A stretch of DNA of 34,703 nt from a bacterium (lineage in GTDB: Bacteria; DUMJ01). Where the stretch lies: contig JBMFMV010000011.1 of NCBI GenBank assembly GCA_049970495.1, forward strand, positions 1 through 34,703, read 5' to 3'. The notes beneath the pieces were generated by a model. It saw only the letters and a program-made list of their open reading frames with translations. It was not told where the DNA came from and did not search any database. This document shows positions 1 through 34,703 of this stretch, one piece after another. A program made the translations under genes and the position numbers. The number at the start of each line of letters is the position of its first letter. The stretch's first letter is position 1.

Positions 1-191
1 GTGCATCTTTGGTAAGTCAACTTATAGAGCTTTTAAGAGATGTGGCAGAAGTCGAATCGGAGAAACCTATCTCCGAAGAAAATAAAGAGTATACAATAGT
101 ATTCTCACCAAAGAAACAGGAGGAGAAAAAGGATGGGAAAAGGACTAAAGACACACAAAGGAGCGGCGAAGAGATTCAGAGTAACAGGTAG
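1..191 (+). CDS. infC: Translation initiation factor IF-3, C-terminal part (gene starts before the window)
   Basis: Frame is open from the window edge. ..LIELLRDVAEVESEKP..YTIVFSPKK resembles the IF-3 C-terminus, and it lies directly upstream of rpmI-rplT (canonical operon). It reads on 59 nt into rpmI. Confidence 0.75.
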   Translation, partial: ASLVSQLIELLRDVAEVESEKPISEENKEYTIVFSPKKQEEKKDGKRTKDTQRSGEEIQSNR

Positions 192-336
192 TGGAAAAAT
201 TATGAGAGCTCATGCGTACAGTGGACATCATTTTATGAGTAAGAGTAAGTCCGCTCTTAGGGTTCTTAAAAGTCTTACTGAAGTTGATAAGACTAATCTT
301 AAAGCAGTCAAAAGACTAATACCTCACAGTTTATAA
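133..336 (+). CDS. rpmI: 50S ribosomal protein L35
   Basis: KTHKGAAKRFRVTGSGK motif; 67 aa, basic; GGAGGAG RBS upstream. Confidence 0.97.
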   Translation: MGKGLKTHKGAAKRFRVTGSGKIMRAHAYSGHHFMSKSKSALRVLKSLTEVDKTNLKAVKRLIPHSL

Positions 337-345
337 GGTGGAGAT

Positions 346-705
346 ATGGCTAGAGTAAAAGGTGGAATAGTTACAAGAAGAAGGCATAAAAAGATATTAA
401 AGCTTGCTAAGGGGTATAGAGGTGCAAGGAGTAGAAGGTTTAGAACAGCTAATGAGACTCTCTTGAAAGCTCTTAGCTATGCTTACAGAGATAGGAAGGC
501 CAGAAAGAGAGAATTTAGGAGACTGTGGATAGCTAGGATAAGCGCCGGAGTTAGAGAATTAGGTATGACTTATTCGAAGTTTATGCATGGCCTAAAGCTA
601 GCAGGCATTTCGTTAAATCGTAAGGTTTTAGCAGATTTAGCAGTCTCAGATAAAGAGGAGTTTAGAAGAATAGTAGAGTTATCTAGATCTGCCTTAAGAT
701 CATAG
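346..705 (+). CDS. rplT: 50S ribosomal protein L20
   Basis: [42 protein letters not shown]. Confidence 0.99.
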
Positions 706-714
706 AGGTTTTTT

Positions 715-1674
715 ATGGAAGGACTAATTTATCTAGGTATATTAGTCCTTAGTATTCTTATAACTTATTTTTCTACACCTATCTTTAGAAGGTTTTGTAT
801 AAAGATAGGGCTATTAGATAAACCTAACCCAAGAAAGATACATTCTGAGCCAATCCCCCTAGCTGGGGGATTTAGTTTTTTATTTACGTTTATTATACTT
901 TCTTTTATATTTCTTCCTGTCGATAAGAAACTAATAAGTATTGTTGGTGGAGCACTTTTAATATTCTTTACTCATCTAGTTGATGATTATTTCAAAGCAA
1001 ATTCTAAAGATTTTCCTGCCCTTCCAAAATTTTTAGGACAAGTGGCTAGCGCCCTAATAGTAATTGCTGGTGGAATAAGTATATCTGCCGTTAGGAATCC
1101 TTTTTCTGGAGCATATGTGGTTTTCTCTCCACTATTCTCCACTATACTTACAGTGATATGGATAGTTGGTGTAGGTAATCTCATAAACTTTGCTGATGGT
1201 TTAGATGGACTTGCTTCAGGTATAACAGCAATTGCTAGTAGTACATTGGCAATAGTTAGTGGTTTGTTAAATAGGGACTATGCTACAACCTTAGCCATCA
1301 TTCTTCTTGGTATTTCTCTGGGTTTTTTGAGGCACAATATGAGTTCTACTAATAAGGTTTTTATGGGAGATAGTGGAGCATACTTACTTGGATTTATACT
1401 AGGGACCATAGCTATAGAGGGGACAATGAAAAGCACTACAGCAATTGCCGTCCTTGTTCCTTTTATAGTCCTTGGACAGCCAATAATAGATACAGGTATA
1501 AATATTATAAGAAGAACGCTTAAGGGAGAGCCTTTTTATAAGGCGGATAAGGAGCACTTACATCATAGACTTTTGAATTGGGGATTGAATACTACCCAGG
1601 CTCTTCTCTTTTTATATCTCATCAACATATGTTTTTCCCTAATGGCTCTTCTAGTTATCTTTGCTAGAAAGTAG
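715..1674 (+). CDS. WecA/TagO-type (glycosyltransferase family 4) undecaprenyl-phosphate GlcNAc-1-phosphate transferase
   Basis: LLDKPNPRKIH..P..GG, DD motif, NLINFADGLDGLA, FMGDSG, ADKEHLHHRL; multi-pass hydrophobic. Confidence 0.9.
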   Translation: MEGLIYLGILVLSILITYFSTPIFRRFCIKIGLLDKPNPRKIHSEPIPLAGGFSFLFTFIILSFIFLPVDKKLISIVGGALLIFFTHLVDDYFKANSKDFPALPKFLGQVASALIVIAGGISISAVRNPFSGAYVVFSPLFSTILTVIWIVGVGNLINFADGLDGLASGITAIASSTLAIVSGLLNRDYATTLAIILLGISLGFLRHNMSSTNKVFMGDSGAYLLGFILGTIAIEGTMKSTTAIAVLVPFIVLGQPIIDTGINIIRRTLKGEPFYKADKEHLHHRLLNWGLNTTQALLFLYLINICFSLMALLVIFARK

Positions 1675-1695
1675 GTGACACTAATCTTAGATTAG

Positions 1696-2898
1696 ATGTC
1701 TGCCTTACTAAAGATTATCATAGCATTTATAATAGTTGTTTTCTTTTTACTCCGTAAAGTTAAGCTTGGATATTGCTTATTATTAGGTTCTTTAGCTTTA
1801 GGTATCTTATTTAACATACAGTTGACTGACTATTTCAAGTTTGTAATTTTGGCTTTTAAGGACCCTGCCAATCAAAAGCTGATAATAACTCTTTCTACTA
1901 TTTTAATCCTTGCAAATATAATGGGCGAAACCAAACAATTAGAACATATAGTATTACTGGCTAGAAAAGTAATAAAGAACTCTAAAGTAATTATAACTGC
2001 TATGCCTGCTTTGATAGGATTTCTTCCTATTCCAGGTGGTGCTCTCTTTTCTGCTCCTTTAGTGGAAAAGACTGATATTGAATCAGAGATTAGCCCTTCT
2101 ATACGTTCATTTATTAACTACTGGTTTAGACATGTATGGGAATATTTCTTTCCTCTTTATCCGGAGGTAGTATTAGCCACCGCCTTAACTGGTATAGGGA
2201 TGTCTAAATTTATATCTATTCAACTACCATTATCTATCGCGGCTATCATTATCGGTTTTCTCTCTATAGGTAGATTAAGGCTTAGCAGTAGTGTAGAAGA
2301 AGATCCAGTTGATGGGGAATGGAAGACTCTTATTCTCTATGTATTACCTATCCTTGTTCCAATAGTACTCATACTTATAGGAATAACATCTTGGTTAAGT
2401 ATACTTATAGGAGTTATTATAGCTTTACTTATTAATAAAAAGGATACCTGGAGACTTTTGATTAAGGTCCTTCGAAAATTTCCTTTGGATGTGATCTTAA
2501 ATGTAGTAGGCGTTGTTGTCTTTAAGAGTTTTGTAGAGAATACAGGTGGAATTCCACAAGTGGTTCAATTTTTTACACAGCACAATTTTCCATTAATACT
2601 CATAATTACTATTGCTCCTTTTCTAGTAGGACTATTCAGTGGTATGGGTATAGTCCCTATAGGGGTTACATTCCCTTTGATAATACCTCTTGTGAAAGAT
2701 GGTAACTTCTATAACGCTATAATGTTAGCTTATGCCTGTGGATTTATGGGGGTAATGTTATCTCCTGCACATCTCTGTCTTGTGGTAAGCAATCAATACT
2801 TTGATGCTGATATACGGGAGGTTTATAGATTACTCATAATCCCAGTTATATCTATTATACTTGTTGCTTTAATCTTATATCTAGTGAAAGGAGGCTAG
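1696..2898 (+). CDS. DUF401-family integral membrane protein (putative transporter)
   Basis: PALIGFLPIPGGALFSAP, NYWFRHVWE..PLYP, GVMLSPAHLC motifs; about 10-12 hydrophobic segments. Confidence 0.75.
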   Translation: MSALLKIIIAFIIVVFFLLRKVKLGYCLLLGSLALGILFNIQLTDYFKFVILAFKDPANQKLIITLSTILILANIMGETKQLEHIVLLARKVIKNSKVIITAMPALIGFLPIPGGALFSAPLVEKTDIESEISPSIRSFINYWFRHVWEYFFPLYPEVVLATALTGIGMSKFISIQLPLSIAAIIIGFLSIGRLRLSSSVEEDPVDGEWKTLILYVLPILVPIVLILIGITSWLSILIGVIIALLINKKDTWRLLIKVLRKFPLDVILNVVGVVVFKSFVENTGGIPQVVQFFTQHNFPLILIITIAPFLVGLFSGMGIVPIGVTFPLIIPLVKDGNFYNAIMLAYACGFMGVMLSPAHLCLVVSNQYFDADIREVYRLLIIPVISIILVALILYLVKGG

Positions 2899-2905
2899 CG
2901 TAAAA

Positions 2906-5900
2906 ATGGAAAAGCTAGAATACGCAATACAAAGATTAGGTTTGAGATTAGGAGAACTTAGTACTTTTAAACTGATAAAAAGATATAATTTAAATGAATG
3001 GTCCTTTAGTACAGATAAGAAGAATTGGCAGAGATTAAATATAGGTGATAGGTGGCCAGTCCAGGCGTTCCCTTGTTATTTTACTAAGGAGTTTGTCATC
3101 CCGGAAGAATTTAAAGGTTTACCTGTAAGACTGCAGGTTTGGGTAGAAGGGGAAGGGATTGTATATATTAATGAAAAGCCCGTAGGAGGTTTAGACCCAA
3201 ATCATAGGGAATTTAAACTCCTAGACTCAGCTAATGGTGGAGAAAGATTTAATATTTTAATAGAAGCTGTCCCTAGAGGACCTTTTGGTAGCTATGTTGC
3301 TGATCCACACCTAACCCAGGCTCGATTAGTCAGTATTGACGATGCTGTGGAGTCTGCTTTATTTGATTTGTATGCAGTATTAGATGCAGCCAAGAATCTA
3401 CCTGATGAGAATGAATTGAAGGAGTTCTTGATAAATGCTTTAGACTCTGCTTTAAGTCTGGTAAAGTTTCCATCTCATACAGGAGACTATCTGGTAAATA
3501 TTACGGAAAATCCTTTCGGCAGTAGAATGGTCCTTGGAGTATGGAATCCTCCTATTCCTAAGGGAGAGTTCGTAAGCCCTGAAGAAACTAGGAAAAGTAT
3601 TATAGAAGCTGGTAGAAAGATTACTGAATTATTAGATAAGATAAAGGCACAGTATCCACCAGTAGGGAATATTACCCTAACAGGGCATTCACATATAGAC
3701 CTAGCTTGGCTCTGGCCAATGGCTGAGACAAGAAGGAAGATTAGAAGAACATCATCTACTATGGTTTCTTTGATGGATAGCTATAGCGATTTTAAATTCA
3801 ACCAAAGTAGTGCTCAGATCTATGCCTTCTTAAAAGAAGATGAACCAGAGCTTTACGAAAGAGTTAAAGAGAAGATAAAGAGTGGACAGTGGGAACCAGT
3901 AGGTGGTATGTGGGTTGAAAGTGACTGCAATCTCACCTCAGGTGAATCCCTTGTAAGACAGATGCTGTATGCGCAGAGGTTCTTTGAGAAGGAATTCGGT
4001 AAAAGATGTAAAGTCGCCTGGCTTCCAGATGCCTTTGGCTTTACCTGGACACTACCACAACTCTTTAAGAAAGCGGGTATAGATTACTTCCTTACTACTA
4101 AGATTAACTGGAATGAAACCAATAAATTCCCCTATGACCTATTCTATTGGAAAGGGTTGGATGGGACAAAGATAATAGCCCATTCTTTCCTAAACCCTGG
4201 CCAGGGTTATAATGGAAACATCCAGGCTCTAGATATACTTGGTACTTGGAAGAACTATAGGCAGAAGGTACTTTATCCAGACACCTTATTATCCTTTGGA
4301 TATGGTGATGGCGGTGGTGGACCAACGAGAGAGATGCTAGAAATGTATAAAAGATTTAAGGAATTCCCTGGATTTCCAAGGTTAAAGATGGGATTTGTGG
4401 AGGAATTTTTTGAAAGAGCTCCTAAGGAAGAGCTTCCCGTTTGGGATGGAGAACTGTACCTAGAACTTCACCGTGGAACTTATACAACTCAGTCTAAAAT
4501 GAAGAAGGCTAACAGAAGGGTAGAACATCTTCTCTATACCGCAGAAGTATTTGCTAGTATAGGGTATCTTATAACTGGTAGATATCCGCAAGATGAGCTA
4601 ACTATAGGGTGGCACAAGTTACTTAGGAATCAATTCCACGATATACTTCCAGGATCTTCTATTAGAGAGGTGTACGAAGATGCACTTAGAGAACTAAAAG
4701 AGGTAGAAGATTCTACAAATAGAATCATTCAAGAGTCTATAAAGACTATAGCTGGAAGACTGAAGCTAGATAGAGAAGCCATAATAGTCTTTAATCCAAC
4801 ATCTTTCTCTAGAGAACTAAGATATATAGGAAAAGATATTCCGTCTGATAAGCTTGAACTTTCTGATGGAAAACCTATCTTTGTGCAAGACCTACCCGAT
4901 GGAACCAAATTACTATATAGTCCAGAGGTCAAGGTTCCTCCTATGGGATATGTAGTGCTTTACAAGTCCCTACATATTCCTCAAGCTAGTAAGGTAAAGG
5001 TCTTTGAGGATACCTTAGAAAATGACCTGGTAAGAATTAAAATAGGAAATGATGGAACTATAGTCTCATACTATGACAAGATAAATGATAGAGAGATCTT
5101 TACCGATAGGGGGAATCAGCTGTGGGCTTATTCTGATAGACCTAGAAATTGGGATGCTTGGGATATTGCTACAGACTACGAAAATTATGGTGAAGAGATT
5201 AAAGATGTTGAATACATAAGAGTTATCGAAAGTGGACCAGCAAGAGTTTCTATAGAGGTAAAGAAGAGATATAGAAACTCTTGCATAGTGCAGAGGTATG
5301 TGTTATACGATGGGAGTCCGAGACTAGATATAGAAACTACGATAGATTGGCACGATAGAAGAATACTAGTTAAAGCCCTATTCCCATTTGATATTAGAAA
5401 CTCTTATGCAACTTATGAGATAGCTTATGGGCATATACAGAGACCTACTCATAAGAATACTAGTTGGGATTCTGCAAGATTTGAGGTCCCGGGTCATAGA
5501 TGGGTCGATATCTCAGAAGGTGATTATGGAGTAAGTATCCTAAACGATGCTAAATATGGTTACAGTGCTAATGAGAATATAATTGGCCTTTCTCTACTTA
5601 GAGCTCCAATATATCCTGATTTCTTTGCCGATGAGGGTGAACAGTCTTTCACCTACAGCATCTTACCTCATAAGGGTGATTGGAGGACAGAAACAGTACA
5701 GAGCGCTATAGCCCTTAATACTCCTTTAGTAGGGATTTCTTTAGTGACTACAGAAGGTGGAGCTGAGCTCTCTAGGTCATTCATAGATATAGGGTCGGAG
5801 AATATAATAGTTGGAGCATTTAAGAAGGCAGAAGATGATAATGCTGTAGTCTTAAGATTATATGAAGCCTATGGTTATAGAGGAAGAGTAAAGATAAAAT

Positions 5901-6034
5901 TTGGGTTTGATATAAAGAAGGCTGTAGAGACGAATCTCTTGGAAGATGACCTTACTCCCATAGAAGTAAAGTCTAACGAGATAGAAGTTCTATTTAAGCC
6001 TTATGAGGTAAAGACCATAAAACTATTCGTCTAG
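2906..6034 (+). CDS. Cytoplasmic alpha-mannosidase, glycoside hydrolase family 38
   Basis: GHSHIDLAWLW (Zn ligands), WLPDAFG (nucleophile Asp), GDGGGGP, ELYLELHRGTYT, NQFHDILPGSSI, LSLLRAP. Confidence 0.95.
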   Translation: MEKLEYAIQRLGLRLGELSTFKLIKRYNLNEWSFSTDKKNWQRLNIGDRWPVQAFPCYFTKEFVIPEEFKGLPVRLQVWVEGEGIVYINEKPVGGLDPNHREFKLLDSANGGERFNILIEAVPRGPFGSYVADPHLTQARLVSIDDAVESALFDLYAVLDAAKNLPDENELKEFLINALDSALSLVKFPSHTGDYLVNITENPFGSRMVLGVWNPPIPKGEFVSPEETRKSIIEAGRKITELLDKIKAQYPPVGNITLTGHSHIDLAWLWPMAETRRKIRRTSSTMVSLMDSYSDFKFNQSSAQIYAFLKEDEPELYERVKEKIKSGQWEPVGGMWVESDCNLTSGESLVRQMLYAQRFFEKEFGKRCKVAWLPDAFGFTWTLPQLFKKAGIDYFLTTKINWNETNKFPYDLFYWKGLDGTKIIAHSFLNPGQGYNGNIQALDILGTWKNYRQKVLYPDTLLSFGYGDGGGGPTREMLEMYKRFKEFPGFPRLKMGFVEEFFERAPKEELPVWDGELYLELHRGTYTTQSKMKKANRRVEHLLYTAEVFASIGYLITGRYPQDELTIGWHKLLRNQFHDILPGSSIREVYEDALRELKEVEDSTNRIIQESIKTIAGRLKLDREAIIVFNPTSFSRELRYIGKDIPSDKLELSDGKPIFVQDLPDGTKLLYSPEVKVPPMGYVVLYKSLHIPQASKVKVFEDTLENDLVRIKIGNDGTIVSYYDKINDREIFTDRGNQLWAYSDRPRNWDAWDIATDYENYGEEIKDVEYIRVIESGPARVSIEVKKRYRNSCIVQRYVLYDGSPRLDIETTIDWHDRRILVKALFPFDIRNSYATYEIAYGHIQRPTHKNTSWDSARFEVPGHRWVDISEGDYGVSILNDAKYGYSANENIIGLSLLRAPIYPDFFADEGEQSFTYSILPHKGDWRTETVQSAIALNTPLVGISLVTTEGGAELSRSFIDIGSENIIVGAFKKAEDDNAVVLRLYEAYGYRGRVKIKFGFDIKKAVETNLLEDDLTPIEVKSNEIEVLFKPYEVKTIKLFV

Positions 6035-6035
6035 A

Positions 6036-7124
6036 GTGGAAATTATGAATTTTAATTCTATTGTAAAGATATTACCTACGAGGGTATATAGAGTGTATAA
6101 GGGGGGTGCTCTCCTAGATTTATTTAGGGGAGAAAAGGAGCCTAAAGATACAAATTATCCAGAGGATTGGATATGTTCCACAGTCAGAGCTCTTCAGCCT
6201 TACGGGATATCAGATGAAAGTATCTCCAAGATAGAACCTATAGAAGGTAAAAAGAATATCGAAGAACTTATTAATCTGTACCCTAAAGAGATACTTGGGA
6301 ATAAGCATATTGATGCATATGGATATAAGCTGAATATTTTAGTTAAACTCCTTGATTCGGCTATAAGGCTTCCTCTACAATGTCATCCAGAAAAGTCTTT
6401 CTCTAGAAAGTATCTAAATGCTAATTACGGAAAGGCTGAAGCATGGTTTATAGTTGGCACAAGGAAAGTCTCCTCAGAGGAGCCCTATATCTTACTAGGG
6501 TTCAAAGAGAAAGTAGATAAAAGAAAACTAATGTCTCTTATAGAGAAAGATGATTCAGAGTCTTTAGTCTCTCTTATGAATAAGATAAGGGTATCTCCTT
6601 ATGATACTTATTTTATTGCTCCTGGATTACCACACGCCATTGGTGAAGGAGTATTTATGGTTGAGACTCAAGAACCTTCAGACTTTACTTTTTCAATTGA
6701 ACGTAGATGTGGTGATGTGGTATCTACCGACAATAAGTGTACTTTAAATTTAGGGTGGGACTTAGCTTTGGATGCATTCGATTATACTCCATACTCTGAG
6801 CTAGAGATAAAAGAGAAATTCGGGATGAAAAAAGAGCTAATATCTGCAGTAAGTACTGGTAAAATTTATAACTTAAATGGAGGAAACTATATGAAGTCAT
6901 GCTTTGAGATATTCTTCTTAGAGAATGTAAGAGATGTACCTAGTTCTTTTAAGAGTTTTGCCTCATTGGTAGTCTTGAATGGAAAAGGATTTATAGTTAG
7001 AGGAAAAGAAGAATATCCTATAAAGAAAGGGGAAACATATCTACTCCCATTTAACTTTGGAGAACACCGCTACATAGGAGAAGAACCGCTAGATATAGTT
7101 ATATCCTTACCGCCTGATATTTAG
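6036..7124 (+). CDS. Class I mannose-6-phosphate isomerase-like cupin
   Basis: PEDW, LVKLLD..RLPLQCHP, GKAEAW, PHAIG, ETQEPSD metal-binding motifs; directly follows the GH38 gene. The start may be GTG 6036 or ATG 6045. Confidence 0.8.
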   Translation: MEIMNFNSIVKILPTRVYRVYKGGALLDLFRGEKEPKDTNYPEDWICSTVRALQPYGISDESISKIEPIEGKKNIEELINLYPKEILGNKHIDAYGYKLNILVKLLDSAIRLPLQCHPEKSFSRKYLNANYGKAEAWFIVGTRKVSSEEPYILLGFKEKVDKRKLMSLIEKDDSESLVSLMNKIRVSPYDTYFIAPGLPHAIGEGVFMVETQEPSDFTFSIERRCGDVVSTDNKCTLNLGWDLALDAFDYTPYSELEIKEKFGMKKELISAVSTGKIYNLNGGNYMKSCFEIFFLENVRDVPSSFKSFASLVVLNGKGFIVRGKEEYPIKKGETYLLPFNFGEHRYIGEEPLDIVISLPPDI

Positions 7125-7130
7125 ATAGTA

Positions 7131-8492
7131 TCACCATCCGTATCTTTCTGGTCCCCAAGGTTTCTTTATGTAATCTTGTTTTGCTAGGATAAGGGTATTA
7201 GATGGTATATCTTCGTAGGCTATAACACCAGGACCTACTAAGCTGTAGCATCCTACCTTTACTCCAGGCATTATTATGGCATTTACTCCAGTCCTAGAGA
7301 AGTTGCCTATATAAGTAGCATTTGCTCCTTCCTTTGGAAATTCAGATCTATCTTTTATCCTATGTACTGTGTATCTATCATCGAATCTTAAAGTTCCGCA
7401 GACTGTAGCAGCTCCTATATCTACAGAATGACCGAAAACTCCATAGAGCTCGGAATAGTGAACTACATATACATTGTCAAAAAAGACGCCACTTATTTCT
7501 GCACAGTGGCCAATGTGACATCTATTCCCTATAGATGTGTATCCTCCTATCTCTGGATAGTTATAGATAAAGCAGTTATTACCTATAACGCAGGGACCGC
7601 TAAATATAGCGCCGTTAGTTATAGTAGTGTTATCCCCAACTATAAGATTTCCCATTATCACAACTCTTGGACCTATATGGGAGTTTCTCCCTAGTATAAC
7701 CTTACCATTTATATATGTGTCCTCAGCTATAGTAGAACCTTCTGAGATTTTTGTTTCCTCTATGGAATTTGATAAGAACTCAATGTATTTTCTATTTGCC
7801 TCGAGGATATGCCAAGGTTTATCTATATCTACAAAGAAGTTTTCTATCTCTATCGCATAGACATCTAAACCTTCTTCTATCATTACTTGAAAACTCTGAG
7901 CAAGCTCTACCTCCTGGGGAGGCATACCACCTACGGGGACATTTCTCATAAAAGATGGCGTTTTTTCGATATATTGGATAAATTCTTTTCCTATGAAGTA
8001 AATTCCACACATCCTATGAGAACCTGACCTAGGATGCCCCTCTATAGATATTACTTTCTCTCCATTAACTTTTGCACATATCCAATCCTGGGGTTCTTCT
8101 TTATCTAGAGGGGATATAAGACAGGTAAGTCTAAGCTCTCTAGATTTCTCTATGAATTTTTCTAAGTCCTTTGGATGAACAATGACATCTCCATAGATAA
8201 CTATGAGGTCATCTTGAGAAATAATACTTAAAGAATCTAGAAGTGTTTTAGCTGTTCCGTTCTGTCTATCTATTTCGATATAATTTATACCTGTAAAGTC
8301 TTTCAATGCGTATCTGACATCCTCTTTTAGATAACCTAAAACCACGTAGATGTCAACATTATACTTTTTTAGCTCTTCAACTAAGATTCTAATTACCGGT
8401 TTATTAGCAACTGGAATAGTAGCCTTAGGCATCGTCTCACTGTAGGGCCAAAGCCTTGTTCCTCTTCCTCCTGCTAGGATTACAGCTTTCAT
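7131..8492 (-). CDS. Sugar-1-phosphate nucleotidyltransferase with C-terminal hexapeptide (left-handed beta-helix) domain, archaeal GlmU-like
   Basis: KAVILAGGRGTRLWP..PK, YGD, VDIDKPWHILEAN, IG..IG repeats, GAATVCGTLRFD, GVNAIIMPGVKVG. Confidence 0.85.
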   Translation of the reverse strand: MKAVILAGGRGTRLWPYSETMPKATIPVANKPVIRILVEELKKYNVDIYVVLGYLKEDVRYALKDFTGINYIEIDRQNGTAKTLLDSLSIISQDDLIVIYGDVIVHPKDLEKFIEKSRELRLTCLISPLDKEEPQDWICAKVNGEKVISIEGHPRSGSHRMCGIYFIGKEFIQYIEKTPSFMRNVPVGGMPPQEVELAQSFQVMIEEGLDVYAIEIENFFVDIDKPWHILEANRKYIEFLSNSIEETKISEGSTIAEDTYINGKVILGRNSHIGPRVVIMGNLIVGDNTTITNGAIFSGPCVIGNNCFIYNYPEIGGYTSIGNRCHIGHCAEISGVFFDNVYVVHYSELYGVFGHSVDIGAATVCGTLRFDDRYTVHRIKDRSEFPKEGANATYIGNFSRTGVNAIIMPGVKVGCYSLVGPGVIAYEDIPSNTLILAKQDYIKKPWGPERYGW

Positions 8493-9496
8493 AGAATTAC
8501 CTCCCTGTTTATCTTTAGATTCTCAAAAACTGTAGATTCTATATTACTGTATACTTCAGGGTTTATCTCTCCAAAATGATAGTAAAATGATAGAAGTAAA
8601 GCCCCTACTACTGGTTCATACCTCGGCAGAATTATTTCCCCATTGGGGTTAAAAGAGTGTAGTTCTGCTCTTATATAGTCTATTAGAAGTGGACCCTTAG
8701 CCTTAAAGATACTACCTCCTAAGACAACTTTTACTGGCTCTCTATGAAGTGATAGTCTTTTCATTATAGCCCATGCAGATAATGCAGTCTCTTTTGCTAT
8801 CTTCTTTACTATCTCTATAGAGACCTTATCCCCTAGGTATGCACATTCAAATAGGATTGGAGTAAGGAGTAAGATTTTACTACGATCAATCTTTTCATAG
8901 TAGAGCTTTTTGGCTAATGATACGAAATCATCTTCTTCAAAGAACTCTAAGACCTTCTCTGACAATATGGTTTCCTCTCCTCGTCCATCATAAGCTCTAA
9001 AGACCCTATGAAGTATCTCTCTAGATATATCTCCTGAGCCTCCCCAATCTCCAAAGAGGAACCCTTCTCCGAATAGTCTAGCTTCCTTGCCAGATCTTCC
9101 TATCCCTACCGCGTTAGTTCCTGTCCCCATAATTACTGCAACTCCATAAGCTTCTCTTATTATTCCTGCTTTAAGAGCTGCTAGTGTATCGTTTTTTATT
9201 ATCACTTTATCTACTCTATTTAGCTTACTTACAGCTTCTTCTAGCATCACAAAGTCTTCTGGAAAGTCTGCCCCTGCAAGGCAAAAACATCCAAAGTCTG
9301 CCCTTTCTATTCCTGCCATGTTAAAGGCTTCTGATATAGCCTTATCTATCTCTCTCATAGCTGGATTTAGACCGAATACCTCATAATTACCGGTTCCCCC
9401 AGAACCAAATCCTAGTATCTTTCCTTTTTCATTGGCAACTAGACAATGCGTTTTGCTTGCCCCTGCATCAACACCAAGTAAATACATGTTCATCAA
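8489..9496 (-). CDS. BadF/BadG/BcrA/BcrD-type ASKHA sugar kinase (GlcNAc kinase-like)
   Basis: LGVDAGASKT, LAGAD, NDT, IMGTGTN, FGDWGGSG, LGGSIF; ATGA overlaps with both neighbours. Confidence 0.85.
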   Translation of the reverse strand: MMNMYLLGVDAGASKTHCLVANEKGKILGFGSGGTGNYEVFGLNPAMREIDKAISEAFNMAGIERADFGCFCLAGADFPEDFVMLEEAVSKLNRVDKVIIKNDTLAALKAGIIREAYGVAVIMGTGTNAVGIGRSGKEARLFGEGFLFGDWGGSGDISREILHRVFRAYDGRGEETILSEKVLEFFEEDDFVSLAKKLYYEKIDRSKILLLTPILFECAYLGDKVSIEIVKKIAKETALSAWAIMKRLSLHREPVKVVLGGSIFKAKGPLLIDYIRAELHSFNPNGEIILPRYEPVVGALLLSFYYHFGEINPEVYSNIESTVFENLKINREVIL

Positions 9497-10761
9497 CTCC
9501 TAAAGAATTGTGGAAGAAACTCTCTATTCTCCTCTAAGATTCTTTCTAAAATGCCATCAGCTATCGCCTTTGCCCCTACTAGTGGATGAACTAAGAGTGC
9601 CTGCTTAGCTTTAACTGAATTCCCCTCTACAGCTGACTCTACTGTCAGCTGCTCGTAACTTTTTACAGTTTGGATCAAGCCTTTTATACATGGTTCTAAT
9701 CCGCCCATACTGATAGGCATAGCCCCATTAGCACCTATAACACAGGGGACCTCAACAACTGCATCATTAGGAAGGTCTCTAATTGAACCATTATTTAATA
9801 CATTTACTATCTGTATATCTTTTCTATCCAACCATATAGATTTCATAAGTTCAACCGCTGCATCTGAATAGTGAGCCCCTCCTCTTTGGCTTAATTCTTG
9901 AGGCTTTTCTTTTAGGGTTTCATCCTTATACTTTTCTAGAAGTTCTTCCTCTACTTCTAGTACGACTTCTCCCCTCGTCTTCCCTGAACTCTTCTGAGTT
10001 TCAAGGACCTCGTCTTTAAAATAGTAGTAGTGGAGATAACTGTTAGGTATCATATTTATTAACTCTACTATTTCTCTTTCCTTACTTGAAAGGCTAGTCT
10101 TTATACTCTCTATAACCCTATCAGTGACATCCTTACCCTTTGAGTATACCTTCCTCACCCAACTTAAATGATTTAAACCAACATAGTCTAAGAATATATC
10201 TTTTATCTCTACAGCTAAAATATTAGCAAACCTATAGAGTAGATTTATAGGCACATTACAGAGCCCTATAGTTTTTACTTTAGAGTATTTTAATAGCGCT
10301 TCAGTAACTATCCCCGAAGGATTGGTGAAATTTATAAGCCACGCACCATTAGTTAACCTTTCTATATCTCTTGCTATATCTAGCATAACTGGTATAGTCC
10401 TCAAGGCATTAGTAAAGCCACCAGCTCCAGTTGTTTCCTGTCCTATGATACCAAACTCTAAAGGTATCTTTTCATCTTTTATCCGTGATTTTACTCCACC
10501 AACCCTTATCTGAGTAATAACAAAGTCTGTTCCTTCTAAGGCAAACTTTCTATCCGTAGTAAGTTCTAACTTTATAGGAACACTTGAGCTCTCAATCATT
10601 CTTTTTACTAAACCACCCACTATGTTAAGTTTGACTTCATCAATGTCCATTAATCTTAATTCTCTTACTGGAAATACTTCTATATTTTTTATAACCCCCT
10701 CGATTAACTCTGGTGTGTAGGTACTCCCACCACCTATTACAGTAAGTATTAACCCTTCCAT
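9493..10761 (-). CDS. NAD/Mn-dependent 6-phospho-beta-glucosidase, glycoside hydrolase family 4
   Basis: IGGGSTYTPEL, QIRVGG, GQETTGAGG, INFTNPSG, GLCNVP, GLNHL, RGGAHYS. Confidence 0.93.
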   Translation of the reverse strand: MEGLILTVIGGGSTYTPELIEGVIKNIEVFPVRELRLMDIDEVKLNIVGGLVKRMIESSSVPIKLELTTDRKFALEGTDFVITQIRVGGVKSRIKDEKIPLEFGIIGQETTGAGGFTNALRTIPVMLDIARDIERLTNGAWLINFTNPSGIVTEALLKYSKVKTIGLCNVPINLLYRFANILAVEIKDIFLDYVGLNHLSWVRKVYSKGKDVTDRVIESIKTSLSSKEREIVELINMIPNSYLHYYYFKDEVLETQKSSGKTRGEVVLEVEEELLEKYKDETLKEKPQELSQRGGAHYSDAAVELMKSIWLDRKDIQIVNVLNNGSIRDLPNDAVVEVPCVIGANGAMPISMGGLEPCIKGLIQTVKSYEQLTVESAVEGNSVKAKQALLVHPLVGAKAIADGILERILEENREFLPQFFRS

Positions 10762-10772
10762 AAGTCCTCCTT

Positions 10773-12119
10773 TTATTCTTCAATATTAGGAATAACGATC
10801 CCTATGCGTTTTCCTATTCTACTTTCTCTACCTGCAGGGTCTATAGCCTTACAGGTGATTAGATTTCTAGAAGATGCCTTTACATTCTTTATATAGAAGA
10901 AACCATCAGCCTTAGAATAACATTCCCCTCTTATAGAGCCATTTACTATTACTTGAATCTTCACTCCCGGATCAGCTGTCCCTTCAATCTCTAATGTTCT
11001 AGCTTGAATATTTATCCTTACAGAGATAATAGCAGGAGGATTTACTGTCTCTTTGGGAGGTGTAGTTTCTAAAGGAGGTAGAATGATTCTAAACTCTCTT
11101 AAATTGGTAAGGGCAGTGTTGTTTAAACCTTTTACTACTGGGAGTTTCATCCAAACTTCGCTATCTCCAAATCTTCCTTCTACTGCATATCCAGGTCTTA
11201 TGAGTCCTCTAAAGAGCGGTAATGTCCCTTCCAAAAAATTTCCGTTTATTGGCGCAACTATCATCCACTGCATTGCAGTCCATACCCCTTTTAGTTCAGG
11301 GGTATTTGCATGTCTATTAGGAATAACCTGAAATCCTCCAGCTTCTTCTAAGGTAGCCTCAGAATACTCTCCTCCAAAGACCCCAGATGTAGAGATATCT
11401 ATAACTCCGGGATGATTTGCTCTTATTGAACTGGGATATGCAAATATTGTTCCGCCAAATCTTCCTGTCCCTTTAACCGCTCTAAGTACTTTAGCTACTA
11501 CTTCCCTTTCTGTTTCAGAATAGCAGATATAAACATTTCCGTCTACCTTATTTTCAAAAAGGATTTCTCTAGGCATTATAGTAGGTGCAGTGACTATTAT
11601 TATAATTCTATCCCCTATACTGGGAACATAATCATTTGGGATCTGCAAAAGTCTTTCTTCTTTCTCTAAGAATACTTTATTGCCTACAAAAGGAGACCAC
11701 TCTTTAAAGATTAAAGTTCCTCCTTCTATATTTGTTAATATTCTACTGTTGGGTTCAATAGAGGTATCTGTCCCTCTAGGGACAATGCTTATAGTTTTAC
11801 CAGATTTCTCAGAGGTATTTATAGGGTCTGCATTACTCTTACCTACTGTTATATGTATGGCATTTACCGCAGTAGCAGATACAACACCACTTTCTATATA
11901 ACCGCTAGCCCTAAACGCATCTGAATTATAAGACAGCGCAGGTCTTTCAACTTTTCCAAGTAATATCCAACTACTTCCCCTATCTAGGCTTACTTCGATT
12001 TGTCCAGAATATGTGTTGATCACTCGTAACCGAAATATCTCTACCTCTTCATTTGCATAAACATTTATACTAAAAGAGAGAATGACCAGAGCTAACAGAA
12101 AAAAGATTATATACTTCAA
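10773..12119 (-). CDS. Secreted hypothetical protein: two internally duplicated beta-rich domains, Pro/Thr linker, C-terminal Ig-like domain
   Basis: Signal peptide MKYIIFFLLALVILSFSINVYA; AGGAGG RBS; 448-aa ORF; C-terminal IEGTADPGVKIQVIVNG..ADGFF resembles a bacterial Ig-like domain. Confidence 0.75.
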   Translation of the reverse strand: MKYIIFFLLALVILSFSINVYANEEVEIFRLRVINTYSGQIEVSLDRGSSWILLGKVERPALSYNSDAFRASGYIESGVVSATAVNAIHITVGKSNADPINTSEKSGKTISIVPRGTDTSIEPNSRILTNIEGGTLIFKEWSPFVGNKVFLEKEERLLQIPNDYVPSIGDRIIIIVTAPTIMPREILFENKVDGNVYICYSETEREVVAKVLRAVKGTGRFGGTIFAYPSSIRANHPGVIDISTSGVFGGEYSEATLEEAGGFQVIPNRHANTPELKGVWTAMQWMIVAPINGNFLEGTLPLFRGLIRPGYAVEGRFGDSEVWMKLPVVKGLNNTALTNLREFRIILPPLETTPPKETVNPPAIISVRINIQARTLEIEGTADPGVKIQVIVNGSIRGECYSKADGFFYIKNVKASSRNLITCKAIDPAGRESRIGKRIGIVIPNIEE

Positions 12120-12197
12120 ATTTTTCTCCTCCTTTATTGTGTTGTATTATAATTATACTAAAATATCTAAAAATTTCAAAAGGAGGAGGGAGAAACA

Positions 12198-12713
12198 ATG
12201 GATGTTTATGAGGCTATTAGGACTAGAAGAAGTGTAAGAGCTTATCAAAATAAGCCGATTCCAGAGGATGCTCTAAATAGGATCTTAGAGTCTGCTAGAC
12301 TTGCTCCATCAGCAGGTAATAGACAGGACTGGAAATTTATAGTTGTTAGAGACCAAGAAACCATAAAAAAGATAGCAGAAGCGGCAAATAATCAGCAATT
12401 TATAGCTCAAGCTCCGGTTGTCATAGTAGCCGTAAGCCTTAACCCCGATAGGGTTATGAGTTGCGAAGTACCTGCATATGCAGTCGACTTGGCTATAGCA
12501 GTTGACCATATAACACTCTCTGCAACTGCAGAAGGGCTCGGAACTTGTTGGATAGGAGCATTCTCTCAAAGTAAGATGAAGGAGATCCTAGGGGTCCCGG
12601 ATAAGTATAAGATTGTAACTCTTACACCACTTGGCTATCCTGCAGACTCCCCAAGGCCAAAAGTTAGAAAATCTCTGGAAGAGATAGTCTGCTATGAGAA
12701 ATTTACAGAATAA
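12198..12713 (+). CDS. Nitroreductase family protein
   Basis: AIRTRRSVRAY, LAPSAGNRQDW, EGLGTCWIG, LGYP; AGGAGG RBS. Confidence 0.93.
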   Translation: MDVYEAIRTRRSVRAYQNKPIPEDALNRILESARLAPSAGNRQDWKFIVVRDQETIKKIAEAANNQQFIAQAPVVIVAVSLNPDRVMSCEVPAYAVDLAIAVDHITLSATAEGLGTCWIGAFSQSKMKEILGVPDKYKIVTLTPLGYPADSPRPKVRKSLEEIVCYEKFTE

Positions 12714-12735
12714 AAATGGGAGCCTCACGGCCCCC
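12712..12735 (-). terminator. Probable intrinsic terminator of the GH38-epimerase-dehydrogenase operon
   Basis: Minus strand reads GGGGGCC-GTGA-GGCTCCC-ATTTTT: a 7-bp stem (one G-U), GNRA loop and U tract, 43 nt after the dehydrogenase stop. Confidence 0.6.
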
Positions 12736-12778
12736 TATATCATATAGATTGATAGAGAATTCTTCAGGGGTCAAGCCT

Positions 12779-13825
12779 TTAGTCCCAAGGTTTCAGTATT
12801 ACCTTTAGTGCCTCTCTTGATTCTACTAGTCTTAATCCTTCATTAATTTCATCTAGGGGTAAGGTATGGGTTATAAGTTTTCCTACTGGAACCTGTCCAC
12901 TAGATATAAGTTTTAGCGCCATAGCGTTATCCTTTGGTGAAGAACCGTGACTCCCGTGAACAAATATCTCTTTATAGTGAATCCTATTTGTATTTATAGG
13001 TATCTCTTTTGTATCAGGTGGAAGACCTCCAAAAAAATTTACAATACCTAAATTCCTAGCCATATGTATAGCCTGAGTCTGAGCTTCTCCAGATGGAGAA
13101 GCAACTATAACAATATCTGCCCCAAGCCCATCTGTCTCTCTAAGAACTATCTCAACAGGGTCATTTTCTCTTGCATCTATCAGTACATCTATGTTAAAGT
13201 CTTTAGCCATTTTCAGTCTTTTCTCTGCTATCTCTGAGATAATAATCTTTGTTGCCCCTTTGGCTTTGGCTAACATTGCATGCATCAGTCCAATAGGACC
13301 AGCCCCTATAATAACCACTGTATCTCCTGCTTGAATATTAGATAAATTCTGCCCATTTACTACACAGGCTAAAGGTTCAGTTAGACATGCTTCATCAAAG
13401 GATAGATATTCTGGTATTCTTTGAACTATTCTAGCATCTATAGCAGCTCTAGGAATAGCCATGAATTGTGCAAATCCACCCTGAAGTTGATATCCGAATG
13501 AGGTAAGATTTAGGCAGTTATTTTGGTGTCCTCTCAAACAATAAAAACACTTCCCACAGGGAACATCAGCTCCAAGGACTACTCTCTCGCCTTCCTTAAA
13601 TTCGGTAGTCTTCTCTCCTACCTTGTAGACTACTCCTGCCACTTCATGCCCAATAATCTGGGGAGGCTTTACATTTACATGTCCTCTGTGAAAAATTCTT
13701 ACGTCAGAGCCGCAGATCGCAACACTTTCCACTTTTATTATAATACCATCCCTTGCCAAGTCTGGATCGGGATAATCTTCTCTTATTATCATATTCTCTA
13801 GAGATTCAAATACCGCCGCCTTCAT
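12779..13825 (-). CDS. Zn-dependent polyol/sugar dehydrogenase (MDR family, iditol dehydrogenase-like)
   Basis: ICGSD, GHE, CGKCFYC..HQNNC structural Zn site, EPLAC, GAGPIG. Confidence 0.88.
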   Translation of the reverse strand: MKAAVFESLENMIIREDYPDPDLARDGIIIKVESVAICGSDVRIFHRGHVNVKPPQIIGHEVAGVVYKVGEKTTEFKEGERVVLGADVPCGKCFYCLRGHQNNCLNLTSFGYQLQGGFAQFMAIPRAAIDARIVQRIPEYLSFDEACLTEPLACVVNGQNLSNIQAGDTVVIIGAGPIGLMHAMLAKAKGATKIIISEIAEKRLKMAKDFNIDVLIDARENDPVEIVLRETDGLGADIVIVASPSGEAQTQAIHMARNLGIVNFFGGLPPDTKEIPINTNRIHYKEIFVHGSHGSSPKDNAMALKLISSGQVPVGKLITHTLPLDEINEGLRLVESREALKVILKPWD

Positions 13826-14510
13826 TGAATCTTCTCCTTTCCTCTGTAATTTGCTCTAGTACTTCCTTTAGTTTCTTTAGATTTTCTTCTATAGTTCCGT
13901 AGTTCATAAATATACCTGAGGTTCCTCCCACAAAGATTTCAGCTCCAGCAGACCTTAACCGTTTACCTGTATCTATGCTAATTGCACCATCTACTTCAAT
14001 TCTAACTAGAGGATTTTCTCTGTCTATCAGTCTCTTAAGTCTTTCTACCTTTCTTACACTCTGTTCTATAAAATTCTGGCCAGAAAATCCGGGCTCAACA
14101 GTCATTACAAGAACCTCATCTATTTCAGGTAGTAAGTAATCAAGTTCATCGGGAAGAGTAGAGGGGTTTATTGCTACTGAAGTTATCTTCCCTAGGTTCT
14201 TTATACTTCTGGCTAGTCTTATTGGAGCTCTAGTTGCCTCTAAGTGAAATATAATTATGTCTGCAGATATAAACCTGTCTATATATCTTTCAGGTGACTC
14301 AATCATAAGATGTGCTTCGAATGGAAGTTTAGATACAGGCCTTAGAGCATTTAATATATCTTGTCCAAATGTAATATTCGGGACAAAATGTCCATCCATA
14401 ATATCAAAGTGAAATCTATCTGCTCCAGCAGATTCTAACCTTCTAATATCTTCTTCTAGATTTCTAAGATTCATACACATTACTGAAGGACTTATCTCTA
14501 CTCTTCCCAT
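13806..14510 (-). CDS. Ketose-phosphate 3-epimerase (Rpe family, with D-allulose-6-phosphate 3-epimerase/AlsE-like signatures)
   Basis: HFDIMDGHFVPN, HLM, MTVEPGFSGQ, IEVDG; ISPSVMCM and GTSGIF resemble AlsE more than Rpe. Confidence 0.85.
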   Translation of the reverse strand: MGRVEISPSVMCMNLRNLEEDIRRLESAGADRFHFDIMDGHFVPNITFGQDILNALRPVSKLPFEAHLMIESPERYIDRFISADIIIFHLEATRAPIRLARSIKNLGKITSVAINPSTLPDELDYLLPEIDEVLVMTVEPGFSGQNFIEQSVRKVERLKRLIDRENPLVRIEVDGAISIDTGKRLRSAGAEIFVGGTSGIFMNYGTIEENLKKLKEVLEQITEERRRFNEGGGI

Positions 14511-14546
14511 AATCTGTATTCCTATTAAGCCCTAGATAGTTATTTC

Positions 14547-17270
14547 TTATCCCTTTATTCTTATAGTCTTTATCTCATATGGCTTAAGATCTAGGGTAAT
14601 ACTCTTTCCTGTTATTTGTTTTTCTTCCCCTATTGGTTGCTCTATTAAGTCTGTTTCTACATAAGAACTGCAAGGTATATTCAATGTTATCCTCGCTGTT
14701 ATTTCTTTTCCATCAGTTTCATAAACTCTTAGGATTATATCATCATTATCTTCAGCCTTCTTCATTATCGATACTATTGCATTCTCCGGCTCTACGGTTA
14801 TTATCTCCATCGTTCTATCAAATTTTCCCCTATGCACATCTGTAACATATGGTATAAGTGGATAATTAAATTCGTTCCCTAACCTTATAAGTCTTGATGG
14901 ATTTAGTTCTCCTATGTGTGGATAGAGGGAGAATGTAAATTCATACTTACCTCTTTCAGGTAGGGGATCAGGCTCATAAGAGCTTCTTAGTAATGTCATC
15001 CTAATCCTGTCCTCTGTTACATCAAATCCATACTTAACTGAGCTCAAAACAGTGATACCTAATTTGTTTCCATTTTCCTCTACTCCTGTTAGATCTACCC
15101 ACTTCTGAGAAGGGACCTCATTACCATCTGGCTTTCTTTCTATACTTCCAAATGGAATATCAAATCTAGCCTTACCACAAGTTATATTAACAGGGAAAGC
15201 TACCTTTAACATGGGAACTCCTACTTCGTTGTTTCCTCTTTCTAACCAGAATATCTCAAGCCTAAAGTCTATCCTTGGGACATCATTATTAAGTATTACA
15301 TCAAGGACAAACTCGGAATCATTATACTTTCTCTTACTCCTGACTACCGCTCTTGATGGTCCAGTCTCTACAATTTCTACTGTAGCATCCTTATCTAAGT
15401 CTACAGTCCTTATTATCTGTCCAATCTCCCATGCACTCATAGGATGAGGAGTTTCATAAAGTATCTGTAATAGTCCTGCTTTGCCATCTTTAGGTAAAAT
15501 TTCTTTACCTGTAGCTTTATCTATTATACTAGTTATTGCACCTATCCCTGCATCTATAGTAAGTTTGTAGAATTGATTCTCTAATGTGTATCTATTGCTA
15601 GCCCTTACTCTACTCTCCGTTACCTGACCTGTATACATATCTTCTACCTTTACTTGAGAAGTGACTTCCTCCCCTTCCGAATACTTGAGATAGTAAGTCT
15701 TATAGCCATATCCTGGGACATTTTCGGCAGTAAACGTTGTCCTAAGCGCTTTCTGGAAGAATGAGTACTCTTTATACTGAACAGGTAAGACCTTCTTATT
15801 CTCATCTATCAAGACCAAGTTATCTTTTACATCAAATACATCATAGATATCTACTGTAACTGTATCTGTCCTCTTCCAAGGTAAAGGGTTAAATACTACT
15901 ATCGGGACTGCTCTCACGCTGCTATCTATCTCTGTATCTATGTCTCCTACTATAGCCTTCAGAGATAACTCTTTTACCATATTTCCACTTGCCTTTGCAT
16001 TCTGATATAATCCTTGTGCATACTTGTATGTTTCGGGAATTCCCGAACCAGGTAATATATCGTGGAACTGATTAAATAGAGTATTTATCCATGCTTCATC
16101 CATCAATTCCTTTGGTGGCATCTTACCAGTCAGTTTCTTTGATAGTACACTCAAGACCTCCGCAGAGGTTAATAGATTTTCTGCCTTTCTATTTGCCTCC
16201 TTTATATTGCTCTGTGATGTGTAGCATCCTCTAAAGACAAAGTTTAATTCATCATTAACTATAGGAAACCTATCTCCATACTTCTCTGCTATAGAGAAAA
16301 ATTCATCTGTAGTGCTACACTTTACCTTAGGGAATATAGGCCAGTTTTTCATCTCTTGGATAAGCTGAAGGTCTTTCCTAGTTGGTCCTCCTCCATGGTC
16401 CCCCACTCCATAGACTATAAGATAATCTTTCATGCCTGTCTTTTCGTAGAGCTCTACTGCTTCCACTACATCTTCCGGCTTTACAGGTCCTAGATACCAT
16501 AGTTTAGAATCATCCCATGCTAGAACTTTTGAGCCATCAGGCGCAGACCACCAGAATATTCTAGGTCCCTTTCCCGCCCTGCAGAAGTAGTATCTGGTTA
16601 TCCCTGCTTTCCGTAGGATTTGGGGATGCATCCAATGGTGTCCAAAGGTATCTGGTTCCCAGTCAATCTTTACTTTATCATAAGAGAAACCAAACTTTTC
16701 TTTGAAATATCTCTTGGTATATAGTATATGTCTTACTAATGATTCTCCACTTGCAAGATTTTTATCCCCTTCTACCCAGAAATTGGCAGTTACTTCCCAC
16801 TGACCATCCCTTACCTTTTTCTTTATCATCTCAAATGTCTCTGGACTATACTTTTCCATAGCAGAATATACAGAGGTTTGGCTCTGAGAGAACTTAAAAT
16901 CTAGAAACTCATCCATGAGTTTCATAGCAGTAGTAAATGTCTTATAAGAGGTATCCACAGTTTCTGGCCAGTCCCATAGCCAGTTCATATCTATGTGGGC
17001 ATGACCAACATAATGAATAGTAAATGTCTTTGCTACCTCTCCTATAGGTTCAAGGATTTTTTCTGCAGATTCTATAAGCTCTTTTGTGTCTTTCTTGCCT
17101 AGATTGTTAGAGACAAGATTTATCGCTTCCTCTATAAGTCTTTCCCACTCTTTTTTTCTCTCAGGGAATGCCTTTGCAAGCCTTAAGGCAAAGTTAACTT
17201 CGTATTTAAATCTTTTTACTTCCCATTCTACCCCTTTTAAAGCCTCTTCTAACTTCTCAGAAATTTTCAC
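14547..17270 (-). CDS. Second GH38 alpha-mannosidase-family hydrolase (GDHGGG subtype)
   Basis: GHAHIDMNWLW, WEPDTFGH, GVGDHGGGP, FRGCYTSQ, NQFHDILPGS, TLLRSS; GTG start with AAGGAGG RBS. Confidence 0.93.
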   Translation of the reverse strand: MKISEKLEEALKGVEWEVKRFKYEVNFALRLAKAFPERKKEWERLIEEAINLVSNNLGKKDTKELIESAEKILEPIGEVAKTFTIHYVGHAHIDMNWLWDWPETVDTSYKTFTTAMKLMDEFLDFKFSQSQTSVYSAMEKYSPETFEMIKKKVRDGQWEVTANFWVEGDKNLASGESLVRHILYTKRYFKEKFGFSYDKVKIDWEPDTFGHHWMHPQILRKAGITRYYFCRAGKGPRIFWWSAPDGSKVLAWDDSKLWYLGPVKPEDVVEAVELYEKTGMKDYLIVYGVGDHGGGPTRKDLQLIQEMKNWPIFPKVKCSTTDEFFSIAEKYGDRFPIVNDELNFVFRGCYTSQSNIKEANRKAENLLTSAEVLSVLSKKLTGKMPPKELMDEAWINTLFNQFHDILPGSGIPETYKYAQGLYQNAKASGNMVKELSLKAIVGDIDTEIDSSVRAVPIVVFNPLPWKRTDTVTVDIYDVFDVKDNLVLIDENKKVLPVQYKEYSFFQKALRTTFTAENVPGYGYKTYYLKYSEGEEVTSQVKVEDMYTGQVTESRVRASNRYTLENQFYKLTIDAGIGAITSIIDKATGKEILPKDGKAGLLQILYETPHPMSAWEIGQIIRTVDLDKDATVEIVETGPSRAVVRSKRKYNDSEFVLDVILNNDVPRIDFRLEIFWLERGNNEVGVPMLKVAFPVNITCGKARFDIPFGSIERKPDGNEVPSQKWVDLTGVEENGNKLGITVLSSVKYGFDVTEDRIRMTLLRSSYEPDPLPERGKYEFTFSLYPHIGELNPSRLIRLGNEFNYPLIPYVTDVHRGKFDRTMEIITVEPENAIVSIMKKAEDNDDIILRVYETDGKEITARITLNIPCSSYVETDLIEQPIGEEKQITGKSITLDLKPYEIKTIRIKG

Positions 17271-17342
17271 AGTTAACCGATCCTCCTTTCGGTTATTTTA
17301 TTAGATTTAATTCCTTAGATATTAGCATATTCTAAAGAGATT

Positions 17343-17351
17343 TGGTATAAT
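17343..17351 (+). promoter_or_regulatory. Putative extended -10 promoter of the MFS gene
   Basis: TGGTATAAT (TGnTATAAT) about 35 nt upstream of ATG 17387; AAGGAGG RBS follows. Confidence 0.55.
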
Positions 17352-17386
17352 ATTCCAAAATATTACTCAGATAAGGAGGATACATC

Positions 17387-18523
17387 ATGTTTAATGTTAT
17401 AATACTTGGCATTGTTAGTTTTCTTACAGATATAAGTACTGAGATGGTCTATCCTCTTATTCCTCTCTATCTAACTACTAAGCTTGGCGCAAGTCCAGCC
17501 ATAGTGGGTTTGATTGAAGGGGTGGCGGAGAGTACAGCAGCTCTATTAAGGGTATTTTCTGGTTATATCTCTGATCTTATAGGGAGGAGAAAACCACTAG
17601 CAATCTTAGGTTATGGTTCATCTACTTTAGGGAAAGTATTTCTCTATCTATCGCATTCTTGGGGGCTTGTCTTTATTGGTAGGTGGATTGATAGGTTTGG
17701 TAAAGGAATAAGAACTGCTCCAAGAGATGCCTTGATAGCAGATTCTACTGATTCAAATAGAAGGGGTAGGGCTTTTGGACTCCATAGAACAATGGATACT
17801 TTTGGAGCAGTCATAGGAATACTCCTAGCATACTACTTTTTCACAAGATTTTCAGGTGATTACTCTAAGGTATTTCTATATTCTCTTATCCCTGCTTTTT
17901 TAGGTGTCTTTGTCTTATTCTTTGCAAGAGAGTCAAAGAGAATAACCAAGCAATCATCTACCTCTAAGCCTACTCTAAAATGGTCATTACTTGATAAAAG
18001 GCTCAAAGGGTTCCTTATCGTGACTCTTATATTTACTTTAGGAAATTCATCTAACCAATTCTTACTACTTAGGGCTAAGAATCTTGGTTTTAACGATGCG
18101 ACAGTCCTTTTATTGTACCTAACTTATAACCTTGTATATATGATCTTTGCCTATCCAGCAGGTAGGATCTCAGATAAGATAGGGAGAAAGAAACTAATAG
18201 TAATAGGATATTTATTCTATGGATTAGTCTATCTTGGTTTTGCCATGGTAAAATCTAGTTCCTATCTTTGGACTTTATTTGGTCTCTATGGGATATATAT
18301 AGGGCTTACCGAAGGGGTTCAGAAGGCTCTTATATCAGATATAGCACCCATAGAGACAAGAGCTACACTTATTGGACTTCATGCAACATTAGAAGGCATA
18401 GGACTACTGCCAGCATCATTTGTAGCTGGACTTCTTTGGAATAAAATCTCTGCAAGCGCCCCATTCTACTTTGGAGGATTAATGGGCATTGTATCAGCTC
18501 TAGGAATGCTACTGGTCCTATAG
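17387..18523 (+). CDS. MFS transporter
   Basis: GYISDLIGRRK and GRISDKIGRKK (motif A twice), DRFGKGIRTAPRDALI; 12-TM pattern. Confidence 0.92.
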   Translation: MFNVIILGIVSFLTDISTEMVYPLIPLYLTTKLGASPAIVGLIEGVAESTAALLRVFSGYISDLIGRRKPLAILGYGSSTLGKVFLYLSHSWGLVFIGRWIDRFGKGIRTAPRDALIADSTDSNRRGRAFGLHRTMDTFGAVIGILLAYYFFTRFSGDYSKVFLYSLIPAFLGVFVLFFARESKRITKQSSTSKPTLKWSLLDKRLKGFLIVTLIFTLGNSSNQFLLLRAKNLGFNDATVLLLYLTYNLVYMIFAYPAGRISDKIGRKKLIVIGYLFYGLVYLGFAMVKSSSYLWTLFGLYGIYIGLTEGVQKALISDIAPIETRATLIGLHATLEGIGLLPASFVAGLLWNKISASAPFYFGGLMGIVSALGMLLVL

Positions 18524-18525
18524 AG

Positions 18526-19809
18526 TTATCTCAAGATAGCTGGAGTACAGAGATACAGTTCTATACCGCCAATATTGTAGTAAAACTCTCCAAATAAGGC
18601 AATACTTGAATCTTTTGGTTTGTCTAGAATTATAAAGTAGTCTTCCTGAGATTTTTGAGCCTCTTTATAGTTCCATAGAGAATGGACAAAGTTCTTATAT
18701 TTCGAATCTGCATACCATACCCCTACTTTAGTTGGATTTATATTTGAGTTTAACATAAGCTTTATAGATGATTTGTTTTCTTCTATTTTCCAGTTTATCT
18801 TAGGAAATGGGATTTTCCCAGCTATGTATAGATAGAAGGCTGAGATATTTTTTATAACCCTTTCTCTATCCTCTAGGTAATGCCCTGAATTTGGCACATA
18901 GAGGATATAGTTTTCTCCAAGTAAGTCTTTTAGATATAAATTTATCGCATCTATAGCCCAATAAGCGTCATTAGAACCATTGATAATGAGTTTAGGGACT
19001 ATTATCCTCTCTCTATAAGAGTATGGATCTATAATAGATAAGATCTTTTCACCTATAGGCGTGTCTGCAAGTCTATCTAGGCCTAATTGGGTATAATCTC
19101 CTAATTGTGGACTAAAATCACCCCATATCTCCCTTTGATGTTCAAACTGAGCTTTTATATTAAGATTATCATAGACCATTGGAGCTATCCCCTGTACTCT
19201 ACCATCACAGGCTGCAGTAAGCCAAGTAGTCCATCCCCTTTTAGAAGCCCCGGTAACAACAAAACCTTCTAAATCTATGTTTAAATTCCTTTTTACAATC
19301 TCTTGAACAGCATCCATTGCCCTTATAGCGCCCTTTGTCATAGGGAGGAGTAAGGGCCAGTCATCTTTCTCTGTTTCTACAAATTTTGCAAGTGTATATG
19401 CTATTAAAGCATCCTCCCTTAGTCCACCAAAGAGAGGCTGATTAGGTATATCAAATAAGACTGTAGACACACAGCCTAATTTTTTAGAAAGCTCTTCTAT
19501 GTAAAGGGCTTCCTCCGATCCTTCTTTCCAACTCCCAGTTATATAGAGTATACCAACTTTAGGATTAACAAGTAATTTGGGGACACCTATAATAAGCCTA
19601 TGGGTCCAGATTATATCATTCCATTTCTGCGATGTTAATTCTACATTATAGATGATTATATCTACTTTCTTTTCTTCTGAGAGAATCTTCCAACTGTAAG
19701 AATCATCGGGTTTATTTACGTATTCTATAAGGGCTTGGCTATGGGATACTGATGAGGTAACAAGTATTGAAAGAAATACTAGGATTAATATTTTAAAGAA
19801 TCTTCGCAT
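18526..19809 (-). CDS. Secreted PhoPQ-activated pathogenicity-related (PqaA-like) alpha/beta hydrolase
   Basis: Signal peptide; LTSQKW, IPNQPL, EDALIA, LPMTK, GASKRGWTTW (nucleophile elbow), ND..W, VPNSGH. Confidence 0.85.
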   Translation of the reverse strand: MRRFFKILILVFLSILVTSSVSHSQALIEYVNKPDDSYSWKILSEEKKVDIIIYNVELTSQKWNDIIWTHRLIIGVPKLLVNPKVGILYITGSWKEGSEEALYIEELSKKLGCVSTVLFDIPNQPLFGGLREDALIAYTLAKFVETEKDDWPLLLPMTKGAIRAMDAVQEIVKRNLNIDLEGFVVTGASKRGWTTWLTAACDGRVQGIAPMVYDNLNIKAQFEHQREIWGDFSPQLGDYTQLGLDRLADTPIGEKILSIIDPYSYRERIIVPKLIINGSNDAYWAIDAINLYLKDLLGENYILYVPNSGHYLEDRERVIKNISAFYLYIAGKIPFPKINWKIEENKSSIKLMLNSNINPTKVGVWYADSKYKNFVHSLWNYKEAQKSQEDYFIILDKPKDSSIALFGEFYYNIGGIELYLCTPAILR

Positions 19810-20013
19810 AAAGCATCACCTCCACTATAATTATTATACACTAATAGTAAAGAAGCTGTACAACTTCACTCATAGTGACAAAAAGAAAAGCTTGCGGCTT
19901 CATTATAATAGCTAGATAAGTGATTACAAAGAGCGGGATCAATAAAGTAAATTTACTCTGGTAGGAACAGGTATCCTGCCAAACAATTATTTGATGCATT
20001 TAGTATTGATTTG

Positions 20014-20022
20014 TGCTAAAAT
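20014..20022 (+). promoter_or_regulatory. Putative extended -10 promoter upstream of the PilX-like gene
   Basis: TGCTAAAAT (TGn + 5/6 match to TATAAT) about 37 nt before ATG 20059. Confidence 0.35.
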
Positions 20023-20058
20023 TAATCTGTGAAAATTTTTATTAAGGGGATGAGGAAA

Positions 20059-21168
20059 ATGACCAAAGAAAAAGAGGGTATAGCCCTTATATTAGCAATA
20101 GTTTTTATGTTAGCTTTGACTATACTTTTAAGTGCAATTTTACTTTTGTCTACTCAGGAGATAAATGCTACTCAACTATATTTAGATGGTAATAAGGCTC
20201 TTTACTATGCAGAGGCAGGGGTAGAATATGCCCAGGCAAGGATATTGAATGGGGATAGTGTAGATGTAATAGTAAGAGATGTATTTTCTCATTTTGGAAA
20301 TAATATCATTAAATCTTTTTATATTGACACTTTAGGAAACTTATATAAGTTTACCTGTGAAGCCCAGTATAATAGAACTAAAAGGAAGGTAGTAAAGCAG
20401 ATAGAACTATTATATCCTGGACTTTGGGACAAGGTAATGGCAAGTGAAGGGAATATAGCGGTGAATGTAAACCAAGCCCAGGGAGGCAGATTAGTAATTG
20501 AGGGGAATATACATTCGAATGGTAATATTACTGCGAACGACCCAATAACTATCAATGGGAAAGTTAGTGTTGCTAAAGGTGGGTCAATAAGCAATAATAT
20601 CAATGCTACAGAAAAAATTACTGATGCACCCAGGCTTTCTTTCCCTATGATAGATTTTGATGAGTATAGAGCAAAGTCAAGTTATATCTTTTACAGTGAG
20701 ACTGATTTTGTTAATGCCCTTAAAAATGGAAGTATTGTTAAGAACTCTTCTGTGACTACCTTTGTATACATAGACGGAGACTTGCATTTGAGAAATTTAG
20801 AGGGTCTAGACATTTCTGGCCTCTGTATTACTGTCAATGGTGATATACATGTCAATAATACTAGGGATATGACTATAGATGGCGGTTCCAAGCTGGTTAC
20901 TCTTATATCAAAAAACTTAAAGTACAATAATGATGCTAAGATTACTTTTAAAAACTGTATAATTTATACGGAGCAGAATGTAAATTTTACTAATATGAAA
21001 GGAGATGTGTCTATAGAAGAAGGTGCTATATATGCTAAGACCGGTTACATAGGTTTAAATAATATAAAAAAGGAATTTAGAATAATAGGTGGGAATTTTA
21101 GCTATTCTAAGGTTGCCCATCTCTTTGATGTATATGAGGTTCGTCTTTGGTCTGACTCTGGTGTATAA
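20059..21168 (+). CDS. PilX/GspK-like minor pilin with a beta-rich (possibly beta-solenoid) C-terminal domain
   Basis: MTKEKEG/IALILAIVFMLALTILL (class III-like signal, no Glu5), then KALYYAEAGVEYA typical of PilX N-termini. The C-terminus is rich in N/I/G repeats (GNIHSNGNI, IDGDLHL, VNGDIHV). ATG 20059 has an RBS; the ORF track starts at GTG 20029. Confidence 0.7.
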   Translation: MTKEKEGIALILAIVFMLALTILLSAILLLSTQEINATQLYLDGNKALYYAEAGVEYAQARILNGDSVDVIVRDVFSHFGNNIIKSFYIDTLGNLYKFTCEAQYNRTKRKVVKQIELLYPGLWDKVMASEGNIAVNVNQAQGGRLVIEGNIHSNGNITANDPITINGKVSVAKGGSISNNINATEKITDAPRLSFPMIDFDEYRAKSSYIFYSETDFVNALKNGSIVKNSSVTTFVYIDGDLHLRNLEGLDISGLCITVNGDIHVNNTRDMTIDGGSKLVTLISKNLKYNNDAKITFKNCIIYTEQNVNFTNMKGDVSIEEGAIYAKTGYIGLNNIKKEFRIIGGNFSYSKVAHLFDVYEVRLWSDSGV

Positions 21169-21191
21169 AATATATTTTGGAGGGATGATAT

Positions 21192-23732
21192 TTGAAGGAG
21201 CTACTTAAGGATTTAAATCTTTCTTTTGGTTTAAGTAGTGAAGAGGCAAGTAAAAGGTTAAAGACTTATGGGTATAATGAATTACCTGAACCACCCAAAC
21301 CTACTATTTTAGCTCAATTCCTAGACCAATTTAAGAGTATGCTTGTCTTAATCCTTATTGCCGCTGCTATTATCTCTGCATTTTTTGGTGAACTCATAGA
21401 TACCTTAGTGATACTTGGTATAACAATTCTAAATGCCACCTTAGGAGTATTTCAACAGCGTAGAGCAGAATCTGCACTAGAGGCTGTTAAAAAACTTTCT
21501 AATCCAACAAGTAAAGTCTTAAGAAATGGAAAGGTTCAGACCATTCCTTCTAGAGAGATTATCCCAGGAGATGTCTTAATCTTAGAGGCAGGAGATAAGG
21601 TAAGCTGTGATGGGATATTAGTTGAAGCCTACGGTCTTATGGTTGACGAGTCGACACTTACTGGAGAGTCTGTCTCTATCGCTAAATCGCCTATATCCAG
21701 CGATGAGACCCCTACTGAAGAGAATATGGTATTTATGGGAACTATCGTTACAAAAGGAAGGGCAAAGATCTTGGTAACAAGTACCGGAGTTAATACAAAG
21801 TTAGGTCAAATAGCTTCTAAGATTAAGGAGGTAAAGAAAGATAAAACCCCTTTAGAAATCCAATTAGATGTCTTGGGCAAAGTTCTCGGATTAATATTTG
21901 TTGTAGTCTGTGGAATTATCCTTATTATGGGTCTTATAAGAGGGATGCCATTTCAAACAATGTTTCTTACTAGTATCAGCTTAGCAGTTGCTGCTATTCC
22001 TGAAGGCTTACCTGCTGTAGTGACTATAGTCTTAGCTCTTGGTGTGGCCGAGATGGCAAGAAGAAAGGCAGTAGTTAGGAATTTACCTGCGGTAGAGACT
22101 TTAGGCTCAGTTACCGTAATATGCACAGATAAAACAGGGACTCTTACTCAGAACCGTATGACATTGGTTGAGATATACACAGATGCAGTTCATATTACAG
22201 AAGAAAGTCTTAATATTTCTGTAGTTCCCTACGAGATTCAGAGGGCGATGGTCTTATGTAACGATGCTGAAAAAGACTCTGGAGACCCAACAGAAATAGC
22301 CCTTATCTCCTGGTTACCAGATGATATAATAAAAAGTTTAAGGTCTTCATATCCAAGAATTTATGAGGTTCCTTTTACCTCAGAGAGAAAACGGATGAGC
22401 ACTGTTCATAAATTTGATAACGAATATCTCATAATAAGCAAGGGTGCAGTTGAGGTTATACTTGACATATGCAACTACGAACTGGTAAAGGAGAATCGGA
22501 TTATCCCTTTGACAGAAACTAGAAAGTCTGCCATTCTCTCTGTTTCAGAAGGTCTTGCTTCTCAAGGTCTCAGGATACTAGCTATTGCTGAAGGAAGAAG
22601 AAGTAAAGCGCCGCAGAATGACGAAGAAGTGGAGAAAAATTTAATCTTTTTAGGACTTCTCTGTCTCAAAGACCCACTCAGACCTGAAGTTAAAGAGGCA
22701 GTAGAGAATTGTAGAAGAGCAGGTATAAGACCGGTAATGATTACTGGAGATCATCAGGTTACCGCTTATTCAATAGCCAAAGAGCTAGACTTCCCAGAAG
22801 GAAGAGTATTAACCAGTGGTGACCTTGCAAAGATCTCTGATGAAGAATTGGCGGAACGAATAGAAGAGGTAAGTGTATTTGCCCGAATAAATCCCTTGGA
22901 TAAGCTAAGAATAGTTGAGGCTTTTCAGAAAAAGCAAGAGGTTGTAGCAATGACAGGTGATGGGGTAAACGATGCCCCAGCACTAAAGAAATCAGACATA
23001 GGGGTAGCGATGGGACAAACAGGTACAGAAGTTGCTAAAGAGGCTAGCGACATGGTCCTTCTAGATGATAACTTTGCCACTCTAGTATCTGCTGTATTTC
23101 AGGGAAGGACAATATATGAGAACATAAGAAAGTTTGTTGTATATCTTCTCTCCTGCAATATAGGAGAGGTTCTTATTATGTTTGTAGCCATAATATTAGG
23201 TCATCCAGCTCCTCTATTACCTCTTCAGCTTCTATGGTTAAATCTTGTTACTGATAGTTTCCCTGCACTTGCAATAGGAATGGAGCCTGGAGAAACTGAG
23301 ATAATGTATAGGCCACCAAGAGGTAAGAGAGAACCACTACTTACAAATTATCATATGAGGATAATAATAACTCAGAGTATAGCAATCGCCTTTGCTACAC
23401 TTTTGAGTTTTCTTTTGGTATACAGGGGAGATAACCTTAGTGAAGCTAGGACAGTTGCCTATATGACACTAGTCATTTCGGAACTCATTAGGGTCTTTTC
23501 TGCTAGGTCTTTTGAAACTCCGATTTATAAGATAAATCTATTTACCAATAAATTTCTATTCTACTCTGTGCTTGGATCACTTGGGGCACTTTTTGCCTCG
23601 GTCTATATATCTCCCCTAGCTAGGATATTTAATAATATATCCCCTACTATCAGAGACTTAGATATAATTATTTCTTGTACATTTATCCCGTTTATCGTCT
23701 CTGAGATAGCAAAGTTTATTAGGAGGCCATAG
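21192..23732 (+). CDS. P-type cation (probably Ca2+) transporting ATPase, type IIA-like
   Basis: TGES, AAIPEGLP, DKTGTLT, KGA, MITGD, TGDGVNDAPALK, SCNIGE, WLNLVTD. Confidence 0.95.
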   Translation: MKELLKDLNLSFGLSSEEASKRLKTYGYNELPEPPKPTILAQFLDQFKSMLVLILIAAAIISAFFGELIDTLVILGITILNATLGVFQQRRAESALEAVKKLSNPTSKVLRNGKVQTIPSREIIPGDVLILEAGDKVSCDGILVEAYGLMVDESTLTGESVSIAKSPISSDETPTEENMVFMGTIVTKGRAKILVTSTGVNTKLGQIASKIKEVKKDKTPLEIQLDVLGKVLGLIFVVVCGIILIMGLIRGMPFQTMFLTSISLAVAAIPEGLPAVVTIVLALGVAEMARRKAVVRNLPAVETLGSVTVICTDKTGTLTQNRMTLVEIYTDAVHITEESLNISVVPYEIQRAMVLCNDAEKDSGDPTEIALISWLPDDIIKSLRSSYPRIYEVPFTSERKRMSTVHKFDNEYLIISKGAVEVILDICNYELVKENRIIPLTETRKSAILSVSEGLASQGLRILAIAEGRRSKAPQNDEEVEKNLIFLGLLCLKDPLRPEVKEAVENCRRAGIRPVMITGDHQVTAYSIAKELDFPEGRVLTSGDLAKISDEELAERIEEVSVFARINPLDKLRIVEAFQKKQEVVAMTGDGVNDAPALKKSDIGVAMGQTGTEVAKEASDMVLLDDNFATLVSAVFQGRTIYENIRKFVVYLLSCNIGEVLIMFVAIILGHPAPLLPLQLLWLNLVTDSFPALAIGMEPGETEIMYRPPRGKREPLLTNYHMRIIITQSIAIAFATLLSFLLVYRGDNLSEARTVAYMTLVISELIRVFSARSFETPIYKINLFTNKFLFYSVLGSLGALFASVYISPLARIFNNISPTIRDLDIIISCTFIPFIVSEIAKFIRRP

Positions 23733-23734
23733 GA

Positions 23735-24685
23735 ATGCAGAGCTTTTCTACTAGAGAAATAGCTGAAGCCGGACTTATGACCGCTATTATGGTCATCCTT
23801 GGATTGGGAGCATCATATATCCCAGTGATAGGAATTTTTATAAGTTTTCTCTTTCCTGTTCCTCTAGTAATACTTTCTATTAGACACTCACTAAGGACAG
23901 GTATAATGGCTCTTATAGTAGCAGGAATTATCCTTATCTTTTTTACCGAACCTCTCTACGGTATAGGTTTTTCTGCAAGTTTTGGTTCTATTGGTTTAGT
24001 CTTTGGATATATGATAAAAAGTAGAAAGAATCCAAACAGTATTATCCTTTGGGGAGCCTTAGCCTTCTTGTGTGGAGTAATACTTATAGCTTTTCTTTCA
24101 TTTATAATTATGGGGATAAATACCTTTGATTTATACTTTAAGATGTACCAGGAGAGCTTCCCCACGGTTATAGATATGTATAAACGTCTTGGGTTACCCA
24201 CTGATCAGTTAGAGGCTCTCAGTAAAAATTGGCAGGAGATTATGAAGTTTATAAAGCAGGCTCTTCCTAGTATGCTTCTTGTTGGGGGTGTCATAATATC
24301 ATCTGCTAATTATTGGGTAGTCTATCAAGTCTTAAAGAGGATAAAGATAGATATTCCATCCATATCTCTATCCAATCTTAGGCTTCCTCCTATAACAGTA
24401 TTGGGATTTCTCCTTGCATTTATAATTACTGCCATTGGTATAAAAGATCCAAAAAGTCTAGCTTATAATATTGGTATAAATCTTCAGGTTATCTTTAGTG
24501 TCCTTTTCTTATTTAACGGTCTTTTAGTAGTAAACTCCTGGCTATCAAAGTGGGGACTGTTGAAAGTTGCCAAGATAGTGCTTTTGGTATTTATCATCTT
24601 TCAACCTTTCCTTTCTCAGTTAGTAGTTTGGATAGGTATGTTTGATGCCATCTTTAGATTTAGAAAGACAGAAGAAAACACCTAG
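23735..24685 (+). CDS. YybS/DUF2232-family membrane protein
   Basis: STREIAEAGLMTAI..PVIG..PVPL..RH N-terminus; multi-pass; IGMFD..FRFRK C-terminus. Confidence 0.8.
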   Translation: MQSFSTREIAEAGLMTAIMVILGLGASYIPVIGIFISFLFPVPLVILSIRHSLRTGIMALIVAGIILIFFTEPLYGIGFSASFGSIGLVFGYMIKSRKNPNSIILWGALAFLCGVILIAFLSFIIMGINTFDLYFKMYQESFPTVIDMYKRLGLPTDQLEALSKNWQEIMKFIKQALPSMLLVGGVIISSANYWVVYQVLKRIKIDIPSISLSNLRLPPITVLGFLLAFIITAIGIKDPKSLAYNIGINLQVIFSVLFLFNGLLVVNSWLSKWGLLKVAKIVLLVFIIFQPFLSQLVVWIGMFDAIFRFRKTEENT

Positions 24686-24710
24686 ATAAACATAGAAGGG
24701 GAGAGGACCT

Positions 24711-25658
24711 ATGAAGTATAATTCGTTAAAAGATAAAAAAATTGTTGTTATTTCTGGTTGGATTTCAAGGGAAAGAGATGTCTCTTTAAGGTCTGGTAAA
24801 AAGATATATGAGGCTCTGCTGAAGAAAGGATATGATGTTACACTAGTTGATCCTAAGATGGAAGGGTTGGAACCCGTATTAAAAGGAGACATAGTTTTTA
24901 TAGCCTTACACGGGAAACCGGGGGAGGATGGCACCATTCAAGGTTTTTTGGAGACGTTCAACATACCGTATACAGGTTCAGGAGTCCTAGCCTCATCTCT
25001 TGCTATGAATAAGGTTGCTAGCAAGAAGATATTCATAGCCTCTAGAATACCTACCCCTAAGTTTATAACTCTAGAGGATTCAGAAAGTATAGACAGTTTC
25101 ATCTCCAGAGCTATTGATGAGATTGGTATACCATTAGTAGTAAAACCTGTCTCCGAAGGCTCAAGTATAGGTGTAAGCATAATAAAAGATGAAAAAGATT
25201 TAGAACCAGTAGTAAGGGATACAGTAGATAAATTTAATGATATCTTTATAGAGAAATATATAGAGGGTAGGGAGATAACAGTGGGTATTTTAGAAATAGA
25301 TGGAAGACTTACCGCTTTACCTATCTTAGAACTTGTTCCTAAAAAGGAGTTCTACGATTATACTGCCAAATATACCTCCGGGATGACAGATTTTATAATC
25401 CCGGCAAGGATGAAGGACGAGAAATATAAGTTAGCTCAAGAATTAGCCCTAAAGGCACATAAGGCTTTGGGGTGTGTTGGTTTTTCTAGAGTAGATCTAG
25501 TTACAGATAGAGATGATAATCCATATGTCCTTGAGGTGAATACTATCCCAGGTATGACAGACCTGAGTGATTTACCTGCTATGGCTAGGGCATATGGGAT
25601 AGAGTATGAAGATTTGGTAGAGATTATGTTATACTCTGCATTATTAGATAAAAAGTAA
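24711..25658 (+). CDS. ddl: D-alanine--D-alanine ligase
   Basis: SRERDVSLRSG, ALHGKPGEDGTIQG, PYTGSG, VKP..EGSSIG, FYDYTAKY, LEVNTIPGMT. Confidence 0.96.
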   Translation: MKYNSLKDKKIVVISGWISRERDVSLRSGKKIYEALLKKGYDVTLVDPKMEGLEPVLKGDIVFIALHGKPGEDGTIQGFLETFNIPYTGSGVLASSLAMNKVASKKIFIASRIPTPKFITLEDSESIDSFISRAIDEIGIPLVVKPVSEGSSIGVSIIKDEKDLEPVVRDTVDKFNDIFIEKYIEGREITVGILEIDGRLTALPILELVPKKEFYDYTAKYTSGMTDFIIPARMKDEKYKLAQELALKAHKALGCVGFSRVDLVTDRDDNPYVLEVNTIPGMTDLSDLPAMARAYGIEYEDLVEIMLYSALLDKK

Positions 25659-25673
25659 AAGGGGTGATAAGAT

Positions 25674-26354
25674 ATGAAACGCTCTGAAATAAATAAAATT
25701 TTAAAAGAATCTATCTCTTTTATTGAGAAGATGAATTTTCATCTTCCTCCCTTTGCACATTGGACCCCTGAAGACTGGAAGGATAAAGGGGAGGAGTATG
25801 ATGAGATAAGGGATAATATGCTAGGTTGGGATATAACCGACTTTGGTAAAGGAGATTTTTATAGAGAAGGCCTAGTTTTATTTACTATAAGAAATGGCAA
25901 CTTGAATATAAAAAAGTATATAAAGCCCTATGCGGAAAAGATTCTCATAGTTAGAGAAGAACAGATTACACCTTTTCATTTCCACTGGAGCAAGATGGAG
26001 GATATTATAAACCGCGGGGGAGGAAATATCTTAATACAACTATACAATTCAACAGAAGACGGAGGACTTGCTGATACACCTATCCATATTTCCATGGATG
26101 GAAGAAACTATACCGCTCCTGCAGGAACAATTGTAAGATTGACCCCTGGAGAGAGTATAACACTATTTCCGAAGGTATACCATAAATTCTGGGGGGAAAA
26201 GGGAACCGGCTTTACCCTCCTAGGAGAAGTATCTTCTGTAAATGATGATAATATAGATAATAGATTTTTAGAGCCAATAGGTAGATTCCCAGAGATAGAG
26301 GAAGATGAACCGCCCTTTAGGCTGTTAGTGATAGACTATAGGAAAGGAGAATAG
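25674..26354 (+). CDS. D-lyxose/D-mannose isomerase-family cupin (DUF1498-type)
   Basis: MKRSEIN, LPPFA.W, LGWDITDFG, YAEK, TPFHFHWSKMEDIINRGGG, PGESITL, YHKFWG, GEVSSVNDD. Confidence 0.88.
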   Translation: MKRSEINKILKESISFIEKMNFHLPPFAHWTPEDWKDKGEEYDEIRDNMLGWDITDFGKGDFYREGLVLFTIRNGNLNIKKYIKPYAEKILIVREEQITPFHFHWSKMEDIINRGGGNILIQLYNSTEDGGLADTPIHISMDGRNYTAPAGTIVRLTPGESITLFPKVYHKFWGEKGTGFTLLGEVSSVNDDNIDNRFLEPIGRFPEIEEDEPPFRLLVIDYRKGE

Positions 26355-26357
26355 GCT

Positions 26358-27263
26358 ATGGAAGAAGTGAATGAAATAATGAATAAGGCATGGAAACTTG
26401 GAATCCTCATTCCTGCTTTTAATGCAGCTTATCTTCCTATGGTAAAGACGATAGTCGATACCTTAAAAGAGGAAAGGACATTTGGGTTGGTTGAGGTTTC
26501 TCGCCCTGATGTAGAAAAATTTGGAGCTAAGAGCTTTGCTAGTGTAGCTGAGGAATTCTATAAATATGCTGATTTTTATTATACCAGACTTCATCTTGAC
26601 CATATTCCTGTCATAGACGAAGATGGTAATCTAGTCGATTGGGAAAAACTTATAAAAGAGGGGATAGAGCTTGGATATCATTCTGTGATGATTGACGGTT
26701 CTAGACTTCCGTTAGAAGAGAATATAGCCTGCACCAAAAGGGTTATAGAAATGGCACACCCTAGAGGTGTTCCCGTTGAGGCAGAGCTTGGGGCAGTATT
26801 CGGGCACGAAAAGGGGCCCCTTCCTCCATACGAGGAGCTCTTTATTTCTAAAAAGGGGTTTACATCTGTTGAGTCAGCTAAAATCTTTGTAAAAGAGACT
26901 AATGTCGACTGGCTCTCTGTAGCTATAGGAAATATACATGGTGCAATATCAGGTGTGGCAAAGGATCAAAAGAAGATATCTGCAAGACTTGATATAGAGC
27001 ATCTAAAAAGATTAAAAGAAGTCACTCAAAGACCGCTAGTTCTTCATGGAGGCTCAGGTATAAAAATAGAGTATCTAAGACTGGCTATAGAGAACGGAAT
27101 AACAAAGATTAATATTGGTACAGAAATAAGACAGGCATATGAGAAGGGACTAAAAGAGAGTAACAACGATATAGGTTTTGCCTGTAGTAAAGTTGCAGAC
27201 AAAATAAGAGAGCTTATAGAGTTATATGGAATTAAAAATAGTGTAGATAAACTATATGCTTAG
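26358..27263 (+). CDS. Class II ketose-(bis)phosphate aldolase (Fba/GatY family)
   Basis: PAFN, LHLDH, SVMIDGS, VEAELG, VAIGNIHG, LVLHGGSG, KINIGT. Confidence 0.9.
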   Translation: MEEVNEIMNKAWKLGILIPAFNAAYLPMVKTIVDTLKEERTFGLVEVSRPDVEKFGAKSFASVAEEFYKYADFYYTRLHLDHIPVIDEDGNLVDWEKLIKEGIELGYHSVMIDGSRLPLEENIACTKRVIEMAHPRGVPVEAELGAVFGHEKGPLPPYEELFISKKGFTSVESAKIFVKETNVDWLSVAIGNIHGAISGVAKDQKKISARLDIEHLKRLKEVTQRPLVLHGGSGIKIEYLRLAIENGITKINIGTEIRQAYEKGLKESNNDIGFACSKVADKIRELIELYGIKNSVDKLYA

Positions 27264-28274
27264 GACAACCTTTAATAGAGTGCTATCCTTCTGAGCCAAT
27301 TCTTTAAAGACTTTTGGTCCCTCATCTAAAGGTACTACTTTGCTAAGCATCTTATCAATATCAATTTTCTCTAAAAGACTTATCGACTCTTTAAATTCCC
27401 ATAATGTATAAGTATAGGTCCCTAGAATCCTTAATTCTCTAGTTACTATGTTCTGCATATCTATAGTGATGTTTTTCATGGAGTTTCCAACAAATACACA
27501 AGTTCCTCTATTTTTTATTATTCTAAGTGCCTGATTTACCGTTGTCTCTAAGCCAACTGCTTCAAACGCTAGGTCTATACCGCTAGGGAGAGATTTAGAT
27601 ACAGATTCTTTTATATCCTCTTTGTTAGGATTTAATACTAGGTCAGCCCCAAGTTTTCTAGCTATTCCAAGTCTTTTCTCATTTATATCAGTAATTACGA
27701 CTGTCCTTGCTCCGCCTAGTTTTACAATCTGGAGTATTAGAAGTCCTATAGTTCCAGCCCCAACTATTAATATATTTCGATTTAGAATATCTCCAGCCGT
27801 CTTTACTGCTCTATAGGCTACTGAGAGTGGCTCTAGAAAGGTGCCTCTAATAAAATCTATGTTCTCAGGTAATTTCAAGATATTTTCCTTAGGAACCCCT
27901 ACATATTCAGCCATAGCCCCATTCACATTCATAACACCAAAGATCGTTCTGCTCACACAAAGATTTGTCAATCCAATCTTACAGAATTCACATTTACCAC
28001 AGAACCTCGCCGGATAAACAACTACCCTGTCTCCTATGGAGATATCCTCTACCCCTTCTGCTACAGAGGATACTACTCCCGTAAATTCATGCCCCATAAC
28101 CATAGGAGGAATGCGTCTACCGGTTATGCCTAAATATCCGTGTACATCAGAACCACAAATACCACAAGCCTTTACCTTAACAAGGATTTCATCCTTATTA
28201 ATCTCTGGTTCTTCTATCTCTGAGATTCTTATATCCTGAGGTCCATAATACACTAAAGCCTTCACAATTTTCAC
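27252..28274 (-). CDS. Zn-dependent polyol(-phosphate) dehydrogenase (galactitol-1-P/sorbitol dehydrogenase-like)
   Basis: CGICGSDVH, MGHEF, CGKCEFC..NLC, EPLSVA, GAGTIG. Confidence 0.88.
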   Translation of the reverse strand: MKIVKALVYYGPQDIRISEIEEPEINKDEILVKVKACGICGSDVHGYLGITGRRIPPMVMGHEFTGVVSSVAEGVEDISIGDRVVVYPARFCGKCEFCKIGLTNLCVSRTIFGVMNVNGAMAEYVGVPKENILKLPENIDFIRGTFLEPLSVAYRAVKTAGDILNRNILIVGAGTIGLLILQIVKLGGARTVVITDINEKRLGIARKLGADLVLNPNKEDIKESVSKSLPSGIDLAFEAVGLETTVNQALRIIKNRGTCVFVGNSMKNITIDMQNIVTRELRILGTYTYTLWEFKESISLLEKIDIDKMLSKVVPLDEGPKVFKELAQKDSTLLKVVLSI

Positions 28275-28283
28275 CTACCTTAT

Positions 28284-29141
28284 TTATATTTTTGCTATAA
28301 TCTTCTTTAACTCTAATGCTTTCTTATAGACTCGATTTTTTGGTAAGTTAAACTTTTTAGATACTATCTCAATAGCCTCTTTTAAAGAGACCCCTTCTTT
28401 AGCTATGGCATCTATTATTAAAGCCTCTATACTTACTTCCAAATCAATCTTTTCAGTTTCTTCTTCATTATAGATTACTATAGTGTATTCCCCAACTCCA
28501 ACATTTGGGTCATTCTTCAATTCCTCTAAAACGTCGTAGATTTTTCCTATATATGACCTTTCGAAGACCTTTGTAAGCTCACAGAAGAAGCATACTGTAG
28601 AGTCTGGTAGTTCCCTAGCAATAAGTTCAGCTAGTGATAATATTCTTTTTGGAGATTCGTACAGAACTACAGTCTCTATATCTTTCCTCTTAATACTCCT
28701 TATAATCTCCTCTCTTTCTGATTCTTTCTTGGGCAAAAATCCTAAAAATAAAAAATGATTTATAGGAACCCCTGATACAGATAGGGCAGCCATAACTGCA
28801 GATGGACCAGGTATTGGGATAACCTCTATTCCCTTTTCCCTTGCATCCTTTACTATTCTGTATCCAGGGTCAGATATACAGGGTGTTCCTGCATTAGATA
28901 CAAGTGCTACATCCATATCCTTTTCCAATATATAACCTATGAGCAATCTAGACCTTTCCTCTTCGTTATACTTGTGATAAGAGATTAGCTTGGTCTCTAT
29001 GTTGTAGTGTTTTAATAGTATAGATGTATGTCTTGTATCTTCAGCAGCGATTAAGTCACAGTTATTAAGGACTTCTATAGCCCTATAAGTAATATCCTTT
29101 AGGTTACCTATAGGTGTAGCAACTACATATAGCCTGCCCAT
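28284..29141 (-). CDS. rsmI: 16S rRNA (cytidine(1402)-2'-O)-methyltransferase
   Basis: LYVVATPIGNL.DIT.RA, AEDTRHT, AGTPCISDPG, PIPGPSA, FLGFLP, YESP.R, ELTK. Confidence 0.93.
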   Translation of the reverse strand: MGRLYVVATPIGNLKDITYRAIEVLNNCDLIAAEDTRHTSILLKHYNIETKLISYHKYNEEERSRLLIGYILEKDMDVALVSNAGTPCISDPGYRIVKDAREKGIEVIPIPGPSAVMAALSVSGVPINHFLFLGFLPKKESEREEIIRSIKRKDIETVVLYESPKRILSLAELIARELPDSTVCFFCELTKVFERSYIGKIYDVLEELKNDPNVGVGEYTIVIYNEEETEKIDLEVSIEALIIDAIAKEGVSLKEAIEIVSKKFNLPKNRVYKKALELKKIIAKI

Positions 29142-29142
29142 C

Positions 29143-29937
29143 CTATTTTTCTCTTTTAATCAGTATATAGAACATCTCATTAATTAGTATAAATCTTTTT
29201 ACAATATAATGACCCCTTTGAAGGATAGGTTCAAAAAGTCTGCCATAGTTATCTGACATCCCCTTTTCTTTCCCTGAAAGACTCTTCAGAGGAAAGGAGA
29301 CTACTATAAACTTGCTCCTTATAGTTTCTAGTAGTTTTACAGAGAGCCCTCTTTTTATTCTCTCTGCTGTAGGAAGGAACTTAAATATAAAGCATACATC
29401 TACGCATTCCTCAACCTCCTCAAAGAGAACATCTTTTACTCTAGCTAATTGAGGATAGCTTAAAATAGCTAAAAACTTATTGATACTTTCTATAACTACA
29501 GCATCTATGTCATAAGCATAGTAGTTTATAGGACCTTCTATATTCATCCAGGGTATAGAAAATGGATTGAGTCCACAGGCTAAGTCTAATATAGAACTAG
29601 GTTTACTGACAGTATCAAAAATCTCTCTATAGAGCTCTCCATATATATCAATCCGTTCTCTAGTGGATTGGTGTAGTTGGAGTATCATCTTTGCTATACC
29701 CTTAATGTCTGAACGATCTTTCTCTAGGATCGATACTAATTCTCTGAGCTTTTGACTTTCTTCTTTGCTCAAAAATGCCCCATATGTTTGATGGAGTCTA
29801 TTTTTTACCGCTTTTATTAGGTTCTTTTCACTCTTATGTTTGGGTAGTTCTATCCTTGCTATCTCTAAGATTGTCCTCTCACTTATTTCTCTATACTTAC
29901 TAGAAGACTTTATCTTTTCCACTAGCTCTTCAAGCAT
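29143..29937 (-). CDS. ArmA/Rmt/FmrO(Sgm)-family 16S rRNA (guanine(1405)-N7)-methyltransferase homolog
   Basis: SSKYR, K.RLHQTYGAF, LHQSTRER, ILDLACGLNPF, YYAYDID, FKFLP..E, VVSFPLKSLSGKEKGM..NY, NEMFY: the family signatures in the expected order; 264 aa. Confidence 0.9.
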   Translation of the reverse strand: MLEELVEKIKSSSKYREISERTILEIARIELPKHKSEKNLIKAVKNRLHQTYGAFLSKEESQKLRELVSILEKDRSDIKGIAKMILQLHQSTRERIDIYGELYREIFDTVSKPSSILDLACGLNPFSIPWMNIEGPINYYAYDIDAVVIESINKFLAILSYPQLARVKDVLFEEVEECVDVCFIFKFLPTAERIKRGLSVKLLETIRSKFIVVSFPLKSLSGKEKGMSDNYGRLFEPILQRGHYIVKRFILINEMFYILIKREK

Positions 29938-31009
29938 TGTTTCTCTCTTTTATAAGTCCTATAAGTTCACTATAAAAGTAGAGATTATGAATAGTAGCTA
30001 ATCTAAATGCTAAGCAGTCTTCTACTTCAAAGAGATGATGTATATATGCCCTAGAGAAGTTCCTACAGGTATAACAATTACAGTACTCTGATATAGGCTT
30101 TTCATCTCTAGTGTACCTTTCTTCCTTTATAAAGATATTGCTGTAAAAATATTTATCTTTCAGGTCTATCCCGGGATTAAATACGTATAACTTACCATGT
30201 CTAGCTTCTCTAGTTGGTATAACGCAATCAAAGAGATTATAGCCAAATTCTGCACATATAACGATATTTTCTGGTTTTCCTATACCCATTGCATACTTGG
30301 GAAGATTGTTAGGCATCAGATTAGCAGTATATTCTAAAATCTCTACTAATAAGTTTCCATCTTTATCTAAGGGCCAACCCCCAAATCCATATCCATCAAA
30401 ACCTATCTCTATTAGAGAGTCTGCGCATCTTTTTCTTAAATCTCTATCCCTTCCTCCTTGTATTATTCCAAAGATGAGAGGTCGTTTACTCTTAGGATAA
30501 GTCTCTAAGAGCCTTTTATACTCATCTTTACATTTTAGAGCCCATTTAATAGTCTTCTCTACGGACTCTCTATTTATCTGATAAGAATCATCAGGATGAG
30601 TACAGTAATCTAGACTCATGATTATATCTGCTCCACAAAGATATTGAGTTTTAATACATCTTTCTGGTGTAAGTTCTATTTTCTCTTTAGAGGATGGTCT
30701 AAAAATGATACCTTTGTCTGTTACACTCCCGTACTTACTATTCTCTCTAATCATGGAGAATATCTGAAATCCTCCTGAGTCGGTAAGAATAGCTCCATCC
30801 CAGTTTATAAACTTATGGAGCCCTCCAAATTCTTTTATAACAGTAATCCCTGGCTTTTTCATAAGATGTAAGGTATTTATCACTATACCACGGATATTAG
30901 CACTATGTAGGTCTTTCTTATCTACTGATCGGACGACCCCACTAGTACCATCTGGAAAAAAAGCGGGCAATTCTACGTATCCGCTAGGTATATCTAGAAT
31001 CTTTTCCAT
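29930..31009 (-). CDS. tgt: tRNA-guanine transglycosylase-family protein with atypical base-binding pocket
   Basis: LTDSGGFQ, MSLDYC, GIIQGG, MGIGKP, LFDCVIPTR, CNCYTC..H Zn site, HNL; pocket loop reads GGWPLDK. Confidence 0.88.
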   Translation of the reverse strand: MEKILDIPSGYVELPAFFPDGTSGVVRSVDKKDLHSANIRGIVINTLHLMKKPGITVIKEFGGLHKFINWDGAILTDSGGFQIFSMIRENSKYGSVTDKGIIFRPSSKEKIELTPERCIKTQYLCGADIIMSLDYCTHPDDSYQINRESVEKTIKWALKCKDEYKRLLETYPKSKRPLIFGIIQGGRDRDLRKRCADSLIEIGFDGYGFGGWPLDKDGNLLVEILEYTANLMPNNLPKYAMGIGKPENIVICAEFGYNLFDCVIPTREARHGKLYVFNPGIDLKDKYFYSNIFIKEERYTRDEKPISEYCNCYTCRNFSRAYIHHLFEVEDCLAFRLATIHNLYFYSELIGLIKERNNA

Positions 31010-31037
31010 AAAGCTTTCTCATTCTATTTTTGGATTT

Positions 31038-31046
31038 ATTATAACA
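31038..31046 (-). promoter_or_regulatory. Putative extended -10 promoter of the tgt-methyltransferase-rsmI operon
   Basis: Minus strand TGTTATAAT (TGnTATAAT) ends 28 nt upstream of the tgt ATG. Confidence 0.55.
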
Positions 31047-31057
31047 TACTCGAACAC

Positions 31058-31086
31058 TTGCCAAGTGTCTAACTATATGTTATACT
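31058..31086 (+). promoter_or_regulatory. Sigma70 promoter of the rpsB operon
   Basis: TTGCCA (31058-63), 17-nt spacer, TATACT (31081-86) with TG at 31078-79. Confidence 0.7.
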
Positions 31087-31089
31087 TTC

Positions 31090-31169
31090 ACAAGAATCTG
31101 CATGCCTCATATCTCTAAGTCCACTTTGGTGGTAATGAGGCAGAAGTTTAACTTAGAGGAGGAGAATAT
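31090..31169 (+). promoter_or_regulatory. Structured rpsB 5' leader (candidate S2 autoregulatory/t44-like element)
   Basis: TGCCTCAT (31103-10) pairs with ATGAGGCA (31135-42), enclosing a CCAC-TTTG-GTGG hairpin; lies between the promoter and the AGGAGG RBS. Confidence 0.5.
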
Positions 31170-31964
31170 ATGGCAATAGTGACTATTAAACAGCTTTTAG
31201 AAGCAGGTGTCCATTTTGGACATCAAACGAAACGTTGGAATCCCAAGATGAAGCCCTATATCTTTGCAGAGCGAAATGGGATTCACATAATAGATCTTCA
31301 AAAGACAGTGGTGTGTTTAGAGAAGGCTTATGAAATTGTAAGAGACGTATCAGGTAACGGGGGAAAGGTCCTTTTTGTTGGAACTAAGAAACAAGCTTAT
31401 GAGGTTATAAAGACTGAGGCTGAGAGATGCGGAATGCCCTATGTAAATCAGAGATGGCTTGGGGGACTTCTTACTAATTTTCAAACAGTTAGAAGGAGTA
31501 TAGAGAAGTTAAAGAAGTTAAGAGAGGAAAGAGATAAGGGATTGTGGGACTCATACACAAAGAGGGAGAGAAAGCACTTAGAGATAGAGCTTAATAGGCT
31601 TGAGAAGTATGTAGGGGGAATAGAAAACCTTAACAGTCTTCCAGAACTCTTATTCATCATAGATACAAAGAAAGAGGAAAACGCGGTTAAGGAAGCTAAG
31701 AGACTTGGAATTCCTATAGTTGGTGTGGTAGATACGAATGGTGATCCAGAGATTATAGATTATCCTATTCCTGGAAATGATGATGCTATAAGAGCTATAA
31801 GACTATACTGCAGCAAGATTGCAGATGCGGTATTAGAGGGGGTAGGAATGAGAAAAGAGGAGGTTGAAGAAGAGATAACAGAAATGCCAAGTATAGAAGA
31901 GATTTCTATAGAAGAAATTGAAGAAAAGGTAGCAAGTGAATACGAGGAGGAGACGTTAGATTGA
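31170..31964 (+). CDS. rpsB: 30S ribosomal protein S2
   Basis: [50 protein letters not shown]; acidic tail. Confidence 0.99.
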
Positions 31965-32557
31965 GTATTAATATGGATTTAATAAAAGAACTTAGAGAAA
32001 AAACGGGGGCAGGGGTAATGGATTGTAAAAAGGCTCTCATCTCTGCTAATGGTGATATAGAAAAGGCTATTGAAATACTTAGAAAAGAAGGAATTGCGGT
32101 AGCAGAGAAGAAGGGGTCTAGAGTAGCTAAAGAAGGAAGGATAGAGAGTTATCTACATCCTGGTAATAAGATTGGAGTCCTTGTAGAGGTTAATTGTGAG
32201 ACTGATTTTGTAGCAAGAACAGACGAGTTTAAAACTCTTGCCAAAGAGATTGCTATGCACATAGCAGCAAGTAATCCTAAATATATATCTATAAATGATG
32301 TTCCTCAAGATGTCTTAGAAAAAGAAAGAGAGATCTATGCAACTCAGGCTAGGAATGAAGGGAAGCCAGAACACGTAATAGATAGGATTGTCCAAGGGAA
32401 AATAGAGAAGTTTTATCAAGAGGTATGTCTACTAGAACAGGCTTGGGTTAGAGACCCAGAGAAGAAGATAAAGGATATAATTAACGAGACCATAGCTAGA
32501 TTGGGGGAAAATATTGTAGTAAGGAGATTTGTCAGATTTGAATTGGGGAAGGACTAA
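31961..32557 (+). CDS. tsf: Elongation factor Ts (short form)
   Basis: [41 protein letters not shown] start overlaps the rpsB stop. Confidence 0.98.
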
Positions 32558-33273
32558 TGAGTGAAGGAGTAAAGTATAGAAGAGTCTTGTTAAAGTTAAG
32601 TGGCGAAGCTTTTAAAGAAGACTCTGAGCCAATAGGGTATCATTCCCTCGAAAGAATAGCTGAAGAGATTGAATCTGTATACAAGTTAGGAGTTCAAATA
32701 GCTATAGTTGTTGGTGGAGGTAATGTCATAAGGGGCATTACCTCCAGTTCTTTATCTATAGATAGAGCTACTGCAGACTATATGGGTATGCTAGCTACAA
32801 TCATAAATGCTCTTGCACTTCAGGCTAAGTTGGAATCTATGGATATACCTACTCGGGTTCAGACTTCTATAGAAATGAGACAAGTTGCCGAGCCGTATAT
32901 ACGTAGGAGAGCTATAAGACACCTAGAGAAGGGAAGGGTAGTTATATTTGGGGGAGGAACGGGAAATCCCTTCTTTAGCACAGATACTGCTGCTGCACTA
33001 AGGGCGGCAGAGATCAATGCAGAAGTCATGATAAAGGGTACAAAAGTTGATGGAATATACGATTCTGACCCTACTAAGAATCCTAAAGCAATTAGATATC
33101 CAGAGATAAGGTATATGGATATACTGAGTAAAGAATTAAAGGTTATGGATGCTACAGCAGTGTCTCTCTGCATGGAGAATAAAATTCCAATAATAGTATT
33201 TAATATATCAGAAAGGGGTAATCTAAGGAGACTTATCTGTGGAGAGGAAATAGGAACTCTAGTAAAGGGGTGA
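32557..33273 (+). CDS. pyrH: UMP kinase
   Basis: [42 protein letters not shown]. Confidence 0.98.
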
Positions 33274-33279
33274 TTTAAT

Positions 33280-33840
33280 ATGGATGAAAAAGCTTTCACC
33301 CGAAGTATAGAGGAAAAGATGAAACAGTCTATAGTTGTTTTTCAAAAAGAACTTGTTGGAATTAGAACTGGAAGGGCTAATCCTGCCTTAGTAGAAGAGT
33401 TAACAGTTGACTATTACGGAACACCCACTCCACTCTTTCAGCTTGCCAAGATAACTACACCTGATCCTAGGACTATACTTATTCAGCCATGGGATAAACA
33501 GGCATTACAGAGTATAGAAAAGGCTATCCTGAAATCTGACCTTAGCCTAAATCCAATAAATGATGGCACTTCTATAAGACTCAATATCCCCTCACCTACC
33601 GAAGAGAGAAGAAAAGAATTGGTAAAACTAGTAAGAAAGAAGGGAGAGGAGGCCAAAGTTGTAATAAGAAATATAAGAAGAGCAGGGGTAGAAGAGCTAG
33701 AAAAGGAAAAGAAGAATAGTAAAATCTCCGAGGATGTAGAAAAGAGACTCAAAGAACAGGTTCAAAAGATTACAGACAAGTACATAGAGGAAGTAGATAA
33801 GATTTTGGCAGAAAAAGAAAAAGAGATAATGGAGGTATGA
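33280..33840 (+). CDS. frr: Ribosome recycling factor
   Basis: IRTGRANP, VDYYG..TPL, IQPWD, PTEERRKEL, IRNIRR. Confidence 0.98.
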   Translation: MDEKAFTRSIEEKMKQSIVVFQKELVGIRTGRANPALVEELTVDYYGTPTPLFQLAKITTPDPRTILIQPWDKQALQSIEKAILKSDLSLNPINDGTSIRLNIPSPTEERRKELVKLVRKKGEEAKVVIRNIRRAGVEELEKEKKNSKISEDVEKRLKEQVQKITDKYIEEVDKILAEKEKEIMEV

Positions 33841-33844
33841 GTCT

Positions 33845-34552
33845 TTGATTTTGAATAATCTGCCCACCCATGTAGCTATAATTATGGATGGTAATGGACG
33901 TTGGGCTCAATCTAGAGGATTGCCTAGAATTTACGGGCATCAAGAGGGAAAACGCAATGTAAAAAGGATAGTTAAATATGCAGCTAATCTTGGGGTAAAG
34001 TATCTAAGTCTTTTTGCCTTTTCTACTGAAAACTGGAAGAGACCTAAAGAAGAAGTAAATGGCTTAATGGAACTTTTAAGGATAGGGCTTCAAGAGGAGA
34101 GGCCTGAGTTTATTAGAGAAGGTATAAGAGTGGTATTTTTTGGAGACAGGAGTAAACTCCCTAGAGAAGTATTAAAAGAGATGGAGTTAACAGAGTCACT
34201 AACTGCTTCTAATAGTAGGCTTAACTTGGCTTTTGCTATTAACTATAGTGGAAGAGATGATATATTAAGGGCAGTAAAAAGGATTTCTCAGAAGGTAGCT
34301 GCAGGAGAAATAGATATTGACAAGATAGATGACAAATTAATTTCTCGAGAATTAGATACTCGAGATTTTCCTGACCCTGACCTTATAATTAGGACTAGCG
34401 GGGAGCTAAGAATAAGCAATTTCTTCTTATGGCAGTCCGCTTATAGTGAATTTTATTTTACTCCAGTTTTATGGCCTGATTTTGACGAAAAAGAATTTGA
34501 TTTGGCAATAGAAGCCTACCAAAGCAGAAAAAGGCGATTTGGAGGCATCTAA
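33845..34552 (+). CDS. uppS: Undecaprenyl diphosphate synthase
   Basis: HVAIIMDGNGRWA, AFSTENWKRP, DPDLIIRTSGELRISNFFLWQ, RRFGG. Confidence 0.97.
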   Translation: MILNNLPTHVAIIMDGNGRWAQSRGLPRIYGHQEGKRNVKRIVKYAANLGVKYLSLFAFSTENWKRPKEEVNGLMELLRIGLQEERPEFIREGIRVVFFGDRSKLPREVLKEMELTESLTASNSRLNLAFAINYSGRDDILRAVKRISQKVAAGEIDIDKIDDKLISRELDTRDFPDPDLIIRTSGELRISNFFLWQSAYSEFYFTPVLWPDFDEKEFDLAIEAYQSRKRRFGGI

Positions 34553-34559
34553 AAGTTTA

Positions 34560-34703
34560 ATGCTTAATAAAAGAATTATAAGCGCAGTTGTTGGTATCCC
34601 TATAGTTCTAGCCTTTATAAGATTTGGAGGTATTCTGCTTCAATTTTTTCTCATAGCTCTCTTTGCCATAGGTTTTCTTGAATATAGTAAACTTACAGAA
34701 CAG
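34560..34703 (+). CDS. cdsA: Phosphatidate cytidylyltransferase, N-terminal part (runs off the window)
   Basis: Not in the ORF track. ATG 34560 translates MLNKRIISAVVGIPIVLAFIRFGG..IGFLEY; canonical position after uppS. Confidence 0.85.
   Translation, partial: MLNKRIISAVVGIPIVLAFIRFGGILLQFFLIALFAIGFLEYSKLTEQ

Follow-up and report, generated by a model that had tools for sequence, protein, structure and literature searches.

A transglycosylase paralogue coupled to an FmrO/Rmt-type methyltransferase in a conserved operon that probably modifies the 16S rRNA decoding site

The window, i.e., the whole stretch of DNA that was analyzed, is 34,703 nt long, and all coordinates given here refer to it. 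One of its gene clusters encodes three RNA modification enzymes, the first of which belongs to a divergent clade of the tRNA-guanine transglycosylase (TGT) family that we call TGT2. The features of this locus are as follows:

31038..31046, minus strand: extended -10-like box TGtTATAAT, read directly, upstream of the TGT2 gene
29930..31009, minus strand: TGT2 gene, 359 aa (open reading frame list and family models)
29143..29937, minus strand: gene for a homologue of the FmrO/Rmt-type, SAM-dependent 16S rRNA (G1405-N7)-methyltransferases, 264 aa (open reading frame list and family models)
28284..29141, minus strand: rsmI (16S rRNA C1402 2'-O-methyltransferase), 285 aa (open reading frame list and family models)
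27252..28274, minus strand: Zn-dependent dehydrogenase gene (threonine/sugar-alcohol dehydrogenase-like), 340 aa

The tight coupling of three minus-strand genes described in an earlier note was confirmed exactly by the open reading frame list and by the letters at the junctions. The stop of the TGT2 gene and the start of the methyltransferase gene overlap by 8 nt (ATGCTTGA, 29930-29937), and a single base (29142) separates the methyltransferase stop from the rsmI ATG. The cluster is divergent from rpsB, tsf, pyrH and frr, as that note had stated, and also from uppS. The methyltransferase gene is chromosomal and in a housekeeping context, with no mobile element nearby. The one TGnTATAAT box that the note had placed ahead of the three genes is indeed present at 31046-31038, in the 160-nt spacer common to the TGT2 gene and rpsB, but by itself it does not establish a promoter: a consensus scan of 27000-31400 did not list it as a promoter-like site and yielded 14 such sites compared to 15.9 +/- 4.4 in shuffles, i.e., no excess. 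Since consensus matches are no commoner than in shuffled sequence, the box is a candidate promoter only. The three genes were correctly delimited, but the same-strand dehydrogenase gene, which starts about 9 nt past the rsmI stop and is probably cotranscribed with rsmI, had been left out. At four loci from relative genomes, this gene follows rsmI in one (L006) and not in the three others (L007-L009), and it is therefore no constant component of the module.

The family assignments of the earlier note held in a family-model search. TGT2 scored 353.2 bits with PF01702 and 345.9 bits with TIGR00430, the equivalog model of tRNA Tgt (cut-off, 306.75). RsmI scored 248.5 with TIGR00096 (cut-off, 167.9) and 27.4 bits with PF23016 (RsmI_C), and it is the only rsmI match in the genome. 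The methyltransferase matched FmrO PF07091 with 141 bits, covering 2-255 of 255 positions, and came just below the cut-off of the "Rmt family" model NF000466 (245.5 versus 250 bits), the label that NCBI gives to its 63-65% identical relatives. Its homology to known enzymes is full-length, including the N-terminal 30S-docking domain, with alignments to Sgm (147.7 bits, chain residues 18-280) and to RmtC (125.9 bits, residues 8-278). For RmtC, His54, Tyr60, Lys204, Lys236 and Met245 are described as distorting helix 44 or positioning G1405, with His54, Lys204 and Met245 being functionally critical and Lys204 contacting N7 of G1405 (PMC10288597). The five residues align with H49, F55, K186, K218 and M227 of the window enzyme, of which H49, K186 and M227 are conserved at 98%, 97% and 94% in 79 TGT2-linked methyltransferases. 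The window methyltransferase presumably forms m7G1405; RmtD1, RmtG, RmtB2 and RmtE2, clinical enzymes of the same clade, are likewise encoded next to TGT2-type genes.

TIGR00430 does not separate TGT2 from canonical Tgt, since members of the former pass or approach its cut-off (231-322 bits for the TGT2 fusion proteins described below), and annotation pipelines consequently name TGT2 "tRNA guanosine(34) transglycosylase Tgt." A separation is nevertheless visible in the sequences. The window protein reads GFGGWPLDK in the pocket and FFPDGT in its N-terminal motif, GG[WYF]P was present in 120/120 of its best homologues, and a single branch with an SH-aLRT value of 100 split 45 TGT2 proteins from 14 canonical TGTs in a tree. 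Judged by sequence, TGT2 is a distinct and widespread paralogous clade and probably not the queuosine enzyme.

Residue conservation was examined in an alignment of 82 TGT2 and 14 canonical sequences. D77, S78, Q82, D134, C136, Q184, G210, G211, D261, C310, C312, C315 and H341 were invariant in TGT2 (82/82), M241 was kept in 81/82, and D77, D134, Q184, G211, D261, C310, C312, C315 and H341 were also present in 14/14 canonical TGTs. The catalytic Asp and the guanine-face and zinc (Cys3His) residues are hence intact in the window TGT2; apart from the nucleophile, we take the matched Z. mobilis sites to be Asp102 (second Asp) and Asp156, Gln203 and Gly230 (guanine face). Differences were found around the pocket motif, where TGT2 has W212 (79/82) for a canonical Leu, P213 (82/82) for Ser in 14/14 canonical sequences and Ala232 in Z. 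mobilis, D215 (75/82) for Gly, and a variable residue (A, K or S) at position 216 for Glu in 14/14, as well as in the N-terminal FMPVGT motif, where D20 replaces Val. In the Z. mobilis enzyme, whose catalytic nucleophile is Asp280, the Leu231/Ala232 peptide is described as turning its NH toward the pocket with guanine, the Ala232 amide reaching N7 via water, and its carbonyl toward the pocket with preQ1, a flip supported by Glu235 (PMC3660597). When the motifs were aligned to Z. mobilis numbering, this "peptide switch," by which the canonical pocket accommodates guanine and afterwards preQ1, read Trp-Pro in TGT2, Glu235 was lost and GGL[AS]VGE was absent. This suggests that the TGT2 pocket could not give a backbone NH to guanine N7 and would be fixed in the carbonyl-presenting state, which may suit bases whose position 7 bears a positive charge or a hydrogen-bond donor, e.g., the m7G formed by the partner methyltransferase or a base resembling preQ1.

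The earlier note had named, among the findings that would refute its proposal, that this TGT is the only one in the genome. We found a second, canonical tgt on other contigs, beside queA. It is broken between the ends of two contigs, scored 412.7 bits with PF01702 and a further 97.2 bits for an N-terminal piece, and reads GGLSVGE and LDEC. A canonical TGT (508-570 bits) and QueA were also encoded in 5/5 other TGT2 genomes, with queA adjacent in four, so that canonical tgt accompanied TGT2 in 6/6 genomes checked. TGT2 is thus a paralogue of canonical Tgt and not its replacement. It could still be a tRNA enzyme that replaces G34, or a guanine elsewhere in tRNA, with some 7-deazaguanine derivative other than the usual one, its company of rRNA-modifying genes reflecting co-regulation only; queuine-using bacterial TGTs are a precedent for such salvage-type specificity. 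The score above the TIGR00430 cut-off and the retained zinc subdomain make a tRNA substrate possible, and the catalytic residues are kept. Moreover, QueC and QueF were seemingly absent from the window genome in a genome search, which means that precursors would have to be salvaged there, and the gene after the TGT2 cluster encodes QueT at 4 loci and an ECF S-component at 6. However, the presence of canonical tgt and queA in all six genomes indicates that tRNA queuosine is already served, and the Val-to-Asp change in FMPVGT also argues against a tRNA function. Together with the gene linkage and fusions described next, which co-regulation leaves unexplained, these points make a tRNA role unlikely.

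The FmrO gene lay directly downstream of TGT2 in 78/80 genome loci from many phyla, with a stop/start overlap in 65/80. The two remaining genomes carried FmrO elsewhere, so that TGT2 without FmrO was found in 0/80. The reverse search gave a matching result: TGT2 was upstream in 75/80 metagenomic FmrO loci (within 300 nt in 74), and GG[WY]P was present in 61/61 pocket-covering TGTs from these loci. When about 400 Clostridia genomes were sampled evenly, the three that carried FmrO were also the three that carried TGT2-type genes. The pair was also present in 5/5 other species of the window genus, and the sister genus has neither gene. FmrO without adjacent TGT2 was seen at L179 and probably L174, to which the plasmid gene rmtE2, behind a truncated TGT2 copy, can be added. 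This asymmetry, with no TGT2 lacking FmrO but some FmrO lacking an adjacent TGT2, fits a dependence of TGT2 on the product of the methyltransferase. The distance matrices of TGT2, FmrO and RsmI correlated with r = 0.89-0.94, although these Mantel correlations were computed among related genomes and overstate independence; TGT2 was the most conserved (mean distance, 0.39), followed by RsmI (0.51) and FmrO (0.63). By these measures the pair appears to be old and under selection. It could be argued that three housekeeping RNA modification genes were juxtaposed by chance in a compact genome, since this genome is gene-dense and an unrelated dehydrogenase gene follows them closely. Given the adjacency in independent samples (78/80, 75/80 and 3/3) and the natural fusions, we regard the probability of this as negligible. 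The view of the earlier note that the genes form a dedicated module is therefore supported: the GGWP-bearing TGTs constitute a large separate clade with FmrO adjacent across phyla, and the gene pair recurs well beyond this genome.

A link to other helix 44 enzymes was seen both in gene order and in fusions. rsmI was present in 52/80 TGT2 loci and rsmH in 30/80, the order rsmH>TGT2>fmrO>rsmI was found in 18/80, and the pair stood without rsmI or rsmH in 24/80; at soil-type loci, rsmI was near in only 4/80. rsmI is thus a frequent but nonobligatory member of the module. Seven fusion proteins joined RsmH to TGT2 (P0241), RsmI to TGT2 (P0242, P0243 and P0245) or TGT2 to FmrO (P0244, P0246 and P0247); they come from metagenome gene calls, in which assembly or frameshift artefacts are possible, but several occurred on more than one contig. 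All seven carry GGWP, and six have the P-D N-terminal motif, which was not found in the N-terminally short P0247. Canonical-type TGTs, in contrast, fuse with QueA (tRNA position 34) and with PF05430 domains and retain GGLAVGE. The convergence on the decoding site proposed in the earlier note is strengthened by these fusions. Mere co-regulation of a tRNA-modifying TGT2 would leave unexplained both its fusion with three 16S helix 44 enzymes and its near-obligate, two-way link with one rare methyltransferase family.

The same fusions could also mean that TGT2 exchanges no base and that its part on the 30S subunit is one of docking, base flipping or "reading," so that it eases the access of the methyltransferase, RsmI and RsmH to helix 44 or binds m7G1405. 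The three enzymes to which it is fused or coupled each flip a helix 44 nucleotide, and the eukaryotic QTRT2 subunit is a noncatalytic TGT relative. Arm-family enzymes are described as interfering with RsmF and RsmI (PMC12406665), which makes a coordinating factor conceivable. However, the nucleophile, second Asp, guanine-face and zinc positions are invariant in 82/82 proteins, TGT2 is more strongly conserved than RsmI, as expected of an active enzyme, and the clinical enzymes do not need an intact TGT2 in order to function, rmtE2 being located behind a truncated copy. A nonexchanging role is thus quite improbable.

We also found TGT2-type genes upstream of the plasmid-borne rmtG, rmtD1, rmtB2 and rmtE2, the copy at rmtE2 being truncated. 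Clinically proven m7G1405 enzymes therefore belong to the TGT2-linked clade. The window methyltransferase itself shares only 27-34% identity with these four. The rmtD1 block has a close chromosomal counterpart in an uncultured gut Clostridia genome, with identities of 92% for TGT2 and 83% for the methyltransferase, and this bears on the origin of the clinical genes. Such findings might be taken to mark the pair as a cassette for aminoglycoside (self-)resistance, in which the methyltransferase shields the ribosome against an antibiotic produced by the host or by neighboring organisms and TGT2 hitchhikes or is accessory: the methyltransferase family is known for its resistance genes, the TGT2 gene accompanies four clinical rmt families, and the genes on either side of the pair in Anaerobacterium chartisolvens encode radical-SAM, DegT aminotransferase, methyltransferase and glycosyltransferase proteins. 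Yet most loci are in a housekeeping context (rsmI, rsmH, aminoacyl-tRNA synthetases and plsX), the pair follows the phylogeny of its hosts no less closely than rsmI, and carriers are mostly strict anaerobes, in which aminoglycoside uptake is poor. Hitchhiking, moreover, leaves the strong conservation of TGT2 and its fusions unexplained, and we consider a resistance cassette very unlikely.

We thus favor, with a probability of roughly 0.6, the reading that the locus is a conserved operon modifying the 16S decoding site at the top of helix 44 (C1402 and G1405), in which TGT2 works with the G1405-N7 methyltransferase. TGT2 would then be a guanine-exchange enzyme on the 30S subunit or 16S rRNA, and not on tRNA. 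Its site would be G1405 or an adjacent position, and it would act either alongside the methyltransferase or once the latter has acted. Against this reading stand the score of TGT2 above the cut-off for tRNA Tgt and its retained zinc subdomain, as well as the lack of rsmI and rsmH at many loci. In addition, the 16S decoding-site sequence was the universal one in two complete TGT2 genomes, with C-G-U as the 1405 context, whereas canonical TGT recognizes U-G-U. If TGT2 does act on 16S rRNA, it would add a third class to the tRNA and DNA substrates of the TGT superfamily and imply a decoding-site modification that nobody looked for. In the samples examined, most environmental members of the ArmA/Rmt family are paired with TGT2 in a housekeeping module of two enzymes, which puts this aminoglycoside resistance family in a new light and makes its native role and origin directly testable.

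A more specific and rather doubtful version of the favored reading is a methylation-primed base exchange in rRNA. Here, the Rmt/FmrO enzyme would methylate N7 of G1405, giving the base a positive charge and weakening its glycosidic bond. TGT2, whose pocket would be unable to accept unmodified guanine at N7 and would offer a carbonyl and Trp to position 7, could then excise 7-methylguanine and install another guanine-like base, e.g., a 7-deazaguanine of the preQ1 type. This would be the first rRNA transglycosylase and the first 7-deazapurine in the ribosome, and it would provide the native function behind the recruitment of the clinical aminoglycoside resistance methyltransferases.

Among known systems, DpdA (a DNA-guanine transglycosylase) and the archaeal ArcTGT are precedents within the TGT superfamily for a changed substrate or inserted base. 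An assignment of the window TGT2 to either was rejected since matches to family models and structure sequences were too weak (87.1 bits with TIGR00432, the cut-off of which is 350; 30 bits with PDB 1iq8); no DpdA-named chain was among the 55 PDB sequences matched to it, and no dpd or preQ0 pathway genes were found in its neighborhood. TGT2 shares its fold and family with bacterial tRNA-guanine(34) transglycosylase Tgt (Z. mobilis, E. coli and T. maritima; PDB 2ash and 1enu, among others), with 261 bits to the T. maritima protein, including the catalytic Asp pair, the Watson-Crick/O6 guanine-face residues and the CxCxxC...H zinc site. It differs by Trp-Pro for Leu231-Ala232, Asp for Gly234, the loss of Glu235, Asp for Val in FMPVGT, two conserved insertions, an N terminus about 25 residues shorter, and linkage to rRNA methyltransferases instead of queA. 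The window methyltransferase shares its full length and the equivalents of His54, Lys204 and Met245 with the acquired (Rmt/ArmA) and producer (Sgm/GrmA/FmrO) m7G1405 enzymes, but it is chromosomal, lacks mobile elements in its vicinity and scores below the NF000466 cut-off; presumably it evolved not for drug resistance but for a physiological, TGT2-dependent role in its native host.

A parallel to the module comes from resistance plasmids, where a "putative tRNA ribosyltransferase" has been reported upstream of rmtG (PMC3904158). The accessible text of the rmtG literature treats this tgt as an ordinary tRNA gene and draws no functional link, and our literature search found no functional description of the TGT2 module, the rmtG operon being noted only descriptively. 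The rsmH-tgt-rmtG-rsmI block of Klebsiella/Enterobacter resistance plasmids nevertheless has the gene order and coupling of the 18 environmental loci, with rsmH followed by TGT2, rmt after an 8-nt overlap, and rsmI. It is a captured fragment, in which an IS91-like element cuts rsmI after about 92 codons.

The operon under study was read from the ORF listing and the sequence, and comprises the following features.

29930-31009, minus strand: TGT2 gene, the altered TGT paralogue, 359 aa (ORF listing)
29143-29937, minus strand: FmrO/Rmt-type methyltransferase gene, 264 aa (ORF listing)
28284-29141, minus strand: rsmI, 285 aa (ORF listing)
31046-31038, minus strand: TGtTATAAT box in the 160-nt spacer common to the divergent genes (read from the sequence)
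27252-28274, minus strand: co-directional Zn-dependent dehydrogenase gene, starting about 9 nt past rsmI (ORF and family match)

The TGT2 stop and the methyltransferase start share 8 nt (ATGCTTGA), and a single base separates the methyltransferase gene from rsmI. The three-gene minus-strand layout described in the earlier note, with this overlap and this gap, matched the coordinates exactly, and the divergence from rpsB, tsf, pyrH and frr was also found, with uppS as a further divergent gene. The box that it had read as TGnTATAAT is present but is only a candidate promoter, since promoter-like consensus matches are equally common in shuffled sequence (14 in the operon region vs 15.9 +/- 4.4 in shuffles). 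The gene order of the claimed operon was confirmed; the fourth co-directional gene had been left out of the note. We treated this dehydrogenase gene as a passenger because it lies next to rsmI in only one of four loci from relative genomes (L006; absent at L007-L009). At 25674-27263 on the plus strand, we observed genes for a D-lyxose isomerase (PF07385, 343 bits) and a class-II aldolase (PF01116), which form with the convergent dehydrogenase gene a small sugar-metabolism group adjoining the RNA-modification operon. The family assignments were supported by scores of 353 bits against Pfam TGT PF01702 (cut-off 26.3) for the first gene, 141 bits against FmrO PF07091 (cut-off 27) and 245.5 bits against the "Rmt family" model NF000466 (cut-off 250) for the second, and 248.5 bits against the RsmI model TIGR00096 (cut-off 167.9) for the third.

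We then asked how TGT2 relates to the canonical, queA-linked TGT. The window's genome (G000; 95.5% complete, 143 contigs) contains a second TGT, higher-scoring against Pfam, that is split over two contig ends (C118:1-1271 and C61:3-869, loci L004 and L001), with Pfam matches of 412.7 bits (profile positions 73-355) and 97.2 bits (3-74). Its N-terminal piece lies directly after queA, and this canonical copy carries the motifs GGLSVGE and LDEC vs GGWPLDK and LDYC in TGT2. A canonical TGT was also present in all five other genomes with TGT2 (508-570 bits vs 331-342 bits for TGT2), as was QueA, which adjoins it in four of them. The earlier note had considered a second tgt, a second rsmI and the que genes: canonical tgt and queA were indeed found, but the rsmI of the operon is the only one in the genome, and the de novo preQ1 pathway was represented by 21-26-bit partial matches to QueC and no match to QueF. 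Without a real QueC or QueF, preQ1 or a precursor is probably salvaged, which says nothing of which base TGT2 uses.

All 120 best TGT2 homologues (54-88% identical), which came from Dictyoglomus, Clostridia, Oscillospiraceae and Anaerobacterium, contain GG[WYF]P. In a quick maximum-likelihood tree, a single branch (SH-aLRT 100) separated 45 TGT2 sequences, a subset made up of alternate rows and seven selected ones, from 14 canonical TGTs that included those of the same genomes. We regard TGT2 as a clade of the TGT superfamily whose substrate is probably new and whose methyltransferase partner is obligate. Two Clostridia TGT2 proteins of 411 and 439 aa, vs about 360 aa, carry large insertions (L089, G050:C161; L090, G140:C25), and one of them sits on an unusually long branch (1.22). 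Since TGT2 passes the cut-off of the tRNA Tgt equivalog model TIGR00430 (345.9 bits for the window protein, cut-off 306.75), annotation systematically takes the clade for the queuosine enzyme; the NCBI pipeline labels its members (window 29930-31009; proteins P0002, P0008, P0010, P0030 and others) "tRNA guanosine(34) transglycosylase Tgt".

In a further step, residues were compared between 82 TGT2 and 14 canonical sequences in window numbering. D77, S78, Q82, D134, C136, Q184, G210, G211, D261, C310, C312, C315 and H341 were invariant in both groups, apart from a Pro in place of C136 in one canonical row, and M241 was present in 81/82 TGT2 and 14/14 canonical sequences. By motif register, D261 corresponds to Asp280 of Zymomonas mobilis Tgt, and W212-P213 to Leu231-Ala232. 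The differences concentrated at the positions listed here, and TGT2 has in addition two conserved insertions of its own, E89-N90 and F288-Y289.

Residues that differ between TGT2 (n = 82) and canonical TGTs (n = 14)
Position 20: TGT2 Asp, 81/82; canonical Val, 14/14 (FMPVGT)
Position 212: TGT2 Trp, 79/82; canonical Leu, 12/14
Position 213: TGT2 Pro, 82/82; canonical Ser, 14/14
Position 215: TGT2 Asp, 75/82; canonical Gly, 14/14
Position 216: TGT2 variable; canonical Glu, 14/14

Canonical Tgt was described to follow a ping-pong reaction with Asp280 as the nucleophile (PMC3660597). In its guanine-bound state, the Leu231/Ala232 peptide NH points toward the pocket, the Ala232 amide reaching N7 of G34 through a water, whereas with preQ1 bound the peptide is flipped and its carbonyl faces the pocket; Glu235 props both states (PMC3660597). 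Because the proline of TGT2 lacks an amide hydrogen and the supporting Glu is lost, TGT2 should be unable to take the guanine-N7-binding state, and its pocket is presumably fixed with the carbonyl toward position 7.

Full-length alignments of the window methyltransferase were obtained with Sgm (147.7 bits), RmtC (125.9 bits), RmtB and ArmA. A cryo-EM study of RmtC on the 30S subunit found His54, Tyr60, Lys204, Lys236 and Met245 to be functionally critical, with the universally conserved Lys204 contacting N7 of G1405 (PMC10288597). The aligned window residues are H49, F55, K186, K218 and M227, and H49, K186 and M227 are conserved in 98%, 97% and 94% of 79 TGT2-linked enzymes. To judge from these residues, the TGT2-linked methyltransferases very probably methylate N7 of G1405 in the 30S subunit. 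Behind the TGT2-linked FmrO gene, four soil-type metagenome loci (L128:4779-5636, L151, L178 and another) carry a further, diverged FmrO paralogue.

The adjacency of the two genes, which the earlier note had suggested may be more than a chance juxtaposition, was found well beyond this genome. All adjacency counts were obtained by tblastn, and the samples span Bacillota, Dictyoglomota, the window's lineage and soil-type metagenome contigs. In a forward scan with a TGT2 alignment against one genome per species, we kept the best 80 of 583 relatives (50-82% identical; mostly Bacillota/Clostridia, plus one genome from Dictyoglomota and a few labelled otherwise). With the window's proteins as tblastn queries, a same-strand FmrO-type gene lay directly downstream of TGT2 in 78 of these 80 loci. 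The two exceptions were L041, where the sequence ends 70 nt past TGT2, and L068, where ftsH is downstream; both genomes have FmrO elsewhere, with no TGT2 beside it, so that TGT2 and FmrO co-occur in 80/80 genomes of this set. Outside the window genus, the linked methyltransferases are only 27-45% identical to that of the window, which argues against a recently spread block. Of 80 pairs (the 78 forward ones plus two from the Clostridia sample), 65 have a TGT2 stop that overlaps the FmrO start, by 1-20 nt, with start-codon choice favouring the position predicted by the alignment.

Among 41 relatives searched, the adjacent pair was present in all five other species of the window genus; the one sister-genus genome lacked a real FmrO, and its only TGT was at the canonical level (233 bits); FmrO was absent from the other 34. 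An even sample of 400 genomes from the class to which Anaerobacterium chartisolvens belongs contained three with FmrO above the Pfam cut-off (one further genome unscored), and 14 control genomes contained none. Two genomes new to the analysis in that sample had FmrO directly downstream of a TGT2-type gene. A TGT2 search of the same sample at E <= 1e-88 recovered two of the three FmrO genomes and no other (two genomes unscored); the third has a TGT2 copy with an insertion that was detected by tblastn only, so divergent copies can miss this threshold.

The reverse scan used a distant-FmrO alignment, with a Ktedonobacteraceae sequence first, against metagenome contigs, and 80 of 568 relatives were kept. 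A TGT2-like gene lay upstream on the same strand in 75 of these 80 loci, within 300 nt in 74 of them and at 1058 nt in L173. Of the five loci without an upstream match, three offer no more than 157 nt of sequence on that side, and TGT2 is apparently missing at the other two, L174 and L179, where 574 and 1607 nt are available. Where the alignment, from which the motifs were read, covered the columns, the upstream TGTs had GG[WY]P in 61/61, Asp at the Val position in 49/50 and the four catalytic/recognition residues in 54/54. Prediction of a TGT2-methyltransferase complex from alignments, run without controls, gave a score of 0.00, which counts neither for nor against binding. In 48 genomes with all three genes, distance matrices correlated at r = 0.89 for TGT2-FmrO, 0.94 for TGT2-RsmI and 0.91 for FmrO-RsmI; 0 of 2000 permutations were as high, a test that overstates independence because the 48 genomes are related. 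The TGT2-FmrO pair followed its hosts much like a housekeeping gene. Mean distance was lowest for TGT2 (0.39, the most conserved), followed by RsmI (0.51) and FmrO (0.63).

C1402, the target of both RsmH and RsmI, is three nucleotides away from G1405. In the 80 forward loci, we observed the orders rsmH-TGT2-fmrO-rsmI (18 loci, and two more with rsmI slightly further away), TGT2-fmrO-rsmI (16, including five in which rsmH is found at another place in the locus), rsmI-TGT2-fmrO (10) and TGT2-fmrO alone (24). Overall, rsmI was present in 52/80 and rsmH in 30/80 loci, the identity of rsmH being checked on one representative (PF01795, 394 bits); the tie of TGT2 to these two C1402 methyltransferases is less strict. 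In the window's genome, the single rsmH lies on a different contig. No third universal partner gene was found, the neighbours beyond FmrO, RsmI and RsmH being clade-specific.

A search of longer proteins yielded seven TGT2-level fusions (45-53% identical): RsmH-TGT2 (P0241), RsmI-TGT2 (P0242, P0243, P0245) and TGT2-FmrO (P0244, P0246, P0247). Their partners are full-length by NCBIfam (RsmH 311.8 bits, cut-off 154.3; RsmI 207-213 bits, cut-off 167.9; Rmt family 188-225 bits). GGWP was present in 7/7 and the Asp-for-Val motif in six, and it was not found in the N-terminally short P0247. These fusions are known at the protein level, where assembly artefacts are possible; some occur on more than one contig. 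Fusions of canonical-level TGTs (34-39% identical) had QueA or PF05430 as partner, and the three checked keep GGLAVGE and FMPVGT. The QueA-TGT fusions are P0248, P0250 and P0305; about 100 protein clusters (P0252-P0360) from Leptospira, Deltaproteobacteria, Opitutaceae, Myxococcota and others combine a canonical-type TGT with a PF05430 methyltransferase domain, with GGLAVGE in both that were checked. Arm-family enzymes have been reported to interfere with RsmF and RsmI (PMC12406665), which would make it useful to coordinate the helix-44 enzymes through a shared operon.

Several clade-specific neighbours were recorded. A QueT transporter gene and a PNP_UDP_1 phosphorylase-family gene follow rsmI at four loci (L035, L040, L046, L059), and an ECF-transporter S-component gene follows fmrO at six (L020, L028, L031, L033, L036, L056); as weak hints, they could possibly be base-supply genes providing a 7-deazaguanine to TGT2. 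In one Bacillota group, a 296-aa PF01909 nucleotidyltransferase-domain protein is encoded immediately before TGT2, preceded by a DAHP synthase gene (L014, L020, L021, L024, L028, L029, L031, L033, L036). In Anaerobacterium chartisolvens (L017:1-13080) and at L016, TGT2-FmrO lies among three radical-SAM genes (one SPASM) and genes for a TylF-like O-methyltransferase, a D-Ala-D-Ala-ligase-like protein, two DegT/StrS aminotransferases, a methyltransferase and a glycosyltransferase, a setting that resembles a cluster for making an amino sugar or a glycan.

TGT2 also accompanies clinical rmt genes. A tblastn search of a plasmid collection gave 72 records; among the 30 matches listed, 16 were TGT2-type at 50-58% identity vs about 38% for canonical tgt. 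The Enterobacterales plasmid loci (L195, NZ_KT935445.1 34321-43400; L193, L194, L196, L197) were compared with the chromosomal loci L043, L037, L054 and L042, and four gene orders stood out.

Klebsiella IncC plasmid: rsmH, tgt, rmtG (8-nt overlap), short "SAM-dependent methyltransferase", IS91-like element
rmtD1 plasmid region: tgt, rmtD1
rmtB2 plasmid region: tgt, metallophosphoesterase, rmtB2
rmtE2 plasmid region: IS91-family transposase, truncated tgt, rmtE2

The tgt genes beside rmtG, rmtD1, rmtB2 and rmtE2 all carry the TGT2 signature. Moreover, the short ORF behind rmtG corresponds to the first ~92 codons of rsmI, and the rmtD1-linked tgt comes after a remnant of rsmH, a tail of 31 residues. 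The rmtD1-linked TGT2 is 91.7% identical to that of L043, from an uncultured gut Clostridia genome, and RmtD1 is 83.4% identical to the methyltransferase of the same locus; the rmtG-linked TGT2 is 82% identical to the copies in L054 (labelled Oscillospiraceae) and L042 (labelled Aristaeellaceae). These similarities suggest that the resistance genes probably came from gut Clostridia and were picked up by elements of the IS91/ISCR type.

Taken together, TGT2 is a TGT paralogue that keeps its catalytic residues, has a remodelled pocket around position 7 and is linked genetically to a G1405-N7 methyltransferase. Its probable target is the upper end of helix 44, in 16S rRNA or the 30S subunit, where it would act jointly with the methyltransferase or following it. 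This order is favoured because the pocket should not bind plain guanine N7 and would suit a position-7 substituent that is cationic or a donor, and because the distribution is asymmetric: 0/80 TGT2 genomes lack FmrO, and FmrO occurs without TGT2 at L179 and probably at L174. In the same direction, rmtE2 sits behind a truncated TGT2, and rmtE confers resistance. In the boldest version, the methyltransferase would make m7G1405, a good leaving group, which TGT2 would then swap for another guanine-like base; we give such a methylation-primed exchange roughly one chance in five. Counting against a 16S exchange, the sequence around position 1405 was the universal one in two complete TGT2 genomes, with no unusual target (the search pattern had no match in three draft genomes), and a tRNA is a possible substrate instead. 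An "eraser" role, with TGT2 reverting m7G1405 to G, was not favoured, since a review gives a MIC of at least 256 ug/mL for rmtG (PMC9311965) despite an apparently intact TGT2 gene on the rmtG plasmid records examined. A DpdA-like role on DNA was rejected for lack of similarity or context.

In the full-text literature, which covers a minority of subscription journals, we found no description of the TGT2 clade, of a link between a TGT paralogue and FmrO/Rmt or of rRNA transglycosylation. The Kp13 genome paper mentions "a putative tRNA ribosyltransferase CDS" upstream of rmtG (PMC3904158), and the review, citing a 2019 paper, describes the plasmid rsmH-tgt-rmtG block (PMC9311965); neither passage links tgt and rmtG functionally. 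The plasmid block was already in print, descriptively.

What the first reader, a model, noticed from the sequence alone, without database searches (positions are those of the whole stretch)
29930..31009. TGT with a rewritten substrate pocket (GGWPLDK for GGLAVGE; PDGT for PVGT)
Seen: the catalytic and guanine-binding residues are intact (DSGG, D-x-C, QGG, MG, FDCV, Zn site), but the loop encoded at 30362-30400 reads FDGYGFGGWPLDK. By my manual alignment to Zymomonas TGT (FDGYAVGGLAVGE) this is L231W, A232P, V233L, G234D, E235K. Known: the Leu231-Ala232 peptide flip gated by Glu235, together with residues 233 and 158, determines preQ1 versus queuine use. Inference: Pro at 232 has no backbone NH, the gating Glu is displaced, and the bulkier 233 narrows the pocket, so the enzyme fits neither the preQ1-type nor the queuine-type pattern. 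The N-terminal V-to-D change adds a charge near the ribose-34 site. A different base or target is plausible.
Basis: partly seen in the sequence, partly recalled or inferred. Interest (0 to 1): 0.7.

Follow-up and report, generated by a model that had tools for sequence, protein, structure and literature searches.

The report
TGT paralogue wedded to rRNA methyltransferase
This gene is not the cell's ordinary queuosine enzyme but a second, rewired base-swapping enzyme that always travels with a ribosomal RNA methyltransferase of the aminoglycoside-resistance type, so it probably acts on the ribosome's decoding site, and its job there is unknown.

Summary
ORF 29930-31009 (-) is a full-length TGT-fold protein with the catalytic, guanine-face and zinc residues intact, but FFPDGT replaces FMPVGT and GGWPLDK replaces GGL(A/S)VGE.

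It is not a one-off. The same genome has a canonical tgt next to queA and yajC, so the window gene is a paralogue, here called TGT2. TGT2 is a large, distinct clade carrying this signature.

In 78 of 80 loci found through TGT2 alone, an Rmt/FmrO-type 16S rRNA m7G1405 methyltransferase lies directly downstream. In the window the two genes overlap by 8 nt. RsmI (52 of 80) and RsmH (30 of 80), which both modify C1402, are often in the same string. Natural fusions RsmH-TGT2, RsmI-TGT2 and TGT2-FmrO exist. Canonical TGT is instead fused to QueA.

The same TGT2 sits beside rmtG, rmtD1 and rmtB2 on clinical plasmids.

Best reading, about 45%: TGT2 is a base-exchange enzyme working with the methyltransferase at G1405 in helix 44. 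Its pocket has lost the N7 hydrogen-bond donor and the Glu switch, which suits a cationic 7-substituted guanine such as m7G or a preQ1-like base. No biochemistry exists for this.

Earlier notes of this scan saw the same pairing in Chloroflexota and Patescibacteria. AMR papers mention the "tgt" next to rmtG only as context.

The parts
29930..31009 (-). TGT2: a 359-aa paralogue of tRNA-guanine transglycosylase
   Evidence: ORF. Pfam PF01702 at 2e-105. TIGR00430 at 345.9 bits against a 306.75 cut-off. AlphaFold model with pLDDT 92.4. Foldseek TM 0.85-0.89 to solved TGTs.
30944..30961 (-). FFPDGT motif, where canonical TGT has FMPVGT
   Evidence: Translation. D at this position in 74 of 81 TGT2 against V in 26 of 26 canonical TGTs.
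30770..30781 (-). DSGG with the conserved Asp77, aligned to the DSGG Asp of solved TGTs
   Evidence: D in 80 of 81 TGT2 and 26 of 26 canonical TGTs.
30728..30751 (-). TGT2-specific loop insertion IRENSKYG, directly after DSGGFQIFS
   Evidence: Canonical TGTs have a gap at residues 87-90. In TGT2, E89 is in 75 of 81, N90 in 77 of 81 and G94 in 81 of 81. In E. coli TGT the corresponding loop L98-I104 orders on tRNA binding and stacks on A37 (PMC13416341, passages seen).
30593..30613 (-). LDYCTHP: Asp134 and Cys136 kept, followed by a TGT2-specific T-H-P
   Evidence: D in 78 of 81 and C in 79 of 81. H138 in 64 of 81 and P139 in 77 of 81, against P and Y in canonical TGTs. The canonical Glu of D-E-C (22 of 26) is replaced by Y/M/L/V.
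30362..30400 (-). Rewritten pocket loop FDGYGFGGWPLDK
   Evidence: The sequence is W-P-L-D-x where canonical TGT has L-(S/A)-V-G-E.
30221..30232 (-). FDCV with Asp261, aligned to the FDCV Asp that E. coli TGT uses for the covalent intermediate
   Evidence: D in 78 of 81 TGT2 and 26 of 26 canonical TGTs. PMC13416341 (passage) names Asp264 of E. coli TGT as the residue forming the covalent intermediate.
29987..30082 (-). Zinc site C310, C312, C315 ... H341
   Evidence: Each residue is present in 77 of 81 TGT2 and 26 of 26 canonical TGTs.
29930..29937 (-). 8-nt overlap ATGCTTGA between the TGT2 stop codon and the methyltransferase start codon
29143..29937 (-). Rmt/FmrO-family 16S rRNA (guanine1405-N7) methyltransferase homologue, 264 aa
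   Evidence: PF07091 at 4.5e-41. NF000466 at 245.5 bits against a 250 cut-off. Best solved relative is Sgm at 4e-42, followed by RmtC. RmtC-critical residues are kept.
28284..29141 (-). RsmI, the 16S rRNA C1402 2'-O-methyltransferase; its start lies one base after the FmrO stop
   Evidence: TIGR00096 at 248.5 bits against a 167.9 cut-off. PF00590 plus the RsmI_C domain.

Best explanation
The gene encodes a member of a distinct, widespread paralogue family of tRNA-guanine transglycosylase, here called TGT2. It keeps the whole base-exchange machinery: the two catalytic Asp residues, the residues that read the Watson-Crick face of guanine, the stacking Met and the Zn site. It is rebuilt only where the enzyme faces position 7 of the base and where it grips the RNA.

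TGT2 does not serve queuosine in tRNA. The genome has an ordinary tgt-queA pair for that. Instead it works as one functional unit with the gene it overlaps, an Rmt/FmrO-type methyltransferase that methylates N7 of G1405 at the top of helix 44 of 16S rRNA. It often also works alongside RsmI and RsmH, which modify C1402 three bases away.

Most likely mechanism (inferred, not shown):
1. The methyltransferase flips out G1405 and makes m7G1405.
2. TGT2's pocket has no backbone NH to offer N7 (Pro213), has lost the Glu switch, and has gained an aromatic residue (Trp212) and usually an Asp (Asp215). This pocket accepts the cationic 7-substituted base.
3. Asp261 attacks C1' and releases 7-methylguanine, a far better leaving group than guanine.
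4. Another guanine-like base is installed. The best guess is a salvaged preQ1-type 7-deazaguanine, which would leave a chemically stable, positively charged group at the same place.

My odds: about 0.45 that TGT2 is a catalytic base-exchange enzyme acting on 16S rRNA helix 44 together with the methyltransferase. The specific m7G-out, deazaguanine-in version is about 0.2.
For: **Paralogy**
- The own genome has a canonical tgt with FMPVGT and GGLSVGE, flanked by queA and yajC.
- 48 of 50 TGT2-bearing genomes also have a canonical TGT scoring above 500 bits, against 295-365 bits for TGT2.
- A tree of 81 TGT2 and 26 canonical TGTs splits them cleanly: SH-like support 0.892, branch 0.49. Mean identity is 57% within TGT2 and 36% between the two groups.

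**Linkage, starting from TGT2**
- An FmrO homologue lies directly downstream on the same strand in 78 of 80 loci.
- The two misses are L051, whose contig ends 70 nt after TGT2, and L078, where an FtsH-like gene follows.
- RsmI is in the string in 52 of 80 loci and RsmH in 30 of 80. The commonest order is RsmH>TGT2>FmrO>RsmI, in 27 loci.

**Linkage, starting from FmrO**
- Among 41 relatives, PF07091 occurs in 6. These are exactly the 6 genomes (the own genome and its five congeners G001-G005) that carry a TGT2 copy at 72-100% identity to the window protein.
- In an even sample of 200 genomes of the class around G051, it occurs in 3. All 3 have TGT2 directly upstream.

**Fusions**
- RsmH-TGT2 (P0121), RsmI-TGT2 (P0122, P0123, P0125) and TGT2-FmrO (P0124, P0126, P0127, P0245).
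- Pfam scans of six of these eight (P0121, P0122, P0124, P0126, P0127, P0245) show two near-full-length domains, and P0121 and P0122 also show the full FFPD/GGWP signature; the domains of P0123 and P0125 come from the precomputed listing only.
- TGTs at 34-39% identity to the query are fused instead to QueA or to Methyltransf_30.

**The partner looks like a working G1405 enzyme**
- RmtC residues H54, Y60, S107, D160, K204, K236, R241 and M245 align to H49, F55, S91, D143, K186, K218, K223 and M227.
- These positions are kept in 73-77 of 77 neighbour sequences.

**The pocket**
- Catalytic and guanine-face residues are invariant, while W-P-x-D replaces L-(A/S)-V-G and the Glu is lost.
- The published peptide-flip mechanism explains why Pro together with loss of Glu removes recognition of N7 (PMC3660597).
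- The RNA-contacting loop of E. coli TGT (PMC13416341) is replaced by a conserved insertion.

**Base supply**
- The own genome has QueT, queA and tgt but no QueC, QueF or YhhQ, so a queuosine precursor is imported.

**Clinical plasmids**
- Plasmids carry rsmH-TGT2-rmtG-(rsmI fragment), TGT2-rmtD1 and TGT2-x-rmtB2, with the same motifs.
Against: - There is no biochemical or RNA-level evidence of any kind. All support is association plus residue logic.
- The protein passes NCBI's equivalog cut-off for tRNA Tgt (345.9 against 306.75 bits) and keeps every residue needed for ordinary guanine exchange.
- G1405 is Watson-Crick paired and buried in helix 44 of the mature 30S subunit (PMC10054953). Known TGTs work on hairpin loops with a U-G-U motif. 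The G1405 context is C-G-U (recalled, and seen as GCCCGTCA).
- TGT2 is not needed for methylation or resistance. Some plasmids carry only a truncated copy covering residues 113-350 (H13-H15, H29). From recall, cloned rmt genes confer resistance alone.
- De novo 7-deazaguanine genes are rare in carriers: full-length QueC in 3 of 50 and QueF in 4 of 50. The incoming base would therefore have to be salvaged or be something else.
- Asp215 is not universal. It is Gly in 5 of 81 TGT2 sequences and in the rmtG-linked copy.
- I could not inspect side-chain geometry in the model.
- To my knowledge (recalled) no transglycosylated base has been reported in rRNA.
Confidence: 0.45

Rival explanations
1. 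TGT2 is still a tRNA-guanine(34) transglycosylase. On this reading it is an isoenzyme tuned to a different imported queuosine precursor or to other growth conditions. Its place beside rRNA methyltransferases would only reflect co-regulation of genes that modify the translation apparatus.
For: - TIGR00430 score is above the cut-off.
- All catalytic and guanine-face residues and the Zn site are intact.
- The fold matches solved TGTs at about 2 A rmsd.
- Carriers nearly always have Q-pathway genes: canonical tgt in 48 of 50 and QueT in the own genome.
- Databases and AMR papers call it tgt.
Against: - A canonical tgt is present in the same genomes, so a second tRNA enzyme would be redundant.
- Linkage is to FmrO specifically (78 of 80) and extends to gene fusions with FmrO, RsmI and RsmH. 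Canonical TGT fuses with QueA.
- FmrO was found only in genomes that also hold TGT2, directly beside it wherever I compared the coordinates.
- The tRNA-contacting loop and the FMPVGT segment are remodelled and conserved in the new form.
- No Q-salvage gene is a conserved neighbour, and no preQ1 riboswitch or other Rfam hit occurs in the window or in 8 loci.
Confidence: 0.2
2. TGT2 is an eraser or proof-reader. It would exchange 7-methylguanine back to guanine, either at G1405 to reset or tune the mark, or at guanines that the methyltransferase hits by mistake. That would limit the fitness cost of the methyltransferase.
For: - The association and pocket evidence is the same as for the main reading.
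- Guanine is always available, so this needs no 7-deazaguanine supply. That fits the rarity of QueC (3 of 50) and QueF (4 of 50) in carriers.
- m7G methyltransferases interfere with the neighbouring native methylations made by RsmH, RsmI and RsmF (abstract of PMC3923132, seen in the listing). This gives a rationale for a corrective partner in one operon with RsmH and RsmI.
Against: - A writer and its eraser co-translated from overlapping genes would run a futile cycle.
- The pocket lacks the NH that normally binds N7 of the incoming guanine.
- Clinical plasmids with intact TGT2 next to rmtG, rmtD1 and rmtB2 come from resistance contexts. This would be odd if TGT2 efficiently removed the mark, but expression in those hosts is unknown.
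Confidence: 0.15
3. TGT2 is a non-catalytic helper, like the QTRT2 subunit of the eukaryotic enzyme. It would bind helix 44 or the 30S subunit and help the methyltransferase dock or flip G1405.
For: Tight linkage and fusions with the methyltransferase. A precedent exists for a TGT-fold subunit without catalysis: QTRT2 chains appear among the solved relatives.
Against: - Both catalytic Asp residues, the guanine-face residues and the Zn ligands are conserved in 77-80 of 81 TGT2 sequences, which a mere scaffold would not need.
- Rmt enzymes act alone on 30S subunits in structural work (PMC10054953).
Confidence: 0.05

Closest known systems
Bacterial tRNA-guanine(34) transglycosylase Tgt (Z. mobilis, E. 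coli, T. maritima; EC 2.4.2.29)
   Same: - Same fold: TM 0.85-0.89 at about 2 A rmsd, with 34-39% identity.
- Same DSGG and FDCV aspartates, the same residues reading the guanine face, the same stacking Met, and the same Cys158 equivalent and zinc site.
- So it very likely works the same way, by covalent ribosyl-enzyme base exchange on a guanine-like base.
   Different: - It is a paralogue beside the real tgt.
- FFPDGT replaces FMPVGT. W-P-L-D-x replaces L-(A/S)-V-G-E, so there is no N7-facing NH and no Glu switch.
- There is a conserved 4-residue insertion in the RNA-contacting loop and another before the zinc site.
- It is linked and fused to 16S rRNA methyltransferases rather than to queA.
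The 'tgt' / 'putative tRNA ribosyltransferase' ORFs next to rmtG, rmtD and rmtB2 on clinical plasmids
   Same: - Same family: 50-54% identity to the window protein, with the same FFPDAT and GGWPL motifs.
- Same gene order as the commonest natural arrangement. rsmH-tgt-rmtG is followed by an rsmI fragment.
   Different: - Those copies are mobilised fragments of such operons between IS26, IS91 and ISCR elements in Enterobacterales.
- The window copy is chromosomal, in an uncultured low-GC bacterium, next to rpsB-tsf-pyrH-frr.
- The papers I saw treat it only as context (PMC3904158 passage; PMC9311965 passage).
Eukaryotic queuine-inserting TGT (QTRT1) and queuine-salvaging bacterial TGTs
   Same: TGT fold and catalytic residues. 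Solved QTRT1 chains match at 1e-53 to 1e-56.
   Different: The queuine pocket needs Gly at 233 and Val at 158 (PMC3660597). TGT2 has Leu (62 of 81) at 233 and keeps Cys (79 of 81) at 158.
DpdA and archaeal ArcTGT (preQ0 into DNA or into tRNA position 15)
   Same: These are precedents for TGT-fold enzymes that changed both the nucleic-acid target and the base.
   Different: They are only distant relatives. TIGR00432 scores 87 bits against a 350 cut-off, and ArcTGT 1iq8 scores 2.5e-6. No dpd-type neighbours were seen.
Rmt/Arm/Sgm 16S rRNA m7G1405 methyltransferases (for the neighbouring gene)
   Same: Full-length PF07091. Best solved relatives are Sgm and RmtC. RmtC's 30S-docking, base-flipping and catalytic residues are conserved.
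   Different: It scores just under the NCBIfam Rmt cut-off (245.5 against 250). It is chromosomal and always paired with TGT2. It is not from an aminoglycoside producer.

Membership tests
Bacterial tRNA-guanine(34) transglycosylase Tgt (TIGR00430 equivalog) | TGT TIM-barrel fold with a zinc subdomain | tested here: met
   PF01702 at 2e-105. Model pLDDT 92.4. TM 0.85-0.89 to solved TGTs. C310, C312, C315 and H341 are present.
Bacterial tRNA-guanine(34) transglycosylase Tgt (TIGR00430 equivalog) | Catalytic aspartates (DSGG and FDCV) and guanine-face residues (Asp of LDxC, Gln of QGG, GG, Met of MG) | tested here: met
   Aligned without gaps to 2ash and 10fb. Conserved in 76-80 of 81 TGT2 sequences.
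Bacterial tRNA-guanine(34) transglycosylase Tgt (TIGR00430 equivalog) | Leu231/Ala232 peptide switch with Glu235, which lets the pocket bind first guanine and then preQ1 | tested here: not met
   W212-P213 replaces L-(A/S), so there is no NH. The Glu column is A/K/S/E mixed in TGT2 against E in 26 of 26 canonical TGTs. The mechanism is from PMC3660597.
Bacterial tRNA-guanine(34) transglycosylase Tgt (TIGR00430 equivalog) | FMPVGT segment (Val45 in Z. mobilis numbering, recalled) | tested here: not met
   FFPDGT in the window. D in 74 of 81 TGT2 against V in 26 of 26 canonical TGTs.
Bacterial tRNA-guanine(34) transglycosylase Tgt (TIGR00430 equivalog) | Being the genome's queuosine tgt (orthologue, typically beside queA and yajC) | tested here: not met
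   That role is filled by the copy on contigs C118 and C61, between queA and yajC. 48 of 50 carriers have both genes.
Bacterial tRNA-guanine(34) transglycosylase Tgt (TIGR00430 equivalog) | HMM score above the curated cut-off | tested here: met
   345.9 against 306.75 bits. This explains the automatic name. Canonical copies score 500-575 bits on PF01702 against 295-365 for TGT2.
Bacterial tRNA-guanine(34) transglycosylase Tgt (TIGR00430 equivalog) | Exchange of G34 in tRNA(Asp, Asn, His, Tyr) for preQ1 | not testable with these tools
   This needs an enzyme assay.
FmrO-linked TGT paralogues ('TGT2', unnamed clade) | Signature x-x-P-D-[GA]-T together with GG-[WYF]-P, and no conserved Glu two residues later | tested here: met
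   Among the aligned cluster representatives and fusion proteins, the two changes co-vary: PD with WP in 29, PV with LS or LA in 49.
FmrO-linked TGT paralogues ('TGT2', unnamed clade) | An FmrO-family methyltransferase gene directly downstream or fused | tested here: met
   8-nt overlap in the window. 78 of 80 loci. Fusions P0124, P0126, P0127 and P0245.
Queuine-type TGT (eukaryotic QTRT1-like) | Gly at 233 and Val at 158, which open the pocket for the cyclopentenediol | tested here: not met
   L214 and C136 in the window.
Archaeal TgtA / DpdA | Family HMM above cut-off | tested here: not met
   TIGR00432 at 87.1 bits against a 350 cut-off. No DpdA model was searched separately.
Rmt/Arm 16S rRNA m7G1405 methyltransferases (neighbouring gene) | Full-length FmrO domain with RmtC-defined docking, flipping and catalytic residues | tested here: met
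   H in 76 of 77, aromatic in 77 of 77, S in 77 of 77, D in 75 of 77, K in 75 of 77, M in 73 of 77.
Rmt/Arm 16S rRNA m7G1405 methyltransferases (neighbouring gene) | NCBIfam NF000466 score above cut-off | tested here: not met
   245.5 against 250 bits, a marginal miss.
Rmt/Arm 16S rRNA m7G1405 methyltransferases (neighbouring gene) | Formation of m7G1405 on 30S subunits | not testable with these tools
   This needs an assay.

The most novel reading that the evidence does not exclude
TGT2 is the first ribosomal-RNA guanine transglycosylase. Methylation of G1405 by the partner enzyme would be an activation step that turns the base into a good leaving group. TGT2 would then replace it with a different, stable 7-substituted guanine analogue in the decoding centre. 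If so, a two-enzyme 'methylate, then swap' pathway would write a so-far unseen base into 16S rRNA. The same pathway would ride on clinical plasmids with rmtB2, rmtD and rmtG, so the chemical mark behind some high-level aminoglycoside resistance might not be plain m7G.
Probability: 0.2. Interest if true: 0.95.

Novelty: new variant of a known kind. Interest (0 to 1): 0.8.

Why it matters
1. **A possible new class of rRNA modification.** If TGT2 acts on helix 44, base exchange, known so far for tRNA and via DpdA for DNA, would also occur in ribosomal RNA, at the site where aminoglycosides bind.

2. **A link to clinical resistance genes.** Their capture with flanking TGT2, rsmH and rsmI pieces points to operons of this type as their source. 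An intact TGT2 travels with rmtG, rmtD1 and rmtB2. Whether it alters the resistance mark or its fitness cost is an open and directly testable question.

3. **Annotation.** Every named source record in the listings I saw, and the annotated plasmid copies, call these proteins 'tRNA guanosine(34) transglycosylase Tgt', because they pass the equivalog cut-off. At least 42 of the 148 nearest 50%-identity clusters are of this type. Counts of queuosine capacity based on 'tgt' hits are therefore inflated in these lineages.

4. **RNA labelling.** Bacterial TGT is used for site-specific RNA labelling, and a paralogue with another RNA and base preference could widen that toolbox.

Tried and rejected
- **Complex prediction of TGT2 with the methyltransferase** (alignments A1 and A2). 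The result was 'no answer' (score 0.00, below the mark). This is neither support nor evidence against binding.
There were 0 hits, so no preQ1 riboswitch or other known RNA lies near the operon.
- **Search for other conserved neighbours** by clustering 891 ORFs of the 80 loci.
  - Beyond FmrO, RsmI and RsmH, only lineage-specific genes recur. These are an ECF S-component of unclear specificity in 5 related MAGs, a kinase-like protein, TrpRS/TyrRS, MATE and others.
  - Several 'clusters' were antisense ORFs with no Pfam hit. I dropped them as uninformative.
- **16S rRNA of the own genome.** The helix-44 motif was not found, so the 3' end of the 16S gene is probably unassembled. In two complete carrier genomes the motif is the universal one, so there is no genomic change at 1405.
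- **De novo 7-deazaguanine synthesis as a correlate.** Full-length QueC occurs in 3 of 50 carriers and QueF in 4 of 50. The other QueC 'matches' are 19-31-bit N-terminal PP-loop cross-hits, which I do not count. This neither proves nor excludes a deazaguanine substrate, because salvage exists (QueT).
- **Promoter and terminator scan of 27000-31300**. Counts were no higher than in shuffles, so the scan is uninformative.
- **Side-chain geometry of W212, D215 and D20 relative to the base.** This could not be examined because model coordinates are not readable by scripts.
- **Literature.** Seven searches found no paper that treats the rmt-linked tgt as a distinct enzyme or assigns it a function. 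The held library omits most subscription journals, including the original rmtD and rmtG context papers. PMC1370187, on the role of U33 in TGT recognition, is not held.
- **Mobile-element or defence reading.** I rejected this for the window copy. It is chromosomal, sits among housekeeping genes, and is conserved at the same place across the genus, with rpsB nearby in L017-L019.


Full report
**1. The observation**

ORF 29930..31009 on the minus strand encodes 359 aa. It is a full-length member of the TGT family:
- Pfam PF01702 at 2e-105.
- TIGR00430 at 345.9 bits, above the 306.75 cut-off.
- Best solved relatives are T. maritima, E. coli and Z. mobilis Tgt, at 1e-76 to 1e-71.

The gap-free HMMER alignments put FFPDGT opposite FMPVGT and GFGGWPLDK opposite A(I/V)GGL(S/A)(I/V)GE. 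DSGG, LDYC, QGG, YAMG, FDCV and the CxCxxC...H zinc site are all present. An AlphaFold model built from 26 family members has pLDDT 92.4. It superposes on solved TGTs with TM 0.85-0.89 at about 2 A rmsd.

**2. It is a paralogue, and a family**

The same genome (95.5% complete) has a second TGT gene, split over two contig ends. Its N-terminal piece has FMPVGT and follows queA. Its C-terminal piece has GGLSVGE and precedes yajC. That copy is the ordinary queuosine tgt.

The window gene belongs to a separate clade that I call TGT2:
- The 120 best database homologues (54-88% identity) all read F[FL]PD[GA]T. The pocket variants printed, covering 113 of 120, all read GG[WYF]P.
- These homologues come from uncultured relatives, Dictyoglomota and many Clostridia, including the isolate Anaerobacterium chartisolvens.
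- A scan of species-representative genomes gave 80 loci at 50-82% identity.
- In 50 carrier genomes, 48 also hold a canonical TGT scoring above 500 bits on PF01702, while TGT2 copies score 295-365 bits.
- A maximum-likelihood tree of 81 TGT2 and 26 canonical sequences, 20 of them from the same carrier genomes, separates the two groups. SH-like support is 0.892 and the branch is 0.49 substitutions per site. Mean identity is 57% within TGT2 and 36% between groups.
- Among the 148 nearest 50%-identity cluster representatives of a 1.8-billion-protein library, at least 42 are of the TGT2 type.

**3. What has changed and what has not**

Conserved in both groups:
- Asp77 of DSGG.
- Asp134 and Cys136 of LDxC.
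- Gln184 of QGG.
- Gly210 and Gly211.
- Met241.
- Asp261 of FDCV.
- The four zinc ligands.

These residues carry out covalent catalysis and read the 2-amino-6-oxo face of the base. The substrate base is therefore still guanine-like, and the chemistry is still base exchange.

TGT2-specific and conserved:
- Asp20 where canonical has Val: 74 of 81 against 0 of 26.
- Trp212 where canonical has Leu: 74 W, 3 F and 1 Y.
- Pro213 where canonical has Ser/Ala: 77 of 81, the remainder gaps.
- Leu214 where canonical has Val.
- Asp215 where canonical has Gly: 71 of 81.
- No conserved residue where canonical TGT has Glu in 26 of 26.
- A hydrophobic residue where canonical has the Glu of D-E-C.
- A T-H-P turn after Cys136.
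- Ala240 where canonical has Leu, next to the stacking Met.
- A four-residue insertion, I-R-E-N-x-x-Y-G, straight after DSGGFQxFS.
- A further insertion before the zinc site.

The published mechanism for Z. mobilis Tgt (PMC3660597, passages) is as follows. The Leu231/Ala232 peptide exposes its NH to guanine and its C=O to preQ1. Glu235 holds whichever group points backwards. A proline at 232 has no NH, and a switch partner is then pointless. Pro appearing together with loss of the Glu is therefore one coherent change.

The pocket can no longer donate a hydrogen bond to N7. It offers a carbonyl, an aromatic ring and usually a carboxylate instead. That suits a base whose position 7 carries a positive or hydrogen-bond-donating group, such as m7G or the aminomethyl of preQ1. 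It does not suit guanine or preQ0. Leu at 233 together with Cys at 158 excludes the queuine-type pocket.

The inserted loop replaces the segment that, in E. coli TGT, becomes ordered on tRNA binding and stacks on A37 (PMC13416341, passages). The RNA-gripping surface has changed too. I could not measure side-chain positions in the model.

**4. The surroundings**

TGT2's stop codon overlaps the start of the next gene by 8 nt, ATGCTTGA. That gene (29143-29937) is a full-length Rmt/FmrO-family 16S rRNA guanine-1405-N7 methyltransferase homologue:
- PF07091 at 4.5e-41.
- NF000466 at 245.5 bits against a 250 cut-off.
- Best solved relatives are Sgm and RmtC.

The cryo-EM study of RmtC on the 30S subunit identifies residues critical for docking, helix-44 distortion, G1405 flipping and catalysis (PMC10054953, passages). 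They align as follows:

| RmtC residue | Window protein |
|---|---|
| His54 | H49 |
| Tyr60 | F55 |
| Ser107 | S91 |
| Asp160 | D143 |
| Lys204 | K186 |
| Arg211 | R193 |
| Lys236 | K218 |
| Ser239 | S221 |
| Arg241 | K223 |
| Met245 | M227 |
| Asn248 | N230 |

This alignment is my manual count. Across 77 neighbour sequences:
- The His is kept in 76.
- The aromatic residue in 77.
- The Ser in 77.
- The Asp in 75.
- The Lys204 equivalent in 75.
- A basic residue at the Lys236 and Arg241 positions in 74 and 75.
- The Met in 73.

So the partner is, by every sequence criterion available, a working G1405 enzyme.

One base after its stop begins RsmI, the C1402 2'-O-methyltransferase (TIGR00096 at 248.5 bits). 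A zinc-type alcohol dehydrogenase follows. Upstream and divergent lie rpsB-tsf-pyrH-frr-uppS.

**5. The linkage is general, in both directions**

Starting from TGT2 (80 loci chosen only by similarity to TGT2; tblastn with the window's proteins and one RsmH):

| Gene order | Loci |
|---|---|
| RsmH>TGT2>FmrO>RsmI | 27 |
| TGT2>FmrO | 24 |
| TGT2>FmrO>RsmI | 14 |
| RsmI>TGT2>FmrO | 10 |
| RsmH>TGT2>FmrO | 3 |
| TGT2 alone (L051, a 1.6-kb contig ending 70 nt after the gene) | 1 |
| RsmI>TGT2 followed by an FtsH-like gene (L078) | 1 |

All genes are on the same strand. That gives FmrO in 78 of 80, RsmI in 52 of 80 and RsmH in 30 of 80. The methyltransferases are only 27-67% identical to the window's.

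Starting from FmrO:
- Among 41 relatives, PF07091 is found in 6. These are the own genome and its five congeners G001-G005, each with a TGT2 copy at 72-100% identity to the window protein; G001-G005 hold it directly beside FmrO on the same contig, and in the own genome the two genes overlap. No other searched genome has either. These 6 are close kin, so they count as one event.
- In an even sample of 200 genomes of the class around A. chartisolvens, it is found in 3. All 3 have TGT2 directly upstream plus a canonical TGT elsewhere. One further genome could not be scored.

Gene fusions make the same point:
- RsmH-TGT2 (P0121).
- RsmI-TGT2 (P0122, P0123, P0125).
- TGT2-FmrO (P0124, P0126, P0127, P0245).

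Pfam scans of six of these eight (P0121, P0122, P0124, P0126, P0127, P0245) show two near-full-length domains. For P0123 and P0125 the domain pair comes only from the precomputed listing. The pocket signature GGWP was read in all eight; the FFPD-type N-terminal motif was read in seven, and was not matched in P0127, whose TGT domain begins at profile position 45. In the same search, TGTs at 34-39% identity to the query are fused to QueA (3 proteins) or to a Methyltransf_30 domain (about 100), and never to these rRNA enzymes. The four of these I motif-checked carry the canonical pocket, and three of them FMPVGT. Some fusions could be gene-calling artefacts, but several clusters have multiple members and contigs.

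RsmH and RsmI both modify C1402, and FmrO modifies G1405. All three sites lie within four nucleotides at the top of helix 44. That is the strongest indication of where TGT2 works.

**6. Link to clinical resistance genes**

A tblastn search against 72,556 plasmids finds TGT2-type genes at 50-58% identity on Klebsiella, Enterobacter, Providencia and E. coli plasmids. The other hits are canonical tgt at 37-40% identity, mostly on misfiled chromosomes.

Annotated regions show:
- rsmH-TGT2-rmtG followed by a 98-aa RsmI-type fragment and an IS91-family element.
- TGT2-metallophosphoesterase-rmtB2 between IS91 and IS26.
- TGT2-rmtD1 between IS26 copies.

These plasmid TGT2 copies are intact and carry FFPDAT and GGWPL(D/G). 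Other plasmids hold only a truncated copy covering residues 113-350.

The literature I could see mentions this only as context. One paper reports 'a putative tRNA ribosyltransferase' upstream of rmtG (PMC3904158, passage). [quoted passage not shown] Seven searches found no functional treatment.

Two inferences follow:
- Several acquired 16S methyltransferases were captured from operons of exactly this kind.
- TGT2 is not required for methylation or resistance, so it acts after or beside the methyltransferase, not before it.

**7. Where would the incoming base come from?**

Full-length QueC occurs in 3 of 50 carrier genomes and QueF in 4 of 50. The remaining QueC 'matches' are weak partial PP-loop cross-hits. 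The own genome has neither, and no YhhQ. It does have QueT (152.6 bits), queA and the canonical tgt. It therefore imports a queuosine precursor. A salvaged preQ1-type base is thus available, but TGT2 cannot depend on de novo synthesis. Guanine is of course always available.

**8. Mechanism**

Shown:
- Paralogy.
- An intact catalytic core.
- A remodelled position-7 side of the pocket and a remodelled RNA loop.
- Obligate linkage and fusion with helix-44 methyltransferases.
- A partner with all RmtC-critical residues.

Inferred:
- TGT2 exchanges a base in 16S rRNA at or next to G1405.
- The pocket's loss of the N7 donor means that the base it handles is 7-substituted.
- This base is the partner's product, m7G1405, whose positive charge makes it an excellent leaving group.
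- It is replaced either by a preQ1-like base, which would be a stable cationic mimic compatible with continued drug resistance, or by guanine, which would amount to erasure or proof-reading.

I put about 0.45 on rRNA-directed catalysis with the methyltransferase. Within that, about 0.2 is on replacement by a deazaguanine and about 0.15 on reversion to G. About 0.2 is on a tRNA-directed isoenzyme, and 0.05 on a non-catalytic helper. The remainder is on something not considered here.

**9. Weaknesses**

- Everything is association and residue logic.
- G1405 is base-paired and buried.
- Known TGTs act on U-G-U in loops, whereas the context here is C-G-U.
- Asp215 is not universal.
- MAG-based absences are soft.
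- Many of the 80 loci are related Clostridia, so they are not 80 independent events. However, they span identities down to 50%, at least three gene orders, and several labelled phyla.
- A few contig labels (Muribaculaceae, Bdellovibrionales, Poribacteria) may be binning errors. I did not check them.

**10. Novelty and verdict**

The enzyme kind, a TGT-fold transglycosylase, is known. This branch, its signature and its strict marriage to the m7G1405 methyltransferase are not described in anything I could find. The exception is the passing mention of 'tgt' beside rmtG.

Earlier notes of this scan saw the same pairing in Chloroflexota and Patescibacteria genomes. I tested one of their leads (plasmids) fully and another (fusions) in part. 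The Chloroflexota and Patescibacteria claims themselves I did not test.

I rate it a new variant of a known kind, with interest 0.8.

Noticed in passing
window 29143-29937 (-): A chromosomal Rmt/FmrO-family m7G1405 methyltransferase homologue in an uncultured low-GC bacterium. It scores 245.5 bits against the 250-bit NCBIfam cut-off and keeps all RmtC-critical residues. By sequence, it predicts intrinsic resistance to 4,6-disubstituted deoxystreptamine aminoglycosides.
   Followed up: yes
L122 4063-7129; L123 4995-7736; L124 4998-7225 (clinical plasmids): rmtG, rmtB2 and rmtD1 sit directly after intact TGT2-type genes. For rmtG there is also rsmH before it and an rsmI fragment after it. This matches the commonest natural gene order and points to such operons as the source of these resistance genes.
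   Followed up: partly
G000 contigs C118:1-1271 and C61:3-1147 (L003, L001): The canonical queA-tgt-yajC cluster is broken across two contig ends. The genome has QueT but no full-length QueC, and no QueF or YhhQ, so it appears to live on imported queuosine precursor.
   Followed up: partly
proteins P0132-P0240: About 100 canonical-type TGTs from Leptospira, Myxococcota, Opitutaceae and other groups are fused to a C-terminal Methyltransf_30 (PF05430) domain. I did not look into what this fusion does.
   Followed up: no
L125 (G094:C161) and L127 (G184:C25): Two TGT2 copies from the class sample match the query in two pieces, split after about residue 170 or 282. This suggests lineage-specific insertions of some tens of residues inside the barrel.
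   Followed up: no
L123 6146-6955: A metallophosphoesterase gene lies between TGT2 and rmtB2 on the Providencia plasmid. Whether it belongs to the source operon is unknown.
   Followed up: no
window 2906-6034 (+), 14547-17270 (-), 25674-26354 (+): Two GH38 alpha-mannosidases, a GH4 hydrolase, a D-lyxose isomerase, a class II aldolase and an MFS transporter together form a mannoside/pentose utilisation neighbourhood.
   Followed up: no
window 10773-12119 (-) and 20029-21168 (+): Two ORFs of 448 and 379 aa have no Pfam match at 1e-5.
   Followed up: no
L030, L038, L041, L046, L066 (about 8.2-8.8 kb): In five related Bacillota MAGs, an ECF-type S-component of unclear specificity (PF12822, with weak ThiT/FolT similarity) lies about 300 nt downstream of the FmrO gene where I checked its position (L046). 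It could be a transporter for the base that TGT2 uses, or it could be coincidence.
   Followed up: partly
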